Shown: one piece after another, positions 1 through 52,354 of the stretch | How the letters are laid out: every line of letters starts with the position of its first letter | How positions within the stretch are numbered: position 1 is the first letter of the stretch | IMG/VR virus record: IMGVR_UViG_3300026320_000002 | DNA from: a virus | Length of the DNA: 52,354 nucleotides | Reading direction: 5' to 3' (one strand) | Position numbers and translations under genes: made by a program | Notes under the pieces: generated by a model | What the model was told of the DNA's origin: nothing | The model's input: only the letters and a program-made list of their open reading frames with translations | The model's database searches: none

Positions 1-127
1 CCCGCGCACTCAGCCGCTCCCGAAGGTCCCACCGATGCCCGACCAGCTGGCCCTTGACCAGGCGGCCCAGCGCAAGGCGGCCCTCGAGGCGTCCAGGCAG
101 ACGGGCCGGGCGAGCACGATCCTCTCC
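1..127. repeat. Terminal direct overlap, copy 1. Identical to 52228-52354, consistent with a circular-assembly overlap or terminal redundancy.
   Basis: The string cccgcgcactcagccgctcccgaagg...gggcgagcacgatcctctcc is present at both window ends in the same orientation. Confidence 0.95.
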
Positions 128-163
128 TCTGGCACGGATACGGGGGATCGCTTAGGCCCATGA
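2..163 (+). CDS. 3' portion of the junction-spanning small ORF. It is the same gene as 52130..52354 and gives 86 aa once the circle is closed.
   Basis: The frame continues from 52354 into 128..163 (SGTDTGDRLGP*). Its stop TGA at 161-163 overlaps the portal ATG at 160-162 (ATGA). Confidence 0.55.
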   Translation, partial: PRTQPLPKVPPMPDQLALDQAAQRKAALEASRQTGRASTILSSGTDTGDRLGP

Positions 164-1818
164 GCGAGCCGATCGACACGCTGGTCAAGCGCGCCGAGTT
201 CCTCTTCGGCAAGCGCCGCCCGTTGCTGCCCTTCTGGCAGGAGATCTCGGAAAACTTCCTGCCGATGCGCGCGCAGTTCACGCGCCAGTTCTACCTCTCC
301 GAGCAGTTCGCCGATCGGATCCTCACCAGCTACCCGCTCATGGTGCAGCGAGATCTCGGTAATGCGATCAGCGCCATGCTCCGGCCCCGCGAGCAGGAGT
401 GGTTCCAGGCGCGGATTGAGGGCTGGGAGTCGCTCGACAAGACGAGCAAGGCCTGGCTCCAGTGGGCGACCGGGGTGCAAAAGCGCGCCATGTACGATCG
501 GCACAGCCAGTTCGTGCGCGCCACGCGGGAAGGGGACCAGGATTACGCCGCCTTCGGGCAGACCGCGATCACCCGCGAGATGGACATGGCCGAGCGCCGG
601 CTGCTGTATCGGTGCTGGCACCTGAAGGACACGGTCTGGGCCGAGACCTACAACGGCTCGATCGGGGAGATCTATCGGTACTGGTACCCCACGCGCCAGG
701 AGGTCTGCAAGCTCTTTCCCAAGACGGTCTCCCCGAACGTCAAGAGCCAGCTCGCCAACGATCCGCACGTGGAAGTGAAGTGCATGCACGTGGTGGTCTC
801 GGGCGAGGATTACGATCGGGTGCCGCTGCCTGGCGGAGACAAGCCCCCGAAGTACCGCACGCCCTGGGTGAGCTGCTACATCGACGTCGAAAACAAGGTG
901 GTGCTGCAGGAGAACGCCAGCTACTCGCGCATCTACACCCTCCCTCGCTGGGCCACGGTTTCAGGCTCCGCCTTCGCCTATTCGCCGGCAGCAGTGGCGG
1001 GGCTTCCGGACGGTCGGCTTCTCCAAGCCATGACGCTTACGCTCATGGAGGCCGGCGAAATGTCCGTCCGCCCGCCACTCGTGGCCGCCCAGGATGTGGT
1101 CCGATCCGATGTGTCGATCTACGCCGGGGGGATCACCTGGGTGGACGCGGAGTACGACGAGCGCCTCGGCGAGGCCCTCCGGCCGCTGATCACCACCAGC
1201 GGGGAGGGGCTGAAGCACGGGTTCGAGATGATCAAGGACGCGCGCGAGCAGCTCGCCGAAGCCTTCTACCTCAACAAGCTCGCCCTCCCCCCGCCCGATC
1301 GGGACATGACCGCCTACGAGACCGGCCAGCGCATCCAGGAGTGGATCCGCCAGGCGCTCCCGCTCTTCGAGCCCATGGAGGTCGAATACAACGGCGTGCT
1401 GTGCGATGACACCTTCGAGGCCTTGATGCGCGTGGGGGCGTTTGGCTCCCAGGCCGACATCCCGAGCCCCCTGCGTGGCAAGCAGGTGAAGTTCACCTTC
1501 GAGTCACCGCTCCACCAGGCCACCGATCGGAAGAAAGGGGCGCTGTTCCTCCAGGCCGGCCAGATGCTGACCGAGGCCATGCAGCTCGATCCGACCAACG
1601 CCTTCCAGGTCGATGCGGTCACCGCGCTCCGCGACGCGCTCGAGGGCATCGGGGTGCCGGCCACCTGGATGCGCGATCCGAAGGTCGCCCAGCAGATGGC
1701 CGATGCCAAGGCCAAGCAGGATGCGATCGCGCACGGCACCAACACCGTGCTCGCTGGCGCGCAGGCCGCCCAGGCGCTCGGGGAAGCCTCCAAGACCCTC
1801 GGCGGTGCGCCGGCGTGA
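160..1818 (+). CDS. Portal (head-to-tail connector) protein, podovirus type
   Basis: 552 aa with very high GC3. The N-terminus LFGKRRPLLPFWQEISENFLP...LRPREQEWF resembles T7-group connector proteins. It lies downstream of terL and heads the structural block. Confidence 0.8.
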   Translation: MSEPIDTLVKRAEFLFGKRRPLLPFWQEISENFLPMRAQFTRQFYLSEQFADRILTSYPLMVQRDLGNAISAMLRPREQEWFQARIEGWESLDKTSKAWLQWATGVQKRAMYDRHSQFVRATREGDQDYAAFGQTAITREMDMAERRLLYRCWHLKDTVWAETYNGSIGEIYRYWYPTRQEVCKLFPKTVSPNVKSQLANDPHVEVKCMHVVVSGEDYDRVPLPGGDKPPKYRTPWVSCYIDVENKVVLQENASYSRIYTLPRWATVSGSAFAYSPAAVAGLPDGRLLQAMTLTLMEAGEMSVRPPLVAAQDVVRSDVSIYAGGITWVDAEYDERLGEALRPLITTSGEGLKHGFEMIKDAREQLAEAFYLNKLALPPPDRDMTAYETGQRIQEWIRQALPLFEPMEVEYNGVLCDDTFEALMRVGAFGSQADIPSPLRGKQVKFTFESPLHQATDRKKGALFLQAGQMLTEAMQLDPTNAFQVDAVTALRDALEGIGVPATWMRDPKVAQQMADAKAKQDAIAHGTNTVLAGAQAAQALGEASKTLGGAPA

Positions 1819-2765
1819 GCAGCCTCATCTCCTACCTGCGCACCGCCCTGAATCGCAAGATCGGGGTCGACAAGGACGGCAACGTCGTGATGGACGGCCG
1901 GGTGATCTACTACGGCCAGGGGACCGGCCAGGGGGCACCGGGCGTTCACACGTTCAACGATCCGGATGCACTGCCCCCGATCGTGCTGGAGCAGGACGCG
2001 GGCGAGGATCACATGATGTGGCCGCCGGGCACCTCAACACCCGGGAGCGGCACGCCCGGCGCCACCGGCGCTGCAGGACCAGCCGGCCCACCGCTGATGT
2101 TCGAGGCGGAAGCGCCCGAAGATCCACCCCCGCCGGTGCCAGGCGCCCAGGGGCCCAGCGGCAACCCAGGTGCTGCCGGCGCCGCGGGCATCCCAGGGCC
2201 GGCGCTCGTGTTCGAGATGGAAGCACCCGAGGACCCGCCCTCGTTCGTGCCTGGCCCGCAAGGGGTCCAGGGATCCACGGGCGCCACCGGTCCGGCTGGC
2301 CCTGCCGGTCCCGCGCTGGTATTCGAAGCTGAATCCCCCGAAGACCCTCCGGCCCTCGTCCCCGGGCCGCAGGGCATCCAGGGATCCACGGGCGGGGTAG
2401 GTCCAGCGGGCTCCACGGGCCCCCCGATCTATCTGGAAGCGGAAGCCGGAGAGGACGGGCCGCCAGGACCCCCTGGTGCAGCGGGCAGCTCCGTGGCAGG
2501 CGCAGCGAGCGTGACGCAGGCCACCGTGACACTTCCCGCGCCGGCGAGCCTCGCTCAGTCGGTTGTGATCACCGACGCGGCGGTGAGCCCGAGCTCGAAG
2601 ATCCTGATCAGCCTTGCCGGCATGGCCGCCGGCTCGCAGAACGAGGTAGAAGATTTGGAGCTGCTCGGGCTGGCCGCGCTCCCCGGCTCCGGCTCTTTCA
2701 CCCTGCAGGCCGCCTTCGCCCACCCCGTCACCGGGCCGATCGTCGTCAACTACATGGTGGGCTGA
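1815..2765 (+). CDS. Collagen-like repeat protein, a putative head or tail fibre component
   Basis: The GTG start overlaps the portal stop (GTGA). Runs of G-X-Y triplets are interrupted by repeated LVFEAEAPEDPP motifs. The C-terminal ~90 aa are non-repetitive. Confidence 0.75.
   Translation: MSSLISYLRTALNRKIGVDKDGNVVMDGRVIYYGQGTGQGAPGVHTFNDPDALPPIVLEQDAGEDHMMWPPGTSTPGSGTPGATGAAGPAGPPLMFEAEAPEDPPPPVPGAQGPSGNPGAAGAAGIPGPALVFEMEAPEDPPSFVPGPQGVQGSTGATGPAGPAGPALVFEAESPEDPPALVPGPQGIQGSTGGVGPAGSTGPPIYLEAEAGEDGPPGPPGAAGSSVAGAASVTQATVTLPAPASLAQSVVITDAAVSPSSKILISLAGMAAGSQNEVEDLELLGLAALPGSGSFTLQAAFAHPVTGPIVVNYMVG
1980..2490 (+). repeat. About 4.5 tandem coding repeats of ~37 aa (111 nt) inside the collagen-like gene
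   Basis: Units: IVLEQDAGED...GPAGPP / LMFEAEAPEDPPPPVPGAQGPSGNPGAAGAAGIPGPA / LVFEMEAPEDPPSFVPGPQGVQGSTGATGPAGPAGPA / LVFEAESPEDPPALVPGPQGIQGSTGGVGPAGSTGPP / IYLEAEAGEDGPPGPPGAAG. Confidence 0.8.
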
Positions 2766-2766
2766 C

Positions 2767-3738
2767 ATGTCATACCTGGTCGACGTCAATGGCAACCCGT
2801 TCCTCACGGATGTCTCGCTCCTCAACCAATCGGTGGGAGCGCTCAACGCGGCCGTGACCGCAACGCTGCGCGGCCAGGCGAGCGCGACTGTGCAGGTGAC
2901 CGGCATCGGCTCCCTCACCCTCACCTTCGAGGGCTCCACGGATGGGGTGAACTTCGATGCGATCCTCGCCACCCCGATCGCGGGAGGCGCGACCACCAGC
3001 AGCACGAGTGCGAACGGGCACTGGATCAACATCAACATCTCCGGCCTTTCGAGCTTCCGCGTGCGCTGCTCGGCCTTCACCTCCGGCACCGCCACGGTCA
3101 GCGTGGTGTGTTCCCAGGGCGGTGCGGGACCTAACTTCTCGGGCGCCGGGGCGGTCAAGGTCGATCTGTTCTCCACGGCGAACGTGGCCCTCGTCACCGC
3201 CTCGGCCGGCATCCCGAAGGTCGGCGTCGTGGGTAACGCCGGCGCCGCGGCCATCTTCGATGGAGCGACCGCGGCGGCCGTGCCCGCCAATGCGCTGCTG
3301 GCGGGCGGGCGCGCTCAGAACGCGAATCCCACCGCGGTTACGAACGGCCAGATGGTGGCACTTGCCACCGACCTGGCCGGTAAGCTGATCACCACCCCGC
3401 TCGCCTACCGGACGCTCTTTGGCCAGCAGGCGACCACCATCAGCGCCACCGGCGCGACGACCATTGTCACGGCGGGCGCGGCCAGCGTGTTCCGGGATCT
3501 CGTCTCCCTGATCATCACCACCGCGGGCCTGGCGGCTCAGACGATCACGATCTCGGATGGGACGCTGTCCTGGATCATCGATTTTCCGGACGCCGCGGTG
3601 GCTCCTGCCGGTGCCTTTGTGGTGGTCTTCGGGGACACACCGCTCCGCGCCAACGCCGCCGCGACCGCCTGGACGGCGAACCAGAGCCTCGCCACGGCCT
3701 GCCACTACCTTGCTCAATACGTCGAACGATTGGCCTAA
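2767..3738 (+). CDS. Hypothetical virion-associated protein. Its N-terminal beta-sandwich-like domain is paralogous to the 48489..48848 product.
   Basis: 323 aa, rich in Ala/Thr/Gly/Ser, high GC3, ATG 1 nt after the upstream stop. TFEGSTDGVNFDAILATPIAGGATTSS...FRVRCSAFTSGTATVSVVCS aligns by eye with SLDGTNYDAPLSLDDLGATTSAP...FLRVRQNGATAATGVTLLCA. Confidence 0.6.
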   Translation: MSYLVDVNGNPFLTDVSLLNQSVGALNAAVTATLRGQASATVQVTGIGSLTLTFEGSTDGVNFDAILATPIAGGATTSSTSANGHWININISGLSSFRVRCSAFTSGTATVSVVCSQGGAGPNFSGAGAVKVDLFSTANVALVTASAGIPKVGVVGNAGAAAIFDGATAAAVPANALLAGGRAQNANPTAVTNGQMVALATDLAGKLITTPLAYRTLFGQQATTISATGATTIVTAGAASVFRDLVSLIITTAGLAAQTITISDGTLSWIIDFPDAAVAPAGAFVVVFGDTPLRANAAATAWTANQSLATACHYLAQYVERLA

Positions 3739-3757
3739 CTGAAAGGATATTGCACCC

Positions 3758-4129
3758 ATGCAGAACCGACCGCTTCGCTTCGGGCCCGTCGCACTGAGCA
3801 ACACGCTCACGACGAACATCCTCAACTGCAACGTGACCAGCCTGGCTGGCCCGGTCGGCTTCACCCTCACGCAGCCCTACCTGCTGATCACTCATATGCG
3901 CGCGGTCAACAAGACCGGCTCGCCGGTCACGGTGAGCCTGTGGATCGGCGCTACCGGTGGCAACGCGGCGGGCACGGAGTTCGCCTGGCAGGCGACCAGT
4001 ATCCCGGCCAATAGCTACATCGACTGGTACGGGCGCTTGCGCCTCGATGCCGCGGACTTCCTGGTCGGCGGTGCGGGCACCGCGACGGCCGCCTCGATCC
4101 AGGGTGAAGGTGAGATCGGAATCTCGTAA
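3758..4129 (+). CDS. Hypothetical protein (structural block)
   Basis: 123 aa with ATG preceded by aaagga and high GC3. No recognisable motif. Confidence 0.6.
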   Translation: MQNRPLRFGPVALSNTLTTNILNCNVTSLAGPVGFTLTQPYLLITHMRAVNKTGSPVTVSLWIGATGGNAAGTEFAWQATSIPANSYIDWYGRLRLDAADFLVGGAGTATAASIQGEGEIGIS

Positions 4130-4138
4130 GGAGCGCTC

Positions 4139-4966
4139 ATGCCTACTCAAATCCTCCGCAATATCATGGGGCGGCTCCTCGGCCTGGGGCCGAACCACGA
4201 ACTGATCATGGCGGGCAGCAAGATCCTCTATGGCCACGGCTCGAACCTGGACGCGCAGGTGGACCTGGTCTCCGCTGTCCAGTGCCTGCTCCAGTGCGCG
4301 ATCCCCTTCATCTCTCCCTCGAGCGGGACGATGGGCAACAACGGGGCGCTCTCGGGAATCACGGCGCTCCGCCAGACCTATCCGGCCGCCTGGTTCGTGG
4401 TGCCGGCGAACTACATTTTTGCCGGCTCACTGGCCGGGACGTACTTCGGGATCTGCTCCTCGACCACCGCGGCCCAGCTCTTTGCGACCTCACCCACCAT
4501 CGTGGGTAACCAGATCCCGATCCCGACGAACCCCACCCCGTTCGTGTCCACCGGACCCGGTGCGGTCAGCCAGGTGACGGGCGCCAATGTGGCCGCGCTG
4601 GTGCTCTCGCTCCCGGGCGCTTCGATGGGCGCTCACGGCACCATTCGGATGAAGGGGCTGTTCACCAACAACAACAGCGCCGGCTCGAAGCTCGGGCAGA
4701 TGGGCTTCGGGTCCACGACCATTGCGGGCGCCTCGAATACGACCAACATCAGCCAGCCGGTCGATCACGAGATCAGGAACCGCGGGGTGCAAAACTCCCA
4801 GGTCAACGAGGCCGGCAGCGGCTACGTGGTGACCGCCGGCGCGCCGAACGAGGGTGCTGTGGATACGAGCGCGGCGGTGAACCTGGTCTTCTTCGAGCAG
4901 CTCGCCGTGGCCACCGACACCTGTCAGTGGGACTCGATCCGCATCGATCTGCTGCGCTCCCCGTAA
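4139..4966 (+). CDS. Hypothetical protein (structural block)
   Basis: 275 aa with a strong SD (taaggagcgctcATG) and high GC3. Confidence 0.65.
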   Translation: MPTQILRNIMGRLLGLGPNHELIMAGSKILYGHGSNLDAQVDLVSAVQCLLQCAIPFISPSSGTMGNNGALSGITALRQTYPAAWFVVPANYIFAGSLAGTYFGICSSTTAAQLFATSPTIVGNQIPIPTNPTPFVSTGPGAVSQVTGANVAALVLSLPGASMGAHGTIRMKGLFTNNNSAGSKLGQMGFGSTTIAGASNTTNISQPVDHEIRNRGVQNSQVNEAGSGYVVTAGAPNEGAVDTSAAVNLVFFEQLAVATDTCQWDSIRIDLLRSP

Positions 4967-4967
4967 G

Positions 4968-5315
4968 GTGGCCAGTGCAGGCAAGCGCGGCAGGGCTCCA
5001 GGGACTCCGAAAGCGGAGCCCTGGAAGCCGCCCGAGTATCGGATCGAGGACGCCTCGGCGCTCCAGCAGATCGCTTGCGGCACGGCAAGCGAGGCGCAGC
5101 AGCGCAATGGGTTCCGCTTTCTGGTCGAGATCCTCTGCGCGACGTATGATCTTTCGTATCGCAGCTCGAGCGCACTCGATACGGCGTTCGCGGAAGGCAA
5201 GCGCTTCGTGGGATTGCAATGTGTGAAGTTCGCAAATCTGAACCTGGCTGCGCTGCGCGGCCGGCAAACCGAACAGGGGAGCGCCCCGGAACCGAGGGAG
5301 AGGGAGAATGGCTGA
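4968..5315 (+). CDS. Hypothetical protein upstream of the scaffold gene
   Basis: 115 aa with a GTG start 1 nt after the upstream stop and moderately high GC3. The 3' end overlaps the scaffold start by 8 nt. Confidence 0.5.
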   Translation: MASAGKRGRAPGTPKAEPWKPPEYRIEDASALQQIACGTASEAQQRNGFRFLVEILCATYDLSYRSSSALDTAFAEGKRFVGLQCVKFANLNLAALRGRQTEQGSAPEPRERENG

Positions 5316-6477
5316 GGACAAAGGGGCAGGAGCAGGTGCCGGAGCGGGCGGCGGTGCTGGTGCTGGCGCCGGCGCTGGCGGCGCTGGTGGTGCAGGAGCT
5401 GGGGCCGGCGCCGGAGGTGGTGGTGGCACAGATGCTGCCGCCGTAGCGGCCGCCGCGGCTGCAGCTGCAGCGGCTGCTGCCGCAGCGGGCGGCGGTGCTG
5501 GTGCTGGCGCCGGCGCTGGCGGCGCTGGTGGTGCAGGAGCTGGGGCCGGCGCCGGAGGTGGTGGTGGCACAGATGCTGCCGCCGTAGCGGCCGCCGCGGC
5601 AGCAGCTGCAGCGGCTGCTGCCGCAGCGGGCGGTGGTGGCGGAGCCGGTGATGGGGCGGCTAAGCCCGGGGCGGGTGCCGCCTGGGCGGAGAACTGGCGC
5701 GAGACCTACTCCGGCACCGATGAGAAGAAGCTCGCCGCCCTGAAGCGTTACGCCTCCCCGAGCGATGCGCTCAACGCGCTCTTTGCCGCCCAGTCACGCA
5801 TCAGCGCCGGGGAGATCAAGAACCCGCTCCCGGCCAACGCCACGGCTGAGCAGCTGGCTGAATGGCGCAAGGAGCAGGGGATCCCCGCCACCGCGGCCGA
5901 GTACCTCGCGAACTTGCCCGCCGATGTGAAGGTCGAGGGGCACAACCAAGCGATGGCCGCAGCGCTGGTGGAGCGCATGCACAAGGTGAACGCCCCACCG
6001 GCCGCGGTCCAGGAGGGCCTGCGCTTCGTCACGGACTGGCAGGCCCAGGTGATCGAGAAGCGCCTGGAAGCCGATGAGACATTGCGCGGCAGCACCGAGG
6101 AGGCGCTGCGCGCGGAGTGGGGGAGTGAGTACAAGGCGAACCGCAACAACATCCTGTCTCTGATCTCCACCGCCCCGGAGGAGGTCGGAGAGGCGCTGCT
6201 CAATTCGCGCATGCCCGATGGCACGCCCTTCGTGGGGACGCCGGCCGCGGTCAAGTGGCTCGCCCACCTGGCGCGCCAGATCAATCCCTTCGGAGCGGTG
6301 ATCCCAGGGGCGGGAGCGGGCACGCCGATGGGCAACGTGGATGGGCGGATCGCGGAGATCGAGAAGTTCATGCACACTAACAACTCGGCCTACGTGAAAG
6401 ACGAGAAGATGCAGAAGGAATACAGGGATCTACTCGATGCCCAAGCCAACCTCAAGCAGCGCGGCGCCGCCGCGTAG
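5308..6477 (+). CDS. Putative capsid scaffolding protein with a low-complexity Gly/Ala N-terminus
   Basis: 389 aa with SD gggagagggagaATG. It sits between portal and major capsid as in T7-like order. The C-terminal two-thirds look helical and charged, and the N-terminal ~110 aa are poly-Gly/Ala. Confidence 0.6.
   Translation: MAEDKGAGAGAGAGGGAGAGAGAGGAGGAGAGAGAGGGGGTDAAAVAAAAAAAAAAAAAAGGGAGAGAGAGGAGGAGAGAGAGGGGGTDAAAVAAAAAAAAAAAAAAGGGGGAGDGAAKPGAGAAWAENWRETYSGTDEKKLAALKRYASPSDALNALFAAQSRISAGEIKNPLPANATAEQLAEWRKEQGIPATAAEYLANLPADVKVEGHNQAMAAALVERMHKVNAPPAAVQEGLRFVTDWQAQVIEKRLEADETLRGSTEEALRAEWGSEYKANRNNILSLISTAPEEVGEALLNSRMPDGTPFVGTPAAVKWLAHLARQINPFGAVIPGAGAGTPMGNVDGRIAEIEKFMHTNNSAYVKDEKMQKEYRDLLDAQANLKQRGAAA
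5344..5625 (+). repeat. Near-perfect 141-bp tandem duplication (2 copies, 5344-5484 and 5485-5625, plus the first bases of a third)
   Basis: gcgggcggcggtgctggtgctggcgccggc...gcagcggctgctgccgca recurs with a period of 141 nt (47 aa). I saw one mismatch (gcggctgcagct versus gcggcagcagct). Confidence 0.9.
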
Positions 6478-6489
6478 GAAGTACACCCC

Positions 6490-6669
6490 ATGGCCAAGCA
6501 CTGGATCGCGGACGCGGTCGGCTCCAACAAAGGAGCGCTCCACCGACAGCTCGGAATCCCCGAGGGTCAAAAAATCCCTGCTGCCAAGCTCTCCGCCGCC
6601 GCCAGCAAGGGAGGGCTCCTGGGGAAGCGCGCGCGGGTGGCCCAGACGCTGAGCACGCTGCGCGGCTGA
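6490..6669 (+). CDS. Small conserved basic protein (59 aa), below the ORF-track cutoff
   Basis: MAKHWIADAVGSNKGALHRQLGIPEGQKIPAAKLSAAASKGGLLGKRARVAQTLSTLRG. From memory this resembles a small protein family widespread in phages. The stop overlaps the next ATG. Confidence 0.55.
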   Translation: MAKHWIADAVGSNKGALHRQLGIPEGQKIPAAKLSAAASKGGLLGKRARVAQTLSTLRG

Positions 6670-6851
6670 TGCCCCTCGCTCCCGGTAGCTCGAGGGCGGT
6701 GATCGGCTCGAACATCGCCGAGATGGAGCGCTCGGGCTACCCCTCGCGCGTGGCGATCGCCGCCTCGCTACGCAACGCCGGCAAGGGGAAATCCAAACGC
6801 GCCCCCATCCGGACCGTGCTCACTGAGGATAAGGTGCCGGGCACGGGCTGA
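6669..6851 (+). CDS. Small basic protein (60 aa)
   Basis: MPLAPGSSRAVIGSNIAEMERSGYPSRVAIAASLRNAGKGKSK. The ATG overlaps the upstream TGA. Confidence 0.5.
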   Translation: MPLAPGSSRAVIGSNIAEMERSGYPSRVAIAASLRNAGKGKSKRAPIRTVLTEDKVPGTG

Positions 6852-6872
6852 GGATTCTGTGGGGTCAATCAC

Positions 6873-6901
6873 TTGCGCGCCGAGCGCCGCCGCGCTATGG
6901 T
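6873..6901 (+). promoter_or_regulatory. Candidate sigma70-like promoter ahead of the capsid operon (TTGCGC-17-TATGGT)
   Basis: It lies in the 225-bp non-coding gap 6852-7076. The gap also contains the GC palindrome ggaggcgcctcc. Confidence 0.25.
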
Positions 6902-7076
6902 CCGGCGCACACGGACACCCCTCGCGCTCGCGAGGCGCCGTGTGAAGCAGCGCCGAACTGGACGGCACTGAACGAGCGATCGGAGGCGCCTCCCCCAAAG
7001 AGGTCACCCCGCCGGACGCCCCGACAGGAACCCCGGAAAGTGGGCATTCAAGCCACCTTTTTTAGGAGGGTAGTCC

Positions 7077-7922
7077 ATGTCGGACACCGCATTCCAAACC
7101 CAGTACCGCCAGGAGTTCATTGCTCAGTTCGAGCAACGCCAGAGCCTCCTGCGGGACGTGTGCACCACGGAGGCCGTGATCAAGGGCAACACGGCCACCT
7201 TTCTGGTAGCCGGTACCGGCGGCGCAATCGCTGTGACCCGCGGCGTCAACGGCCTCATTCCCGCCCGCGCCGACAACCTGGCCCAGCAGTCCGCAACGCT
7301 GGCCGAGTGGCATGATCTGGTCCGCAAGACCAACTTCAACATCTTCGCGAGCCAGGGCAACCAGCGCGCGATCATGCAGGCCACCACGATGACGGTCGTC
7401 AATCGCAAGATTGACTCCGACATCATCACCTCGCTCGCCACCGGCTCGGTCAACACGGGAGCGGCTGTCACCGCCTCGCTGGGACTGGTCGCCAAGGCGA
7501 AGACGAAGCTCGGGAACGCCGGAGTCCCCTGGGACTCGAACATCACGTTCCTGATCACCCCCGCGTTCGAAGGCTACCTGATGCAGATCACGGAGTTCGC
7601 CTCCCGTCTGTACATCAACAAGCCCCCGAGCGAAGGGGCGGACCTGGCCTGGCGCGACAAGCCCCAGAGCTATATGTGGTACGGGGCACTGTGGATCGTG
7701 CACCCGAACCTGCCCGGTGGGGGAACCGCGGCCGAGACCTGTTTTGCTTTCCACAAGAGCGGTATCGGCCACGCGGTCGACTCTGCCGGCATGGAGAGCC
7801 CCGTCGGTTACGACGAGGAACAGGCGTACAGCTGGGCACGTGCGACGATCAACATGGGTAGCGTTGTTCTCCAGAACAGCGGTATCGTGCTGGTCAACCA
7901 CGACGGCTCGGCCCTGAGCTAA
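7077..7922 (+). CDS. Major capsid protein
   Basis: 281 aa with the strongest SD in the block (taggagggtagtccATG). It follows the scaffold gene and an intrinsic terminator follows after one more gene. The sequence (QTQYRQEFIAQFEQRQSLLR..., NRKIDSDIITSL) resembles podovirus capsid proteins. Confidence 0.75.
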   Translation: MSDTAFQTQYRQEFIAQFEQRQSLLRDVCTTEAVIKGNTATFLVAGTGGAIAVTRGVNGLIPARADNLAQQSATLAEWHDLVRKTNFNIFASQGNQRAIMQATTMTVVNRKIDSDIITSLATGSVNTGAAVTASLGLVAKAKTKLGNAGVPWDSNITFLITPAFEGYLMQITEFASRLYINKPPSEGADLAWRDKPQSYMWYGALWIVHPNLPGGGTAAETCFAFHKSGIGHAVDSAGMESPVGYDEEQAYSWARATINMGSVVLQNSGIVLVNHDGSALS

Positions 7923-7938
7923 CCGGAGGACTGCAATC

Positions 7939-8235
7939 ATGGCTTACCAAGTAGCAAATCCGCCGGTCAAGCTCAGCTGGGGCCCGATCGCCAACTTCAA
8001 CACCACGGAAGCCACCAAGGGACCGCCAAACCTGTGGGGCTACTCCTCGACCGACGCGATAGCGACGGTCAAGGCCGCGAACTACTTCTCGAACGCACAG
8101 CTCCTGGGCATGCGTATCGGGGACGCGGTCCTGATCTTCGACATCACCACGCCGACGATGTCGCTGGCCTTCGTGCAATCGCTGGGCACGGGCAACTCCG
8201 TAACCCTCGATGGAACCCCGCTCACCGCCACCTAA
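7939..8235 (+). CDS. Putative head decoration or cement protein
   Basis: 98 aa, immediately after the capsid gene, with SD ccggagga. It is the last gene before the terminator. Confidence 0.45.
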   Translation: MAYQVANPPVKLSWGPIANFNTTEATKGPPNLWGYSSTDAIATVKAANYFSNAQLLGMRIGDAVLIFDITTPTMSLAFVQSLGTGNSVTLDGTPLTAT

Positions 8236-8271
8236 GTCTTGACAGAGACTGGCTCGCTGACGGAACTTAAA

Positions 8272-8301
8272 GGCCCGGCGCTTCAAGCCCGGGCCTTTTT
8301 T
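8272..8301 (+). terminator. Rho-independent terminator after the capsid/decoration genes
   Basis: GGCCCGG-cgcttcaagc-CCGGGCC followed by TTTTTT. Confidence 0.8.
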
Positions 8302-8318
8302 CTCACCAGGAGACGCCC

Positions 8319-8795
8319 ATGGCCGAGGCCAAAGAACGAGCCGCCCCACCGCCCCTGCACCCCACCCGCAAGCACCTGGCCGAGAGCCAGCGCAACGTGT
8401 GGGACTGCGACATCGAGGTGGGCACGAGCCCCGAAGATCTGCTCAATCCCGCCTACTGGGCACACAACGCGCGCGAGTTTCGGGTCATGGATCGGATCGA
8501 AGCCCACGCCGATGATGGCACCTGGTGGGCCGAGTACCTGGTGCAGGATGCGGGTCTGAACTTCGCCAAGGTAGCGCTCCTGCGCAAGATCGACCTGGCC
8601 GCCATCACCCCGCAAGGCTCCAGCGCGCTGCTCGCCGGGCACGTGGTGGAGTGGGGCGGCAAGCACTCCCAGTTTCGTGTGGTGCGCGAGGTGGACCGGA
8701 AGGTCCTCAAGGAAGGGTGCAAGACCAAGGCCGATGCCTTCGTGTGGCTGGAGAACTACGGGCGCTCGATCGCCGGGACCAGTCAAGCTGCCTGA
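8319..8795 (+). CDS. Hypothetical protein, a single gene bracketed by two terminators
   Basis: 158 aa with SD caggagacgcccATG and high GC3. Confidence 0.65.
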   Translation: MAEAKERAAPPPLHPTRKHLAESQRNVWDCDIEVGTSPEDLLNPAYWAHNAREFRVMDRIEAHADDGTWWAEYLVQDAGLNFAKVALLRKIDLAAITPQGSSALLAGHVVEWGGKHSQFRVVREVDRKVLKEGCKTKADAFVWLENYGRSIAGTSQAA

Positions 8796-8829
8796 AGCCG
8801 ATCCCCTCCTCCGCTGACACCTGTTTCTA

Positions 8830-8851
8830 CCCCGGTTAAAACCGGGGTTTT
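8830..8851 (+). terminator. Rho-independent terminator
   Basis: CCCCGG-ttaaaa-CCGGGG followed by TTTT. Confidence 0.6.
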
Positions 8852-8869
8852 AACAGGGGAGAAACGACC

Positions 8870-9514
8870 ATGGCTGACCGACTGAGCATCTACAACGGGG
8901 CGCTGGGGGCGATAGGGGACCGTCGCCTACTCAGCACCACCGAAAATCGGGAGACCCGCCGGGAGCTCGATGGGGTGTGGGATCGCGGTGCGGTGCGCAC
9001 CTGCCTCTCCCACGGCCTGTGGAAGTTTGCCATGCGCGCTGCGCAGTGGCTCTACAGCCCTGATTTCACCCCGCCCTTCGGATTCAAGCGCGCGTTCAAC
9101 CACCCCGCCGACTGGATCCGCTGGGCGGGGGTGTGCGAGGACGAGTTCTTCAACGTCCCGCTGACTCGGTACATGGACGAGGCGGGGTACCTGTTCTGTG
9201 ACCTCGACATCATCTACGTGCGCTGGATCTCGGATGATCCGCAGTGGGGCATGAACCTCGCCCTTTGGCCCGATGGATTCCAGCGCTACGTGGAGCTGTA
9301 CTTCGCCAGCAAGGTCGTGACCCGGCTGACCAACAGCCAGCGGGTGAAGGACGATGTGATGAAAGATCTGGACGCGGCCTTGAAGCGCGCCAAGAGCAAC
9401 GATGCGATGGAGGATCCGACGCAGTTCCTGCCCGTGGGCACCTGGAGCCAGGCGAGGCGCGGCCGGCGCACCTGGGGTGGGGATCGGGGCAGCCGCAATC
9501 AGCTGATCGGCTAG
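8870..9514 (+). CDS. Tail tubular protein A / adaptor (T7 gp11-like position)
   Basis: 214 aa. The N-terminus MADRLSIYNGALGAIGDRRL is typical of podovirus gp11-like proteins, and the size and position fit. Confidence 0.55.
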   Translation: MADRLSIYNGALGAIGDRRLLSTTENRETRRELDGVWDRGAVRTCLSHGLWKFAMRAAQWLYSPDFTPPFGFKRAFNHPADWIRWAGVCEDEFFNVPLTRYMDEAGYLFCDLDIIYVRWISDDPQWGMNLALWPDGFQRYVELYFASKVVTRLTNSQRVKDDVMKDLDAALKRAKSNDAMEDPTQFLPVGTWSQARRGRRTWGGDRGSRNQLIG

Positions 9515-9529
9515 AAGGGGCCTGCTCAA

Positions 9530-12280
9530 GTGCCACAGCAGACCCAGGCCACCCTGGCCTTCAACCGCGGGATCCTCTCGGATCTGGGGCTCGCGCGCAT
9601 TGATCTGACGCGCTATCGGATGGCCGCGCTCACCATGGTGAACTGGATCTGCAGGGTCCTGGGCAGCATGAGCCTGCGGCCCGGACTCGGGTACCTCACG
9701 GGCACCAAGAACAATCTGCTGGCCAAGGCCCTGCCTTTCGTCTTTTCCCACGATGATCTGGCGCGCATCGAGGTCACGCAGGGCACAATCCGCGTGCTCA
9801 TCTCCGATGCCCTGGTCACCCGGCCCGCCGTCACCGCCGTGATCACGAACGGCACCTTTGCGGGGAGTCTGGCCGGCTGGACGGATTCGGACGAGACCGG
9901 GGCGGCGAGCACCTGGAATGCCGGCGGGTTCGCCCAGCTCGTGGGCACGGGCACCAACAATGCGATCCTGGACCAGCAGGTCACGATCAACGAGAGCGGC
10001 ATCGAGCATGCCCTCCGGATCGTCATTACCCGCGGGCCCATCACCTTCCGCTGTGGCACCACCCAGGGCGATGACTCCCTGATCCACGAAACTTTTCTCG
10101 GCGTGGGCACACACTCCCTCACCTTCACCCCGGTGACCGGCTCGGTGTGGATCCGCTTTATGAACCCGAACATCCCGGCCGCCTACCTGGTATCGGTGGC
10201 GATCGAGGGGGCCGGGATCCTCGAGCTCCCCAACCCCTGGCTGAGCACGGACCTGGGCAACATCCGCTCGGCCCAGTCCGCTGATGTGACCTACGTCGCG
10301 GTCCCAGGCTACCAGCAGCGAAAGATTGAACGCCGCTCGCTCCGTTCCTGGTCGATCGTGCTGTACGAGCCCACGGACGGGCCGTTCCGGGTGCTCAATG
10401 TGACGCCCATCACCCTCACCGGGAGCGCGCTCTCAGGGGACATCACCGTCACGGCGAGCAAGCCGCTCTTTAAGCCCACCCAGGCCGGCGCGCTCTTTCG
10501 CATCGCCTCGGTCGGCCAGAACACCGCGGCCAGCATCTCCTCGGATAGCACCTTCACCGATCCGATCCGGGTCGATGGCATCGGGGATCAGCGCGCCTTC
10601 GCCTGGCAGGTCGCCGGCGTCTTCGTCGGGACGGTCACGCTGCAGGTGTCCGTGGGGGCGCCGGGCGCCTGGTCGGATGTGGCGAGCACCACGGTGCCGG
10701 CCTTCACCCCGGCCTACAACGACACCTTCGACAACCAGGTCATGTACTACCGCCTCGGCATCAAGGCGGGCCAGTACACCTCGGGCACTGCGGTGTGTAC
10801 CCTTTCCTTCAGCGCCGGTTCCATCACCGGGATCGTCAAGATCCGCTCCATCACGGATTCCACCCACGCGCAAGCCTCCGTGCTCGCCTCCCTCGGGGGC
10901 ACGACCGAGAGCGCGGACTGGTCGGAAGGCGCCTGGTCGGATTTCCGGGGATGGCCCCAGACGGTCAAGATCCACGAGGGGCGCCTGTGGTGGTTCGGGA
11001 TCACCATCTACGGCTCAGTGTCAGATGACTTCGAGAACTTCGATGACAACACGCTGGGGCCCAGCGCGCCAATCTCGCGCAGCATCGGGGAAGGGGCGAT
11101 CGAGAACATCTACTGGGCAGTCTCGCTCCAGCGGCTCCTGGTGGGCACCGCATCGGCGGAGATGAGCTGTCGCTCCTCCAGCCTCGATGAGCCCCTCACC
11201 ACCACCAACTTCGTGATCCGCCCCTCGAGCAGCCAGGGGTCCGATAACGTCGATGCGCTGCGCCTGGACAAGTTCGGGATCTTCGTGCAGATCGGCGGTG
11301 AGCGCGTGTTCAAGATGGAGATCGACTACTTCGTCCAGGACTACAAGGCCGAGGACCTCACGCTCCTGGTGCCCGGCCTCAATGTGGCCGGTGTAGTGCA
11401 GATTGCAGTACAGCGGAAGCCCGACACTCGATTGCACTGCCGCCGAGGCGATGGGAGCGTGGCGATCCTGGTGCTCGATGCGGCCGAGAACGTGCTCGCC
11501 TGGCAGGAGTGGGAGAGCCCCAACGGGTTCGTGGAGGACATCTCGATCCTCCCGGCGGTGAGCTCGAGCGAGGATCAGGTCTATTACATCGTGCGCCGCG
11601 TGATCTTCGGGGTGACGGTGCGCTACCACGAGAAGTGGGCGCTGGAGAGCCAGTGCACGGGGCTGACCGATGCGCGGCTCCTGGACTCGCACATCATCTA
11701 CTCGGGCGCCGCGGTGACGACGATCGGGGGACTGGCGAGCCTCGCCGGCCAGGTGGTCTCGGTGTGGGGCTGGAATAGCGCCGTGCCCTACATCGATGGG
11801 AACGGCAACACGGTGGGCCGGGACCTGGGCACCTTCACGGTGAGCGCCGGCGGGCAGATCAGCGGCCTGCCCTTCCAGGTGACTGATGCCTGCATCGGCA
11901 TTCCCTACACCGCGCCCTGGCAGTCGATGAAGCAGGCGTTCGCGGCCGCCATGGGTACCCCGCTCAACCAGCTCAAGCGCATTGACAAGCTGGGCCTGAT
12001 CCTGAAGAACACCCACGCGCTGGGCATCCAGACCGGCGCGGACTTCGATCACCTCGATGACCTGCCGCTCGTGGACCTGCCGGTGCTGCAATCGGCCCAG
12101 AGCCTGGAGCCCGGGGAGGCCAATTACGCGGACGTCGATGCGATCCTCAACACCTACGATTACCAGATGAGTGCCTTCGATGATGTCTGGTCGACCGACT
12201 CGCGGGTGTGCCTGCAGGCCGCTTCCCCAAGGCCCTGCACGGTGCTGGCCTTCGCCGTTGAGATGGCCACGGAGGGCTGA
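9530..12280 (+). CDS. Tail tubular protein B / nozzle (T7 gp12-like position)
   Basis: 916 aa with a GTG start, directly after the gp11-like gene. The call rests on size and synteny. Confidence 0.5.
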   Translation: MPQQTQATLAFNRGILSDLGLARIDLTRYRMAALTMVNWICRVLGSMSLRPGLGYLTGTKNNLLAKALPFVFSHDDLARIEVTQGTIRVLISDALVTRPAVTAVITNGTFAGSLAGWTDSDETGAASTWNAGGFAQLVGTGTNNAILDQQVTINESGIEHALRIVITRGPITFRCGTTQGDDSLIHETFLGVGTHSLTFTPVTGSVWIRFMNPNIPAAYLVSVAIEGAGILELPNPWLSTDLGNIRSAQSADVTYVAVPGYQQRKIERRSLRSWSIVLYEPTDGPFRVLNVTPITLTGSALSGDITVTASKPLFKPTQAGALFRIASVGQNTAASISSDSTFTDPIRVDGIGDQRAFAWQVAGVFVGTVTLQVSVGAPGAWSDVASTTVPAFTPAYNDTFDNQVMYYRLGIKAGQYTSGTAVCTLSFSAGSITGIVKIRSITDSTHAQASVLASLGGTTESADWSEGAWSDFRGWPQTVKIHEGRLWWFGITIYGSVSDDFENFDDNTLGPSAPISRSIGEGAIENIYWAVSLQRLLVGTASAEMSCRSSSLDEPLTTTNFVIRPSSSQGSDNVDALRLDKFGIFVQIGGERVFKMEIDYFVQDYKAEDLTLLVPGLNVAGVVQIAVQRKPDTRLHCRRGDGSVAILVLDAAENVLAWQEWESPNGFVEDISILPAVSSSEDQVYYIVRRVIFGVTVRYHEKWALESQCTGLTDARLLDSHIIYSGAAVTTIGGLASLAGQVVSVWGWNSAVPYIDGNGNTVGRDLGTFTVSAGGQISGLPFQVTDACIGIPYTAPWQSMKQAFAAAMGTPLNQLKRIDKLGLILKNTHALGIQTGADFDHLDDLPLVDLPVLQSAQSLEPGEANYADVDAILNTYDYQMSAFDDVWSTDSRVCLQAASPRPCTVLAFAVEMATEG

Positions 12281-12900
12281 TGGATCCCACCCTCATGGAC
12301 CCGCGCGCCGCACCTGCGAGCATCCTTCGCTCCCCGATCGAGCCGCCAGGCCCCCCGCTCGTGCGGCGCATGAAAAGCGCCACCTACACCCGCGAGAGCC
12401 TCGCGCAGGTGCGCGCCGATGGGATCGAGCAGCTCCTCGAGCTGCACTACCGGGAGATCGCGCACTTCCAGGATATTGCGCTCGACGTAGACTGGGAGAA
12501 GTACGAGCGGGCCGAGGCGAGCGGGCACCTGCGTGCCTTCATCGCCCGGGTCGATGGGCGGATGGTGGGCTACATGGCGATACTGGTCGATCACAACGGG
12601 CACTACCGCGGGAGCCTGCAGGCCGTCCAGGACGTGCTATTCATCGAGCCTCGGTGGCGCGGCGGGTGGCTCGCCTACCGCCTACTCCACTTTGCCCACC
12701 TCGCCCTCCTGGCCGAAGGGGTGCAGGTGGTGTACCAGCACATCAAGGCGCAGCACGATCACAGCCGATTGCTGCTCAAGATCGGCTACGAGCTCGTGGA
12801 TTTGATCCTCGCCAAGCGCCTCGATCGCGACGTCGCGCTGGCCAAGCACCTCTCGCGCATGGGCTCTGCCGAGCGCAGCGCACTTGAGGGAGGGGCGTAA
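12280..12900 (+). CDS. GNAT-family N-acetyltransferase in the internal-virion-protein region
   Basis: 206 aa. FIEPRWRGGWLAYRLLHFAHLALLAEGVQVV matches the GNAT motif-A pattern (R-x-x-G-x-x-x-A). The ATG overlaps the upstream TGA. Confidence 0.65.
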   Translation: MDPTLMDPRAAPASILRSPIEPPGPPLVRRMKSATYTRESLAQVRADGIEQLLELHYREIAHFQDIALDVDWEKYERAEASGHLRAFIARVDGRMVGYMAILVDHNGHYRGSLQAVQDVLFIEPRWRGGWLAYRLLHFAHLALLAEGVQVVYQHIKAQHDHSRLLLKIGYELVDLILAKRLDRDVALAKHLSRMGSAERSALEGGA

Positions 12901-13365
12901 ATGGGTGCCACCGCACTGATCGCCGCGACCGCCGTCACCGCGCTGAGCAAGATCGGGGCGGGCAACGCCAAGAAGGCCGAAGCCGACTACTCCGCCGGCG
13001 TGCTCGATCAGGAAGCCGGGCAGACCGTGGCGAGCAGCATCCAGGGCATGCTGATCGAGCGACGGCGGAAGGACCAGGTGGCGAGTGCCGCGAAGGCCTC
13101 GCTCGCCGCCAGCGGCGCCACCTCGACCGATCCGTCCGCCGTCAAGGTACGCGGCCAGATCGAGGGAGCTGGGGAGTACCAGGCCCTCACGAAACTCTAC
13201 GAGGGGGAGGATCAGGCCATCCAGCTGCGCTCCAAGGCGACGAGCCTGCGCTCCACCGGGAAGGCGGATCAGACCGCCGGTTATTTCGGGGCGGTCTCCA
13301 GCATCTTCAGCGGCGGCGGGTCCTGGTTCGACAAGTACGGAGGGGACGCGGCCACCGCGACCTAA
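12901..13365 (+). CDS. Small internal virion protein (T7 gp14-like slot) with an N-terminal hydrophobic segment
   Basis: 154 aa starting MGATALIAATAVTALSKIGAG, with SD gagggaggggcgtaaATG. Confidence 0.5.
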   Translation: MGATALIAATAVTALSKIGAGNAKKAEADYSAGVLDQEAGQTVASSIQGMLIERRRKDQVASAAKASLAASGATSTDPSAVKVRGQIEGAGEYQALTKLYEGEDQAIQLRSKATSLRSTGKADQTAGYFGAVSSIFSGGGSWFDKYGGDAATAT

Positions 13366-13368
13366 CCC

Positions 13369-15660
13369 ATGGCGGACATCCCCGACTACACCGCACTTGG
13401 CACCCCGCAGGCCCCAAGCCCCGCGCCGGCGCGCCGGCTCGCGCTCCAGGGGGATCTGTCCGGTGAGGTGCTGGCGCAGGCCGGTGAGGAGCTCGGACGG
13501 TCCCTTGATACTCTGGGGACCGACATCTACGAGCGCCAGCAGAAGGATCACATCGCGGCGGTGAACCTCGCGCGGGCGCAATCGAGCAACGCGAGCCTCG
13601 ATCACCAGATCGCCGTAGAGAGCGCCGCGGAGCAGACGCGCCAGGGCATCGCCAATGGGGAGATCCCCTACGAGGAGGCGCGGCAGCACTTCAACGAGCA
13701 GGTCGCCGCGATCCCCCCGCCCAACATCCCGAACCTGGACGCGGTGGGGACCGAGAACCAGAACAAGTACCTGGTGCGCAGCATCGCCACGGCGGGCTTC
13801 AAGGTCGACGCCGCGGTGGACGGCGCTCGTCGCCAGGACTTCAAGGACCAGTTCATCGGGAACATGCAGCGCCTCGATAAGCTCGCCGGCATGCCCGGGG
13901 CCGACATCGAGGCGATCAACGCCCAGGCCGATGCCTTCCGCCCGCTCGCCATCAAGGCGGGCGTCCCGGCCGTTGAGGTGGACAAGGCGATTGCGGACGT
14001 GAAGGACTCCAACTGGTTCAACCAGGCCGATCAGCGCGTCATGCTCGCGAAGGACAACTGGGGGGCGCTCAAAGTGCTCCAGCACGATCTGAGCGCCGCC
14101 GACGGCTACTACGCCGGGCGCCTCAAGACCGCGCGCCGCGATGAGTTGCTGCGCAGCGTGGTCAATGACCAGCTGATCCTCGAAAACCGCGCCGAGCACG
14201 AGCACGATAAGCGCGAGGCGAAAGCGGGCCAGGCCATGCGCCAGGCGGGCGAGATGATCTCGAGCACCATGCCGCTCTCCGCCCAGAACTGGGCGGAGCT
14301 GGGCGCCGAGGTTCAGGGCACCAGCTACGAGGCGGAGTTCGCCGGGCTCCAGAAAAACGAGGAGAAGGTCCAGGAGGTGGTGCGCATGCCACCTGCTGAT
14401 CAGGCCCGCTATGTGCAGCAGGAGGCAGGCAAGCTCGATGCGGCGCAGCCCGGCACGATGATCGAGCGGCTCCAGGCACGGGCGAACTTCGAGCGCCTGC
14501 AAAGCGCGGTCAACCAGAACTCGAAGCTGATGACCGACTCCCCGATCCTGTGGTCGGCCAATCGCAACGGGACGGAGGTCGCGGAGATCGACTTCACGGG
14601 CCTCGCCACCGAGCAGGGCCAGGCGCAGATCGGCCAGGCGCTCGCCGATCGGATGGCCACCATCCGCGCACTCCAGGCCAAGAACGGCACCCAGATCGGG
14701 GATAAGCCGATCCTGCCCCAGGAGGCGGCCGGATTGACGAGCTACCTGCAGAGCATCGAGCCCTACAAACGCGCCCTGGTGCTCACCGCGCTCCGCCGCT
14801 CCACGAAGGATGATCAGACCTACCAGGCCACCATGGATCAGATCGCCCCGCACTCGCCCGTTACCGCGATCGCCGGCACCATGGTGGGCGCCTCGGCCCC
14901 CTCACGGACGCCCGTCTGGTTCAACCCCGTCTACGCCCCGAAGCTCGATGATGTGCAGCTCGTGCTGCACGGGGAGGAACTCCTCAACCCCACCTCGGCG
15001 GGCAAGGCCGCTGGGCTCGAGACCGAGAAAGGGGGCCTGAAAGCCCCGATGCCCATGCCCCCGGACACGGGCCCGAATGGGCTGCGCACCGTCTTCGGGA
15101 ACGCCACCTCGGACATGTTCCGCGATAACACCCAGGGGTTCGATGCGTACTTCTCGGTCTTCAAGGACGCCTACGCCGCGCTCCTGGAGCGCAAGGGCAA
15201 CATGAAGGGGACCCCGGACACCCAGGCACAACGCCAGGCGCTCCAGATCGCCCTGGGGCAGATGACGACGTTCAACGGCAACCAGGTCTCAGTCCCCCGC
15301 GGCATGGATCCCTCCCAGTTCACCATGCTGGTGCGCGCCGCGGTCAGTCAGCAGGCCAAGGACCTGAAAGCCCCCGCCGACTGGCAGCAGCGCCTCTCGG
15401 GCTACCAGCTCGTGGATCTGGGGCGCACGCTGGGGAGCGGGCGCTTCGGGATCACGATCGGTGGGCTGCCCATGGTGAACCCGAACGGCAAGGGCTACTT
15501 CGCCATAGACCTGCGCGGCCAGTACGATCCGTCGCGCGGCGCCACGCCGGCGCACGAGCGCGTCCGGCCCAATGTGCCCACCGAGGGGTTCATCTACGAT
15601 CCGGTGGCCCGAAAGCTCATCCCGGATCCGGGCTGGGCGCGCACGAGCGCAACGCCATGA
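13369..15660 (+). CDS. Internal virion / ejection protein (T7 gp15-like slot)
   Basis: 763 aa, helical and charged composition. The call rests on size and position. Confidence 0.5.
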   Translation: MADIPDYTALGTPQAPSPAPARRLALQGDLSGEVLAQAGEELGRSLDTLGTDIYERQQKDHIAAVNLARAQSSNASLDHQIAVESAAEQTRQGIANGEIPYEEARQHFNEQVAAIPPPNIPNLDAVGTENQNKYLVRSIATAGFKVDAAVDGARRQDFKDQFIGNMQRLDKLAGMPGADIEAINAQADAFRPLAIKAGVPAVEVDKAIADVKDSNWFNQADQRVMLAKDNWGALKVLQHDLSAADGYYAGRLKTARRDELLRSVVNDQLILENRAEHEHDKREAKAGQAMRQAGEMISSTMPLSAQNWAELGAEVQGTSYEAEFAGLQKNEEKVQEVVRMPPADQARYVQQEAGKLDAAQPGTMIERLQARANFERLQSAVNQNSKLMTDSPILWSANRNGTEVAEIDFTGLATEQGQAQIGQALADRMATIRALQAKNGTQIGDKPILPQEAAGLTSYLQSIEPYKRALVLTALRRSTKDDQTYQATMDQIAPHSPVTAIAGTMVGASAPSRTPVWFNPVYAPKLDDVQLVLHGEELLNPTSAGKAAGLETEKGGLKAPMPMPPDTGPNGLRTVFGNATSDMFRDNTQGFDAYFSVFKDAYAALLERKGNMKGTPDTQAQRQALQIALGQMTTFNGNQVSVPRGMDPSQFTMLVRAAVSQQAKDLKAPADWQQRLSGYQLVDLGRTLGSGRFGITIGGLPMVNPNGKGYFAIDLRGQYDPSRGATPAHERVRPNVPTEGFIYDPVARKLIPDPGWARTSATP

Positions 15661-18600
15661 CCGATCTCAGCCCCTACGAGGAGGAGCGCCTGAGCAACGC
15701 CGGGCCTGCGATCAATCCGTGGGAGGGCCCGGCGCCGGTGAGCACCTGGTCCGGCTTCCTGCACGATGATGACTATGGCTACGCCGCCCCGCTCGCCCGG
15801 ATCCTCGAGGTGCCAGGCCACGCGGTGGCGGCCGGTGAGGGCATGCTCGCCGGCCTGGCGCACGATTCCTATGGTCTCGTCGATCATGTCCTCGGGGGGA
15901 TCCCCGGCGTGCACAAGTACGTCACGCAGCCGATCATCGATGAGGCGGACTGGTGGCGGAACGATGCCAAGGAGCGCGTCCAGGCCCTCACCCCCAGCGC
16001 CACGCAGGTGGGCTCGGCGATCCAGACGGGCCACTCCCTGCTCACCGCCCTGACCGAGGCGGGCTTCGGCGGTGCGGCGGCCGGCCCGTACCTCGCCGCC
16101 GCGACGGTCGGGGGCAGCCAGGGCTACGAGCGGCGTGCGCAGCTGGAGGCTTCTGGCGTGGCCCCGGCGCCGGCCGGGTTTATCGGATTGGAGACCGCCG
16201 CGACGAGCGCCGCCGGGGTCCTCACCCCAGGGCTCGGTGGGGTAGGGACCAGCCTGATGGCCCGCTTGCTCACCGGTGCGGGCGCGAACGTGGGCTTCGG
16301 GGTGGCCAATCGCTACGCTGATCACCTGACCCTCGAGGCGGCCGGCTACCCGGACATGGCCCAGCAGCAGAAGGTCTGGGACGGCTACTCGATGCTCTTC
16401 GATGCGGTCCTGGGTGCCGGATTCGGCGGGCTGGGGCACCTGCACCACCAGGCGGGTATGCGCGATCTGAGCGCCCGCCTGGCCGCGCTACGCCAGATTC
16501 CGGGCGTGGAGGATGCCGTCATGGCCGCGCAGCTGGGCCTGCGCGCTCAAGGACTTGGGCCCGGGATCCCCGCGGATCCGGCCGCTGCGGCCGCGCACCA
16601 CGCCGCGCTCGAGAAGGCCACCGAGGATCTGATCAACGGGCAGCCGGTGGATGTGTCCGGCACCGGGGTCGACACGGCCAACTTCGTGCCCTTCTACCAT
16701 GGCTCCCCGCACGAGTTCACCTCGTTCGAGGCCGGTAGGATCGGCACCGGGGAGGGCGGCGACAGTTTCGGGCACGGCATCTACCTGGCCGAATCCCGAG
16801 CCGTGGCCGACAGCTACGCCGAAGCGCTAGGCGCGAGGAGCATCCGGCTGGGTGAGAAGGTGGTCGCTCCGAACGATTTCCCGATCGACAGTCCCCAGCG
16901 CCAGGCCCTCAGCGCGCTGATGAACCACAACGGCGTCATTCCCGAAGCGATTGCAGGCCTGCGCGCTCAGGCCAAGGGTGTGGAGGACAGCGCTCATTTC
17001 GAGGCCGCCGCAAAGTGGCTGGAGAAAAACCGCAAGCAGATCAGCTCCACGATCGGGAACGTCTACCAGGTCCGCGTGCCCTCCGAGGCGGTCGGGCGCA
17101 TGCTCGACTGGAACGCGCCCCTGAAGGACCAGCCACCCGCGGTGCAGCAGTACATGCACTCACTCGGCCAGGAGAAGCTCGGAATGCTGGTCAACCACGG
17201 GGTGCCGCTGAAGGACTACTCGGTGCTCGATCGAAAAACCGGGAAGGATCTTTACGAGGGGCTCGCCCTTCAGCATCTCCGCACCGCCGGGGAGGGGGCC
17301 GATCACGCCGCCTTCGCCTCGGGCGAGCTGCAGCGCTCCGGTATCCCGGGCCTGCGCTACCTCGATGCCTTTTCCCGCAGCGGAGAGGCGCTCAAGGCGC
17401 CCACCCGCAACGCCGTGCTGTTCGAGGAGAAGCTCGCACAGGTCGCCGCCCGCGAAGGGGCCCGTCCCTACCAGGCGCCCGAGCAGCCCATCAGCACCGC
17501 CGGACTTGATCCACGTGAAACAATCCTCGTGAAGTCCTTCCAGGACGCGGGGTTACTGGAGGCGCAGCGCAACGTCGAGGCGCTCGAGCAGGCCCTCAAC
17601 GTGCGCCTGGGCCGCGGAGCACCGGAAAGGATTACCGCACCATTGCGGCCCGAGGGCACCCCGAGCTCCCCCTCCCCGACCGCACCGGTGGGCAAGCGCT
17701 GGTATGCCGATCGTGGGGCGATCCCAGGGGAGCCGGCGCAGTACCTGGACGTGCAGGGCGATGATCTGGACACCGCCAAGGCGGTGATCGTCGAGCGCCC
17801 CATGGAGGGGACGAGCAACTCCACCTGGGAGGCGCTCCTGCCTGGCGGCCAGAGCCTCGGGGTCTTCGACACTGAGGAGGAGGCCGGCCGCGCGGCCGAG
17901 GTCGCGGTTGACAAAACCGGCACCACGTCGGGTTCGGTTGCCTCGGAGCTCGCAGCTGCTCGAAAGGCCCCGCCTCCGGGCTTCAAGATCCACCCGGATG
18001 AGATCCCGCGGGCCGACCCGGGCAAGCTCACCGAGGCGCAGCGCGCGATCGAGACTCGCTTCGCCGAGCAGATCGCCCGGGACCCGGAAGCCGCCGAGCA
18101 CCAGTACGCCCAGATTGAGGAGACTGATGGCGGGCGGATCCTCAACACCGACACCGCGCGCGAGCTCTCGGAGGACTACCTGAACGACAGAAGCCAGTCA
18201 GCGGCCGTGCATGAGCCGTCCAGCTGGCTGATCAAGCGCCTTTACGCCCGGATGCTGAAAGAGGCCCCGAAGCCGGGCTTCGATCCGCTGGTGCTGTTCA
18301 TGGCTGGCGGCACGGGGGCGGGCAAGACCAGCATGGTGCGCGCCACCGCCGGGGAGCTGTTCAGCAGGGCGCAGATCATCTACGACACGAACATGAGCGG
18401 CCTGGATGGGGCGATCGGCAAGATCAACCAGGCCCTCGATGCCGGCAAGCGCGCGGATGTGGTGTACATCTACCGCGATCCGGCTGAGGCCCTCGCCCAC
18501 GGCGCTCTCACGCGCGCCATGAAGCAGGAGGCCCAGTGGGGTTCGGGGCGGACCGTGCCGCTCGAGGAGCACACCAATACGCACGTGGGCTCCAATCATG

Positions 18601-20306
18601 TGATCCGCCTGGTCGCGAGCCACTTCGAGGGTCACACGGACGTCGGCCTGCGATATGTTGACAACGCGCGCGGCGCGGGCAAACAGGCCGAAGTTCCTTT
18701 GGAGCAGATCCCCCGCCTGGAGTACAATGTCACCCGTGAGCAAGTCGCGAAAACCCTCGAGGACGAGTACGCCGCGGGGCGCATCTCGGAAGCCGTCTAC
18801 CATGGATTCGGGGGCACCGGCCCCGCCGGCGAGCCTGGACGAGCTGGCGCAGCCGGCGGCGCAGGACCAGCGGATGAAGCAGCTCCTGCAGAACATGAGC
18901 CGCAACGTGGGCCAGGACGTGCTGACGAGCTAGGCGCCACCCGAAGCGTCTACACCGCCGCGGGCCGCCAGATCGAGGTGCGCCCGAAGCTGATCGAAGC
19001 GGCCGATCTCACCACCAGCGACAAGCCTGGCTACCCACAGGATCTGCAACCACGCCAGCGCGGAGAGCGCACCGCGCTCGCCAGCCAGGTGCAGGATATG
19101 GCCCGGAACCTCAAGCCCGAGATGCTGGGCCAGAGCGCCGAGGCCGATCGCGGCGCCCCGATCGTGGGGGCGGATAACGTGGTGGAAAGTGGGAACGGGC
19201 GGGTCATGGCGCTGCGCCAGGTGTACGAATCCCTCCCTGAGCAGAGCACTGCCTACCGTAAGTTCCTGACTGACAGCGGTTACGACATTGCTGGGATGAA
19301 GGAACCGGTGCTGGTGCGCGAGCGCGTCACACCCATGAGCCCGGCCGAGCGCTCCGCCTTCACGGGCGAGGCGAACGTCGGGACCACGGCCACTTATTCA
19401 CCGGTGGAACAAGCGCAGGCGGATGCGAAGCTCCTCGACAGCGGTACGCTGGCGAAGATGGCGGGGGCGGACCTCACCACCTACACGAACGCGGCCTTTC
19501 TTCGGGACTTCGTATCCGGCCTGGCGCCCTCGGAGCGCTCCGCCGTGATGAACCCGGACGGCACGATCAGCCAGGCGGGGGTGCGACGGGTGCAATCGGC
19601 CATCCTGGCCAAGGCCTACGGCGGTACGCCCGAGTCCAATGCCACTCTGGGCCGGTTGCTCGAGTCGACCGAGACGGGCCTCAAATCGACCCTCAACGCC
19701 CTGGTGGACGCAGCTCCCGCCTACGCGAGGCTCAAGCAGATGATCGAGGAGGGGACGATCGGGCGCGAGTACGACATCGCCCCGGCGATCGTGCAGGCGG
19801 TCGAAGATGTGGCGCGCCTGCAGCTCACCGGCCAGAGCCTGACCGAGCACTTCGCCCAGGCCGACCTGCTGAGCCCCAAGGCACTCGCCACCCAGGCCTT
19901 CTACGACAAGGCCGGTGAGCGCCTGGCCGGTCGGGACAAGGCCGCCGCGGCGCTCATCCGCTATGCCGACCAGGCGATGGCGCAGCGATTGAATCAGGGG
20001 CAACTGTTCGGGGACCCCCCGGCCAGCCCCACCGAGCTGCTGCAGAACGCCAAAAAGCCCGAAACCGGGGATCTGTTCGGACTGCGAACTAAATCCGGGG
20101 AGCTCGCCCCCGGGAGCATCGTGGTGAGCGCGGCGCGCTCGGCGATCGAGGAGCGGCCGAATATGGAACTGCCCGATGAGACTGGCCAGGTGTACCGGGC
20201 AAAGGCGGCGCTGCTCGCCACCGCGGAGGCGGATCGAAGCACCTCGGAGCGGGCAGCGCCGGCGATTGAGGCGGCCACGGACTGCTTCTTGAGGAAAGGG
20301 CCATGA
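15657..20306 (+). CDS. Large multidomain (polyvalent) internal virion / ejection protein in the T7 gp16-like slot
   Basis: 1549 aa with ATGA coupling at both ends. It has a Gly/Ala-rich hydrophobic N-terminal ~330 aa followed by ART-like, zeta-kinase-like and ParB-like modules, listed as separate sub-features. Confidence 0.7.
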   Translation: MTDLSPYEEERLSNAGPAINPWEGPAPVSTWSGFLHDDDYGYAAPLARILEVPGHAVAAGEGMLAGLAHDSYGLVDHVLGGIPGVHKYVTQPIIDEADWWRNDAKERVQALTPSATQVGSAIQTGHSLLTALTEAGFGGAAAGPYLAAATVGGSQGYERRAQLEASGVAPAPAGFIGLETAATSAAGVLTPGLGGVGTSLMARLLTGAGANVGFGVANRYADHLTLEAAGYPDMAQQQKVWDGYSMLFDAVLGAGFGGLGHLHHQAGMRDLSARLAALRQIPGVEDAVMAAQLGLRAQGLGPGIPADPAAAAAHHAALEKATEDLINGQPVDVSGTGVDTANFVPFYHGSPHEFTSFEAGRIGTGEGGDSFGHGIYLAESRAVADSYAEALGARSIRLGEKVVAPNDFPIDSPQRQALSALMNHNGVIPEAIAGLRAQAKGVEDSAHFEAAAKWLEKNRKQISSTIGNVYQVRVPSEAVGRMLDWNAPLKDQPPAVQQYMHSLGQEKLGMLVNHGVPLKDYSVLDRKTGKDLYEGLALQHLRTAGEGADHAAFASGELQRSGIPGLRYLDAFSRSGEALKAPTRNAVLFEEKLAQVAAREGARPYQAPEQPISTAGLDPRETILVKSFQDAGLLEAQRNVEALEQALNVRLGRGAPERITAPLRPEGTPSSPSPTAPVGKRWYADRGAIPGEPAQYLDVQGDDLDTAKAVIVERPMEGTSNSTWEALLPGGQSLGVFDTEEEAGRAAEVAVDKTGTTSGSVASELAAARKAPPPGFKIHPDEIPRADPGKLTEAQRAIETRFAEQIARDPEAAEHQYAQIEETDGGRILNTDTARELSEDYLNDRSQSAAVHEPSSWLIKRLYARMLKEAPKPGFDPLVLFMAGGTGAGKTSMVRATAGELFSRAQIIYDTNMSGLDGAIGKINQALDAGKRADVVYIYRDPAEALAHGALTRAMKQEAQWGSGRTVPLEEHTNTHVGSNHVIRLVASHFEGHTDVGLRYVDNARGAGKQAEVPLEQIPRLEYNVTREQVAKTLEDEYAAGRISEAVYHGFGGTGPAGEPGRAGAAGGAGPADEAAPAEHEPQRGPGRADELGATRSVYTAAGRQIEVRPKLIEAADLTTSDKPGYPQDLQPRQRGERTALASQVQDMARNLKPEMLGQSAEADRGAPIVGADNVVESGNGRVMALRQVYESLPEQSTAYRKFLTDSGYDIAGMKEPVLVRERVTPMSPAERSAFTGEANVGTTATYSPVEQAQADAKLLDSGTLAKMAGADLTTYTNAAFLRDFVSGLAPSERSAVMNPDGTISQAGVRRVQSAILAKAYGGTPESNATLGRLLESTETGLKSTLNALVDAAPAYARLKQMIEEGTIGREYDIAPAIVQAVEDVARLQLTGQSLTEHFAQADLLSPKALATQAFYDKAGERLAGRDKAAAALIRYADQAMAQRLNQGQLFGDPPASPTELLQNAKKPETGDLFGLRTKSGELAPGSIVVSAARSAIEERPNMELPDETGQVYRAKAALLATAEADRSTSERAAPAIEAATDCFLRKGP
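16683..17432 (+). other. ADP-ribosyltransferase-like module (H-Y-E type, polyvalent-protein ART) within the 1549-aa protein
   Basis: aa ~343-592: FVPFYHGSPHEFTSF...GDSFGHGIYLAESRAVADSY...GIPGLRYLD...RNAVLFEE. Confidence 0.5.
18129..18806 (+). other. Zeta-toxin-like P-loop kinase module within the 1549-aa protein
   Basis: aa ~825-1050: GRILNTDTARELSEDYLNDRSQSAAVHEPSSWLIKRL...LVLFMAGGTGAGKTS (Walker A at nt 18306-18332)...VVYIYRDP. Confidence 0.6.
18942..19436 (+). other. ParB/sulfiredoxin-fold (ddrB-ParB-like) module within the 1549-aa protein
   Basis: aa ~1096-1260: IEAADLTTSDKPGYPQDLQPRQRGERTALASQV...LKPEMLG...GAPIVGADNVVESGNGRVMALRQVY. Confidence 0.55.
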
Positions 20307-22903
20307 AGCCGGCGTGTCTTGATGCGGTGGAAAAGGCGCTCGGCCGGCCGCTCACCGCGGGGGAGGCCGAGAAGATCGAATCGCAGGTGAACCTGCAGAT
20401 GCGCCTCGCGGGCCGCAAGGACCCCACCGCCTGGTCAGCGCTTTCTAGCACCCAGCGCCTCGAGCAGGGCGCCAAGGCCGCGGCCGAGGCCATGCTCCAC
20501 GAGGTGCAGAAAAAGGCGCAGCGCCTGCGCCTGCAGATCGGCGTGCACGATCGGATCGACAACGCGCTCAACGATCGGATGGAGGAGCGCGACGAGGCGG
20601 CCAAGCGGACCAAGCCCGGGGATCTGCTCCGTGACGCCTCCGGGATCCTCGCCTTCGATGTGAAAGGGCACGGGTTCACCAGCGTGGAGACCTGGGCGCA
20701 TTCCATCGCGAACGAGAGCTTCGGGCGACTGATGCCCCTGTGGAACGCGGTCAAGGGATTCGCCGGACTGTTCGAAGATGCCAAGGGGGTCTCGAGCCTG
20801 GTGCGCGAGCTCTTTGGGGAGGACACGGGCGATGCGGACGCGAAGGCGGCCGCCCGCGCCTGGCACCAGGTGGTCGATGAGCTGCGCGATCGGGCCAACG
20901 CGGCGGGCCTGGACATCGGCAAGCTCGATGAGTGGCACTACCCGCAGAGCCACAGCCAGGCGCGCGTGGCACTCGCCGGCCTTGCGAAGTGGGTCAGCGA
21001 CACCCTCCCGCTCCTCGATCGCGCGAAGTACCTGCACGAGGATGGGGCTTCCATGTCCGATGAGGAGGTCTCGGACATGCTGCGCAACGTCTACGACACG
21101 ATCACCTCCGATGGGATCAGCAAGAGCGAGCCTGGAGCGCCGAAGGGGTACGGGTCCACCGCCAGCCGCTTGAGCCAGCACCGGGCGGTGTTCTACAAAG
21201 ACGCGGCGAGCTTCCTCACCTACCAGGCGAAATACGGGGAGCGGAATCTCTGGAGCGTGCTCACCGGGCACATCCGCGCCGTCTCGCGCGACACCGCGCT
21301 CGCCGAGGTCGCGGGCCCCAATGCGCGCGCCACCTTCGATTATTTCAACGATCGGGCGCTCAAGCAGGAGATGGCCCTCAACCCGACCGCGGCCAACAAG
21401 ATCAAGTCCGCCTACAAGTTCAACCAGACCCTGTTCGACTACGTGGCCGGATCCCGCGAGGTGGTCAACCAGAAGATCCAGGACGTCGGCCAGGCGTTCC
21501 GCAATTTCGAGGTGGCGAGCAAACTCGGCCAGGTGGTGATCACCGCTCTCGGGGATGAGGCGGGCATGGCCGCCACCGCGTTCGCCAACCGGGTGCCCTG
21601 GACGGAGTCCATGGCACGAGAGCTCACCTACATGAGCCCGGGCAACGCCACCGATCGGGCGATCGCGGCGCACGCCGGACTTGGGATCAACGGCATCATC
21701 GGAGGGCTGAATCGCTTCGGCCAGGAAGACCTTCAGCTCTCCGGTGGTGTGGGTTCGGCCGCCGGCGCTCGGCTCCTCACGGCCAAGCTGGCTAACGCCA
21801 CGCTCCACTTATCAGGTGCAGAAGCCATGTGGGACGCGCGCCGGCGGGGCCTGGGCTCGGTCCTGATGAGCTACCTGGGGAAGACGGTGGCCAGCGTCGA
21901 TCACTTCGCCGACATCAATCCGGCCGATCACGGGGTGCTCGCCAACAAGGGCATCAGTGAGGCGGACTGGCAGGTGTGGAAGAAGGCTGAGCTGGAGGAC
22001 TGGGGCATGAAGCACGGGGTACTGACCCCGAAGTCCGTCTGGAGCATCCCGGATGAGCAGCTGCAGCCCCTTGGGGACCCGCGCACGTTGAAGCGTCACG
22101 CTGCCACCGCGCTCCTCGGTCACGTGCTCGAGGAGACCGGGATGGGTGTCATGGACACTGGCGCGCGGGAGCGGGCGCGCATGAGCATCGGCACCACCGC
22201 GGGCACGGTGGGTGGGGAGCTGGTGCGCTCCGGGATGCTCTTCAAGGGATTCTCGGCTTCCATGATGATGAAGCACTGGGCGCGCGCTTCCGACATGCCC
22301 ACGGGCCGGGACCGGGTGATGTACGCCACCAAGCTGATGACCGTGAGCCTGATCCTCGGGGCGGTAGCGAACCAGCTGCGCGCCCTGGTGGCCGGCCAGG
22401 ACCCGCACAACATCGCCGAGCCGGTCTTCTGGGGTGATGCGGCGCTGCGCGGCGGGGGCCTCGGATTCTACGGGGAGTTCCTGCACAGCGAACTCACGAG
22501 CCACGACACGAGCCTGATCCCTGCGCTGATGGGCCCGCTCGCCACGGAGGCCGAGACGATCTGGAACCTCACCGGTGGAGCGGCCTTCAAGGCGATGCGC
22601 GGAGAGCGGACAGACGAGGGGGCGCACGCGCTGCGCTTCATCCAGGGCAACATTCCGCTGCTCAATATGTGGTACACCCGGGCGGCCATGAACCACCTGC
22701 TGTGGAATGATCTGCAGGAGGCGGCCAGCCCGGGGTACCTCGATCGCATGCAGAACCGCGCCTTCATCCAGAAAGGGACCACCTGGTGGTGGGATCCGCA
22801 CGAGGGCCTGCCGAGCGCCGCCCCGGACTTCGGGAAGCTGTGGCAACCCGAGCTCGGGGCTGAGCAGCTTCAACGCCTGAAAGACACCGCCGGCTTGCAG
22901 TAG
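20303..22903 (+). CDS. Large virion-associated protein with no T7 counterpart, a putative additional ejection protein
   Basis: 866 aa, ATGA-coupled to the 1549-aa gene. The C-terminal part has hydrophobic segments (LMTVSLILGAVANQL; NIPLLNMWYTRAAMNHLLW). Confidence 0.5.
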   Translation: MKPACLDAVEKALGRPLTAGEAEKIESQVNLQMRLAGRKDPTAWSALSSTQRLEQGAKAAAEAMLHEVQKKAQRLRLQIGVHDRIDNALNDRMEERDEAAKRTKPGDLLRDASGILAFDVKGHGFTSVETWAHSIANESFGRLMPLWNAVKGFAGLFEDAKGVSSLVRELFGEDTGDADAKAAARAWHQVVDELRDRANAAGLDIGKLDEWHYPQSHSQARVALAGLAKWVSDTLPLLDRAKYLHEDGASMSDEEVSDMLRNVYDTITSDGISKSEPGAPKGYGSTASRLSQHRAVFYKDAASFLTYQAKYGERNLWSVLTGHIRAVSRDTALAEVAGPNARATFDYFNDRALKQEMALNPTAANKIKSAYKFNQTLFDYVAGSREVVNQKIQDVGQAFRNFEVASKLGQVVITALGDEAGMAATAFANRVPWTESMARELTYMSPGNATDRAIAAHAGLGINGIIGGLNRFGQEDLQLSGGVGSAAGARLLTAKLANATLHLSGAEAMWDARRRGLGSVLMSYLGKTVASVDHFADINPADHGVLANKGISEADWQVWKKAELEDWGMKHGVLTPKSVWSIPDEQLQPLGDPRTLKRHAATALLGHVLEETGMGVMDTGARERARMSIGTTAGTVGGELVRSGMLFKGFSASMMMKHWARASDMPTGRDRVMYATKLMTVSLILGAVANQLRALVAGQDPHNIAEPVFWGDAALRGGGLGFYGEFLHSELTSHDTSLIPALMGPLATEAETIWNLTGGAAFKAMRGERTDEGAHALRFIQGNIPLLNMWYTRAAMNHLLWNDLQEAASPGYLDRMQNRAFIQKGTTWWWDPHEGLPSAAPDFGKLWQPELGAEQLQRLKDTAGLQ

Positions 22904-22912
22904 GAGCAGCCC

Positions 22913-24178
22913 ATGACCGCAACGACTGTCGACCGCCTGTTTGGCGAATCCTCCTCGGTGGCGGTCAAGGCGCCCGTCCGGGCGGTCTCCAGCATCGCGA
23001 ACATCACGCTGTCTGGACTGCAGACCGTGGGCGGCGTGCTACTCGTTGAGGGCGATCGGGTGCTGGTGGCGGCCCAGACCGATTCGAAACAGAACGGCAT
23101 CTACAACGCCTCGGCGAGTGGGTGGACCCGGGCCGGGGACTTCAACGATAACCGCGATGCCGTCCAGGGCACGGTGGTGATCGCGCAAGGTGCGCTCTGG
23201 GCCTCCTACCAGCTGACCACCCCGAACCCGGTCCAGTTCGGCACGACTCCGATCACCTTCTCCCCGCCTGCGGCGGGCATGGTCACCCAGGCGATCATCG
23301 CCGCGCTCCTCTCGGGCTCGATCTTCAATGCCACGGTGGATGGCCCTGCCCCGGTCATTCTGCGCCAGGCCTACAACTACTCGGGCGGCACGGCCGGCTT
23401 CGTGGTCCCGGTCCTCAACATGCGGGCGGACGTCACCGACTGCGGCGCGAACTACCCGTGGACGTGCCTGGCCACGATGTTCAACTCCTCGACGGGCAGC
23501 GCCCAGGCGGTCGCCTTTTACGGCCAGGGCTCCAAGGTGGTGGCGAACGCGAGCCCCACCTGGGGTGCGGCCTTTGCCATCCGGGAGATGACCAGCACGC
23601 CCGATCCGACCACGGGAAGCGTGGCCCTCGAGCTGGACCTGCAGGCGAACGGGACGGACATCCACTCCGGCCGCGTGATCTGCGATGCGGTGATCATCCC
23701 CTACACCCCCTATGGCTCGGGTGGGGCCACGGTCACGGCGACCTATGGATACCGCGTGTCCAACGGGAACGACACGCGCAGCGTTGTGAGTTTCCCGTTT
23801 GCGCTGGGCATCGGGCTGCAGTGCTTCGCGGGCTTCGACACCTCGCGCGCCACCTGCACCGCGGCCGCCTACATGCTCGCTCAAGGGCAGGGCATCGTGT
23901 TCGATGGGGCCGCGGGCACCCACTTCATCTCCTACGATGGCACGGGCCTGGGCTTCCACGCGGCCGGGAATCTGATCACCCGCCTCAACAGCGATGGCAC
24001 GATCCGCTTCGGCGGCCCTACGCATAACATTGTGTTCGCCGCGGCTCCCGGAGGCACCGGCACGGCCGCTGCGGTGCTCACCGCCAACAAACCCGGAGCC
24101 TCGACGGCGGTGAGCACCTGGGGGAAGATCACCATCGATGGAACCGATTACGTCTGGCCCCTGTGGCTCGCATCCTAG
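22913..24178 (+). CDS. Tail fibre / receptor-binding protein
   Basis: 421 aa with SD aggagcagcccATG. The N-terminus VRAVSSIANITLSGLQTVGGVLLVEGDRVLVAAQTDSKQNGIYNASASGWTRAGDF is a motif common at phage tail-fibre N-termini. Confidence 0.6.
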   Translation: MTATTVDRLFGESSSVAVKAPVRAVSSIANITLSGLQTVGGVLLVEGDRVLVAAQTDSKQNGIYNASASGWTRAGDFNDNRDAVQGTVVIAQGALWASYQLTTPNPVQFGTTPITFSPPAAGMVTQAIIAALLSGSIFNATVDGPAPVILRQAYNYSGGTAGFVVPVLNMRADVTDCGANYPWTCLATMFNSSTGSAQAVAFYGQGSKVVANASPTWGAAFAIREMTSTPDPTTGSVALELDLQANGTDIHSGRVICDAVIIPYTPYGSGGATVTATYGYRVSNGNDTRSVVSFPFALGIGLQCFAGFDTSRATCTAAAYMLAQGQGIVFDGAAGTHFISYDGTGLGFHAAGNLITRLNSDGTIRFGGPTHNIVFAAAPGGTGTAAAVLTANKPGASTAVSTWGKITIDGTDYVWPLWLAS

Positions 24179-24188
24179 AGGACCGTTT

Positions 24189-24560
24189 ATGAAAATTGAC
24201 CTGACCCCGAAGCTGCGCACGATCGACAACAAGCCCTTCCAGCAGCCCTCGCCCGACGGCAAGAGCCTGGTGGACTGGGACCTGGACCTGAAGGATGCGA
24301 TCTCCGGGGCACTCCTCGCCCAGGTGCAGGGCGACTTCCAGCTCCCCGTGCAGGCGAAGCTGAAGATCTACCGGCTCGCCAAGCGCATCGATCAGGCGAA
24401 CGGGACGATCAACCTCGAAAGCGAGGAGATCACCCTGATCAAGGAGCGCACGGCCCTCATCTACGGCAACCACGTGTTCGGGGTGATCGCCGATCTCCTG
24501 GAAGGCGAAGGCGCCCCGGCCCCGCCGGCTCCTCCGGCCACCCCACCGGGGCCGCCATGA
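24189..24560 (+). CDS. Hypothetical protein with a Pro-rich C-terminus
   Basis: I started it at ATG 24189 (MKIDLTPK, SD agagga) rather than the track start at 24138. 123 aa. Confidence 0.55.
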   Translation: MKIDLTPKLRTIDNKPFQQPSPDGKSLVDWDLDLKDAISGALLAQVQGDFQLPVQAKLKIYRLAKRIDQANGTINLESEEITLIKERTALIYGNHVFGVIADLLEGEGAPAPPAPPATPPGPP

Positions 24561-25006
24561 ACCTCTCGGAGCACTTCACACTCGAGGAGATGGAACGGAG
24601 CGACCTGGCGCTCCGTAAGGGGATCGACAACTCCGCGCCGCCCGAAGTGATCCCGCAGCTGATCCGCCTGTGCACCACGCTCCTGGAGCCCATCCGCACG
24701 CTCCTTGGTGTCCACCTGCACACCAACAGTGGGTATCGGTGCAAGCTGCTCAACACCCTCGTGGGCTCGACCGCCGCGCACAGCGCACACCTGGACGGGC
24801 GGGCAGATGACCTGATCCCGATCGGGATGGATCTGCGCGCGGCATTTGACAAGATCCGCTTGAGCGAGCTGCCCTACGATCGGCTCATCATCGAATGCGG
24901 GGCATGGCTGCATTGTGCAATCGCGGTGGAGGGGGTCCCGCCTCTCCGAAAAGCCGAGTACGCCACAGGCACTCCGGGGCACTGGGTCTACACTCTCGTT
25001 CCATAG
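24557..25006 (+). CDS. Endolysin, peptidase M15 family (zinc D,D- or L,D-peptidase)
   Basis: 149 aa. FTLEEM...SGYRCKLLNTLVGSTAAHSAHLDGRADDL carries the M15 signatures SGYRC..LN and H..G.A.D. ATGA-coupled. Confidence 0.85.
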   Translation: MNLSEHFTLEEMERSDLALRKGIDNSAPPEVIPQLIRLCTTLLEPIRTLLGVHLHTNSGYRCKLLNTLVGSTAAHSAHLDGRADDLIPIGMDLRAAFDKIRLSELPYDRLIIECGAWLHCAIAVEGVPPLRKAEYATGTPGHWVYTLVP

Positions 25007-25016
25007 GAGCACTCAC

Positions 25017-25166
25017 ATGAAACTCTTCATCCTGCTGGTGATCACCCACGCGGTGGCCGCGCTCGCTGGTCTCCTGTTCGGCCAGAACAATCCTCGGATT
25101 GCCGCGGCCACCAAGAAGGTCGCTGCCGCGGCGGAGGCGGCCGCAAAGAAAGCGGCGGGCAAGTGA
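25017..25166 (+). CDS. Small single-pass membrane protein (49 aa), a holin or antiholin candidate
   Basis: MKLFILLVITHAVAALAGLLFGQNN followed by a Lys/Ala-rich tail. SD aggagcactcacATG. Below the track cutoff as a separate ORF. Confidence 0.45.
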   Translation: MKLFILLVITHAVAALAGLLFGQNNPRIAAATKKVAAAAEAAAKKAAGK

Positions 25167-25348
25167 CCCTGCTCGGCTTCGATCTGTGGGAGCACCGGAC
25201 CAAGCTCTTCGGCTTCATCCAGGTGACCCTCGGGACGCTGGCCACCTCGACGGACCTCTTTGGCCCCAGGCTGCTCAAGGGCATCATCCTAGCCAACGGA
25301 TTGCTGACCGCGTGGCTGGGCTTCTACAACTCCAGGAAGGGGCCATGA
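25163..25348 (+). CDS. Two-TM small membrane protein, a holin candidate
   Basis: 61 aa with a GTGA overlap. Hydrophobic segments LFGFIQVTLGTLATS and GIILANGLLTAWLGFY. Confidence 0.45.
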   Translation: MTLLGFDLWEHRTKLFGFIQVTLGTLATSTDLFGPRLLKGIILANGLLTAWLGFYNSRKGP

Positions 25349-25349
25349 C

Positions 25350-25715
25350 ATGCCCGAGAGCAACTTCGTCGATGGCATCATCCGCGAAATGAAGACCCGC
25401 CCGTACTCGATGATCGTGCTGCTGGCCCTGCTGGTGGCTGTGCCCTACATCTGGATCAACTACGCCAAGGCGGCCGATGTGGCGCAGCTCACCCGCCAGG
25501 TCGCGGCGATCGAGATCTCGATCCGCCAGGCGGCGCTCGAGACGCAGCTGCGGGCGATCAACACGGAGCTCTTTGCCCTCAAGCAGAAGGTGCTGGATCT
25601 GCAGTCCGCCCACAAGGATGTGGACCCGATCTATCGCGATCGGATCAGCCAGCTCGAGAGCGACAAGGGGCAGATCGAGCTCGCCCTCGAGGCGCTGGCG
25701 AAAAGCGGGCCCTAG
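25350..25715 (+). CDS. Membrane-anchored coiled-coil protein
   Basis: 121 aa with an N-terminal TM (YSMIVLLALLVAVPYIWINY) followed by a heptad-like helical region. Confidence 0.55.
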   Translation: MPESNFVDGIIREMKTRPYSMIVLLALLVAVPYIWINYAKAADVAQLTRQVAAIEISIRQAALETQLRAINTELFALKQKVLDLQSAHKDVDPIYRDRISQLESDKGQIELALEALAKSGP

Positions 25716-25717
25716 AT

Positions 25718-26047
25718 GTGCGATTGTTTCCACGCCGGCCGCTGCCCTCCTCCACGCGCACGGGCAACCGGGTGGATAACCCGCCCCTTGAGCACACCGA
25801 CACGGCGCGCCTGCGGATCCTGCTGCAGGATGAGACGCAGGACTGGCGCTTGCGGATCGAGGAGTCACTCAACGAGGTGGCTAAAATCCAGGACGTGCAC
25901 GCCGATCGGTGGCGCGAGTATTTCTCCACCAAGAAGGAGCTCGCAGACCGGCGCGATATCCGGAACCTGTGGATCGCCTTCGCTGCCGTGTGCAGCCTGG
26001 CCGTCACCCTCATCGTGCTGCTGATTGAGTTCCTGGGGAAAAAGTGA
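25718..26047 (+). CDS. Tail-anchored (C-terminal TM) protein; the start is uncertain
   Basis: This frame ends in the TM segment NLWIAFAAVCSLAVTLIVLLIEFL, and its stop overlaps the next GTG (GTGA). The first GTG is at 25718. Confidence 0.45.
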   Translation: MRLFPRRPLPSSTRTGNRVDNPPLEHTDTARLRILLQDETQDWRLRIEESLNEVAKIQDVHADRWREYFSTKKELADRRDIRNLWIAFAAVCSLAVTLIVLLIEFLGKK

Positions 26048-26418
26048 CCGAGGAGGAGAAAGTCGTTGTCTGGACGATCGCCGGGGGCGGGGCGGCCCTC
26101 AGCCTGTTGATCATCCTGCTGTACCTCCGGGCCCGCGATGCGGCCAGGCACCACCATGGGCAGACGCAGCGCAAGCTCGATGTGGTGCGCCAGGACATCG
26201 GGGATGTAGGCGAGCAGGTCGCCCAGGTCAGTCGCCAGGTGGACTTCGTGAGCCAGCAGGCCGAAGGGGTGCGCGTCCAGATGTCCTCGGATCGGGACGC
26301 CACGAAGCTCCAGAGCGAGAAGGAGCAGGGCTCGAATCGCAGGCTCCGCCTCAATATCTTCCGGCACTTCAAACAGTGGCTGAAGCGCATCAGGACTAAC
26401 GGCAAGAGCGAGCACTGA
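26044..26418 (+). CDS. Membrane-anchored coiled-coil protein
   Basis: 124 aa with an N-terminal TM (VVWTIAGGGAALSLLIILLYL) followed by a charged helical region. Confidence 0.55.
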   Translation: MTEEEKVVVWTIAGGGAALSLLIILLYLRARDAARHHHGQTQRKLDVVRQDIGDVGEQVAQVSRQVDFVSQQAEGVRVQMSSDRDATKLQSEKEQGSNRRLRLNIFRHFKQWLKRIRTNGKSEH

Positions 26419-27149
26419 GCGGCCTATCGAAACTCCTCCGCTCGATCGAGGGGCAGCAGCTCGCTTTCTGGTGCCCGGGGTGCGACTCGGTCCACGCAAT
26501 CAGCTACGCCCCAGGGCAATGGACGTGGAACGCGGATGTGCAGCGTCCGACCTTTTCCCCGAGTGTGTTGGTCACGAGCGGGCATTACACGCCGCAGTGG
26601 GAGCAGCTGAAACCCGAGGACAAGCACTGCTGGTGCACCTACAACGCTGAAGCTCGGGCGAAGGGCGAGCCCGAATCGCCCTATCGGTGCGAGCGCTGCC
26701 ACAGCTTCGTGACCGACGGGCGGATTCAGTTCCTCGCCGATTGCACCCACGCGCTCGCCAATCAAACGGTTGACCTGCCCGACTGGACGGAGTTAGATGC
26801 GCCGGACGCGCCACCCCCACCCCACAGGAGCGAGCTCATGTCGAATGCAGTGCTGACAATCGGCTACACCGATGTGCCTGGCTTCCCGCCCGGGAGCGTG
26901 GTGGCGAGCATCCTCGCCTCGATTATGAACCAGAACGCCGGCACCCCGCCGGAGACCCAGACCCTGCCCCCAGGCACGGTGCAGGCCACCTTCGGGCCCC
27001 TCGATCCGGGCGATTACAGCGTGCTCGTGCAGGCGGTGGACGCCAACGGCTCACCGCTGGGCGGCGCCGCGACCGGCTCGTTCAACGTGCCCGCGCCGGC
27101 GACAGTCACCTTAAGCCTACCCACATCGGTGGGCGCCGCACTCTCGTGA
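26415..27149 (+). CDS. DUF6527-like Cys-rich protein with a ~100-aa C-terminal extension; the start codon is anomalous
   Basis: The frame is open from 26400. The conserved FWCPGCDSVH...PTFSPSVLV...CWCTYN...CERCHSFVTDGRIQFLADCTHALANQTVDLPDW begins upstream of the first canonical start (GTG 26538). The only candidates there are CTG 26415 and ATC 26445. An internal SD+ATG lies at 26826-26840. Confidence 0.55.
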   Translation: MSGLSKLLRSIEGQQLAFWCPGCDSVHAISYAPGQWTWNADVQRPTFSPSVLVTSGHYTPQWEQLKPEDKHCWCTYNAEARAKGEPESPYRCERCHSFVTDGRIQFLADCTHALANQTVDLPDWTELDAPDAPPPPHRSELMSNAVLTIGYTDVPGFPPGSVVASILASIMNQNAGTPPETQTLPPGTVQATFGPLDPGDYSVLVQAVDANGSPLGGAATGSFNVPAPATVTLSLPTSVGAALS

Positions 27150-27262
27150 GCCGGACCCGGCGCTGGTGGCGGCGCATGTGGCCGCGCCGGCCCGTGACGC
27201 TGCGCCTGCCCTGTCACGTTCACGTGCGCGTCTGGCCGCATCACGCCTGAAGGAGAGAGCCC

Positions 27263-27667
27263 ATGGGTGCATGGATCTATGGCGGCCTGGCCCTGCTCAT
27301 CGCGGTCTTAGGGGTCGCCACCTGGGGGGAGAGCCAGCGGATCGACACGCTGAAGGCTGAGAAGGACAGCCTCACCACCTCGCTCAACCAGGCCAAGGGC
27401 GACAACGCCGAGCAGGCGAAGACGATCGATACCCTTACGAAGGACAACGGGGAGTGGGCCCGCAAGGCCAAGGAAGGCGCCGAGAAGCAGGCTACGGCCG
27501 CCCAGGAGCTCGCTACAGCGAAGCAGGCGCGGGCGGTGACCAAGGCCCAGCTGGCGGCGCTCGAGGCCAAGGACCGCACGAGCGTGAGCTGCGAGGCCCT
27601 TCTGAAGACAGATCTCGCCGCGGTGTGTCCGAACATCGCGGCCGCAGCGCAGCAGAGGGCACAATGA
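27263..27667 (+). CDS. i-spanin (Rz-like)
   Basis: 134 aa with an N-terminal TM (WIYGGLALLIAVLGVATW), a charged coiled-coil periplasmic part, and SD gaaggagagagcccATG. Confidence 0.65.
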   Translation: MGAWIYGGLALLIAVLGVATWGESQRIDTLKAEKDSLTTSLNQAKGDNAEQAKTIDTLTKDNGEWARKAKEGAEKQATAAQELATAKQARAVTKAQLAALEAKDRTSVSCEALLKTDLAAVCPNIAAAAQQRAQ

Positions 27668-27996
27668 ATCAGCGTGTTGTCACCGGATGCGCTACCCCGG
27701 GTGCTGCAGCGTCTCTAACTCTGGGGTTTCGTCTGGCATTGGGCATCACCATCCTTCTGGCTGGGTGCGGCAGCGCGCCACCCAAGTTCCTGGACAAGCC
27801 GCGTCCCGTCGAAGTGAAAGTGCCCGGGCCCGTGCAGGCGGTGGATCCGACCCTTATGGCCGATTGCGCTCCAGCGCCTCTGGCTAATACCGCGTTGGAG
27901 GGTCTTCTGGGCCGCCTTGGGTCAGTGGAGGACTGCTTGAAGCAGCTGCGGGACCAGGCGGGGAAGCTCCGGGCGCTGCAGCCACCCTCTCCGTAA
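27664..27996 (+). CDS. o-spanin (Rz1-like outer-membrane lipoprotein)
   Basis: 110 aa, ATGA-coupled to the i-spanin gene. It has a signal peptide with the lipobox ILLAGC and a Pro-rich mature part. Confidence 0.7.
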   Translation: MNQRVVTGCATPGAAASLTLGFRLALGITILLAGCGSAPPKFLDKPRPVEVKVPGPVQAVDPTLMADCAPAPLANTALEGLLGRLGSVEDCLKQLRDQAGKLRALQPPSP

Positions 27997-28279
27997 GGTG
28001 ATCATAGAGCAGCGCCCCCTGCCGGCTGGTAAGCGCGCGCTCTAAACTCAGCAACTGCTCCAGCTCCCCGATCTTACGGATCCAATCCAGCGGCGTGTGG
28101 GTTTCGAAGTGCCTACGCAGGGCGCCCTCAATCCGCAGGTTCCGCTGGCTGATCGCCACCGCGGCAAAGACGCCGAGGCCGAATTGGCCGGCAAGGGTCG
28201 TCGGATCGATCACTTCGGGCTTCAGCTCCGGCTCGTCGTGCACCCAGCTGCAGCAGGGGCAGTGAAAGATTGTTCTCAT
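27884..28279 (-). CDS. Hypothetical protein with an N-terminal CxxC; last gene of the leftward block
   Basis: MRTIFHCPCCSWVHDEP... ATGA-coupled to the upstream gene. The 3' 113 nt overlap the convergent o-spanin gene. Confidence 0.5.
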   Translation of the reverse strand: MRTIFHCPCCSWVHDEPELKPEVIDPTTLAGQFGLGVFAAVAISQRNLRIEGALRRHFETHTPLDWIRKIGELEQLLSLERALTSRQGALLYDHLTERVAAAPGASPPGPAAASSSPPLTQGGPEDPPTRY

Positions 28280-28599
28280 ACGAGCTCCAGCTGCGCCGGA
28301 TCGCGCCGCGCGATCTGCCAGCAATGCACGGGCGCGCCGTAGGTCCCCTCTCGCATCTTGTCTGTCTTCACGAGCAGCCCCCTCAGTGTCAGGTTCGTGA
28401 TCGCCCGGCGCACGCTGGTCAACGGGATCCCCGCAGGCATGATCTGCAGCACCTGATCGGGCGTCAAAGGCAAGCCCGGATTGTGCTGGAAGTGGAGCAG
28501 CACCCGCTCCTCCTGCGTGAGCGCACGGCGCTCGGCGGCGAAGCGCGGGCGCCCGCTTAGTTCGTTGGTGTTGTAGAAAGCCGGCGGGTGATCGCTCAT
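28276..28599 (-). CDS. Winged-helix DNA-binding protein
   Basis: I started it at MSDHPPAFYN (ATG 28599). LTQEERVLLHFQHNPGLPLTPDQVLQIMPAGIPLTSVRRAITNLTLRGLLVKT looks like a wHTH. Confidence 0.55.
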   Translation of the reverse strand: MSDHPPAFYNTNELSGRPRFAAERRALTQEERVLLHFQHNPGLPLTPDQVLQIMPAGIPLTSVRRAITNLTLRGLLVKTDKMREGTYGAPVHCWQIARRDPAQLELV

Positions 28600-28717
28600 C
28601 CGAGCCACCTGAAGGCGCGCGCGCCGCACCACTTGCACATCAGATCCTGGGTGCACGCCCAGGGCCGCCCGTACATCGGCACCCAGCTGTGCCACCCCAG
28701 CCGACAGAGCCAGGCCC

Positions 28718-28990
28718 TCACGGTTGCTCCAGGGTCAGCGTGCGAATCTCCCGGTCAATCAGCTTCTCCTCCGCGACCAGGCGCGCGCGGTCTCTCAAAT
28801 GCATCCTGCGCAGCTCACTGAGGATGGCGCGCACGGCACAGCGGCCGGTGCGAAACTCGAAGACGTAAGCCTCGTACCGGCCGGTCTTGTTCTCCCGCCA
28901 GGCGTTGACCTTGAAGATCAGCTCCTCCCCGCACCCCTCGATGCTCTCGAGAGTCGGCCGGAGATTGAGCTTGCGGGGCTTGTTGCTCAC
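28718..28990 (-). CDS. Hypothetical protein
   Basis: 90 aa with a GTGA overlap to the upstream gene and high GC3. Confidence 0.5.
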   Translation of the reverse strand: MSNKPRKLNLRPTLESIEGCGEELIFKVNAWRENKTGRYEAYVFEFRTGRCAVRAILSELRRMHLRDRARLVAEEKLIDREIRTLTLEQP

Positions 28991-29334
28991 GTCCCGCCCT
29001 GCGCGCGGATGTCCTCCAGCCGCTTTGCCCACCCTGCAAAAAATACGCTCATAGCCTTGGCAATGGCCGGAGTGATCTTTTCCGACGATTGCCATAGAGC
29101 GTGCTGGCAAGCGGCCAATTCGGCGCGGAGGGTGTCGCGTGCATCCTCCAGTGTGCAAATCAGTGATAGCTGAACTTGCTGTTGGGCGGCGGCTTCTATT
29201 TGCCATGCCCGCATCTGTTCGAGCGCGTCGGCGGATAGCCCAAATATGTCGCGAACGTAAGTGAAGGGTTCGTTCGCCTCTGTAAGTCGCTGCAACTCCC
29301 GCAGCCGCGCAATCAATTCATCGATGTCAGTCAT
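28987..29334 (-). CDS. Hypothetical protein
   Basis: 115 aa with an ATGA overlap to the upstream gene. Confidence 0.55.
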   Translation of the reverse strand: MTDIDELIARLRELQRLTEANEPFTYVRDIFGLSADALEQMRAWQIEAAAQQQVQLSLICTLEDARDTLRAELAACQHALWQSSEKITPAIAKAMSVFFAGWAKRLEDIRAQGGT

Positions 29335-29573
29335 GGCCGGAGTGAGGCCTTGACGTCGTTGATCAGCTGATCACCCCACAGCTCGAGATAACGCTTCCAG
29401 CTCTCCAGCGCCAACTTCGGGTCCGGGCTGAAGATCGCGCCGACCATAAAGAAGCCCATCATGGCCGCATTGACCTCGCGAAACGCCGCGGCCACTTCCT
29501 GCTCAGGCGTAGGCGGTGGTGGCGCCGGCGTGCGCACCTCTGGATAAAGCCAAGAACAGGAGGGGATCCACAT
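29331..29573 (-). CDS. Hypothetical protein
   Basis: 80 aa. The ATG overlaps the upstream stop by 1 nt (TGATG); a GTG 3 nt upstream is an alternative start. Confidence 0.45.
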   Translation of the reverse strand: MWIPSCSWLYPEVRTPAPPPPTPEQEVAAAFREVNAAMMGFFMVGAIFSPDPKLALESWKRYLELWGDQLINDVKASLRP

Positions 29574-30022
29574 CACTTTGGCACGAGTGTTCGGTAGGTC
29601 TGCACTGAGCTGTGCAGCGCGGCGGTGGAGAAGCCGGCACCTTCGGGACGTAGGAGCCCCTCGATCACGCCCTCGATCGCGATCGCCATGGCCTCGGCCG
29701 TCTCGCGCAACCTCGCATACGCGGCCGCGCGCTCCTGGCCCACCAGCTGCTCCTCGGCCAGGACGCTCTCGAGTTCCCTGGCATCCGCATCGCCGGCGAT
29801 CATCGCGTCGGCACTCGTCGTGGTGAAGCTGGTCGCGCGTGTTTGGACCGCGGGCTGCGGGCTGTCCTCGACCTCGCACATCAACGTCCGATCCTGCCAG
29901 CCGGCCAAGTGGCGCAGCTCCTGCGCGGCGCGCCAGCTCGGATCGCGCTGGGTAGCTGCCTCGCGCTCAAGCGCTCCAATGATCACCGCGAGCGCCACGG
30001 GTTTTAAGCTGAAGCTACTCAT
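29573..30022 (-). CDS. Hypothetical protein
   Basis: 149 aa from ATG 30022 (MSSFSLKP), overlapping the upstream stop region. Confidence 0.5.
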   Translation of the reverse strand: MSSFSLKPVALAVIIGALEREAATQRDPSWRAAQELRHLAGWQDRTLMCEVEDSPQPAVQTRATSFTTTSADAMIAGDADARELESVLAEEQLVGQERAAAYARLRETAEAMAIAIEGVIEGLLRPEGAGFSTAALHSSVQTYRTLVPK

Positions 30023-30236
30023 CGTCCGGATCCTCCTCAACGACTGTCACCGGATCGCTCGAGCCGCCTAGTTGCACATTGGTATGCACCGTGACCTCCG
30101 CGCTCGTGTCGACCGTCTCGGGCCTTAGCGTCACGCAGACCGGGAAGTCCCCGCCCTTGCCGTGCTGCCAGCGCGTGAAGCCGGCCAGACCCCGGGTGAC
30201 CAGGGCGCTCACGGTACTTGTGCCGAACAGGGTCAT
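30015..30236 (-). CDS. Hypothetical protein
   Basis: 73 aa (MTLFGTSTVSALV...) with an ATGA overlap to the upstream small ORF. Confidence 0.45.
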   Translation of the reverse strand: MTLFGTSTVSALVTRGLAGFTRWQHGKGGDFPVCVTLRPETVDTSAEVTVHTNVQLGGSSDPVTVVEEDPDDE

Positions 30237-30379
30237 AAAGCTGGAAGGTGCCCCATGCTGGCCCGACCACGTTCCACCGGGTGGCGCCACACCGACCTGT
30301 CGGGGCGGGCGGACATGAAGCGGATCAGGCGCTCCATGTCCTCGGTCAGCGGTTTCGCCTTGGTGAGCCGCGCGCTCAC
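30233..30379 (-). CDS. Small hypothetical protein (48 aa)
   Basis: GTGA overlap upstream and ATGA overlap downstream. GC3 is high over most of its length. Below the track cutoff from this start. Confidence 0.35.
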   Translation of the reverse strand: MSARLTKAKPLTEDMERLIRFMSARPDRSVWRHPVERGRASMGHLPAL

Positions 30380-30696
30380 GGCACCGCCTCGTACTTGCGC
30401 TGGAAGACCGAGTCCCGGCACGGGTAGAGCTCCCCCTCCGTGCCGCGGATGATCCAGTCCCCCTGGCGCGCGAGGTGTGGGCCCTCGTGCGTCGGGATGA
30501 TGGCGTAGATCCCACCTTCGATGATCGGGAGCGAGATCTCGGCGCCGGGGAACTCCTTGGCCACCTCATGGGAATGCAGGCCTTTTAACCCATCGCCGCG
30601 GAGCGAAGTGGCCGCGAGCTCGCACACCTCGTTCCAGGTGTCCCAGCGTAGCTGCACCGCCTCGATCAGCACCGGCTTGGAGCGGAAGCGACTCAC
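30376..30696 (-). CDS. Hypothetical small beta-barrel-like phage protein
   Basis: 106 aa with a GTGA overlap. KPVLIEAVQ...GDWIIRGTEGELYPCRDSVFQRKYEAV resembles a recurrent phage family, from memory. Confidence 0.5.
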   Translation of the reverse strand: MSRFRSKPVLIEAVQLRWDTWNEVCELAATSLRGDGLKGLHSHEVAKEFPGAEISLPIIEGGIYAIIPTHEGPHLARQGDWIIRGTEGELYPCRDSVFQRKYEAVP

Positions 30697-31142
30697 GCGC
30701 TCGCCTCCGGGGCGGTGAGCAGGTTCGCACTGCGCACCCGATCGATCAGGCGCTGGCCGTTGCTGGTCAGCATGTGGGGCATGAAGGCCTCCTCGAAGGA
30801 CATGATCCCGCACTCCACCGCGGTCACCTGGCCCTTGACCCAATCGCGCAGGACCGAGCAGACACTGATCCTCGCCTGGGCGAGTGCCCGCTGGTCGTGC
30901 TGGTCGCGGGTGCGCGGCATCGAGCCGGTGTAGGGATGAACCTTCAGCCAGGCGGTGGCGTAGCCCTTCCAGCTCGCCTCCAGATTCACCTGCTTATCGC
31001 GCCAGCGGAAGGCCACGATCTGCACGCAGCGCTCCTGGTCGGTCATGGTCCCGAAGCTCTGGCAGCCGAAACTCGCGAGGATCTTCTGCAGCTCCATCAG
31101 CGCCTTCTCCCCGGCCGTGGCGTTTTCGTAGGGTAGGGTCAC
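30693..31142 (-). CDS. Hypothetical protein; the start is uncertain
   Basis: GTG at 31142 lies 4 nt after the upstream stop. 149 aa. Confidence 0.4.
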   Translation of the reverse strand: MTLPYENATAGEKALMELQKILASFGCQSFGTMTDQERCVQIVAFRWRDKQVNLEASWKGYATAWLKVHPYTGSMPRTRDQHDQRALAQARISVCSVLRDWVKGQVTAVECGIMSFEEAFMPHMLTSNGQRLIDRVRSANLLTAPEASA

Positions 31143-31146
31143 CCAC

Positions 31147-31506
31147 TCACCCGCCGCTGCCCACCGCTGTGCGCCCGGAACTCTCGAGCGCCGCCGAAGC
31201 GAACTCCATGTCGTGGACTCGCTGGGCGAGCAGGTACGCCTCGAGCGCCCAGATCGCATCCCGGGCCTTGGCGCGCGCGAGCTTCTGGCCCAGCTCGGCG
31301 TTAAAGTTCGCCGGACTCACGCAGGCCGCCGAGCCTATGGTTGTGAACCCATTGGTCAGTCGCAGGCAACACACCGTCATCTGGGTGCCTGGAAAGACGT
31401 GGTACTCCTCGCTCTGGATCACCGCATCGACATCGAGTGCCGTGATGCGCGGGCCGGAGGTGAGGCCTTTGGCCTGAATCTCAGCTTCGGTTGCTCGCTC
31501 GTCCAT
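31147..31506 (-). CDS. Gp49-like phage protein (N4 gp49 / Sf6 gp66 family)
   Basis: 119 aa with SD gaggagcgatccATG. RITALDVDAVIQSEEYHVFPGTQMTVCCLRLTNGFTTIGSAACVSPANFNAELGQKLARAKARDAIWALEAYLL fits the family pattern. Confidence 0.65.
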   Translation of the reverse strand: MDERATEAEIQAKGLTSGPRITALDVDAVIQSEEYHVFPGTQMTVCCLRLTNGFTTIGSAACVSPANFNAELGQKLARAKARDAIWALEAYLLAQRVHDMEFASAALESSGRTAVGSGG

Positions 31507-31516
31507 GGATCGCTCC

Positions 31517-31999
31517 TCAGTTGGTGGAATCCCGGTGTTGTTCCGGGTGTGCAATACGCAGAAAATCCGGGTTCTCGATCGCCCCTTCGACGAGGGCGAA
31601 GGCTGCCCCGGGCGGCAGGTTCGAGCAGATCTCGCACTTGACTCCCCCGTCGGCCCTGATCTCCTCGCCCGGCAGGAACAGCAGGTAGCGCAGGTCCTCT
31701 CCGACCACGCTTCGAAGCGCCGCGGCGATGGCATCTGGCCGGCTCTGTGGGGCGGGCGCCGGGGTATTAGGGGGATCCGGGACCTCGGCGCGCCAGCGTC
31801 TCAGGAGATCCTCGATCAGATCGATGCCCTGCTCGCGCGAGACGTTGGCGACGTACTTAACATGACTGGGCAGCTGTCCGGCCACCGCGGTGAGCAGCAC
31901 GAAGGCGATCTGCTCCCCGGCATCTTCGGCCATGCGCTTGTCCAGGCTCCTGGCGATCGCCTCGAGGTTATCGACGAGCCAGCGATCCGCACCGCTCAC
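31517..31999 (-). CDS. Hypothetical protein
   Basis: 160 aa with a GTGA overlap to the upstream gene. Confidence 0.55.
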   Translation of the reverse strand: MSGADRWLVDNLEAIARSLDKRMAEDAGEQIAFVLLTAVAGQLPSHVKYVANVSREQGIDLIEDLLRRWRAEVPDPPNTPAPAPQSRPDAIAAALRSVVGEDLRYLLFLPGEEIRADGGVKCEICSNLPPGAAFALVEGAIENPDFLRIAHPEQHRDSTN

Positions 32000-32739
32000 A
32001 GCCCCGCCTCCGGGCGCCAGGCGGGGTGCTGGTTCGCACGGCGCCAGAACAGCGGCTCGTTCGCCCGCATCAGCATCAGGTGCGCGATCACATCATCGGT
32101 CGGACACATCGCCCCGGCCCAGCTGTTCTGGTAGTAGGCGATCGGGTGCATGCACAGCGCGCACAGGATTCGCATGCGATCCTCATCCGCGACCAGTGCG
32201 ACGGTGGGCCGCAGGCGCCTGAACATATAGGTGACGCGGCTGCGCTCGCTCGCTTCGAGGAAGGCGCCGGTCAGCAGGTATTTCTTGAAGGCGTGGTGTG
32301 GCAGGAGCCTGGCCAGGAGCTGCAGCGCGTTGGACTCCTGCTCAATGCCCCAGGCGACCGAGGCACCCAGTGTGTTGAGCTGCTGGGTCAGACTGTGAGC
32401 GGCGGGCTGAAGGCCGTGCTCGACCCTCCCGCTGATCTCGAACACGTGTATCTCGGAGCGGCGGTGAGTCGACCAGAAGGTGTTACGCCACTTCGGTGGC
32501 GTCGGGCAGTCTTCGGCCGGAGGCGCCTCTTCCTCCTCGCGTCCGAACTGCATCAGCTCTTTGGCGTTAGGAAAGTGCGGCTCGATCATCAACGGGTGGT
32601 CCTTGCCCAGCGGCATCGGAATCCCCGCCCAGTCGGCGCGCGCCTCCGCAGCTCGCTTCAGCCCGTGGCGCAGTCCCGCCAGGGGATCGAAGGATTCGAC
32701 CAGCTTGGTCGCCTCGGGAAGTTCCTCGGCCAGACTCAT
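31996..32739 (-). CDS. Hypothetical protein; the largest product of the distal early operon
   Basis: 247 aa from ATG 32739 (MSLAEELPEAT), with an ATGA overlap to the upstream gene. Confidence 0.55.
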   Translation of the reverse strand: MSLAEELPEATKLVESFDPLAGLRHGLKRAAEARADWAGIPMPLGKDHPLMIEPHFPNAKELMQFGREEEEAPPAEDCPTPPKWRNTFWSTHRRSEIHVFEISGRVEHGLQPAAHSLTQQLNTLGASVAWGIEQESNALQLLARLLPHHAFKKYLLTGAFLEASERSRVTYMFRRLRPTVALVADEDRMRILCALCMHPIAYYQNSWAGAMCPTDDVIAHLMLMRANEPLFWRRANQHPAWRPEAGL

Positions 32740-32999
32740 TTGCCTGACTTCCGGCGCAGCGCGTCCAGGATGGCATTGCCCACGTAGCAGATGGCGCGCA
32801 TTGAGGCCCCGTCCGTGTACTGACCCGGGTAGCGGTGTGCGGCGCTGGCAGGCGTGGAGACACAAAGGGTGCAGAACCAGAAGTCTTGCTTTCGGCTGCC
32901 GCCACCGCCGGCAATGGTGGTGTGTAACTGCGGGAAAAACTCGAGCTCCGTGGTCACGTAACCGCAGCATTCGCACTCCCCGGGATTTTCCTCGGCCAT
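32736..32999 (-). CDS. Cys-rich small protein, a putative zinc-binding protein
   Basis: 87 aa. ECECCGY...FWFCTLC. Confidence 0.55.
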   Translation of the reverse strand: MAEENPGECECCGYVTTELEFFPQLHTTIAGGGGSRKQDFWFCTLCVSTPASAAHRYPGQYTDGASMRAICYVGNAILDALRRKSGK

Positions 33000-33002
33000 G
33001 GG

Positions 33003-33386
33003 CTATCCGCCGGCGGAGCGGGAGACCGCGACCGCATTGGTGGTGGTGGCATCCTTGCGGGTGAGGGGCGGGCGGCCCCGCTTGATCAGGGGCGTCCGTC
33101 CGCGCTCCAGATCCTGGGGCACATCGACAGCGCGGGCGATCTCGCCCTCCTCCTCCTGCGGGAGCCCGACGATCAGGTACTCACAGGTCTTCGGATCGAA
33201 CCCGGTCGCACTCTGGTACAGCGGCTTGCCCTTGCGCTTGCCCACCTCGACCAGGATGGCGTAGCCGCGCTTAAGCATGTCCGTGACGATGCGCGCGCAG
33301 CGCTCGCGCTCGGCGGGCTTGTTCCGATCGAAGCTCAGCTTCGTGTCCCCGCTGCCCACGTTCAGTACCGCCAGTCCCCCGTCCAT
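33003..33386 (-). CDS. Hypothetical protein
   Basis: 127 aa with an ATG start and a basic C-terminal tail. Confidence 0.55.
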   Translation of the reverse strand: MDGGLAVLNVGSGDTKLSFDRNKPAERERCARIVTDMLKRGYAILVEVGKRKGKPLYQSATGFDPKTCEYLIVGLPQEEEGEIARAVDVPQDLERGRTPLIKRGRPPLTRKDATTTNAVAVSRSAGG

Positions 33387-33387
33387 A

Positions 33388-33597
33388 TCAGTTCCCCTCG
33401 TGAACCTCTAAACAGTTGAAGTCAGGTGACCCGCGCGCCCGCATGTGGGCGTTGATCGCCTTGCAGAAACCGACCCAGACGCTCCCTAGATCATCGGGTG
33501 TCTGGCGCACATCGAAAGCCTCGGTCGTCACGTGGATGCCCACTTCACCACTCGAGTCCCTTGTGAAGTCGATGACCAGGCGGATCGAATCGTTCAT
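33388..33597 (-). CDS. Hypothetical protein
   Basis: 69 aa with an ATGA overlap to the upstream small ORF. Confidence 0.5.
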   Translation of the reverse strand: MNDSIRLVIDFTRDSSGEVGIHVTTEAFDVRQTPDDLGSVWVGFCKAINAHMRARGSPDFNCLEVHEGN

Positions 33598-33773
33598 CGG
33601 CTGAGGTTCCGCGCCGTGGGCTGGTGGCGCCAGGGCTGATCGGGGTGTCGCTCCCAGCTCCTATCGGATTGATGGTCCACACCGCCTACCGTCCTGATAG
33701 TGCGAATCCGCCGCCAGTTGCGCTCCCGGCGGAACTCCTCGAGCAGCAGCTGCAGCAGGTGCGGCAGCTTCAC
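33594..33773 (-). CDS. Small Arg-rich hypothetical protein (59 aa), not in the ORF track
   Basis: GTGA overlap with the upstream gene and ATGA overlap with the downstream gene. It fills an otherwise 170-nt gap. Confidence 0.35.
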   Translation of the reverse strand: MKLPHLLQLLLEEFRRERNWRRIRTIRTVGGVDHQSDRSWERHPDQPWRHQPTARNLSR

Positions 33774-34018
33774 GCCGGGTCCTTCCAGTTGGCCAGCGAG
33801 CGCTCAATCACATCGATCTGGGGCAGGTCCTGGTCTGGGGCGAGCTCCCCGATGAGCACCTTGTAGTCCGCCTCGGCGCCGGCATAGTCCAGCTGCCCGG
33901 CGACCAGGTCCTCCTCGGCCAGGCGGATCCGCCGGCGGGCCCCGCGCATCCTGATTCGGGCATTGCCCATCCGCTGCCAGGCATCCGAGATCCGCTCCGT
34001 GAGTGGCCGATCGCTCAT
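33770..34018 (-). CDS. Hypothetical protein
   Basis: 82 aa from ATG 34018 (MSDRPLTERI), with an ATGA overlap. Confidence 0.5.
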   Translation of the reverse strand: MSDRPLTERISDAWQRMGNARIRMRGARRRIRLAEEDLVAGQLDYAGAEADYKVLIGELAPDQDLPQIDVIERSLANWKDPA

Positions 34019-34206
34019 AAGGGCTGCTCCACTGCTGCGGCCAGCTGCAGGCGCGCCACTTCCCGGTTGCAATCGGGCAGGTAGCAATACAGCACCAGCT
34101 CGCGCTCTGGGGTCAGCTCTGCCCGAAGGGGCGCGGTCGGATGGCAGCGGGCGTGCAGGAACACCGGCCAATCACCGCACAGCTCGCAGCCCTTGGGCTC
34201 GCTCAT
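34015..34206 (-). CDS. Small Cys/His-rich protein
   Basis: 63 aa, MSEPKGCELCGDWPVFLHARCHP...CYLPDC, with an ATGA overlap. Confidence 0.5.
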   Translation of the reverse strand: MSEPKGCELCGDWPVFLHARCHPTAPLRAELTPERELVLYCYLPDCNREVARLQLAAAVEQPL

Positions 34207-34394
34207 TCGGCCCAGCTGCCTGTCACGGCGAGTCTGGTGCTGCGGGCATAGTGAGCCTCGGCGGCCACGAGCTCGCGCAGCTTCGTGGCGCGCTTGATTG
34301 CCGGGTCGGCGCAAATAAAGGCGACGCGCTCGAAGGCCGCCTCCAGGTCCTTGACCCGCTGCTGGCTCATTCTGGCGATCTGGTTGAGGGTCAT
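34203..34394 (-). CDS. Hypothetical protein, first gene of the fourth leftward operon
   Basis: 63 aa with SD ggaggatcggATG. Confidence 0.55.
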   Translation of the reverse strand: MTLNQIARMSQQRVKDLEAAFERVAFICADPAIKRATKLRELVAAEAHYARSTRLAVTGSWAE

Positions 34395-34563
34395 CCGATC
34401 CTCCGCTCCACTAAACGGGGTAGAAAACTTGCCCTCCGACAGAGACTGCGGGAGCCTAGGTCCGGGCCAGACCTACGCAACCATGCTTGAGCTGTCGGAC
34501 CTCCCGGGCAATTACACCCGCCGGTGTGCGGCGGCTTGCCTGGCGCATTCTGTAAGGGTGTCG

Positions 34564-34594
34564 ATCCTAGCCACATCGTTGCCAGTCGTCAACG
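34564..34594 (-). promoter_or_regulatory. Leftward promoter/operator PL4: -35 TTGACG, 17-nt spacer, -10 TAGGAT, with the palindrome CGTTGCCA-GT-CGTCAACG (34577-34594)
   Basis: It has the same architecture as the sites at 37384, 39930 and 42137. It is followed by a ~160-nt leader before ATG 34394. Confidence 0.6.
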
Positions 34595-34804
34595 TCGACG
34601 GTGCTGATCTGCCTGCGGGCAGGTCGCAAAGTGGCTCACGTGGCGCGGGAGCTCCAGCTTCTCATCGCCTGGCTCCACGGTGTCGGCAACGACCGGCATG
34701 TTCTTTCCGGCCGCCGTCTTGAACCAGATGATCCGGGCGTTGCAGCTGCGGCAGCGGACGATCCGCCGCTCGTGCGCCTCGGTGGTGTCTTCCTCGAAAC
34801 TCAT
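34589..34804 (-). CDS. Zinc-ribbon small protein
   Basis: 71 aa from ATG 34804 (SD ggagga). RCRSCNARIIWFKTAAGKNMPV...HFATCP. The stop lies inside the PL4 palindrome. Confidence 0.55.
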   Translation of the reverse strand: MSFEEDTTEAHERRIVRCRSCNARIIWFKTAAGKNMPVVADTVEPGDEKLELPRHVSHFATCPQADQHRRR

Positions 34805-35025
34805 CGTTCCTCCAGGTGCGGTATGCCGCGCGGGCGGCCGCACAAAGTGCAATCCCCGTGGCGATCGACCCTGAGCCCATAGCAGTTGTTCGGGGTGTGG
34901 GGAACTGGCCAGCCGTAGGTGTATGAATCCTTCGCGTACGGATCGGTGGCCGCGGCGGTGCAGCCAGGAACAACGCAGTGCCAGGCGATCGGATCCAGAT
35001 CGAACAGGTGCAGGTGCGTCGCCAT
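34801..35025 (-). CDS. Cys-rich small protein
   Basis: 74 aa from ATG 35025. Confidence 0.45.
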   Translation of the reverse strand: MATHLHLFDLDPIAWHCVVPGCTAAATDPYAKDSYTYGWPVPHTPNNCYGLRVDRHGDCTLCGRPRGIPHLEER

Positions 35026-35033
35026 GCTCACGC

Positions 35034-35276
35034 TCACGTGCGCGTCTCCACTTGCTCGACGCTGTGTACCTTCCCGATGATCGCCCCGGCCATGGCCTTG
35101 GACTGCCGTCCCTTGGAGCGCAGCGCCTTCTCCCCGATCTGACGCATGATCGAATCGATGTCGATCACCAGCTCGAGCACGCCGGTCTTTGTGACCTCGC
35201 GCCGTTCGGTCCACTGGCCCGCGCCGGTGCGCGCCGTGACTTGGGAGACAAATAGCTTCTTGCCGTGATTGGTCAC
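35034..35276 (-). CDS. Hypothetical protein
   Basis: 80 aa with a GTGA overlap. Confidence 0.5.
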   Translation of the reverse strand: MTNHGKKLFVSQVTARTGAGQWTERREVTKTGVLELVIDIDSIMRQIGEKALRSKGRQSKAMAGAIIGKVHSVEQVETRT

Positions 35277-35617
35277 GCTTCGATCCTCGCTACGAACTCA
35301 CGCAGATCCTTTGTCAGGGCGGAGAACTCAGTGTGGCCGCGCGACCAGGTGGCCGCCTCCATCTCGATAACCGCGTGCTTGAGCTTCCCGATCAGCTCCT
35401 GGTGCGCATTGCAGGCCTTCACGATGAAGTGTGCGAGCACTGGATTCTGCGCGTGCGCGACGGTCCGGTGGATGTCTGCGAGCAGGACGCCGAGCCGGCG
35501 TGACTGTGGGTGCTCGCGCGCCGCGACTTCGATGATCCGGCACTGCTCGGCCCAATCGGCGGGTTCGCCGGTGAAGGGCTTCTCGGTCTGCCAGGGCGGT
35601 AGTGATATTTCGATCAC
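35273..35617 (-). CDS. Hypothetical protein, member of the NA-x-FIV-x-ACNAH-x-EL paralogue family
   Basis: 114 aa with a GTGA overlap. AQNPVLAHFIVKACNAHQELIGKLK. Confidence 0.55.
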   Translation of the reverse strand: MIEISLPPWQTEKPFTGEPADWAEQCRIIEVAAREHPQSRRLGVLLADIHRTVAHAQNPVLAHFIVKACNAHQELIGKLKHAVIEMEAATWSRGHTEFSALTKDLREFVARIEA

Positions 35618-36141
35618 GGCGCCACCTTGGCGAGCGCGGCATCGATTACAACCTCAGCTGGAATGCCGTCTCCGGATTGTGGGTCTTTGTGGGCGCGTCG
35701 ACAGTACGCTATGCACTCTCGCGCCAACCGCAGCGCCGCCAGCAGATCAGGCGCTGCGTTGCGAACCTTCTCGAGCTGCTCGGCGTCCGCCCGGGCTCTC
35801 GCATCTGCGGCAAGCTGTTCCGTGTAGGCGAGGCGTGCGGCCTCTAGCCTGTCCGATCCCGCGACGCTCCACATGGCGTGAACCAGCGCGAGCGCTGGCT
35901 TCGAGGTCAGCGGCCGCAGACAGCGCGTGTGAAAATAGCCCGGCTCGTGCGGGCCCAGATGCAGCGGCGGATTCTTGTAAAGCTCCGCGGGGATCGCCGT
36001 GGCGCCACTCGACCACCAGAAGTGATACCGGAGGCCTTTGTGCTCGCAGGAGATGGAGTAGCGGTCGCTCGGCCCGTAATACTCGACCTCGACGTTCGAG
36101 ATGTGCTCCCCGTCGATGAAGGTGGCCATGGAAGCGCTCAC
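35614..36141 (-). CDS. Hypothetical protein with a C-terminal NAAPDLLAAL-type motif
   Basis: 175 aa with a GTGA overlap (ATG 36129 is an alternative start). VRNAAPDLLAALRLARECI. Confidence 0.55.
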   Translation of the reverse strand: MSASMATFIDGEHISNVEVEYYGPSDRYSISCEHKGLRYHFWWSSGATAIPAELYKNPPLHLGPHEPGYFHTRCLRPLTSKPALALVHAMWSVAGSDRLEAARLAYTEQLAADARARADAEQLEKVRNAAPDLLAALRLARECIAYCRRAHKDPQSGDGIPAEVVIDAALAKVAP

Positions 36142-36521
36142 GGGCCCATCCAGAGCCGGGCGACCACATCGCGCGGGAACAGGTAGGTCTTACCGTTCGC
36201 ATCCGATCGGGCGAGGATCTTGCCGCTCCGCGCCTTCGCGCCGGAGACCTGGTAGTCACAGGCCCCGTAGTGAAACTTGCCACCGAGTGGCGGGAGCGGC
36301 GGGGTGGAGTGCTGGCGCATCAGCTCGTAGTGGCTGGCCTCCGGCGTGAGGCCTCCGGCGGCGAGCGCCTGGAGTTTGAAGGTCACCGCCCCGTTCGGAT
36401 CGAAGCTGGCGTTGCCAACCTCGATCGATTCCAGGCCCGCGGCCTTCAGATCGAATCCGGCCAGGTGCTCGGTGAGCTGTTCGCGGAGTTTGCGGACCGC
36501 GTCCCGCGTCAATGCACTCAT
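36138..36521 (-). CDS. Hypothetical protein
   Basis: 127 aa with an ATGA overlap. Confidence 0.55.
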   Translation of the reverse strand: MSALTRDAVRKLREQLTEHLAGFDLKAAGLESIEVGNASFDPNGAVTFKLQALAAGGLTPEASHYELMRQHSTPPLPPLGGKFHYGACDYQVSGAKARSGKILARSDANGKTYLFPRDVVARLWMGP

Positions 36522-37366
36522 GCTGTTTCCTCCATCACGCTGTCAACCGCTGGCTTCAGCAGCTGCTCGAGCGCGACCTTCAAGTAACCTTCCGTCACGA
36601 ACTGGGCCATGCTGTTGCTGAGCATGCGCTGCCAGGCGCCCTCGGTCGGGGCCCAGCGGAAGCCGTTGCGCTTCAGCAGATCCCGCACCGCCTCCGGGGG
36701 CTTGCCCGGGAAGATGAGCTGCAGGCGGTTCGCCTGGTGGTTCTTGACCACCTGATAGGGGCCGACGTCGACCGTCTCGCTCTCCTGGTCCATCGTCTTG
36801 GCCAGTGCCTGGAGGTGTTCGATCCGCTGGCGGATCCTCCGGATATTGGCGTTGTTGTTCTGGATCTGGTAGCAGGCGAAGCCGATCCGCCCGGCAAAGT
36901 CGGGCCGGAGTAGCGCTTGGGCCTGCGGGCCTGAGATCCCCAGCGCACCGAGCGCGGTGATCTGCATGATCGGGCCCGCCTTGGCGTGCTTGCGGATCGC
37001 GGCGTTGACCGCCTTCATCCGCACCTGGAGCGCTTCGAGCTTGAGAACCTTTTCGAGGAGCTTGTCCGGGGCGTCCGGATCATCGGAGCTCACCCCACCG
37101 CTCCCGACCGCCGCGGCCTTCGCGGCCAGTTCCTTGGCGCGCTCTGAGGCTTCAAAGGCCTTGGAGAAATTCTGGTGGATCCGCGCCCGATAGCGCCGGT
37201 CTCGGCCTTCGCTATGGTGGCCGACCAGGATCGGCTGGCCGAAGGGGATCACGCTGGCAAGGGCTCGGGCCCGCGCGTGCCGGGCGTTGCCTTCCCGCTC
37301 GTACTTAGAGGCCAGATCCAGCAGCCGCTGGCGCCTGGCTTCCTGCTTCGCTTCGTAGTGGTTCAT
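36518..37366 (-). CDS. DUF3560-like protein, first gene of the third leftward operon
   Basis: 282 aa. FGQPILVGHHSEGRDRRYR and the C-terminal LKRNGFRWAPTEGAWQR match my recollection of DUF3560, which is common in plasmid and phage early regions. Confidence 0.6.
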   Translation of the reverse strand: MNHYEAKQEARRQRLLDLASKYEREGNARHARARALASVIPFGQPILVGHHSEGRDRRYRARIHQNFSKAFEASERAKELAAKAAAVGSGGVSSDDPDAPDKLLEKVLKLEALQVRMKAVNAAIRKHAKAGPIMQITALGALGISGPQAQALLRPDFAGRIGFACYQIQNNNANIRRIRQRIEHLQALAKTMDQESETVDVGPYQVVKNHQANRLQLIFPGKPPEAVRDLLKRNGFRWAPTEGAWQRMLSNSMAQFVTEGYLKVALEQLLKPAVDSVMEETA

Positions 37367-37550
37367 CTGAGTCCTCGGTCTCCATTGTGGGCGCGCTGTT
37401 GCCAGTTGTCAACAAGTGATCTTGACCCCAGCGCTTGTGAATCTCAGCCTCCTCGAGCCGGTGTGCCGGGCACACCTCGAGCCAGCGCTGCCCGTCCTCG
37501 CAGCAACCGCACTTGTGGTGGTGGGTCCAACGTCTGCTTTTCCCGTTCAT
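37305..37550 (-). CDS. Small Cys/His-rich protein whose reading frame runs through the PL3 promoter
   Basis: ATGA overlap upstream. HHHKCGCCEDGQRWLEVCPAH. GC3 drops after ~45 codons and no stop occurs until 37305. Confidence 0.35.
   Translation of the reverse strand: MNGKSRRWTHHHKCGCCEDGQRWLEVCPAHRLEEAEIHKRWGQDHLLTTGNSAPTMETEDSDEPLRSEAGSQAPAAAGSGL
37384..37414 (-). promoter_or_regulatory. Leftward promoter/operator PL3: -35 TTGACA, 17-nt spacer, -10 CACAAT, with the palindrome TGTTGCCA-GT-TGTCAACA (37397-37414)
   Basis: It lies 18 nt upstream of the ATG of 36518..37366 and has the same architecture as the other three sites. Confidence 0.6.
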
Positions 37551-37738
37551 GGCGTTCCCTCCTTTCGTCGGCGTGGCGGCCTGAGCACGCGCACGCTCAC
37601 CTCGAGCGGGTCGTCCATGCCGTTGCTGACCTGCAGGCCAAATCGGAAGTCGGCCGCCCTGAAGTTCGCGCTGTCCCTGCGGGGCACTGTGAAGCGGACC
37701 AGCAGCGTTCCCACCCGCTCGCGCGGATTGCGGCTCAT
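37547..37738 (-). CDS. Hypothetical protein
   Basis: 63 aa with an ATGA overlap. Confidence 0.45.
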   Translation of the reverse strand: MSRNPRERVGTLLVRFTVPRRDSANFRAADFRFGLQVSNGMDDPLEVSVRVLRPPRRRKEGTP

Positions 37739-38001
37739 GCTTTGGCTCCCGGGGAGGCAATGGGACGCAAGGGGACTATCTGGGACGTGCTGGGACTCAC
37801 CGGCGCACGCTGGGCCCGGTGGACCTTGCGCCAGTCGAATCCGTGCTGCTCGGCGTAGGTCCGGATCCTCTGGACCAGCTCGCGCGGAATGACAGTGCTC
37901 ATGCCGTACTTGTTGAAGCGCTCGGGCGCCGCGGCGGCGACCTCGAGGGCCATAGCGGCGAGCACCAGGAGGGGTTCCGGATCGCGCTTCTCGCTGCTCA
38001 C
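37735..38001 (-). CDS. Hypothetical protein
   Basis: 88 aa with a GTGA overlap. Confidence 0.5.
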   Translation of the reverse strand: MSSEKRDPEPLLVLAAMALEVAAAAPERFNKYGMSTVIPRELVQRIRTYAEQHGFDWRKVHRAQRAPVSPSTSQIVPLRPIASPGAKA

Positions 38002-38315
38002 GTGCGCGCCCCGGCGAGGCGCCTCTGTTCCTCGCGCCTCGTGCGTGCGCTCAAGGCGAGTCGATCAATGTACTGCGCGGTCTGCCGATCGAGCCACTCC
38101 GGCCCGAACCCGTTCCGAATCTGTTGAAGCTGTGGGTTGTAGCCAGGCACGCCCTGGCCCGCCCGATACCACGCATCGAGCAGGTCGCGCTTCCAGTGAC
38201 GCCGCGGCCTGAGTGCGCCCTGCGGCCAGATCCAATCATAGAGGGCGAGGATCTGCGCCTCGGTCAGGCGCTGGGTGAGCCGGTCCGCCGCTAGTTTGGT
38301 GCTCATGCTTCTCAT
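37998..38315 (-). CDS. Hypothetical protein
   Basis: 105 aa from ATG 38315 (MRSMSTKL, SD ggagaggag), with an ATGA overlap. Confidence 0.5.
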   Translation of the reverse strand: MRSMSTKLAADRLTQRLTEAQILALYDWIWPQGALRPRRHWKRDLLDAWYRAGQGVPGYNPQLQQIRNGFGPEWLDRQTAQYIDRLALSARTRREEQRRLAGART

Positions 38316-38668
38316 GCTCCTCTCCGCTGTTGCCAGTAGGTCTCGGCCCATTCCTGGACCGCTTCGAGCACTTCCCGGAAGTCATCCCCTGGGCTGGTGC
38401 CGTAGCTGAAGTCACAGATCAGCTCATCCGGGGAGTTGCCCAGGACGATGTACACCACGTGCAGCACGCCATTGGCGTTCTTGAATTTCAGCCGGCAATC
38501 ATCGCCCGCGAAGATCTCCTCGTAGCGCTCCTGCAGATCCTGCGGGACGGGCTCGTACCCATCGCCGTTATTGATCCGCACCAAGGACCAGCCCGCGGCG
38601 GAGAGTGCGCTGACCATGTAGCGGCAGATCTCAAACTCCGCCTGGCGCTCAGGATGGATCTCATTCAC
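38312..38668 (-). CDS. Hypothetical acidic protein
   Basis: 118 aa with a GTGA overlap. Confidence 0.5.
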   Translation of the reverse strand: MNEIHPERQAEFEICRYMVSALSAAGWSLVRINNGDGYEPVPQDLQERYEEIFAGDDCRLKFKNANGVLHVVYIVLGNSPDELICDFSYGTSPGDDFREVLEAVQEWAETYWQQRRGA

Positions 38669-38943
38669 GGGGCACCTTCCTTGTGGATCTCGAGCAGATG
38701 CCGATTGGCCGCCTGCCACTTGTCGAAACCGTTGGGCTTGCGGCCGCGCACGATGAAAGCGGTCATCGACATGTCCGCCCCGGCGTTCTCGTGGCGCGCG
38801 CTGCGCACCGCCAGCTCGACCTCTGCGAGGCTGGTGATCTCCACCACCTTGCGGTAGCCGGGCTTGGTCAGGTCGTACTTGACCTTGATGAACCCGCCGC
38901 CGTACTCACACGGGCGGGCGCTGATTGCGAGTGTTGCGCTCAT
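38665..38943 (-). CDS. Hypothetical protein
   Basis: 92 aa from ATG 38943 with an ATGA overlap. Confidence 0.5.
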   Translation of the reverse strand: MSATLAISARPCEYGGGFIKVKYDLTKPGYRKVVEITSLAEVELAVRSARHENAGADMSMTAFIVRGRKPNGFDKWQAANRHLLEIHKEGAP

Positions 38944-39170
38944 GCGTTCTCCTGGTAATAGCGGGCATCGGCCTGCTGGTCTCGGTAGACCGCAGCGACA
39001 CGTCGCAGGATCTTGAAGGCATCGGTGTAGTTGGAGGCGTCGTTCCAATGCCGCTCCCAGTCGCTCTGTTCCCAGCATTCGACCATGGTGTCGGCGCCGC
39101 GGCTGTAATTCGCCTGGCACCACGCGCGCATCCGCGCGATGCCGACTTCCTGGGTGATCCGTACGCTCAC
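38940..39170 (-). CDS. Hypothetical protein
   Basis: 76 aa with a GTGA overlap. WCQANYSRGADTMVECWEQSDWERHW. Confidence 0.5.
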   Translation of the reverse strand: MSVRITQEVGIARMRAWCQANYSRGADTMVECWEQSDWERHWNDASNYTDAFKILRRVAAVYRDQQADARYYQENA

Positions 39171-39490
39171 AGCTGCACCTTGGCGAGCGCAGCGCGGGCC
39201 TTGCGGATAGTGTGGCGCAGCGCGACCTCCGCGCCAGAGCCCACTCGAGCGTGCGGCAGTTCCTCCTCCGCAATGTCTCGGCAGAACTTTAGTGCCGCCA
39301 CCAGCTCGTCGTGCGCGTTGCAGGCCGTGACGATGAAAGCGGCGTCTGCTGGGTTGCGCACCAGCTGCGCGATACCTTCCCGCCAATCGCCGGCGCGCCC
39401 ATAGGTCTCGCCGCCCTCCTGGTAGGTGTCACCGTCCGGCATGATCACGCCGCCATCGGCGTACCACGGCCCCGGCGTGCGGGCGCTCAC
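39167..39490 (-). CDS. Hypothetical protein, member of the NA-x-FIV-x-ACNAH-x-EL paralogue family
   Basis: 107 aa with a GTGA overlap and SD ggagg. GPWYADGG...NPADAAFIVTACNAHDELVAALK. Confidence 0.55.
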   Translation of the reverse strand: MSARTPGPWYADGGVIMPDGDTYQEGGETYGRAGDWREGIAQLVRNPADAAFIVTACNAHDELVAALKFCRDIAEEELPHARVGSGAEVALRHTIRKARAALAKVQL

Positions 39491-39903
39491 TCTGCCTCCA
39501 GGCCCGCCGGCACTTCCTGCCAGCCTTTCGGGGCTTGTGGAACGATCGGATAGGCGGCGGCGACCCGCGCCCACCTGGGGCTGCTCTCTTGGTTGAACCC
39601 GGCCGTCATCTTCGCGGTCTCGCGAGCGGCCTCAACTTGCGGGATGCTGAACAGGTGGGGGAAGGCGAGCACCACCAGCGCCCACTCGCAATCTTCCTCG
39701 AACGCGCAGGCGTCGGTGTGGTAGCCCTGGTTGATTCGCAGCACCCCAGGCATGGCGCCCAGGCGCTCGCGGGAGATGAGATACCCGCCGTGGCTCGGGG
39801 TCGTCACGGACCAGATCCCGGGGGCGACCTGCTCGGCCCAATCGATCTGGCCCCAGGGGGACGATCGCGGGCGGGGCATGGTCTCAAAGCTCTTGGTCAT
39901 CAT
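39487..39903 (-). CDS. DUF7007-like protein, first gene of the second leftward operon
   Basis: 138 aa. SPWGQIDWAEQVAPGIWSVTTPSHGGYLIS fits my recollection of DUF7007, which occurs in plasmid and phage early regions. Confidence 0.55.
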   Translation of the reverse strand: MMTKSFETMPRPRSSPWGQIDWAEQVAPGIWSVTTPSHGGYLISRERLGAMPGVLRINQGYHTDACAFEEDCEWALVVLAFPHLFSIPQVEAARETAKMTAGFNQESSPRWARVAAAYPIVPQAPKGWQEVPAGLEAE

Positions 39904-39929
39904 GTTGTCCTCCTCGTTTCCAGAGCCTC

Positions 39930-39960
39930 AGTGTGCACGCTCTGTTGACAACTGTCAACA
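39930..39960 (-). promoter_or_regulatory. Leftward promoter/operator PL2: -35 TTGACA, 17-nt spacer, -10 CACACT, with the palindrome TGTTGACA-AC-TGTCAACA (39943-39960)
   Basis: About 55 nt including the leader and SD are similar to the PL1 region (tcctcc...agagcc..ag.gtgc.cgctctgttgaca..tgtcaaca). Confidence 0.65.
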
Positions 39961-40050
39961 CTCAGGCGGCCACGACATTGGCCGCGACCAGCGCCCGGGC
40001 GACTGCCGGGGGGACGGAGTTCCCGCACATCCGAACCTGGCTGGTTTTGG

Positions 40051-40518
40051 TCATGCTGCGTATCTCCGGCCGGCGCCGTTCGGGTTCTTCGGGCGCACCG
40101 GCACCGTTAGTGCCTCATCGACAGTCCAGCCGCCATCAAGTCGTTTCTTGACGGTATCGCGCGGCAATGCGAGCAGCTCACACCACTCCGCGAGCGGACG
40201 CCTGGCGCCGTTGAAGTCCAGCACGCGATTGCTGCGTCGGTTACGGTCGTTGACCTTTCGCAGTACCCAGCGGCAGTTTCCTGGCTCGTAGTGACCGTTG
40301 TTGTCGCGGCGATCCAGTTCATGCGCCAGGCTGGGCTTCGGTCCCATGTCAGCGACGAACGCTGCCACATCGTTCAGCCAGCGGGCACAGACGCGAATGC
40401 CGCGACCACCATAATTGGCGTAGGCGGCGTTGCTGGGCACGGTGCAGCGCAACCGCATCATTTGCCATGCGCGGTACTCGCGCGTGCTGGATAGGCCATG
40501 GATCGGTTTGCCGCTCAT
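40051..40518 (-). CDS. Putative DNA-binding / homing-endonuclease-like protein (YGGRGI motif family)
   Basis: 155 aa from ATG 40518 with an ATGA overlap. YRAWQMMRLRCTVPSNAAYANYGGRGIRVCARW...LDRRDNNGHYEPGNCRWV. Confidence 0.5.
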   Translation of the reverse strand: MSGKPIHGLSSTREYRAWQMMRLRCTVPSNAAYANYGGRGIRVCARWLNDVAAFVADMGPKPSLAHELDRRDNNGHYEPGNCRWVLRKVNDRNRRSNRVLDFNGARRPLAEWCELLALPRDTVKKRLDGGWTVDEALTVPVRPKNPNGAGRRYAA

Positions 40519-41405
40519 GCGAAGCACGCGCAGCCGCCGATGTCGAACATGTCCACCTGGGCGCCGGCCTCGATTCGCTCCCGAAGCTGGCGCATCGTCA
40601 GTGGCTTTCTCACGCCGCCTCCGCTGCGGTCGGTCATCATCGACACGTTCTTGTCGAGGTACGCGCGCAACGCTTCCTCGCGCGCCTCGTGCTCGGCGTA
40701 GCGCGCTGGCATTGTTCGCAGCAGATTGGCGAACTGTCCTTGGCCGGCCTTGCAGCAGAACCCGCCGCAATTATTGTGAGAGAAGCCCATGGCGTACAGC
40801 CGAGGCGGCGCGATGCCCTCGCGCTTGAGCCATGCCAACAGGTCCAGCTTCAGCAGGTAGGGCGCATCACACAGCGGCGCCATGTACACCCACGGTTTGC
40901 GGCGTTCCACCAGGGCGTCGTAGCGGTGCTTCTCTGTCCAGTCGATGCCGACGTAGCAAGCCGTGCGCGCCGGGTCGCAGTGCTCGTTCAGCCAACGGTC
41001 CGCCATCTGGCGTTTCAGGATCTTGCTGCAAGGGTCAATCGAACTGTTCCCAAGGAATCGTTCGTCTTGGTACACCTGCCATGGCGTGCGACCCTCGGCG
41101 ATGCGGCACAATCGCGCGCCGACGTTCGCCGCGGCTTCATCCAGAAATCGGTAGCAGTCCTCATCCTCAATCAGTGTGTCGGTAAACAGCAGCGTCATAC
41201 GATCGGTGCCGTGCCGCTCAGCCACTCGCTTCGCGGCAGCCCACGAGCCGACGCCGCCGCTGAACATGACGACGTGCATGGCGATCGCCTCGGCGTCGTG
41301 ATTGATCGCGTAGTCGATGTGGGCGCCCAGGCCCGCTTCGATGCCGGTAGAGGCCCCGCCGCCGCCGGCGAAGTTGTCGACCACGATCTCCGGTCTGGCG
41401 TTCAC
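40515..41405 (-). CDS. PAPS-reductase-like PP-loop protein fused in frame to a C5-DNA-methyltransferase motif-I N-terminal stub
   Basis: aa 1-42 IVVDNFAGGGGASTGIEAGLGAHIDYAINHDAEAIA carry the FxGxG SAM-binding motif I. From the internal ATG (41279) the sequence reads MHVVMFSGGVGSWAAAKRV (SGGxxS PP-loop). Cys clusters CGGFCCKAG and GGCACF lie at the C-terminus. Confidence 0.65.
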   Translation of the reverse strand: MNARPEIVVDNFAGGGGASTGIEAGLGAHIDYAINHDAEAIAMHVVMFSGGVGSWAAAKRVAERHGTDRMTLLFTDTLIEDEDCYRFLDEAAANVGARLCRIAEGRTPWQVYQDERFLGNSSIDPCSKILKRQMADRWLNEHCDPARTACYVGIDWTEKHRYDALVERRKPWVYMAPLCDAPYLLKLDLLAWLKREGIAPPRLYAMGFSHNNCGGFCCKAGQGQFANLLRTMPARYAEHEAREEALRAYLDKNVSMMTDRSGGGVRKPLTMRQLRERIEAGAQVDMFDIGGCACFA

Positions 41406-41722
41406 GGCTCTACCCGATCGTGAATGGCCACTGCGCCGTAGAACCTATGGCCCAGCAGCTCCTCGCACTTCTGGTTGAAGCGGCTGTCCGAGGTCTCGGC
41501 GAAATTCCCGCCGGCCATCACCCAGGAGTCGCCGCACTCGAGCGGGCGGATCCGCAGGCACCCCGGAACATGCTGTTCGAGGACTGCCGCCGGCGCCTCG
41601 GGCCGCGGGTCAAACGGGCCCTCGACATTGGTCAGGGTAAGTTGATCGAAGCGCGCGCTCGCGCCGCCGTTGCTGCAATCGCCCAGGCGGGGCGAGCGCA
41701 ACACATAGACTGGCATTCCCAT
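41402..41722 (-). CDS. Hypothetical protein coupled to the PAPS-reductase-like gene
   Basis: 106 aa with SD ggaggaacaattATG. Its stop overlaps the GTG of the next gene. Confidence 0.55.
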   Translation of the reverse strand: MGMPVYVLRSPRLGDCSNGGASARFDQLTLTNVEGPFDPRPEAPAAVLEQHVPGCLRIRPLECGDSWVMAGGNFAETSDSRFNQKCEELLGHRFYGAVAIHDRVEP

Positions 41723-41781
41723 AATTGTTCCTCCGTTCCGTTCACCGCGGCGCCCCTCCTCGAGACGCCCGAGTCAGCGGA

Positions 41782-42111
41782 TCAGGCGTAGCCTGTCTGG
41801 CTCTGGGGCTTCCCGTCCCAGGGCGTGGCGTGGGCATAGCTCGCAATCTTCACGCAGGCCCCGTGGTAGGGGCTGGCCTTGACCTTTTTCTTGAAGGGCC
41901 GGCCGATCACATCCTCCGGCACCGCGACCACCGTTCCGGACCAGTGATCCCCGGACACGTACTTCTGGCCGACCTTCACCAGCTGGCAGAACTTGCCCAC
42001 CTCGGCCGGGCCGACCACCTTGTAGAAATCAACGTTCGTTTGATCGTACCCCCAGGAACTGACCAGCACGTCGCCTGCCGCGAGTCCCGTGGGTTTGGCA
42101 TCCTGATTCAT
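41782..42111 (-). CDS. Hypothetical protein, first leftward early gene
   Basis: 109 aa with SD ggaggacgccATG. Confidence 0.6.
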   Translation of the reverse strand: MNQDAKPTGLAAGDVLVSSWGYDQTNVDFYKVVGPAEVGKFCQLVKVGQKYVSGDHWSGTVVAVPEDVIGRPFKKKVKASPYHGACVKIASYAHATPWDGKPQSQTGYA

Positions 42112-42136
42112 GGCGTCCTCCGTTCCTTAGAGCCGT

Positions 42137-42166
42137 AGCATGCGCGCTCTGTTGACACATGTCAAC
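42137..42166 (-). promoter_or_regulatory. Leftward promoter/operator PL1: -35 TTGACA, 17-nt spacer, -10 CATGCT, with the palindrome TGTTGACA-CA-TGTCAACA (42149-42166)
   Basis: It lies in the 97-bp divergent intergenic region and has perfect 8-bp arms. Confidence 0.65.
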
Positions 42167-42172
42167 AACGAC

Positions 42173-42203
42173 GGTTGACACACGTCACCAAATCTCCTAT
42201 AAG
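42173..42203 (+). promoter_or_regulatory. Rightward promoter PR: -35 TTGACA (42175-42180), 17-nt spacer, -10 TATAAG (42198-42203), overlapping the imperfect palindrome GGTTGACA-CA-CGTCACC
   Basis: Both hexamers are near consensus. The -10 ends 5 nt before the ATG at 42209, which implies a leaderless mRNA. Confidence 0.65.
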
Positions 42204-42208
42204 GCCGC

Positions 42209-42418
42209 ATGGGAATCCTCGAGCAGCACCTCAAGGCCAAAAAGCTCTCGGCCTCCGAGCTCTCACGGCGCGCCGGGATCTCCCGCTCCGCCCTGAGCCG
42301 TTACCTTTCGGGCGAGCGCATCCCCACCGTGGAGGCACTGCAGCGCCTGGCGAAGGCCACGCGCATCCCGATCTCCAAGCTGGCGCGAAATTTCTCTTAT
42401 CTCTCAACACAGGAGTAG
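42209..42418 (+). CDS. XRE-family helix-turn-helix transcriptional regulator, a candidate repressor or Cro-like switch protein
   Basis: 69 aa. LSASELSRRAGISRSALSRYLSGERIPTVEALQRLAKAT is a classic HTH_3 pattern. There is no room for a 5' leader or SD. Confidence 0.8.
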   Translation: MGILEQHLKAKKLSASELSRRAGISRSALSRYLSGERIPTVEALQRLAKATRIPISKLARNFSYLSTQE

Positions 42419-42423
42419 TGGAC

Positions 42424-42810
42424 ATGGCGAGACCCTTTTTCGAGACCCTGCGCGAGCTGCGCAGCGGATTGACACTGGATGAGCTGACTTCCGCCCTGGC
42501 CGAAGTGGTCGCGGCGGTGAAGGGCTCGGGCAAGGCCGGTGAGATCCAGCTGCGCCTGAAGATCAAGCCGCCCAAGAAGGGTGGGACCTCGTATCTGCTG
42601 ATCGAGGATGCGATCCTGGTCAAGGCGCCGCGGAACGACCGTGGCGATACGATCTTCTTCCCGCTCGCGGACAATTCGCTCTCGAGGCTCGATCCAGCCC
42701 AGCGCCAGCTGGAGCTCACGGTGATCGAGAGCGAGGAGCAGAAGCTGGAGCGGGCGGCTCGCGCCGCGGCGCAGATCGGTGGGCAGCCTGAAGCTGGGAG
42801 GATCGCATGA
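42424..42810 (+). CDS. Hypothetical protein
   Basis: 128 aa from ATG 42424 (MARPFFETL) with SD aggagtagtggacATG. Confidence 0.6.
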   Translation: MARPFFETLRELRSGLTLDELTSALAEVVAAVKGSGKAGEIQLRLKIKPPKKGGTSYLLIEDAILVKAPRNDRGDTIFFPLADNSLSRLDPAQRQLELTVIESEEQKLERAARAAAQIGGQPEAGRIA

Positions 42811-43655
42811 TGGACGGCGACGCAATGAATAGCATCATCACCGCGCTGCGCAGCGTGCAGCCGGTTATGGCCGATGACACCAAGCCCGGCACGCCGACCC
42901 ATGGGTTCGTGGCGCTCCCGGAAGGGTACGCGCTGGCGGACGTCGTGCCGTTCCTGCCGCCGCCGCCGTGGATCCGCCAGGAGGTGGAACTCACGCACCC
43001 GGATAGCTTCTGTGAGTACGTGTTGCGCTTCAAATCCGAGGTGAGCGTGGTATTTGCCGACGAGACTGCAGGCCAATTCGCGGCGGTGCTGGACTATCAC
43101 GCCGCGCCCGCGGAGGACGTGATCGGCAAGATCCCCAGCCCGCGCGGGCGTGACGAGCACGTGGCGCGTTACAAGTGCCCGCTGACCGACAACTGGACCC
43201 AGTGGATGGAAGCGGATCAGAAGGCCTTCACCCAGGTGCAGCTCGCCCGGTTCATCGAGCGCAACCTGCTCGACATCTTCCAGCCCAAGGGCGCGGACAT
43301 GATGCAGCTGGCGCTCAGCCTCGAGGTGCACAAGACCGCGAAGTTCGAGAGCGAGATCCGCCTCGGCAACGGGCAGCGCCAGTTTCGCTACTCCGAGGAG
43401 GTCCGCGGGGCGACCAAGGCGGGGGACATCACGATCCCGGATCTGTTCGTGCTCAAGCTCCCGATCTTCCTGGACGGGCCCCTGCACGAGATCCTGGCCC
43501 GCTTTCGCTACAGCTTGAGGGACGGCGTGCTGACGCTGTCCTACGAGCTGGTGAACCCGCAGGAGGCGTTCAGGCAGGCGGCCAAGCAGGTGACGGGGAT
43601 TATCAAAGCAGGCCTGCCCGGCGTCCCGCTGTGGCTCGGCTCGAGGGGAGGCTGA
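42807..43655 (+). CDS. DUF2303 (YfdQ-like) protein
   Basis: 282 aa with an ATGA overlap. W..W...FTQVQLARFIERN...FESEIRLGNGQRQFRYSEE...ITIPDLFVLKLPIF...ARFRYSL fits my recollection of DUF2303. Confidence 0.6.
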   Translation: MMDGDAMNSIITALRSVQPVMADDTKPGTPTHGFVALPEGYALADVVPFLPPPPWIRQEVELTHPDSFCEYVLRFKSEVSVVFADETAGQFAAVLDYHAAPAEDVIGKIPSPRGRDEHVARYKCPLTDNWTQWMEADQKAFTQVQLARFIERNLLDIFQPKGADMMQLALSLEVHKTAKFESEIRLGNGQRQFRYSEEVRGATKAGDITIPDLFVLKLPIFLDGPLHEILARFRYSLRDGVLTLSYELVNPQEAFRQAAKQVTGIIKAGLPGVPLWLGSRGG

Positions 43656-43656
43656 G

Positions 43657-44097
43657 ATGTCAGAACCCGGAAACCGACCACCGCCTGACCTGGCCGCCGA
43701 GGCCGCGAGCGCGGGCGATGAGGTCGCCCGACCCAGCGTAGAACAACTGGAGCGAATCCTGGGAAGGGACCACGGAGGCACGTGCGGCGCCGCGGCTGAA
43801 CCAGCCAAGGAGCCGACCAGGATCATGGTAGCGCTCAGCTCGCAAGCGGCCGAAACATTGCGCGCCCTGTTCTTTCACGGGCCAACCTGGGATGGGTACG
43901 TGCCCAGCAAAACCGGGCGCGACGAGCTCGTGGATCTCCAGCTGGTCGCCCGAGGCCGCGGTTGGCAGTGGCTCACGCGCACCGGCGTCGAGGCGTGCCT
44001 GAACGCTGGGCTCGAGCGGGAGAAGGTATCGAGAGAGTTCCGCGAGCGCGACAGGCGCTCGAAGCTCGAGGATGCAGCGCGGCAGATCTTGAGTTGA
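43657..44097 (+). CDS. Hypothetical protein
   Basis: 146 aa with high GC3. Confidence 0.55.
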   Translation: MSEPGNRPPPDLAAEAASAGDEVARPSVEQLERILGRDHGGTCGAAAEPAKEPTRIMVALSSQAAETLRALFFHGPTWDGYVPSKTGRDELVDLQLVARGRGWQWLTRTGVEACLNAGLEREKVSREFRERDRRSKLEDAARQILS

Positions 44098-44202
44098 GGG
44101 GGAAAAGCCCCGGGGTGTGTGGCCAGTCCCCACCCCGGGACCTAGAGGTGCCCGAGTCACGAGGGCCGGGCATGGCTTCTCCGTAGAACGAGTCTAGCAA
44201 GC

Positions 44203-44211
44203 TGTGGATAA
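44203..44211. promoter_or_regulatory. Perfect DnaA-box 9-mer (TGTGGATAA, the complement of TTATCCACA)
   Basis: Read directly from aagcTGTGGATAActtg. It lies in the ORF-free island next to the AT-rich tract cttgaaaaagaaaag. Confidence 0.4.
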
Positions 44212-44294
44212 CTTGTGAAGTGCGAGGAAGAACAATGAGATGGCGGTCTCAGGAGCTCCTGGCTGCGCCAGTCTGGGCTGCGTTAAAGCTCTTG

Positions 44295-44323
44295 AAAAAG
44301 AAAAGCCACCAGATTATGGTGGC
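44295..44323 (-). terminator. Minus-strand rho-independent terminator inside the ORF-free island
   Basis: On the minus strand: GCCACCA-taatc-TGGTGGC followed by TTTTCTTTTT. The plus strand has no U-tract after the hairpin. Confidence 0.6.
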
Positions 44324-44640
44324 TCTCCTCGGTCCGTTGAAGGCGGATTCGGGCATTGTGGCGAGTAGTGGATTCGCCGGCGCCCTCCTAGTTCGCTGGC
44401 ATTTTACCCCGAAAGTTCCTTGCTCCGCAACGCCTTGCACGCTCCGAGCGTCAGTGCTGCGTGAAGCTGTCGGCCGAAACCGGCCAGTCGCACTCAAACG
44501 GTTATCCCGGGTAAAGCTGAGCCCATTGCTTCCCGGTCGTAGTGGAACCGCCTGGGGCGGCCGCAGAAAAGCGGAGGGGACCCGAGTAGCCTGGAAGGCG
44601 GCCGCCGACCATGGGGAAAGGGCGATAGCTTTGAGCAACA
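44295..44640 (-). ncRNA. Candidate minus-strand non-coding RNA of up to ~350 nt, ending at the 44295-44323 terminator; the 5' end is unknown
   Basis: No frame has coding-like GC3. There are several GC hairpins (GGCCG-aaac-CGGCC and two GGCGGCCGC palindromes). The terminator orientation implies leftward transcription. Confidence 0.3.
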
Positions 44641-44650
44641 GGAGCAGCGC

Positions 44651-44914
44651 ATGAGCCAGAAGGAACGGAGCCAGATCGAGAGCACCTACGGGCTCGATGG
44701 CAAGGCGGTAGCGGGCGGGAACGATCCAGGGGAGATCCGATTCGTGATCGGTGTTCGGGCCGATGGGATGATCTGCGTGGAGTTCGATCGGCCCTGCAAG
44801 TTCTTTGCCCTCGATGTGGAGAGCGCTGCTAAATTCGGGGTGGTGATGATCGATCACGCGCGCACCGCGCGCGCACTCAAGGGCGATCGAATCATGTTGC
44901 CGCGCGTCGGATGA
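44651..44914 (+). CDS. Hypothetical protein, paralogue of 47729..48019
   Basis: 87 aa with SD caggagcagcgcATG. GEIRFVIGVRADGMICVEFDRPCKFFALDVESAAKF is similar to GDIQFAIGAKAGRVMLDFGAPVFWMSMHPDQAAQI. Confidence 0.6.
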   Translation: MSQKERSQIESTYGLDGKAVAGGNDPGEIRFVIGVRADGMICVEFDRPCKFFALDVESAAKFGVVMIDHARTARALKGDRIMLPRVG

Positions 44915-45102
44915 CCCGCCAGGCGCCCAATTACTTCAGCTATCAGGCGCAGCGGCTCGCACCGCGCCGCGCGCCCGAGCCCTCGAGGCCGGCCACCGCC
45001 CAGGAGCTGCGCAACGAGCAAATCCAGGTCACCGAGGGCAAGGCTGGGGACACGTTCATCGGATTGCTGCGCCGCGCGTGGCACAAGGGCGTGGCGCCGT
45101 GA
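44911..45102 (+). CDS. Hypothetical protein
   Basis: 63 aa with an ATGA overlap. Confidence 0.45.
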   Translation: MTRQAPNYFSYQAQRLAPRRAPEPSRPATAQELRNEQIQVTEGKAGDTFIGLLRRAWHKGVAP

Positions 45103-45317
45103 CCGATCGCGTGAATGGGTTCACTGTCGTGCTCGAGCAGGACATGCGCGAGGACGATGTGGCGCAGATCATGGCCGCGGTGCTCCAGCTGCGCGGCGTG
45201 CTGACCATCACCAGCCAGGTGGTCACCAGCGACACCCTAGTGGCGTATGCGCGGGCGAGGCGGGAGCTCGGCGAAAAGCTACTGGCCGTGGTCTACCCGG
45301 AGCGGGTGGCGCCATGA
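45099..45317 (+). CDS. Hypothetical protein
   Basis: 72 aa from a GTG that overlaps the upstream stop (GTGA). Confidence 0.5.
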   Translation: MTDRVNGFTVVLEQDMREDDVAQIMAAVLQLRGVLTITSQVVTSDTLVAYARARRELGEKLLAVVYPERVAP

Positions 45318-45547
45318 CGGACGTCGATCTGCACATCGAGCTAGAGCGCATGGCTGAGGGCCTTGAAGACGCCGCCCGGGCGCGCACAGACATCGCTCGA
45401 GCGCTGCGATACCTGGACTCTCAACTGAATGAGGCGCTGGACATCCTCTCACTCGCGCTGCCCGGGCCGCGGCCCTGGTCGACGGAAAGCACGGCGGCGA
45501 AGCTGCGGACTTACCGCAATATGGCGCGCGAGCGGGTGTTGCCTTGA
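45314..45547 (+). CDS. Hypothetical protein
   Basis: 77 aa with an ATGA overlap. Confidence 0.5.
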   Translation: MTDVDLHIELERMAEGLEDAARARTDIARALRYLDSQLNEALDILSLALPGPRPWSTESTAAKLRTYRNMARERVLP

Positions 45548-45939
45548 ACGGCCGCGACGCGCTCGAGGCGCTGCTCGCCACCGCGATGAAACAGCGGGAT
45601 TACAGGCGGCCAGGTGAGGCCTGGCGGATGGCGCAGGTACTGTGCGAGATCATCTACGCCACGCTTCACCCACCGGGCAGCGCGACCTTCGCCAATCCGG
45701 GAGAGAGCCTGGACGAGCTAGTCCGGCGCACCGCAAAGCGCGGGCCCTACCCTGACATGCTGGTGCCCACGCACTGGACGATCGAGCCGGCTCTCCTCAA
45801 CGAACTGCAGCAGGCGGGCATTGTGGAGGTGGTTCGGATGGCCAAGCTGGCCCACTGGGTCGATGTCACCATGCGCGTCGACGGGCGCTACGTGGTCTAC
45901 CAGGCCGACTGGATCAAACACCTGCAGGGCGGCCCATGA
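45544..45939 (+). CDS. Hypothetical protein
   Basis: 131 aa with a TTG start that overlaps the upstream stop (TTGA). Confidence 0.5.
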   Translation: MNGRDALEALLATAMKQRDYRRPGEAWRMAQVLCEIIYATLHPPGSATFANPGESLDELVRRTAKRGPYPDMLVPTHWTIEPALLNELQQAGIVEVVRMAKLAHWVDVTMRVDGRYVVYQADWIKHLQGGP

Positions 45940-46187
45940 ACCTGCTGGACTTCACTTCCCGGCAATGCGAAGTAATCAAGCTACTCGCTGCGTGGAATGA
46001 CAACAAGAGCGTTGCACTCGCACTCGGCATATCGAAAAAGACGGCGGAGAAGCACCGTGCGCACATCTACGAGCGGGGAGGCTTTCGCAACGCCGTGGAC
46101 GTTACACTGTTCGCCTTCAGAAACGGCTTGTTCCCGGAGCCGCTGGTCTGCCCGAAGTGTGGGCATGACCTAATGGAGGTGCAATGA
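45936..46187 (+). CDS. LuxR/GerE-type HTH transcriptional regulator with a C-terminal CxxC
   Basis: 83 aa. FTSRQCEVIKLLAAWNDNKSVALALGISKKTAEKHRAHIYERGGFRNAVDVTLFAFRNGL, then CPKCGH. Confidence 0.7.
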   Translation: MNLLDFTSRQCEVIKLLAAWNDNKSVALALGISKKTAEKHRAHIYERGGFRNAVDVTLFAFRNGLFPEPLVCPKCGHDLMEVQ

Positions 46188-46579
46188 TTTACGGGGCCCA
46201 CGAGCTCGCGCGCTGGCCTGCAAGTGTGCAGATGGCCGATGGATCCTACGCGCCGGCGCGCCCGATCTGGAATACCTGGGGTCGGTGGCGTCACGCCTGG
46301 TGGGTACTGAGCGGGCGCTGCGATGCCCTGTGGTGGCCAGAGGACGGCAATCCCTACGGCGGTGTGTCCGTGACTATGGCTGGCCGGCGCACCCAGATCG
46401 TGAACGATGCACTCCTTCGACTCGGCTCGGCGCGGTGGGGCTGCGATGAATGTGGCGCGCGCTTGCCACGTGCGGTTCCTTGTCCGGATAGGACTTGCCT
46501 GCACCGAACGCTGACGGCGCGCCTTAGCCTGCACGATGAGGCCATGGACCTGATCGCGCGCCACGAGGGGAGAGCCTGA
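46184..46579 (+). CDS. Hypothetical Trp/Cys-rich protein
   Basis: 131 aa with an ATGA overlap. Confidence 0.5.
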   Translation: MIYGAHELARWPASVQMADGSYAPARPIWNTWGRWRHAWWVLSGRCDALWWPEDGNPYGGVSVTMAGRRTQIVNDALLRLGSARWGCDECGARLPRAVPCPDRTCLHRTLTARLSLHDEAMDLIARHEGRA

Positions 46580-46728
46580 TGGCAGGCAATCGTAGGCGCC
46601 GTGGCATGTCGGGGCCCGTGCACCCGGCCGGCTCCAAGCTCGTGCGCCGTTTCATCCGCGCCGCCAAAGGCGAGAACGTGGAATATCGCCGGCTCTACCT
46701 GGCGCTCACGGGCAAGGAGTTCGCCTGA
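46579..46728 (+). CDS. Small basic protein (49 aa)
   Basis: TGATG junctions at both ends. Below the track cutoff. Confidence 0.35.
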   Translation: MAGNRRRRGMSGPVHPAGSKLVRRFIRAAKGENVEYRRLYLALTGKEFA

Positions 46729-46904
46729 TGGTCTTCCACCTGAGCTGGGGCAAGTTCCTCGCGGGTCTGAGTTCCGAGCAGCTCGTAGGCCTGCGCTACT
46801 TCTCGGCGATGCGCCGTCACCAGAACCGCTCGAAGTACGCCCCGAAAAAGGATGAGGGTCAGCCCGGCTGGCGCCGCAGGCGCGCGCGAGCGGGGCAATT
46901 CTGA
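46728..46904 (+). CDS. Small basic protein (58 aa)
   Basis: TGATG junctions at both ends. Below the track cutoff. Confidence 0.35.
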   Translation: MVFHLSWGKFLAGLSSEQLVGLRYFSAMRRHQNRSKYAPKKDEGQPGWRRRRARAGQF

Positions 46905-47185
46905 TGGCGCTGCCGAGGACCGACGCCGAGCGCTCGGCAGCGCTCAAGGCTGTGGAGAGCACCCCGCCCGACTGGTTCGTGAAGGCTTACAGATCCTTCT
47001 GGCAGGAGGAAGTAAACAAGGGACCACCTCCGTTGCGGCCCTGGCCCTATCGCCTGTGGTGCGCCTTGCGTGGTCACTCGGCCACCTACCCGCTGCCAGG
47101 TCCCATTTACTTCGATGCACAAGGGCTGTGCAAAAACTGCGGGGCTAGAATCGTTCGGCGACGGCAGCGCGCGAAGCCGGGGTAG
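46904..47185 (+). CDS. Hypothetical protein
   Basis: 93 aa with a C-terminal CxxC (CKNCGARI). Confidence 0.5.
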   Translation: MALPRTDAERSAALKAVESTPPDWFVKAYRSFWQEEVNKGPPPLRPWPYRLWCALRGHSATYPLPGPIYFDAQGLCKNCGARIVRRRQRAKPG

Positions 47186-47343
47186 TTCTGAGGGGACCAT
47201 CCAAATTGGATACACCAGAGAGGGGGCTTAACCGCGGTGCAAACGCGGGGCGGAAAATACCTGCAACAGTGTGCGAGAGAGCTGTTGCCGTTGCCGGCCC
47301 GCGCGCAGCGGACACCGGAGGGACTCGCGCCGCCAGCCCCAGT

Positions 47344-47745
47344 TTGACTGAGCTGAGCTTCTACATCCCCTACCCGCCCAGCGTGAATGACATCTGGCGG
47401 CACACGAGCCGCGGCGTGTTCATCTCGGAGGTGGGCCTCGCGTATCGCAAGCAGTGCGGGATCCGGCTCATGCAGCAGAAGGTCCCGCGCTGGGATCGAG
47501 GGATCCGCGGGCGCCTTGGGCTTGAGATCATGGCGTTGCCACCGAAGCAGAAACGCAAGTTCCGCGACCTGGATAATCTCCTGAAGGCCTCCCTCGATGC
47601 GCTCCAGCACTGCGGGGTGATCGAAAACGATGGGCACTTCGATCGGATCGTCATTGAGCGCGGGGCAGTAGCGGACTTCGAGGTGGACGGAGTATTGTTC
47701 CTGCGCATTCGCCAGCTCGAGGTCCAACATGGCTCACCACGGTGA
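47344..47745 (+). CDS. rusA: RusA-family Holliday-junction resolvase
   Basis: IPYPPSVNDIWRH...ISEVGLAYRK...RKFRDLDNLLKASLDALQHCGVIENDGHF aligns by eye with E. coli RusA (PPSNNRYYRH...RRRDLDNLQKAAFDAL...DD). I chose the TTG 47344 start because GC3 is low in 47206-47300; the ORF-track start is 47206. Confidence 0.8.
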   Translation: MTELSFYIPYPPSVNDIWRHTSRGVFISEVGLAYRKQCGIRLMQQKVPRWDRGIRGRLGLEIMALPPKQKRKFRDLDNLLKASLDALQHCGVIENDGHFDRIVIERGAVADFEVDGVLFLRIRQLEVQHGSPR

Positions 47746-48019
47746 CACCGCACTCGGAGGCTTGCCCGAGGCGCTCAAGCGCATTTTCGAGCAGCAGCTC
47801 GTGGGTGCGACGGGGACCTGGTCGGAGGGGCAGTTCGGCCCTGGGGACGCTGGGGACATCCAGTTCGCGATCGGCGCGAAGGCGGGCCGGGTGATGCTGG
47901 ATTTTGGCGCCCCGGTGTTCTGGATGAGCATGCACCCCGATCAGGCCGCGCAGATCGCGCAGCACATCCTCGCCGCGGCCAACCAGGCCAAGGCACAGGC
48001 GCAACTGGGAGTAGGCTGA
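47729..48019 (+). CDS. Hypothetical protein, paralogue of 44651..44914
   Basis: 96 aa. It overlaps the end of rusA by 17 nt. Confidence 0.55.
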   Translation: MAHHGDTALGGLPEALKRIFEQQLVGATGTWSEGQFGPGDAGDIQFAIGAKAGRVMLDFGAPVFWMSMHPDQAAQIAQHILAAANQAKAQAQLGVG

Positions 48020-48375
48020 TGCGAACCTTGAGCGAACACGGGGACTCAGTCCTCAACAGCAAGCTGACCATCACCGTGATGGATGAGCAGGGGCCAGGCG
48101 GAGCGCATCACGACTACGAGCTCGCCGGCTTCGCCGGCGGTCCGCTTCGCATCCGCTTCCAGAACGGCGGGATCGCCGAGCAGGGGGCGAACGGGGTGAG
48201 CAACGAGGCGTTGCTCGTGATCGTGCTCGATCGATTGCGCAGCTTCCAGAAAGGCCCCTACGCCTGCAGGCCCAATGGAGCGGCGATCGAGGACATCGAG
48301 TACGCGCTCTCCGCACTCGAATCCCGGACCAAGGATCGGGTCGCACGCGGTGTGGAGGGTAGGACAATCCTCTGA
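48019..48375 (+). CDS. Conserved hypothetical phage protein
   Basis: 118 aa. FQNGGIAEQGANGVSNEALLVIVLDRLRSFQKGPYACRPNGAAIEDIEYALSALESRTKDRVARGVEG resembles a recurrent phage family, from memory. Confidence 0.55.
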   Translation: MRTLSEHGDSVLNSKLTITVMDEQGPGGAHHDYELAGFAGGPLRIRFQNGGIAEQGANGVSNEALLVIVLDRLRSFQKGPYACRPNGAAIEDIEYALSALESRTKDRVARGVEGRTIL

Positions 48376-48404
48376 GAGATGCGCGGTAGCGCACGCGCAA
48401 CCGA

Positions 48405-48434
48405 TTGACATAGCCGAGGGCCCGCGCCTATTGT
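48405..48434 (+). promoter_or_regulatory. Candidate promoter for the packaging and late genes: TTGACA, 18-nt spacer, TATTGT
   Basis: It lies in the 113-bp intergenic gap 48376-48488. Confidence 0.45.
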
Positions 48435-48488
48435 CGCGCCTGCGTTACCTTCAGAGGCGGGAGCTGACACCCGCACCGCAGGCATCCC

Positions 48489-48848
48489 ATGGCTACCCTT
48501 GCGACCGTCACCTCCTACGGGAATGTCGAGCAGTTCAACGGAGGTATCGGCGTCAATGCCGCTGACGTCGTCGTCCAGACCGGGGATGTCTCGCGCTTCG
48601 ACACCTTCATGGTCCGCAATGGGGCCGGCGCGGTGGAGATCGTGGCGAGCCTGGATGGCACGAACTACGATGCGCCACTCTCCCTCGATGACCTGGGCGC
48701 GACCACCTCCGCCCCGGTGATTGTCACGGTGGCTGGCCGCACCTATCGGGTCAGGGGCTCGTTCATGTTCCTCCGAGTGCGCCAGAACGGAGCGACGGCC
48801 GCGACCGGTGTGACGCTGCTGTGTGCCCGCCAGACCAAGGCCGGGTAA
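48489..48848 (+). CDS. Beta-sandwich-like protein, paralogous to the N-terminal domain of 2767..3738
   Basis: 119 aa. See the alignment given for 2767..3738. Confidence 0.55.
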   Translation: MATLATVTSYGNVEQFNGGIGVNAADVVVQTGDVSRFDTFMVRNGAGAVEIVASLDGTNYDAPLSLDDLGATTSAPVIVTVAGRTYRVRGSFMFLRVRQNGATAATGVTLLCARQTKAG

Positions 48849-49472
48849 ATGGCGCGCAAGCGCAGCCCGAGAGCCAAGCCGAAGATGACGGCCAAGCAGG
48901 AGCGCTTCGTCCAGGAGTATCTGCTGGACCTCAACGCCACCCAGGCGGCGATCCGCGCCGGCTACAAGGCGCACGCCGCATGCGCCACAGCATCGGAGAA
49001 CCTTAGAAAACCTCTCATCGCTGAGGCGATCGGCGCCGTGCAGGCCCAGCGCTCGGCTAAGTTCTCGATCGGATTGGATAATGTGCTGATCGAGCTCGCG
49101 CGCCTGGCCTTCTCCAACATGCAGGATTACAGCGCCGCGATCGACAGCGGCGATCTGGCTTCCCTGACGCGCGAGCAGGCTGCGGCAATTCAGGAGGTCA
49201 CGACAGAGAGCTATATGGTAGGCAAGGGCGATGAGGCCCGCGAGGTGAGGCGTGTCAAGCTCAAACTGGCCGAGAAGCGCGGTCCACTCACAGATCTGTG
49301 CAAGCACCTGGGCGGATTTATCGAGCGCTTTGCAGCGGTCAATCCCGACGGCACACCGGTACAACCGCCGGATGCCTCCGACAACGATCTGCCGCGGCGG
49401 ATCGCCTTTGCCCTCAGCAAGGGGCTGCGAGCGCGCACCGTGCTCAGTGAGAAGGATCCGATGACTCATTGA
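48849..49472 (+). CDS. terS: Terminase small subunit
   Basis: 207 aa. MTAKQERFVQEYLLDLNATQAAIRAGYKAHAACATASENLRKPLIAEAI is the Terminase_2 signature. Confidence 0.85.
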   Translation: MARKRSPRAKPKMTAKQERFVQEYLLDLNATQAAIRAGYKAHAACATASENLRKPLIAEAIGAVQAQRSAKFSIGLDNVLIELARLAFSNMQDYSAAIDSGDLASLTREQAAAIQEVTTESYMVGKGDEAREVRRVKLKLAEKRGPLTDLCKHLGGFIERFAAVNPDGTPVQPPDASDNDLPRRIAFALSKGLRARTVLSEKDPMTH

Positions 49473-49539
49473 AGGGGACCCGACCGGTCGGCCGGGAGCC
49501 GATCACTCCACCAGCAACAGCTACAAGCAGGAGATCACC

Positions 49540-50334
49540 ATGTACCGCATCCTTCACAGTCTCTACGGCCGGGTCTTCGGCGCCGCGGCCGATGGGCGCA
49601 CCGTCCACCCCGCCGGCGTCCTCGTGGGCGAATACGGGCGCCAGTGGACCGATCCCACCCCGCAGCGCGTGGTCACCCTCGATGACTTCGACGGGGCCGC
49701 GATCCTCGGCACCTGGGGCGTGTTCAAGGGCTCGGATGGGGCAACGGCCAACTTCGCCGCCTTCGCCGCCTTGAGCGGCGTGGTGCGCGCCACGAGCGGA
49801 GCGGGAGCGGGCGGCACCATGGCGGTCAATGGCGTGCAGCTCAACGGGCACCTCAATTTCCAGGCCAACATGGGCGAGCTGGAGTTCGCCATGCGCTTCA
49901 AGCTGAGCGCGATCACCAACATCGCGGTGTTCGTAGGTCTCACCAACCAGGTGGCCGCGCTCCAGGATCCGATCAACGGCGCCGGCGGTGGCGACACGTT
50001 CACCGCGAACGCCGCCGATGCGGTCGGCGCGGTATTCGATACGACCATGACCACCAAGAACTGGTGGCTCACGGGCGTGAAGGCCTCCGCCCAGGCGAGC
50101 CAGCAGAACACGGGTGTGGCCCCGGTCGCAGCGACCTATGAGGACTGGCAGATCTCGGTCAGTGCCGCGGGCATTGCGACCTTCTTCCGCAACGGATTGC
50201 AGGTCGGCGTGTCCATGCCCAATGCGGTGACGGCGACCGTGCCGCTCACCCCCGTGATCGCGGCGTTCACGCGCACCGCGGCGAGTGCCACGGTGGACCT
50301 CGACTACATTTACGCCTCGGCGACGCGCGTCTAG
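49540..50334 (+). CDS. Jelly-roll / lectin-like hypothetical protein inserted between terS and terL
   Basis: 264 aa with SD aggagatcaccATG. The composition predicts beta strands (DDFDGAAILGTWGV...ELEFAMRFKLSAITNIAVFVGL...). Confidence 0.5.
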   Translation: MYRILHSLYGRVFGAAADGRTVHPAGVLVGEYGRQWTDPTPQRVVTLDDFDGAAILGTWGVFKGSDGATANFAAFAALSGVVRATSGAGAGGTMAVNGVQLNGHLNFQANMGELEFAMRFKLSAITNIAVFVGLTNQVAALQDPINGAGGGDTFTANAADAVGAVFDTTMTTKNWWLTGVKASAQASQQNTGVAPVAATYEDWQISVSAAGIATFFRNGLQVGVSMPNAVTATVPLTPVIAAFTRTAASATVDLDYIYASATRV

Positions 50335-50344
50335 CGAAACGCCC

Positions 50345-51916
50345 GTGGCCGCGAGCCTCGAGGAGATCACCCGCGCCCTGGGCGGCTTGTCCAAAGACAA
50401 GCGCGCCCAGGTCACCGCGGATGCCCTCAAGGTGACTCAAGGCATGCGCTGGGTCCCCAACCCCGGCCCCCAGGAGCAGGCCTATTACTGCGAGGCCGAC
50501 GAGCTGTTCTTCGGGGGCTCCGCAGGCGGCGGGAAGAGCCAGCTGGTGGTGGGGCTGGCCGCCAACTGCCACCAGCGATCGCTCATCCTGCGCGAGTTCA
50601 ACGAGGATGCCGCCTATCTCTACGATTGCCTGCTCGAGATCATGGGCAGCCCCGGCGGGTTCAATGGCCAGTACCATCGCTACCGCGGCGGCAAGCAGTT
50701 GATCCAGTTCGCCGGCCTCCCCAACGAGAAGGACAAGCAGCGCTACAAGGGCAACCCCTTCGACCTGTACGCCTTCGATGAGGTGCCTGACTTCTTCGAG
50801 AGCCAGTACCTGTTCATCACCGGCTGGAATCGCTCCACCACGCCTGGCCAGCGCTGCCGGATCGTCGCCACCGGCAACCCACCCACGCGCGCGAAAGGCA
50901 TGTGGGTGATTAAGCACTGGGCGCCCTGGCTCGATCCCACCCACCCGAACCCGGCCGCGGACGGGGAGTTGCGTTGGTATCTGCGCAACGAGCGGGATGA
51001 GGAGGTGGAGGTCGATGGGCCCGGGCCCTTCCTGATCGATGGACGCTCCACGGTGGCGCGGAGCCGGACCTTCATCCGCTCCAAGCTCGAGGACAACCCG
51101 GACCTGGTGCGCACCAACTACGATGCGACGCTGGCGAGCCTGCCCAAGGAGTTGCGCGATGCGTACCGGGACGGACGGTTCGACGCGAGCCTGAAGGACC
51201 ATCCCTTCCAGGTGATCCCGACCGCCTGGATCAAGGCGGCGCAGGAGCGCTGGCTCCCGGACCCTCCGGAGGGTGTACCGATGTGCGCCATGGGGGTGGA
51301 CCCGGTCGGCGGGGGCAAGGACAAGCTCGCCATTGCCACGCGCTACGATGCCTGGTTCGCCCCGATCCTCACCTGGCCTGGGGCGGAGATCAAGCTGGGG
51401 AGCGAGATCGCCGGCAAGATCGTGGTGATCCGCCGCGATAATGCCGACATCGTCCTCGATATGGGCGGCGGGTACGGCGGTGGGTGCTACCAGACGCTGC
51501 GCGAGAATGAGATCCCGGTGATGACCTACAAGGGGGCCGAGGAGTCCCGCAAGCGCACGCTCGACAACAAGCTCGGGTTCTTCAACAAGCGCTCCGAGGT
51601 GTACTGGAAGTTTCGCGAGGCACTCGACCCGGACCAGCAGGGCGGCTCTCCGATGGCCCTTCCCGATGATCCGGAGCTCGTGAGCGATCTGACCGCTCCG
51701 ACCTTCGAGGTGATCGCCCGCGGGATCAAGATCCTCAGCAAGGAGGAGGTCTGCGAGGCGCTGGGCCGCTCCCCCGACAAGGGTGATGCGGTGGTCATGG
51801 CCTGGAGCTCTGGGGCCCGCGCAGCGACCCACAGCACCACCTGGCGGGCCGAGCAGAAGTTGAAGCAGCGGCGCAGGTTCCAGAAAGTGGACTTAGGGCC
51901 TCGGAGGAGATTTTAG
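50345..51916 (+). CDS. terL: Terminase large subunit
   Basis: Walker A FFGGSAGGGKS, Walker B DLYAFDEV, and the nuclease-domain motif GVDPVGGGKDKLAIA. GTG 50345 is the first start after the upstream stop; the ORF-track start is 50285. Confidence 0.9.
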   Translation: MAASLEEITRALGGLSKDKRAQVTADALKVTQGMRWVPNPGPQEQAYYCEADELFFGGSAGGGKSQLVVGLAANCHQRSLILREFNEDAAYLYDCLLEIMGSPGGFNGQYHRYRGGKQLIQFAGLPNEKDKQRYKGNPFDLYAFDEVPDFFESQYLFITGWNRSTTPGQRCRIVATGNPPTRAKGMWVIKHWAPWLDPTHPNPAADGELRWYLRNERDEEVEVDGPGPFLIDGRSTVARSRTFIRSKLEDNPDLVRTNYDATLASLPKELRDAYRDGRFDASLKDHPFQVIPTAWIKAAQERWLPDPPEGVPMCAMGVDPVGGGKDKLAIATRYDAWFAPILTWPGAEIKLGSEIAGKIVVIRRDNADIVLDMGGGYGGGCYQTLRENEIPVMTYKGAEESRKRTLDNKLGFFNKRSEVYWKFREALDPDQQGGSPMALPDDPELVSDLTAPTFEVIARGIKILSKEEVCEALGRSPDKGDAVVMAWSSGARAATHSTTWRAEQKLKQRRRFQKVDLGPRRRF

Positions 51917-51918
51917 CC

Positions 51919-52128
51919 ATGGCAGAAACCACCATCCCCGGCGCAGCACTCGCTGCCCCACCGGCCGCCACCGTGCTCACCCAGGAAGCGCTCATGCGCA
52001 TGAGCCCGGCGCAGCGCAAGAAGTACATGGCGCGCATGAAGGCCTCGATGCCGCCCGTGAACGCGCAGCCCGCGGGGCCTGACATGATGCAGGCGAACAC
52101 GGTGCTCAGCCCGCCAGGCGGGTACTGA
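51919..52128 (+). CDS. Hypothetical small protein
   Basis: 69 aa with an ATG 2 nt after the terL stop. Confidence 0.5.
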   Translation: MAETTIPGAALAAPPAATVLTQEALMRMSPAQRKKYMARMKASMPPVNAQPAGPDMMQANTVLSPPGGY

Positions 52129-52129
52129 G

Positions 52130-52354
52130 GTGGGCGCCACCGCTTCACTCTTCACAGGGCTCGGTCTGGTCGGAGGCGGTGTCGTGGGCGGCGCGGCCAA
52201 CAAGGGCCCGCTGGCCAGCATCTTCCACCCGCGCACTCAGCCGCTCCCGAAGGTCCCACCGATGCCCGACCAGCTGGCCCTTGACCAGGCGGCCCAGCGC
52301 AAGGCGGCCCTCGAGGCGTCCAGGCAGACGGGCCGGGCGAGCACGATCCTCTCC
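52130..52354 (+). CDS. 5' part of the junction-spanning small ORF, with a Gly-rich hydrophobic N-terminus. It continues at 128..163.
   Basis: GTG 52130. VGATASLFTGLGLVGGGVVGGAANKG...QRKAALEASRQTGRASTILS. The window ends exactly on a codon boundary. Confidence 0.55.
   Translation, partial: MGATASLFTGLGLVGGGVVGGAANKGPLASIFHPRTQPLPKVPPMPDQLALDQAAQRKAALEASRQTGRASTILS
52228..52354. repeat. Terminal direct overlap, copy 2. Identical to 1-127.
   Basis: See the feature at 1-127. Confidence 0.95.

Follow-up and report, generated by a model that had tools for sequence, protein, structure and literature searches.

Polyvalent proteins of phages and conjugative elements were described by Iyer, Burroughs, Anand, de Souza and Aravind in 2017, and ADP-ribosyltransferase (ART), zeta-like kinase and DdrB-ParB domains are all listed as their components (PMC5512222). 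For the polyvalent proteins with these domains, entry into the recipient cell together with the incoming DNA is predicted (PMC5512222). The concept of polyvalent proteins is widespread and rests almost wholly on computation. Their zeta-like kinases are found in conjugative elements and, in phages, in MuF fusions, but not on an epsilon15 gene-16 carrier (PMC5512222). In phage P1, DdrB and the other Dar proteins are located inside the head and are co-ejected with the DNA (PMC12810830), and packaging of DdrB depends on DarA and Hdf. Ejection proteins form a core in phages T7 and epsilon15 (PMC5850374, PMC8954989). A zeta-type kinase with described catalytic residues, Asp56 and K115, is ng_zeta1 of Neisseria gonorrhoeae (PDB 6EPH; PMC5923241).

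The window, i.e., the whole stretch of 52,354 nucleotides that was analysed (IMG/VR record IMGVR_UViG_3300026320_000002), is that of a complete epsilon15-like phage of ~52.2 kb with 66% G+C. A near-identity DNA search of GenBank phages with the phage genome gave no match. The 1549-aa ORF singled out in the initial annotation is present, its translation contains every motif quoted there, and ATGA start/stop overlaps link it to the ORFs on both sides. It follows tubular genes A and B, the GNAT-like gene, the phrog_418 gene and the gene for the ~760-aa protein, and this order of upstream genes is identical in phages phiV10, YA3, YeP5, Piluca and TPWB-05. The synteny is common to seven related genomes, and the metagenomic orthologues P0001-P0004 have matching synteny around the slot gene, as the gene at this position is called here. 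The downstream gp17-like protein is 35-37% identical to its phiV10, YA3 and YeP5 counterparts over 97% of the length. A PDB sequence search found no relatives for the gp15-like or the gp17-like protein. A homologous N-domain, a C-terminal tail motif and a place between the gp15-like and gp17-like genes are all found here, and the ORF is, on sequence grounds, predicted to encode an internal virion protein of the epsilon15 gene-16 type with polyvalent cargo.

Table 1. Features of the slot-protein gene and its neighbours; positions are those of the window.
Feature	Position	Strand	Basis or remark
Whole slot-protein gene, 1549 aa plus stop	15657..20306	+	ORF list, translation
Conserved Gly/Ala-rich N-domain, aa ~100-344	15954..16688	+	Ends in G-x-P-V-D-V boundary motif; N-terminal carrier part
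ART-PolyVal-type module, aa 345-602, large helical insert	16689..17462	+	Pfam sub-cut-off, homologues, model
Predicted ART triad residues	H348 16698-16700; Y376 16782-16784; D570 17364-17366	+	Alignments
Conserved helical connector, aa 603-655, LDPRETILVKSFQDAGLLEAQRNVEALEQAL	17463..17621	+	Kept in 5/5 orthologues
Module X, aa ~660-757, about 85 aa	17634..17927	+	Present only here and in P0004
Zeta-toxin-type P-loop kinase, ng_zeta1 subclass, aa ~790-1052	18024..18812	+	Pfam, PDB profile, Foldseek
Predicted catalytic D832	18150-18152	+	Aligns to Asp56 of ng_zeta1
Walker-A K890	18324-18326	+	Aligns to K115 of ng_zeta1
ddrB-ParB domain, aa 1103-1223; motifs YPQDLQPRQR and GAPIVGADNVVESGNGR	18963..19325	+	PF18763
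R1182 of GNGR motif	19200-19202	+	Conserved active-site Arg
DdrB-like helical region, aa 1224-1454	19326..20018	+	Always accompanies ParB domain
Conserved C-terminal tail, aa ~1500-1549, ...ELPDETG...AIEAATDCFLRKGP	20154..20306	+	Tail HMM
Upstream internal-protein genes	12280..15660	+	PHROG and Pfam matches
GNAT-like gene	12280-12900	+	PHROG/Pfam
phrog_418 internal virion protein	12901-13365	+	PHROG/Pfam
epsilon15 gp15-like protein, 763 aa	13369-15660	+	PHROG/Pfam
epsilon15 gp17-like virion protein, 866 aa	20303..22903	+	phrog_684 E 2e-234

The ORF had been placed by synteny in the slot of T7 gp16 (internal virion protein D). A location in an ejection/internal-protein block holds, but the order of modules is of the epsilon15/phiV10 type and not that of T7, and the N-domain is homologous to phiV10 p19. 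The likeness to T7 gp16 is in the internal/ejection-protein block that comes after the tail tubular genes, and in a large, variable size. However the gp17-like ORF comes after the slot gene here, so the slot gene is not the last of the block, and the protein has neither an N-terminal transglycosylase nor predicted transmembrane helices. The lack of a lytic transglycosylase had been noted from the translation, and no SLT or lysozyme family is found in the protein with Pfam and PHROG. Membership in the T7 gp16 family was considered and rejected; no gp16 family is among the Pfam/PHROG matches, and the resemblance is positional only.

The N-domain has BLASTP matches to phiV10 p19 (E 8e-22), which is homologous to epsilon15 gp16, and to the slot proteins of Pseudomonas phage YA3 (3e-25) and Yersinia phage YeP5 (7e-29), all three of which are short (430-640 aa, the YeP5 form being 430 aa). 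The homology is also visible in a multiple alignment (A5), and the domain matches PHROGs 1145, 14422 and 11561. In a tblastn search of phages with the N-terminal 340 aa, only the slot proteins of Yersinia phages YeP4-6 are found. A PDB search with the N-domain profile showed no relative, Pfam at permissive thresholds gave nothing significant for the N-domain or the C-terminal third, and an NCBIfam scan of the 1549-aa protein gave nothing. Ala makes up 20% and Gly 15% of residues 100-345, in line with the Gly/Ala-rich N-terminus first described; its hydrophobic character was overstated, with 19-residue Kyte-Doolittle windows reaching at most 1.13, and thus there is no classical transmembrane segment. 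At the opposite end of the protein, the conserved part of the tail is ~45 residues. A tail HMM run over 775 six-frame ORFs has as its top 7 matches the extreme C-termini of slot proteins from 7 independent loci, 5 of them with E <= 2e-4. The tail was missed in the earlier four-part layout, as were the helical connector, module X and the DdrB-like region; the parts named in that layout stand.

All three enzyme modules proposed earlier are supported, the kinase and ParB by Pfam scores above the cut-off and the ART through its homologues. The ART-PolyVal profile (PF18760) scores 27.1 bits directly, below its cut-off of 31.2, and covers only aa 345-390 (profile positions 8-48). A word-indexed search with the ART segment alone gave 3 matches, and exhaustive representative and profile searches were needed. 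The exhaustive representative search finds homologues in 11,627 representative clusters, and among the best 120 ART homologues listed in the profile search about 103 have a precomputed PF18760 match. The predicted model of the module (pLDDT 86.5) has BFVD structural matches annotated as ART-PolyVal, with E down to 3.5e-17. In PDB, toxins with an ART fold (diphtheria-like, cholix, ExoA, MbcT, RES) make up nearly all of the top ~26 matches, and these matches are weak (E of at least 0.04, TM 0.25-0.39).

The ART triad residues H348, Y376 and D570 are invariant in alignments of 65 and 81 sequences, and are positioned on matching strands (1, 2 and 5) of the predicted model. The module is assigned as a predicted ART of the Tox-ART-HYD2 clade, with an H-Y-D triad in which D570 is the Asp of RYLD; an H-Y-D triad is given for this ART clade by Iyer et al. 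2017 (PMC5512222). The initial annotation had read an H-Y-E pattern with the Glu of NAVLFEE, but that Glu is outside the conserved columns of the family and is replaced by D, N, P or S in the relatives inspected. A full-text literature search found no description of an experimentally characterised ART-PolyVal enzyme.

The kinase module matches PF06414 Zeta_toxin with E 1.8e-12 (47.6 bits against a cut-off of 22.3). Its profile matches PDB entry 6eph (E 2.9e-10, residues 35-270), and a Foldseek search with its model also places 6eph first (E 1.1e-9, TM 0.62), with zeta, AvrRxo1 and PezT next. The Walker-A Lys is K890 on the translation, as had been stated. The predicted catalytic Asp is in the motif ILNTDTARE, upstream of the P-loop, which is the block-swapped layout also displayed by ng_zeta1 (PMC5923241), and both D832 and K890 are invariant in the five orthologues. 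The module is assigned to the block-swapped ng_zeta1 subclass, with kinase activity predicted. However it is only ~15% identical to ng_zeta1 in the structural alignment and does not have the ng_zeta1 C-terminal domain. Furthermore, it is embedded in a virion protein and not in an evident toxin-antitoxin pair; the neighbouring genes, judged by PHROG and Pfam matches, encode virion proteins, and an epsilon antitoxin partner was not noticed among them.

The ddrB-ParB domain (PF18763) is found with E 8.1e-32 and 110 bits, against a cut-off of 27.6. Its two motifs are invariant across the 1549-aa protein, Piluca, TPWB-05 and P1 DdrB, and R1182 and the family Tyr, Y1200, are conserved with the same three proteins. 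A PDB search with the ParB profile found no relative. The similarity to P1 DdrB extends through the helical region (phrog_5143, E 2e-61), such that aa 1091-1454 are 31% identical to aa 25-407 of DdrB (E 2e-40); the N-terminal half of DdrB is homologous to the ParB and helical parts described here. P1 DdrB differs in being a protein of its own, of 995 aa, for which a C-terminal metallopeptidase is predicted. Homologues of DarA, DarB and Hdf were not found among the ORFs scanned, which are part of the ORFs of the genome.

The region between the N-domain and the C-terminal tail varies greatly among relatives, and slot proteins range from 430 to 1768 aa. Here the cargo has five parts, i.e., the ART-PolyVal module, module X, the ng_zeta1-type kinase, the DdrB-type ParB and its helical partner. 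YeP5, phiV10, YA3 and two IMG/VR loci have little or no recognisable cargo, and P0001-P0004 carry ART, zeta and ParB, with or without extra inserts. The slot proteins of Alcaligenes phage Piluca (CPT_Piluca_047, 956 aa) and Acinetobacter phage TPWB-05 (949 aa), which match in gene position and N-domain, have SLT plus DdrB-ParB according to Pfam. These share the DdrB-ParB domain, helical region and C-terminal tail with the protein described here (aa 1093-1548 against Piluca 523-954, E 5e-51), but have an SLT lytic transglycosylase in place of the ART, module X and kinase. The trio of ART, ng_zeta1-type kinase and DdrB-ParB on a gene-16 carrier is found only in the 1549-aa protein and four metagenomic relatives in a search of 5.8 billion clusters; no GenBank phage searched has the trio on an epsilon15 gene-16 carrier.

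Module X is absent from P0001-P0003 and is 74% identical to its P0004 counterpart, as opposed to 53% for the flanking zeta module. No significant Pfam match was detected for module X or the P0004 insert at permissive thresholds, and jackhmmer with module X over 258 collected proteins finds only P0004.

The protein resembles polyvalent proteins in having several unrelated effector-type domains on one polypeptide, in its place among late virion genes and in extensive cassette variation among orthologues (PMC5512222). At least two distinct effector-type domains are present in a phage-encoded protein among virion genes. The earlier reading of the ORF as a polyvalent protein is upheld, as all three modules are among the listed components (PMC5512222). 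However it is not the undescribed system that had been proposed, because the modules are already listed in PMC5512222 and Piluca and TPWB-05 already have SLT and DdrB-ParB in the matching slot. Thus the 1549-aa protein is a rare new example of a polyvalent-protein strategy that is already described. The carrier is seen empty, with SLT and ParB, or with ART, kinase and ParB, and this shows the boundary between carrier and cargo and the residues to mutate.

The protein is probably a carrier, made of the N-domain and C-terminal tail, that is packaged and ejected with a cargo of host-acting enzymes. The N-domain and tail would direct it into the particle alongside the other internal proteins, and at infection it would exit by way of the tail, together with the DNA or before it, in the manner of the T7 and epsilon15 core proteins and the P1 Dar proteins. 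The modules, spaced by Pro/Ala/Gly-rich linkers, would fold again inside the host and act early. The ART may modify a host target with the use of NAD+, the kinase may phosphorylate a UDP-sugar (UDP-MurNAc, UDP-GlcNAc) or other nucleotide-type small molecule, and the DdrB-like module may have the role of P1 DdrB within the Dar anti-restriction set. If delivery is confirmed, podovirus ejection proteins would be able to carry cytoplasmic enzymes, and zeta-toxin-type kinases would be linked to phage entry or counter-defence.

Several observations count against a packaged and ejected carrier. To get through the tail channel, a protein of 165 kDa must be unfolded, and it must fold again afterwards. 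The sub-cut-off Pfam score of the ART and its weak PDB matches are also to be counted, as are the basic residues R953, K956 and R965 of the kinase, which in the alignment with ng_zeta1 lie 1-2 positions away from R175/R181. The putative location of gp16 in the epsilon15 virion follows reviews and, reportedly, the work of Jiang et al. in 2006. According to one review, however, the core of epsilon15 is made of gp17 (PMC5850374). In contrast to the polyvalent proteins of PMC5512222, an MPTase or other processing peptidase that could separate the modules is not found in the protein.

Alternatively, the modules may act in the producing cell or in assembly (late shut-off, lysis through a drain on peptidoglycan precursors, or capsid morphogenesis), with incorporation into the virion incidental or absent. 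The position of the gene implies expression together with late structural genes, and P1 DarA and Hdf are tied to head morphogenesis (PMC12810830). Zeta-type kinases lyse cells by a block in peptidoglycan synthesis over tens of minutes (PMC5923241), a timing that fits late infection better than entry. However an action confined to the producing cell is unlikely: the modules are found between two elements common to short slot proteins of the internal block, the bay in relatives holds an SLT transglycosylase, which is an entry-type enzyme, and the ParB part shares homology with the N-terminal half of the co-ejected P1 DdrB (PMC12810830).

The cargo could also be structural bulk, whereby decayed enzyme domains fill or shape the core without catalysis. 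The five orthologues are only 54-72% identical overall, and the ART module is the fastest-evolving part, with 37-52% identity to P0002 and a dN/dS near 0.5-0.9 at saturated dS. Such fast evolution could reflect relaxed constraint rather than an arms race, and the high divergence of the ART, its Pfam score below cut-off and the free variation in slot-protein size are in line with a filling role. A role as mere bulk is nevertheless quite improbable. Rough dN/dS values against P0002 are 0.17 for the N-domain and for the DdrB-like region, and those of the zeta module (0.32) and ParB (0.10) point to purifying selection on these two modules. Loss of catalytic residues, which the initial annotation had named as a refuting result, is not seen on alignment; H348, Y376, D570, D832, K890 and the GNGR Arg are all retained and are invariant in the five orthologues and the wider families.

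NAD+, ATP and UDP-sugars are cytoplasmic, and because of this the ART and kinase would be without substrates in the periplasm. It is thus very unlikely that the protein remains with the particle as a part of the tail hub or tube, with enzymes acting outside or in the periplasm, even though the Piluca depositors annotate gp15-, gp16- and gp17-like proteins as tail tubular, tail and pilot proteins and the SLT of relatives acts in the periplasm; the homology to P1 DdrB, which is co-ejected, also argues against it.

An extension of the packaged and ejected carrier should also be considered, though it is tentative and rather doubtful. The N-domain and tail may be a general delivery carrier with a recombination-prone bay for cargo (SLT, ART, kinase, GNAT-like, Cys/His-type, DdrB-ParB), and the ART, kinase and DdrB modules may be an injected counter-defence set directed at NAD+/nucleotide immunity and restriction, and not at the cell wall. 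If true, phages would have their own equivalent of the modular cargo effectors known from secretion systems, and it could possibly be used as a vehicle for engineered protein delivery.

Close relatives were also sought in IMG/VR and GTDB genomes, where a scan with the single protein found nothing. Profile scans of the two collections recovered one Alcaligenaceae MAG fragment with an ART match, and the scan of IMG/VR with the kinase module recovered only a fragment. With the N-domain, the profile scans gave matches at four IMG/VR loci; in the two that were examined, the slot protein is short (572 and 615 aa).

The gene under study, on the (+) strand, encodes a polyvalent protein of 1549 aa and exists as the initial annotation described it, with all quoted motifs in its translation. 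It overlaps both neighbors: its start ATG lies across the stop codon of the preceding ORF (…GCCATGACC…), and its stop codon across the ATG of the following one (…GCCATGAAG…). Thus the three genes form a tightly coupled block. G+C content is even along the ORF (0.68-0.70) and is 0.64-0.70 along the window. An identical 127-nt direct repeat stands at both window ends, and the window encodes both terminase subunits (small and large) as well as portal, capsid, tail and lysis proteins. Together these indicate that the phage genome is complete, ~52.2 kb long (about 52,227 bp) and circular or terminally redundant; a mere assembly overlap could also account for the repeat.

The gene order is tubular A-like, tubular B-like, GNAT-like, phrog_418 internal virion protein, 763-aa protein, polyvalent ORF and phrog_684 protein. 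The same order is found in the epsilon15-type phage phiV10, Pseudomonas phage YA3, Yersinia phage YeP5, Alcaligenes phage Piluca and Acinetobacter phage TPWB-05. A relationship to T7 gp16, as originally proposed, is not borne out, since the order is of the epsilon15 type and no gp16 family is present among the Pfam or PHROG matches of the ORF. The resemblance to T7 gp16 is positional, and reviews likewise relate epsilon15 to T7 by position (PMC8954989).

Proteins encoded at the position of epsilon15 gene 16 (slot proteins) are 600 aa in phiV10, where the annotation reads similar to epsilon15 p16, 640 aa in YA3 and 430 aa in YeP5; those of two inspected IMG/VR loci are also short (572 and 615 aa). 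The N-domain of the polyvalent ORF is homologous to the slot proteins of phiV10 (E 8e-22), YA3 (3e-25) and YeP5 (7e-29), and the homology stops at a G-x-P-V-D-V motif common to slot proteins. Three PHROG families whose function is not known span aa 79-336. The last ~45 residues are shared as well. An HMM of the tails of the polyvalent ORF, three metagenomic orthologues (P0001, P0002 and P0004), Piluca and TPWB-05 was searched against 775 six-frame ORFs of seven other loci; the seven slot proteins took ranks 1-7, each with its extreme C-terminus, and five of these matches had E <= 2e-4.

The Piluca and TPWB-05 slot proteins consist of the N-domain, an SLT transglycosylase, ddrB-ParB and the C-tail. 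Their ParB-to-tail part aligns with aa 1093-1548 of the polyvalent ORF (E 5e-51). In this ORF ART, the unassigned module X and the kinase hold the position of SLT. With N-domain and C-tail conserved, and SLT and ParB as cargo between them in these two phages, the enzymes occupy a bay flanked by two carrier elements. The ORF itself has no SLT or lysozyme match in Pfam or PHROG, in agreement with the transglycosylase motif reported as missing, and no classical transmembrane segment is predicted. Ten neighboring structural-block ORFs scanned with Pfam gave no family except for the GNAT-like ORF and an M15 peptidase, thus a transglycosylase was not seen among them. The latter match places a peptidoglycan peptidase, probably the endolysin, in the lysis region.

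The ddrB-ParB assignment is firm. phrog_5143 matches aa 1093-1489 (E 2e-61), and residues 25-407 of P1 DdrB align with aa 1091-1454 at 31% identity (E 2e-40). The motifs YPQ(D/E)LQPR.R and GAPI.G.DN.VESGNGR and a YR motif are invariant in the polyvalent ORF, Piluca, TPWB-05 and P1 DdrB. A sequence search detected no related solved structure for this module. DdrB belongs to the six Dar proteins of P1, which lie inside the head and are ejected together with the DNA (PMC12810830), and fusion of a DdrB-like ParB to a lysozyme domain was already noted in Acinetobacter prophages (PMC5512222).

The zeta-type kinase is likewise upheld. The sole PDB sequence match of the whole ORF is the Neisseria gonorrhoeae toxin ng_zeta1 (6eph), which a five-sequence kinase profile matches over residues 35-270 (E 2.9e-10). 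Foldseek with an AlphaFold model (pLDDT 76) ranks 6eph (E 1.1e-9, TM 0.62) ahead of classical zeta (1gvn), AvrRxo1 and PezT. In ng_zeta1 the sequence blocks are swapped, with catalytic Asp56 upstream of P-loop Lys115, and the enzyme phosphorylates the 4'-OH of UDP-MurNAc, UDP-GlcNAc and UDP-glucose (Rocker et al. 2018, PMC5923241). Asp56 aligns with D832 (ILNTDTARE) and Lys115 with K890 (GGTGAGKTS), both invariant in 5/5 orthologues; basic R953, K956 and R965 lie within 1-2 alignment positions of Arg175 and Arg181. Among 50,697 GenBank phage records the module occurs in just one, a Manatee Spring metagenomic phage, as the C-terminal part of an 878-aa protein.

The direct PF18760 match of the ART module is below the cut-off and spans one third of the family model. 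Membership in ART-PolyVal is taken as established by transitive homology: exhaustive phmmer with aa 335-640 gave 11,627 cluster representatives at E <= 1e-3, whose lengths run from ~350 aa (single-domain proteins) up to 7242 aa (giant proteins), and a profile search gave 1727 proteins at E <= 1e-10, with PF18760 precomputed in ~103 of 120 listed. H348, Y376 and D570 (RYLD) are invariant in two alignments, one of 65 and one of 81 sequences, and S573 and R574 are invariant or almost so. The clade signature is H in strand 1, Y in strand 2 and D in strand 5 (Iyer et al. 2017, PMC5512222), and in an AlphaFold model (pLDDT 86.5), whose core is split by a large helical insert, the three residues fall on the matching strands. 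Thus the domain called in the initial annotation stands but its H-Y-E triad does not, as D570 replaces E; the E of NAVLFEE is ruled out, its position being outside the conserved columns and D, N, P or S in inspected relatives. The model is consistent with an ART fold, to which it lends weak support: of 31 BFVD matches at E <= 1e-3, the best of which has E 3.5e-17, many bear the annotation ART-PolyVal or large polyvalent protein, and no PDB match reaches E 1e-3, although toxins with an ART fold (diphtheria-like, MbcT, cholix, exotoxin A, RES) make up nearly all of the top ~26. A full-text literature search found no description of an experimentally characterized ART-PolyVal enzyme.

By tblastn the ART variant is found in five of the GenBank phage records. 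Sulfitobacter phage phiGT1 encodes a stand-alone ~387-aa member in its head-gene block, between the genes of a portal-adjacent protein and the scaffold; the many ~350-aa members may thus be head-packaged too.

The whole architecture is common to only four proteins, P0001-P0004, among 5.8 billion protein clusters (Logan assemblies; best local BLASTP identity 46-88%), and the trio is in none of the GenBank phage records. Contigs of two of the four (L001, encoding P0004, and L002, encoding P0002) show the same synteny as the window. Full alignment shows cassette-like variation. Module X is missing from P0001-P0003, and is 74% identical between the polyvalent ORF and P0004, against 53% for the adjoining kinase. 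At the kinase/ParB junction P0002 has a ~265-aa insert with a weak GNAT-like match in its C-terminal part, and P0004 an unrelated one of ~180 aa. The latter has no Pfam match; its Cys...His...Asp pattern (QCTGFA...GGHDFAVADG) is suggestive of a papain-like fold.

Features of the locus. Residues are those of the polyvalent ORF unless stated; dN/dS is a rough Nei-Gojobori estimate against P0002, with dS near saturation and values indicative only.
Feature	Location	Match	E	Bits (cut-off)	dN/dS
Polyvalent ORF	window 15657-20306 (+)
N-domain	aa ~100-344				0.17
ART	aa 345-602	ART-PolyVal (PF18760), aa 345-390	8.3e-6	27.1 (31.2)	0.5-0.9
Module X	aa ~660-757
Kinase	aa ~790-1052	Zeta_toxin (PF06414), best stretch aa 904-990	1.8e-12	47.6 (22.3)	0.32
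ParB	aa 1103-1223	ddrB-ParB (PF18763)	8.1e-32	110 (27.6)	0.10
DdrB-like region	aa 1224-1454				0.17
C-terminal segment including tail	aa 1455-1549				0.26
Linkers	aa ~650-680, 757-790, 1053-1092
P0002 insert	aa ~1047-1312 (on L002)
P0004 insert	aa ~1091-1299 (on L001)
Terminal repeat	window 1-127 = 52228-52354
316-aa ORF	window 1815-2765	collagen-like minor tail, tail fibre	~1e-7
389-aa ORF	window 5308-6477	phrog_3742
Repeats in 389-aa ORF	window 5296-5679
141-nt copies	window 5326-5466 / 5467-5607
GNAT-like ORF	window 12280-12900	acetyltransferases	sub-threshold
M15 peptidase	window 24557-25006	Peptidase_M15_3	6e-13
Beta-hydroxylase gene	L001 9205-9774; L002 9450-10004	PF05118
phiGT1 ART gene	L010 4918-6081	ART family

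What is observed is the architecture, the carrier elements, conserved predicted catalytic residues and a place in the internal-protein gene block. Most likely the protein would be packaged together with other internal proteins and exit the particle upon infection, and the modules, which are separated by Pro/Ala/Gly-rich linkers, would then act inside the host. No processing peptidase was found. A less likely rival is a late intracellular role. Zeta-like kinases of polyvalent proteins have been proposed to weaken the wall, aiding DNA entry (Iyer et al., PMC5512222); since zeta toxins act slowly and in a growth-dependent manner, this kinase could equally well have a different nucleotide-type substrate or act late. 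A tail component with enzymes acting in the periplasm is a further rival. ART enzymes require NAD+, the kinase ATP and UDP-sugars, and ParB-type enzymes NTPs or DNA, which points to the cytoplasm as the site of action. Decayed structural bulk is the third rival.

The suggestion of an undescribed system is not retained, because ART, zeta-like kinase and DdrB-like ParB are all catalogued components of polyvalent proteins, a concept correctly invoked (PMC5512222). New are the particular trio, the placement of the kinase in the ng_zeta1 subclass, and recognition of the epsilon15 gene-16 family as the carrier, for which N-domain, C-tail and cargo bay are defined. The locus is valuable as a test case and not as a new principle.

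Other features of the block should be noted. The GNAT-like ORF, which opens the internal-protein block, is conserved there across the window, L001, L002, YA3, Piluca, TPWB-05 and phiGT1, and the depositors of phiGT1 liken their protein to T7 gp13 and P22 gp14. In L001 and L002 an Asp/Arg beta-hydroxylase gene lies between the gp15-like and polyvalent genes; in the window these two ORFs overlap directly, thus no gene is found there. Immediately 3' of the portal gene, the 316-aa ORF has weak matches to collagen-like families; a collagen-like repeat protein among head genes is unusual. The 389-aa ORF, of a PHROG family without assigned function and in the place expected for the scaffold protein, has internal tandem-like repeats, with two 141-nt copies that are 96% identical and further weaker copies shifted at 12-42-nt spacings.

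Follow-up and report, generated by a model that had tools for sequence, protein, structure and literature searches.

Promoter-operator modules of the leftward block

In the window, the whole stretch of 52,354 nucleotides analysed here, a leftward block of small accessory genes and a rightward operon diverge from a control region that carries a gene for a small helix-turn-helix (HTH) protein. The features are as follows.

28276..42111, minus strand: leftward block of small accessory genes, predicted to be read from PL1-PL4
34395..34563, minus strand: PL4 leader, ~170 nt, ahead of gene 34203-34394
34564..34594, minus strand: PL4 module; operator CGTTGACGACTGGCAACG 34594-34577; -35 TTGACG 34592-34587; -10 TAGGAT 34569-34564
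37384..37414, minus strand: PL3 module; operator TGTTGACAACTGGCAACA 37414-37397; -35 37412-37407; -10 CACAAT 37389-37384
39930..39960, minus strand: PL2 module; operator TGTTGACAGTTGTCAACA 39960-39943; -35 39958-39953; -10 CACACT 39935-39930
42112..42136, minus strand: PL1 leader; SD GGAGGA ahead of ATG 42111
42137..42167, minus strand: PL1 module; operator O1 TGTTGACATGTGTCAACA 42167-42150; -35 TTGACA 42165-42160; -10 CATGCT 42142-42137
42173..42190, plus strand: O2, degenerate palindrome GGTTGACACACGTCACCA over the -35 of PR
42175..42208, plus strand: predicted promoter PR; -35 TTGACA 42175-42180, 17 nt, -10 TATAAG 42198-42203, 5 nt, ATG 42209
42209..42418, plus strand: HTH_3 protein of 69 aa (Pfam HTH_3, E=6.4e-15), first gene of the rightward operon; candidate regulator

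The 18-bp pattern TGTTGACA-NN-TG(T/G)CAACA occurs at 42150-42167, 39943-39960 and 37397-37414, and weaker copies lie at 34577-34594 and 42173-42190. O1 at PL1 is a perfect palindrome (TGTTGACAtgTGTCAACA); the palindromes at PL2 and PL3 are TGTTGACAgtTGTCAACA and TGTTGACAacTGGCAACA, and that at PL4 (CGTTGACGacTGGCAACG) is weaker than these three. A preliminary description of this DNA reported four minus-strand sites of shared architecture and a fifth, degenerate copy overlapping the rightward promoter, and all five are present where it placed them. At all four leftward sites a -35 of TTGACA or TTGACG is followed by a spacer of exactly 17 nt and a -10 of the form NANNNT, so that each has the -35, the spacer of 17 +/- 1 nt, the -11A and the -7T of a sigma-70-type promoter. 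The -10 elements of PL1 and PL2 match the consensus at three of six positions, on the assumption of a sigma-70 consensus that may not be the host's. The modules lie in non-coding gaps, in the correct orientation and ahead of gene starts, and fill four of the five intergenic gaps longer than 20 bp; elsewhere the genes of the block are closely packed. A GGAGG-type Shine-Dalgarno sequence and then an ATG follow 15-170 nt 3' of each module.

PL1 and PL2 are 77% identical over 62 aligned columns from operator to ATG, which indicates that the shared leader proposed earlier, including its Shine-Dalgarno sequence, is real. PL2 is positioned to drive a DUF7007 gene (39487-39903) and PL3 a DUF3560 gene (36518-37366). 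The PL4 leader is better conserved, in comparison with lineage L126, than the flanking coding sequence. Family matches within the block are to ParB-N/PAPS-reductase, DUF8317, DUF7007, DUF3560 and N4 gp49-like proteins; the genes with such a match are of kinds often linked to anti-restriction. The preliminary description also divided the block into four operons. Our search found no intrinsic terminators at the module borders of the block, so this division is not established, and PL2-PL4 may instead be additive internal promoters. Two operators were also thought to sit partly inside coding tails. This holds for PL4, where the stop TGA (34591-34589) of gene 34589-34804 falls inside the -35. The other tail, ORF 37305-37550, is doubtful, because its GC3 is 0.66-0.77 as against 0.82-0.86 in the clearly coding neighbours measured, gene calling reported it in just one of a pair of identical contigs and it overlaps the start of the DUF3560 gene; this ORF is probably spurious.

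Recurrence of the modules

The motif search over this genome and its relatives that had been suggested along with the preliminary description places the pattern far above chance and finds it again in relatives. With at most two mismatches the pattern matches only PL1-PL3 in this genome (shuffle mean 0.02 matches), and with at most three it also matches PL4, the fifth copy and one borderline intragenic site at 26851 (shuffle mean 0.21). PWM scores are 32-35 bits for PL1-PL3, 20.4 for PL4 and 16.2 for the fifth copy, with 15.7 for the best of 20 shuffles; apart from the borderline site, the PWM scan revealed no convincing intragenic copy. In 1.19 Mb of unrelated loci there is one match with at most two mismatches, and single copies of the palindrome also occur in unrelated metagenomic contigs.

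The module recurs at orthologous places in four diverged metagenomic lineages. PL1 is conserved in L038, L039-41 and L123, PL2 is kept in L038 and L039-41 and absent in L123, and PL3 is kept in L038, L040/41, L123 and L126. The PL4 orthologue in L126 (5369-5386 of that sequence) is a better palindrome (TGTTGACGccTGTCAACG) with an identical spacer and -10, which confirms PL4. Among 12 aligned modules from four lineages the invariant positions are GTTGAC, G25, the CAAC of the second half-site (within the spacer), -11A and -7T, and the central NN, the remaining spacer and the flanks drift. In the more diverged lineages the operators are 83-100% identical, as against 40-57% for the 60 nt upstream. 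In a further lineage, L037, the HTH protein is 48% identical and the operators have diverged. The remnant of a methylase C-terminus lies directly against PL2 in the window, and the complete methylase occurs in L038. A tentative reading is that the conserved module may mark cassette borders at which accessory genes are swapped.

The divergent control region and its candidate regulator

O1 covers the -35 and spacer of PL1, O2 covers the -35 and spacer of PR, and O2 lies 19 bp upstream of the HTH ATG. This is the layout of Cro/CI-type control regions, with operators over divergent promoters beside the regulator gene, and L037 has a diverged form of it. Every lineage with canonical operators (the window, L038, L039 and L123) has the same weakened O2 half-site, GTCACC. 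These four lineages also share the layout TTGACA-17/18-TATAAG-5 nt-ATG, and L037 has 7 nt in place of 5. As the -10 of PR ends 5 nt before the ATG, the HTH mRNA is predicted to be leaderless; there is no strong (GGAGG-type) Shine-Dalgarno sequence between the two.

The HTH protein also scores above the cut-off for the Pfam families HTH_31 and HTH_26, which gives it a Cro/C1-type HTH domain, and its phrogs match is to a transcriptional regulator/repressor. It is 64-69 aa long in the four canonical-operator lineages and 82 aa in L037, and orthologues lie beside the operators in all five lineages in which the divergent region was recovered. The start of the recognition helix, IS(R/K)S, is conserved among the orthologues, and we pair it with the conserved TTGAC core of the operators. 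The structural model has five short helices and a weak sixth. Its top neighbours are the C-proteins 2b5a and 1y7y, which at a Foldseek E of about 0.01 and TM of 0.65-0.72 are not separated from the N-terminal domains of SinR and P22 c2 or from 434 Cro. The modelled fold matches that of dimeric operator-binding XRE proteins.

The core of the preliminary description, a palindromic operator built into each of four sigma-70-type promoters with a weak divergent copy, agrees with all the in silico tests. It is supported by the placement in gaps, the recurrence at orthologous places, the invariant positions, a geometry suited to repression and the conserved adjacent HTH_3 gene. We consider it probable that a Cro-like regulator shuts off four early promoters of the host RNA polymerase and throttles its own. 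PL1-PL4 would be sigma-70-type early promoters in which each -35 TTGACA has been made one arm of the 18-bp palindrome TGTTGACA-NN-TGTCAACA. From the two-fold symmetry, the half-site spacing of ~10 bp and the operator centre near -28.5 we infer dimer binding and repression; since the palindrome spans about -37 to -20, a bound dimer would keep sigma region 4 and RNA polymerase off the promoter. The binder is most likely the HTH protein encoded at 42209-42418 and read from PR. The predicted promoter activities, start sites, binder, sign of regulation and order of affinities combine into a simple course of events. After infection, PL1-PL4 and PR would be fired by the host polymerase and the HTH protein would build up. 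It would then fill the near-perfect operators of PL1-PL3 and after them that of PL4, turning off the leftward accessory genes, and at a higher level it would fill the weak O2 and limit its own operon. The outcome would be negative autoregulation combined with early shut-off. Neither the precomputed annotations nor the ORFs that were scanned, namely the longer and GC3-supported ones, include an integrase or a lysogeny module, so the regulator seems to resemble Cro rather than a classical immunity repressor.

A more tentative extension, which we regard as possible though rather unlikely, is that the regulator at O1 acts as a two-way switch, occluding PL1 (and, at their own sites, PL2-PL4) while acting on PR from the same helix face. 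The distance between O1 and O2 is 23 bp in the window and L038, 34 bp in L039-41 and 45 bp in L123, that is, it changes in steps of exactly 11 bp despite unrelated intervening sequence. Measured from the predicted PR start, O1 thus lies roughly 50, 62 and 73 bp upstream and keeps the same phase in each case. The -10 of PR is defective, lacking the usual -7T, in every lineage, and its retention suggests that PR might be activator-dependent.

The same operators could serve another binder, either a different phage product (the 28276 protein, which the preliminary description called a wHTH protein, or a GerE/LuxR-type protein encoded at 45936-46187) or a host regulator, and we consider this unlikely. 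The case for it is that the 42209 protein has no direct link to the sites, that a GerE-type HTH gene is present and that the single palindromes in unrelated contigs suggest that similar sites may serve other regulators. The GerE gene, however, is flagged only in window-type contigs; it goes unflagged in L037 and also in L038 and L039, two lineages in which the operators are retained. No DNA-binding domain is recognisable in the 28276 protein, and nothing supports such a role for it. Among recognisable DNA-binding genes, that for HTH_3 alone lies beside the operators in all lineages with the region recovered, and it has the classical cis position and a weak operator of its own. It is decidedly unlikely that the HTH_3 protein is a lysogeny (immunity) repressor through which a temperate phage silences its prophage at the five operators, as lambda CI or P1 C1 does. 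Its best tblastn matches in cultured phages carry the annotation of CI-like repressors (~43% identity), the cI mRNA that lambda makes from PRM is also leaderless, and a gene in an operon under its own weak operator is compatible with a role in maintenance. Yet the protein lacks any oligomerisation or autocleavage domain at its length of 64-69 aa (82 aa in L037), and its gene, 5 bp upstream, would be cotranscribed with rightward genes leading into the terminase and structural genes. The scanned ORFs and precomputed annotations contain no recombinase and no ParA-type or plasmid-partition gene, and no prophage copy was found in 185,579 species genomes, the best match being 46% identical.

Two further readings do without a regulator of this kind at the promoters. 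That the modules are merely duplicated strong promoters, with the palindrome a by-product of copying or of a symmetric -35 and the second half-site unread, would fit the identity of PL1 and PL2 through the leader, which suggests common descent, and a left half-site that is simply a consensus -35. We find this very improbable. The polymerase has no need of a particular sequence in the spacer, yet five positions of the right half-site, which lies there, are invariant while the central NN, the other spacer positions and the flanks vary. Moreover, the opposite-strand TTGACA has no -10 at PL2 and PL3, and PR keeps its specifically weakened mirror half-site in each canonical-operator lineage. The most improbable reading is that the palindromes are RNA hairpins, for termination or processing at the 3' ends of upstream operons, or parS-like centromere sites as in N15. 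A 7-bp hairpin could form in read-through RNA, and the TGTT...AACA ends vaguely resemble parS. No U-tract follows the palindromes, though, and PL1, with the best palindrome, has no upstream co-directional transcript. It is the arm sequence and not the pairing that is conserved, as the asymmetric variant TGGCAACA breaks the stem and is kept in the window and L038. Neither a ParA-type ATPase nor a stand-alone ParB partition gene was found, and neither hairpins nor centromeres explain a fixed 17-nt register to a -10 whose -11A and -7T are invariant.

Comparison with known systems

The Cro-like reading has its closest parallels in the Cro/CI regions of the lambdoid phages (lambda, 434, P22). These also have an XRE-type HTH regulator encoded at the divergent early control region, palindromic operators of 14-18 bp over core elements of the leftward and rightward early promoters, graded operator strength and autoregulation, with the regulator gene, like cro, first in the rightward direction. 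Unlike the lambdoid phages, the window has one operator per promoter and not tandem triplets, four leftward promoters over 7.6 kb and not one PL with antitermination, and an operator that is a palindromised -35 hexamer. The Pfam scans and precomputed matches revealed no CI partner or C-terminal domain, integrase or recombinase of the kind that lambdoid lysogeny involves. Dispersed-operator phage regulons include those of P1 C1, whose operators are asymmetric, and of the phiC31 repressor, with its conserved inverted repeats. Another is formed by the stoperators of Cluster A mycobacteriophages, many copies of one site (PMC9283540, PMC6550527). Stoperators are asymmetric 13-bp sites, oriented within transcribed regions, at which a monomeric repressor blocks elongation (PMC9283540). 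The window resembles these regulons in that one regulator would control several transcription units together through many scattered short sites. It differs from the stoperator system in having five 18-bp palindromes, all at promoters and in fixed register, and from all three in that theirs are immunity repressors of temperate phages.

Controller proteins of restriction-modification systems (C.BclI, C.AhdI, C.Esp1396I) are likewise small, all-helical XRE dimers of ~70-80 aa. They bind their own promoter at a pair of neighbouring palindromes that differ in affinity, have leaderless transcripts and serve a timing function. Their C-box is GACT-N3-AGTC, as against GAC-N4-GTC here, and the regulon in the window reaches four remote promoters. 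The HTH gene has YfdP-like and DUF2303 genes as neighbours, with no restriction-modification (endonuclease) gene among them. In plasmid global regulons, such as RK2 KorA/KorB and the ArdK/StbA type of IncN/IncW leading regions, a small repressor acts on identical palindromic operators at several promoters to regulate accessory and anti-restriction genes. Leading regions typically carry genes for DUF3560, DUF7007 and methylases. The protein families and operator sequences there are different, and the window, with its terminase, portal and capsid genes, belongs to a phage. Its ParB-like domains are of the nuclease type only, fused to a PAPS-reductase-like protein and to a 1549-aa polyvalent protein, and ParA is absent from the scanned genes and annotations, unlike in ParB/parS or KorB-type systems.

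Our results provide a compact regulatory map, with five predicted operators, one small candidate regulator and four putative early promoters, for an uncultivated group of podovirus-like phages of ~52 kb and 66% GC, together with a portable 31-bp promoter-operator part with a consensus -35. The map marks the accessory genes, several of them of anti-restriction-linked kinds, that would be expressed first and then shut off. It leaves the picture of phage regulation unchanged, as early control by a single repressor at multiple operators is textbook knowledge, and the phased O1-O2 spacing, the conserved weak operator at PR and the predicted leaderless regulator mRNA are tidy details and not surprises. 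We regard the locus as a clean but ordinary case of the switch-off of phage early genes.

The putative promoter-operator module and its genomic setting

The preliminary description had claimed four minus-strand promoters of one architecture, and all four sites are found in the window. They are predicted to serve the leftward block, and a degenerate fifth copy of their palindrome lies at the divergent rightward promoter, PR:

42137-42167, minus strand, PL1, with -10 CATGCT; its -35 is covered by the palindrome O1, a candidate operator
39930-39960, minus strand, PL2, with -10 CACACT
37384-37414, minus strand, PL3, with -10 CACAAT
34564-34594, minus strand, PL4, with -10 TAGGAT
42173-42190, plus strand, O2, the degenerate copy over the -35 of PR

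The -35 is TTGACA at PL1-PL3 and TTGACG at PL4, and the spacer is exactly 17 nt in all four. The palindrome is 18 bp long, TGTTGACA-NN-TG(T/G)CAACA; its left arm is the -35, and its right half-site, TGTCAACA, lies inside the spacer. With up to two mismatches this pattern matches only PL1-PL3 in the window (0.02 expected), and 1.19 Mb of unrelated prophage loci hold one such match. With up to three, PL4, the proposed fifth copy and an intragenic site at 26851 are added (0.21 expected). In a weight matrix built from 12 modules PL1-PL3 reach 32-35 bits, PL4 reaches 20.4 bits and the fifth copy 16.2 bits, the top score across 20 shuffles being 15.7. The leader said to be shared by PL1 and PL2 is also borne out, with 77% identity from the operator through the ATG. 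The intragenic site (26851-26868, plus strand, TGCTGACAATCGGCTACA, inside gene 26538-27149) is a borderline operator-like sequence with 3 mismatches and 16.3 bits against the shuffle maximum of 15.7, and is probably due to chance. Nothing relevant turned up when the literature was searched for this palindrome as an operator already described.

The window comes from an uncultivated tailed phage and is an essentially complete genome. Its GC content is 64-70% along the full 52,354 bp, and several soil-type metagenomes contain contigs of 51,996-52,354 bp that are identical to it or nearly so. No DNA-level kin were found among 50,697 cultured-phage records by megablast and by blastn of the region, and the large terminase, TerL, shares only 40% identity with its counterparts in Acidovorax phage AP1 and Bordetella BPP-1. 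GC3 frame analysis and public gene calls (mapped as window = L031 + 32208, L031 being a window-type metagenomic locus) define three gene blocks:

1-27667, plus strand, structural and lysis genes
28276-42111, minus strand, leftward block of about 45 small genes
from 42209, plus strand, rightward block: YfdP-like, DUF2303, RusA, Acb2/Tad1-like, small and large terminase, and on into the structural genes

The scanned ORFs (the longer and GC3-supported ones) and the precomputed annotations yielded no integrase, recombinase, or ParA-type or plasmid-partition gene. The structural block includes a 1549-aa 'polyvalent' protein (15657-20306, plus strand) with ART-PolyVal, Zeta-toxin-like and ddrB-ParB domains; judged by these domains and by where it lies, it could be an anti-defence protein that is injected. 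In the rightward block a 118-aa protein (48019-48375, plus strand) has a weak match to the Acb2/Tad1 hairpin, an anti-CBASS/Thoeris sponge family; the match is stronger in the relatives L038 and L040.

Genes of the leftward block abut or overlap except at five gaps of more than 20 bp, as judged from public gene calls:

42112-42208, gap with module
41723-41781, gap with RNA hairpin
39904-39961, gap with module
37367-37546, gap with module
34395-34588, gap with module

Each module is followed downstream by a GGAGG-type ribosome-binding site and then an ATG, and in the remaining gap a conserved RNA hairpin takes its place. This hairpin (minus strand, GGGCGTCTC-GAGGA-GGGGCGCC, extended by CCGYTGAC/GTGAACGG; MFE -28.6, z=-2.25) follows the first leftward gene and precedes that of DUF8317, immediately upstream of the next Shine-Dalgarno sequence. 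It is near-identical in L038, L039 and L123 and absent in L037; its possible roles are attenuation, RNase III processing or mRNA stabilisation.

The proposed division of the block into four operons is not supported, as no intrinsic terminator was found between the units. A simple scan gave no terminators at the operon borders; the local hairpins found ahead of PL2 and PL3 have no U-tract, and their folds are no more stable than those of shuffled sequence. The block may instead be a single long array in which the internal promoters act as boosters. Likewise, the ORF at 37305-37550, previously taken as a coding tail, is probably not a gene, its GC3 being 0.66-0.77 compared with 0.82-0.86 in the clearly coding neighbours measured.

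Conservation in diverged lineages

Relatives were recovered through two handle genes, the neighbouring 109-aa gene and that of DUF3560. The candidate regulator listed with them is HTH, a 69-aa helix-turn-helix protein encoded at 42209-42418 (plus strand).

Metagenomic relatives of the window, with the handle gene and the state of HTH
L038: 109-aa gene 77%; HTH 99% identical
L039-41: 109-aa gene 64%; HTH 64 aa, 69% identical
L123: 109-aa gene 85%; HTH the same 64-aa protein as in L039
L126: DUF3560 86%; recovered sequence excludes the HTH region
L037: 109-aa gene 76%; HTH 82 aa, 48% identical

A motif search in these relatives, suggested earlier as a check, shows that the module recurs at orthologous places. 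PL1 was found in every lineage covering its region, PL2 in L038 and L039-41 (it is missing from L123), and PL3 ahead of DUF3560 in L038, L040/41, L123 and L126. PL4 in L126 has a better palindrome, TGTTGACGccTGTCAACG, and shares the spacer and -10 exactly. Where the pairs are more diverged, operator identity is 83-100%, compared with 40-57% for the 60 nt upstream. Across the 12 aligned modules no variation is seen in GTTGAC, at five positions of the mirror half-site, or at positions 2 (A) and 6 (T) of the -10, while at least seven different dinucleotides occur as the central NN. In the upstream half of the spacer polymerase has no specific sequence requirement, and the invariance of the mirror half-site there is therefore the main evidence for a two-fold symmetric reader of the site. 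L037 has diverged operators, GGTTGACGCCTGTCAAAT and AGTTGACACGTGCAAACT; its contig (SRR33232070_1473) stops 860 bp into the block, short of the internal promoters, and searches for DUF3560 and DUF8317 homologues gave no protein from it.

In IMG/VR the palindrome matched 25 loci, every one unrelated to the window by tblastx, and IMG/VR relatives of HTH lie on unrelated contigs of low GC. Searching metagenomes for the operator turned up 11 isolated sites, at chance level, on contigs with little or nothing in common with the window; one of these contigs (L139) has scattered weak tblastx matches to it. In a scan of genome contigs the 109-aa family had only distant prophage homologues (at most 46%), spread over many phyla and all lacking the motif, and the scan thus pointed to no host. 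Three other candidates, L127, L128 and L129, were rejected as other phages in which the motif is absent. L129, which has a DUF8317 homologue, carries at 6015-7354 a repeated intergenic module in front of four small genes in a row. This is a different promoter-like element, in which a hairpin is followed by a GCGCACT(Y)(Y)CGC core that is G-rich and common to the copies.

Two observations concern sequence next to the modules. The PL4 leader (34395-34563, minus strand, 170 nt) is more conserved relative to L126 than the coding sequence on both sides, with at least two compensatory stem changes and with frame-breaking indels, which indicate that it is non-coding. As a single sequence its fold is not unusually stable (z=-0.47), and it matches no Rfam family. 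Abutting PL2, a 30-aa ORF (39962-40054, minus strand, MTKTSQVRMCGNSVPP...) is what remains of the C-terminal end of a C5 DNA methyltransferase that is intact in L038 (502 aa, same place); the window now has a ParB-N/PAPS-reductase gene and a 155-aa gene there, so that cassette exchange took place right next to a conserved promoter module.

The divergent region and the candidate regulator

O2 contains TTGACA (42175-42180), followed by 17 nt, TATAAG (42198-42203), 5 nt and the ATG of HTH. This layout, TTGACA-17/18-TATAAG-5 nt-ATG, is common to the four canonical-operator lineages, though the bases between differ; L037 has 7 nt in the last interval. As only 5 nt separate the -10 from an ATG that has no strong (GGAGG-type) Shine-Dalgarno sequence, the HTH mRNA is predicted to be leaderless or nearly so. 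The right half-site of O2 is weakened identically (GTCACC) in all four canonical-operator lineages, a pattern that suggests a conserved hierarchy of affinities. Downstream, 554 bp without a called gene (44098-44650, plus strand) separate the 146-aa and 87-aa rightward genes in the window and in every relative. About 350 nt at its 3' end (about 44290-44640) show very high conservation, which extends even to L037, where protein identity is only about 50-76%; the conserved blocks include GGCCGAAACCGGCC, TCCCGGTCGTAGTGGA, GGAGGGGACCCGAGTAGCC and ACCATGGGGAAAGGGCGA, with a promoter-like TTGAAA-17-TATGGT upstream of them (44292-44320). RNAalifold gives 71 pairs, 8 of them with compensatory changes. 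The gap matches no Rfam family, nor did pattern searches match in IMG/VR or JGI metagenomes, and it is a candidate for a new structured non-coding RNA or a replication origin.

HTH is a Cro/C1-type protein (Pfam HTH_3, E=6.4e-15), classed in PHROGs as a transcriptional regulator or repressor. A PDB sequence search returned only a designed helix-turn-helix protein (E=0.009). The single-sequence model of HTH (pLDDT 79.5) has five short helices and a weak sixth, and the closest folds are restriction-modification controller proteins, SinR-N, P22 c2-N, 434 Cro and CylR2, which the fold-match scores do not separate. All of these proteins are dimeric and bind palindromic operators. In every lineage with the region recovered, the HTH gene is the only recognisable DNA-binding gene beside the operators, and its recognition helix begins with a conserved IS(R/K)S, in parallel with the conserved TTGAC core. 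Other candidates are weaker: the 28276 protein, the other binder put forward earlier, has no DNA-binding match, and a GerE-type gene was flagged in window-type contigs only.

Proposed mode of action and known systems

At all five predicted promoters the palindrome covers about -37 to -20, with its centre near -28.5. Class I and class II activators do not use a position centred there, and the 17-nt spacer rules out MerR-type activation, so that steric repression by the palindrome-bound protein is likely. O1 and O2 are 23, 34 or 45 bp apart, in steps of 11 bp that preserve helical phase. It seems rather unlikely that O1, from this phased upstream position, also has a positive effect on the weak-looking PR; if it did, HTH would be a left-to-right switch. 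Returning to repression, HTH is the product of the first rightward gene, it has no second domain and no lysogeny module was found, and we therefore read it as Cro-like.

The functional logic is closest to lambdoid Cro/OL/OR and to phage regulons in which a single regulator serves many operators, such as those of P1 C1 and the phiC31 CIRs. Stoperators form another such regulon (PMC9283540, PMC6550527), from which the window's sites differ in being palindromic and promoter-bound. The window also lacks the restriction-modification operon of a C-protein system, and its box is different. Nor does parS/KorB fit, as no ParA-type ATPase or stand-alone ParB partition gene was found in the window. To a specialist the arrangement would be tidy and without surprise, this kind of regulation being already known.

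From the architecture of the sequence and its conservation, both directly observed, we infer the steps of a shut-off scheme. Host polymerase would fire PL1-4 and PR, and the HTH regulator would then accumulate. The strong leftward operators would fill first and shut down the accessory genes, which include ParB-N/PAPS-reductase, DUF8317, DUF7007 and DUF3560, with a methylase in L038, kinds of gene often linked to anti-restriction. The weak O2 would fill afterwards, and PR would in this way be limited.

Follow-up and report, generated by a model that had tools for sequence, protein, structure and literature searches.

A chimeric phage gene joining the start of a C5-methyltransferase to a PAPS-reductase-like PP-loop protein, and its intact counterpart in a relative

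The window analysed here, the whole 52,354-nucleotide stretch of the virus record IMGVR_UViG_3300026320_000002, carries a chimeric open reading frame (ORF) and a free-standing HNH endonuclease gene, flanked by genes of the DUF8317 and DUF7007 families (Table 1). The genes are closely packed. The TGA stop of the upstream 106-aa gene overlaps the GTG start of the chimeric ORF as GTGA (41402-41405), and an ATGA overlap (40515-40518) joins the chimeric ORF to the next gene, both as an earlier note on this DNA had read them. The same note had described the downstream gene as YGGRGI-motif and DNA-binding-like, a description that gives way to that of an HNH endonuclease of phrog_3377. Its core (H-x-L-D-R ... 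Y-E-P-G-N-C-R-W, with conserved H..N..N) is kept in relatives; a Pfam search of the protein gave no Pfam HNH match, and none of the 106-aa, chimeric and HNH proteins matched in NCBIfam.

Table 1. Coordinates in the window of the features at the chimeric locus.
Feature	Coordinates	Strand	Evidence
106-aa gene, upstream, DUF8317 / phrog_6045	41402..41722	-	phrog_6045 E 2.6e-17; PF26991 precomputed
Chimeric ORF, 296 aa, GTG start: 44 methylase codons in frame with a Cys-rich PP-loop PAPS-reductase-like enzyme	40515..41405	-	phrog_424, SspD, PDB 21fy PptA, AF2 model
Methylase 5' relic, codons 1-44 of the chimeric ORF (motif I; FAGGGG ... AINHD ... AMH)	41274..41405	-	family HMM; L218 alignment
Inserted segment, ~1,220 bp: PAPS-like gene from its 4th native codon plus HNH gene	40054..41273	-	L218 breakpoints
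HNH endonuclease, free-standing, 155 aa, ATGA-coupled to the chimeric ORF	40051..40518	-	phrog_3377 E 2.5e-50
Methylase 3' relic, 30-codon ORF, motif X (GNSVPP), ATGA-coupled to the HNH stop	39962..40054	-	family HMM, PF00145, L218 C-terminus
DUF7007 gene, downstream flank	39487..39903	-	PF22653 E 6e-27; synteny with L218

As the earlier note proposed, the chimeric ORF opens with the part of a phage Dcm-type C5-methyltransferase that holds motif I. Residues 1-44 matched PHROG DNA methyltransferase families (E 6e-9 and 1e-8), the stub DNA is 73-81% identical to the 5' ends of phage dcm genes, and residues 8-44 aligned, with a score of 77.6 bits (E 7e-23), to positions 7-51 of a methylase family HMM made from 116 homologues. 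The stub matched, at E≤1e-3, 2,708 long and 1,375 mid-length proteins, with PF00145 in all but two of the stub-matching proteins among the matches listed. Motif I, the N-terminal SAM-binding F-x-G-x-G loop of C5 cytosine DNA methyltransferases, is present in the stub. The window protein is not a methyltransferase, since the motif IV Pro-Cys (SPDC in the methylase family) and the motif VI ENV are missing. A six-frame search of the whole window with the family HMM found no methylase piece beyond HMM positions 7-51 and 501-532. The second of these pieces (E 3e-11) is the 30-codon 3' relic, which also matched Pfam PF00145 (positions 298-320/324, E 0.009); it is the only place where motif X (GN-x-V-x-P) occurs, detached from the rest of the enzyme. 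The loss of the later methylase motifs reported earlier therefore holds for the catalytic motifs and fails for motif X.

The remainder of the ORF (residues 42-295) matched phrog_424 (PAPS reductase) at E 8.6e-53 and is, by this sequence comparison, a full-length member of that large, stand-alone phage PAPS-reductase-like family. The family starts MKHVVMFSGG, and the ATG at codon 43 gives the near-native N-terminus that had been suspected; the ORF lacks the first two native PAPS-like codons and the short C-terminal tail that follows the last Cys-x-Cys-Phe. Among 5,889 PAPS-like homologues the best 120 are stand-alone proteins, mostly of about 250-275 aa, which begin with this decapeptide or a similar one and in which the stub was not seen. 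Within the phrog_424-type family, proteins naturally extended at the N-terminus by as many as about 57 residues occur, so the leader is likely to be tolerated. An alignment of 42 sequences has 60 invariant columns, all of which the protein retains, and it has the PP-loop SGGxGS and the invariant cysteines 126, 213, 217, 292 and 294. Stand-alone phrog_424 genes are annotated in mycobacteriophages and in Bradyrhizobium and Bacillus phages; the body is 45-55% identical to annotated phage PAPS-like proteins and up to 74% identical to metagenomic ones. Like these genes, it has no conserved partner gene and lies among early and anti-restriction-type genes, whereas it alone among the members found carries a leader derived from a methylase.

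An AF2 model of the chimeric protein gave a whole-model mean pLDDT of 86.7, with 10-residue blocks from residue 41 to 280 averaging 88-98; residues 1-29 and 31-33 fell below 50, a low confidence that is uninformative, the alignment having no rows that cover the stub. The PP-loop fold of the model matched CysH, LarE and TtuA, the likeness to CysH being at the level of the fold only (Foldseek E 4e-7, TM 0.45-0.60, 18% identity). The C-terminal catalytic motif of the assimilatory PAPS reductase CysH is E-C-G-L-H; an ECG(L/I)H motif was not found in the translation, which ends G-G-C-A-C-F-A. The closest solved sequence relative is PptA (PDB 21fy, chain C, 270 aa; E 1.8e-9, aligned over residues 47-241), in which the NNC-G-C-K-GG cysteine motif falls within the alignment and identity to the body is low. 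No description of PptA turned up in the literature searched, and its function is therefore of no help as a guide.

Resemblance to Dnd/Ssp-type PAPS-reductase-like proteins, also proposed earlier, was confirmed by a PADLOC SspD match (E 5e-13, profile positions 2-202 of 277). The DndC model gave no match at E≤0.1, and Pfam PAPS_reduct (PF01507) remained sub-threshold, at 19.2 bits against a gathering cut-off of 22.5. A passage in PMC13551039, citing Piel et al. 2022, reports that a Vibrio phage PAPS reductase promotes evasion of host Dnd. The present enzyme would probably act in DNA-modification or anti-defence sulfur chemistry. What the body has in common with SspD and DndC is the PP-loop and conserved cysteines, together with the SspD HMM match; it differs from them in being about 255 aa long and phage-borne, and its likeness to phosphorothioate systems is one of sequence. 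Unlike in those systems, whose operons include a cysteine desulfurase, the ATPase SspC/DndD and the DNA-binding SspB/DndE, the partners SspA/B/C or DndA/D/E do not lie near the chimeric ORF, whose neighbours are the DUF8317, HNH and DUF7007 genes. Because these neighbours are not such partners, and because no neighbour recurs in 48 PAPS loci, we do not class the predicted protein with the Ssp or Dnd systems. A partner of IbrB/ParB type, for which the earlier note had offered a precedent, was likewise seen neither in the genes flanking the chimeric ORF nor recurrently beside its homologues in the 48 loci.

The coupled genes do not form a conserved module. The three-gene arrangement, which had been put forward as a unit, was absent from all of the loci compared, which comprised 80 that carry a relative of the 106-aa gene, 80 HNH loci and 48 PAPS loci. 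The relatives of the 106-aa gene, in IMG/VR loci and at 54% identity or less, had no methylase, PAPS-like or HNH gene nearby, and the HNH and PAPS loci showed no recurrent linkage and no conserved partner gene. On the contigs of the closest PAPS-like homologues (L005-7, L219 and L220) no HNH gene was found downstream, and other stub-like methylases (L213, L214, L221 and L222) lie in different gene contexts. For the DUF7007 gene just one distant locus with a relative was found, and tblastx of the loci against the window returned compositional noise only. An example of an anti-restriction-type neighbour is the Lar-like gene near the PAPS-like homologue in L220.

The intact methyltransferase was sought in relatives and found in the orthologous slot of L218, the one relative in which the ancestral state is seen. 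Here a 502-aa PF00145 methylase with SPDC and ENV is preceded by a DUF8317 gene, with the same 4-nt overlap and GTG start, and is followed by a DUF7007 gene. As the same overlap lies before the L218 methylase, the coupling of the chimeric ORF to the 106-aa gene was inherited from the ancestral methylase. L218 aligns with window positions 48840-36529 in eight blocks of 71-88% nucleotide identity (7,193 of 12,269 L218 bases). By blastn and codon alignment, homology stops at 41274 and resumes at 40053; the part of the methylase interior that the inserted segment replaces is 1,285 bp long and corresponds to L218 6450-7734.

The stub is identical to the L218 methylase at 107 of 132 nt (81%), a figure that falls to only 12 of 48 directly after ATG CAC, and the left joint lies in frame after this methylase ATG CAC and before the fourth native PAPS-like codon. 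PAPS-like relatives open ATG AAR CAC GTC GTC ATG TTC, and only CAC (3 nt) is common to both parents. At the other end, the HNH gene is 75% identical to its relative L088 as far as codon 150. In the window gene the final 5 codons and the stop fall at the right junction or across it, the TGA stop coming from methylase CTG ACC. The 3' relic shares 28 of 30 residues, and the same stop, with the C-terminus of the L218 methylase. No flanking direct repeats or target duplications were found at the insert. The sole notable repeat, of 26 nt and 77% similar, pairs PP-loop with motif-I coding DNA and lies 108 nt from the joint.

The fusion junction is present in seven contigs from JGI, ENA, Logan and NCBI sources, and the DNA of the four fusion contigs fetched is 100% identical. 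All fetched contigs in the derived state being identical, they hold no post-event variation with which to gauge constraint on the stub. Compared with L218, the stub had a dN/dS of 0.17 and the 3' relic one of 0.06, the flanking gene lying at 0.13. The values for the remnants are like that of the flanking gene, suggesting that most of the divergence predates the event, which on these sequences looks recent.

We consider it very probable that the chimeric ORF is a recombination scar, in which a two-gene segment replaced the interior of a methylase gene and both ends were left. The earlier note had left the choice between a deletion scar replacing a methyltransferase body and a new fusion; the replacement of the body is upheld by the intact gene in L218, whereas neither a simple deletion nor a conserved new fusion describes the locus. 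The ancestor would have carried, between the DUF8317 and DUF7007 genes of an early operon, a Dcm-type C5 methyltransferase some 500 aa long. The 1.2-kb PAPS-like and HNH segment would have replaced, in one or two steps, the interior of the methyltransferase gene (approximately codons 45-473), and the joints may have been made by illegitimate, microhomology-type recombination. At the right joint, which lies at the end of the HNH gene, methylase sequence provides the stop codon, and the last 30 methylase codons persist as the small coupled ORF.

The functional product would be the PP-loop enzyme, for which two starts can be envisaged. Translation from the inherited GTG, through coupling to the upstream gene, would yield a 296-aa protein with a passenger leader of 42 aa. 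As an alternative, or alongside, an internal ATG behind a fortuitous GAGG would yield a near-native protein of 254 aa. This possible start consists of GAGG (41288-41291), an 8-nt spacer and ATG (41277-41279) on the minus strand, the GAGG and ATG both being methylase-derived (codons of the conserved E-A and A-M-H). The calculated anti-SD duplex is -5.9 kcal/mol at the internal ATG and -3.8 at the GTG start, with -9.5 to -11.8 at uncoupled nearby genes. Probably, the enzyme is made with its passenger leader, from the internal ATG, or in both ways. The phage would in this exchange have lost C5 methylation and may have gained an ATP-dependent, cysteine-based enzyme working alone or with host factors.

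A targeted event, in which a homing-type HNH endonuclease cut the dcm gene and brought the PAPS-like gene as cargo, is in our view unlikely. The HNH gene does lie exactly at the right junction, reading into methylase sequence, and the widespread phrog_3377 family is scattered as free-standing genes across many phage contigs. Moreover, a 44%-identical HNH gene lies just upstream at one PAPS locus (L170), a distant PAPS-like gene lies 2 kb away at one HNH locus (L129), and one methylase family member (P0199) hosts an intein. Homing endonucleases sit in or beside conserved genes, as do the T-even mob and seg genes, and with these and free-standing phage HNH genes the present locus shares a small HNH gene tightly coupled to its neighbour. 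Here, however, the HNH gene comes with a cargo gene and with loss of target sequence, whereas homing normally inserts without deleting 1.3 kb of the target, and the flanks carry no repeats. Targeting of dcm finds no support in the 80 HNH loci, in none of which did a methylase-family piece lie within 4 kb, and L088, the closest HNH relative, adjoins neither a PAPS-like nor a methylase gene. Finally, the PAPS/HNH cassette was in none of the 119 other stub-sharing mid-length proteins among the matches listed; PF00145 was present in all but one of these 119, a few of which are internally deleted or cut-short methylases, which also argues against invasion.

That the 42 methylase-derived residues were co-opted and are needed, for instance in docking, in regulation or as an aid to nucleotide binding, is highly improbable. 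Such a role would fit the in-frame fusion with its inherited translational coupling, and the undegraded state of the stub, as judged by its HMM score and dN/dS. Nevertheless, a recent event would account for the low dN/dS equally well and an in-frame outcome arises by chance one time in three, while the greater part of the methyltransferase fold and every catalytic motif are missing from the 44-residue fragment, the best 120 of the 5,889 homologues do without it, and the internal ATG with its GAGG offers a stub-free product. The idea that the leader is a normal part of the PP-loop family, or the junction an assembly chimera, is almost certainly wrong, given the leaderless best 120 of 5,889 homologues, the 81% DNA identity of the stub to an orthologous methylase and the identical junction in seven independently assembled contigs, which rules out a chimera.

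The recombination scar is best compared with phage mosaicism by illegitimate recombination, in which, as here, unrelated sequences are joined with little or no homology (3 nt in this case) and a module is swapped at a fixed position of an otherwise syntenic operon. Novel joints of this kind have been described for lambdoid phages and mycobacteriophages in the Hendrix and Hatfull literature. Surviving joints usually fall at gene boundaries, whereas here both are intragenic and both gene ends are kept, one joint being an in-frame chimera whose unaltered parental state is seen in a relative.

We therefore regard the locus as an ordinary mosaic-recombination scar of a phage, unusually well resolved, and not as a new kind of system. 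A stronger meaning, that the PAPS-like and HNH genes are an endonuclease-driven mobile anti-defence cassette invading phage methylase genes, and/or that the leader has been co-opted into a new two-part enzyme, we hold to be quite improbable; if true, C5 methylation would be actively swapped for sulfur/PP-loop protection at a defined hotspot. Read as a scar, the locus and its relative show, resolved to the base pair, the states before and after a module was swapped inside a gene of a phage early operon, and indicate that the expression signals of a replaced gene, in the form of translational coupling, can pass to the accessory gene that takes its place. A cytosine methylase would have been traded for an SspD-like PP-loop enzyme in one slot, in keeping with the idea that slots of this kind are anti-defence hotspots, and the two phages would offer a natural pair for testing what the widespread phage 'PAPS reductases' do.

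The 296-aa open reading frame (ORF) joins the motif-I end of a C5 methylase to a PAPS-reductase-like body. Its first 44 residues (the stub) match PHROG DNA-methyltransferase families and score 77.6 bits against a methylase HMM made from 116 stub-matching proteins, and the stub DNA is 73–81% identical to dcm 5′ ends of Pseudomonas, Burkholderia, Aeromonas and rhizobial phages. The stub finds thousands of matches in the protein database, with PF00145 on nearly all among those listed; on these sequence comparisons, the 44 residues are methylase-derived. Residues 42–295 match phrog_424 ‘PAPS reductase’, a stand-alone phage family (E 8.6e-53). A large protein search gave 5,889 body homologues, the best 120 of which are stand-alone, mostly about 250–275 aa long and at most 74% identical, with alignments limited to residues 44–296; their N-termini read MKHVVMFSGG or near variants, and none has the stub. 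The junction described in the earlier note is thus confirmed by PHROG, DNA and HMM matches together with stub-free homologues, and the homologue N-termini refute the alternative that the leader is a normal part of this PP-loop family.

The body contains the PP-loop SGGxGS plus five Cys residues that are invariant. Its AF2 model is confident and shares the PP-loop ATP-pyrophosphatase fold of CysH, LarE and TtuA; the body is also matched by PADLOC SspD (E 5e-13) and by a solved relative named PptA (E 1.8e-9). Since its CysH score is under the Pfam cut-off, the ECGLH motif is missing and Ssp and Dnd partners are likewise missing, we describe the enzyme as SspD/DndC-like without filing it in those systems. 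By analogy, it would work like these adenylating, cysteine-dependent enzymes, probably in sulfur transfer. A passage of PMC13551039 describes lone phage PAPS reductases as DndC/SspD homologues located in anti-defence hotspots and cites Piel et al. 2022 for one that promotes evasion of the host's Dnd. The closest homologue (74%; contig L220, 536–760) lies in a small-gene operon with a Lar-type restriction-alleviation gene (weak Pfam match), which fits an anti-restriction neighbourhood. Another close homologue (contigs L005/L006, 85–1865) lies directly downstream of a diversity-generating-retroelement module (bAvd and reverse transcriptase) and its target genes of Lcl_C type; the surrounding region is prophage-like and has an integrase.

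When all six frames of the whole window were searched with the methylase HMM, exactly two pieces were found, the stub (HMM 7–51) and 39965–40066 (HMM positions 501–532, E 3e-11), which includes motif X, GNSVPP. The second piece is the 30-codon ORF that directly follows the 155-aa gene; it is also matched by Pfam PF00145, at the extreme C-terminal positions of the model. To judge from this search, the phage has lost its only detectable C5 methylase. The 155-aa gene encodes an HNH endonuclease (phrog_3377, E 2.5e-50) with an intact conserved core; similarity to its closest relative, on contig L088 (75%), stops at codon 150, and its stop is a TGA within the methylase sequence CTG ACC. The two methylase pieces and the HNH identity of the 155-aa gene therefore give the order methylase 5′ end, PAPS-like gene, HNH gene, methylase 3′ end, every gene of the locus being on the minus strand. 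Within the last HNH codons, about 10–30 nt from the right junction, is a GC-rich palindrome (CCGGCCGGCGCCG with the complement that overlaps it, window 40066–40083).

Genes of the locus in order of transcription
Feature	Coordinates	Strand	Remark
106-aa gene, DUF8317 / phrog_6045	41402–41722	-	upstream
296-aa ORF	40515–41405	-	GTG start overlaps stop of 106-aa gene (GTGA)
155-aa HNH gene	40051–40518	-	ATGA overlap with 296-aa ORF
30-codon ORF	39962–40054	-	second ATGA overlap; absent from the earlier note
DUF7007 gene	39487–39903	-	58 nt past 30-codon ORF

At 90% identity, the 106-aa protein clusters with one further sequence, encoded on the relative phage contig L218 (Logan assembly, 16,955 bp), which aligns with window 48840–36529 in eight colinear blocks (71–88% nucleotide identity, 7,193 of 12,269 bases covered). 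In L218, the slot between the DUF8317 and DUF7007 genes is filled by a 502-aa PF00145 methylase that is intact and has the catalytic SPDC and ENV motifs; its GTG start and 4-nt overlap with the upstream gene are both as in the window. This methylase ends at the same stop as the window relic, and 28 of the 30 C-terminal residues are identical. With an intact methylase in L218 and both methylase ends flanking the insert, the scar proposed in the earlier note was the right alternative, and the ORF simply inherited its coupling to the 106-aa gene from the methylase. Near RusA, L218 (469–873) also encodes an Acb2/Tad1-hairpin family protein (anti-CBASS/Thoeris sponge family); two ORFs of the corresponding window region (48019–48375 and 48489–48848) gave no Pfam match.

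Nucleotide homology between the window and L218 runs to 41274 and begins again from 40053, with about 1,220 bp in place of 1,285 bp of methylase. At the left joint, 107 of 132 nt are identical through the codons ATG CAC, followed by only 12 of 48; as PAPS-like relatives start ATG AAR CAC GTC GTC ATG TTC, the parents have only CAC in common there, and the PAPS-like gene is short of just its first two codons. A repeat comparison found no target duplication or flanking repeat at the insert. The DNA encoding the PP-loop (V-V-M-F-S-G-G-V, 41248–41273) and that encoding motif I (V-D-N-F-A-G-G-G, 41356–41381) are 77% identical over 26 nt, a coincidence between two strand-plus-glycine-loop motifs; lying 108 nt from the joint, this similarity is not the crossover site.

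The fusion is carried by seven contigs from several sources, and the four compared (JGI, ENA and two Logan runs) match the window at 100% identity, without post-event variation; the junction is therefore real and an assembly artefact is refuted. A second cluster member differs solely in the translation of the first codon. In comparison with L218, the stub has a dN/dS of 0.17, the 3′ relic 0.06 and the intact flanking gene 0.13; counts are small, the stub value coming from 11 non-synonymous and 14 synonymous changes. Most of the divergence appears to date from the time when the methylase was intact, which would make the replacement a recent event compared with the divergence of the two lineages.

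The earlier interpretation is only partly supported, as the coupled three-gene unit that accompanied the scar was not borne out. Among eighty loci with relatives of the 106-aa gene, none had a methylase, a PAPS-like gene or an HNH gene close by, eighty HNH loci had no piece of the stub's methylase family within 4 kb, and forty-eight PAPS-like loci had no recurrent neighbour (a methylase of this family in 2, intact and 3 kb away; a distantly related HNH gene upstream in 1). The arrangement is not a module. Among the matches listed, 119 other mid-length proteins share the stub; nearly all carry PF00145, three are simple internal-deletion methylases and a few are cut short, and none has a PAPS or HNH cassette. 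The three (P0276, P0326 and P0354, 165–235 aa) are in-frame deletions within the stub's methylase family, with the N-terminal 80–140 residues fused straight to roughly the last 85–90, so gutted copies of the phage methylase recur, there insert-free. Another mobile element residing in this family is the intein of P0199 (885 aa; LAGLIDADG_3 and Hint_2 domains).

An endonuclease-driven, dcm-targeted invasion is possible and would accord with the HNH gene at the junction, but the eighty HNH loci give no support and the loss of 1.3 kb of target speaks against it. A functional neo-fusion would be a possible, if unparsimonious, explanation. Under replacement, ribosomes would reinitiate after the DUF8317 gene at the inherited GTG, and the resulting 296-aa protein would begin with 42 aa of passenger sequence. 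The internal ATG encodes the Met in the conserved A-M-H of the methylase and is preceded, at a distance of 8 nt, by a GAGG from conserved E-A codons; anti-Shine-Dalgarno pairing at this site is −5.9 kcal/mol (−3.8 at the GTG start, −4.8 at the coupled HNH start), which makes initiation of a 254-aa near-native product plausible as well. Since some family members naturally carry up to about 57 extra N-terminal aa, the enzyme probably tolerates the leader.

On balance, the phage has exchanged a C5 methylase for a PAPS-like enzyme and an HNH nuclease in one early-operon slot. The accessory PAPS-like family is already known, its function being predicted by analogy, and the locus represents a well-resolved case of ordinary phage mosaic recombination.
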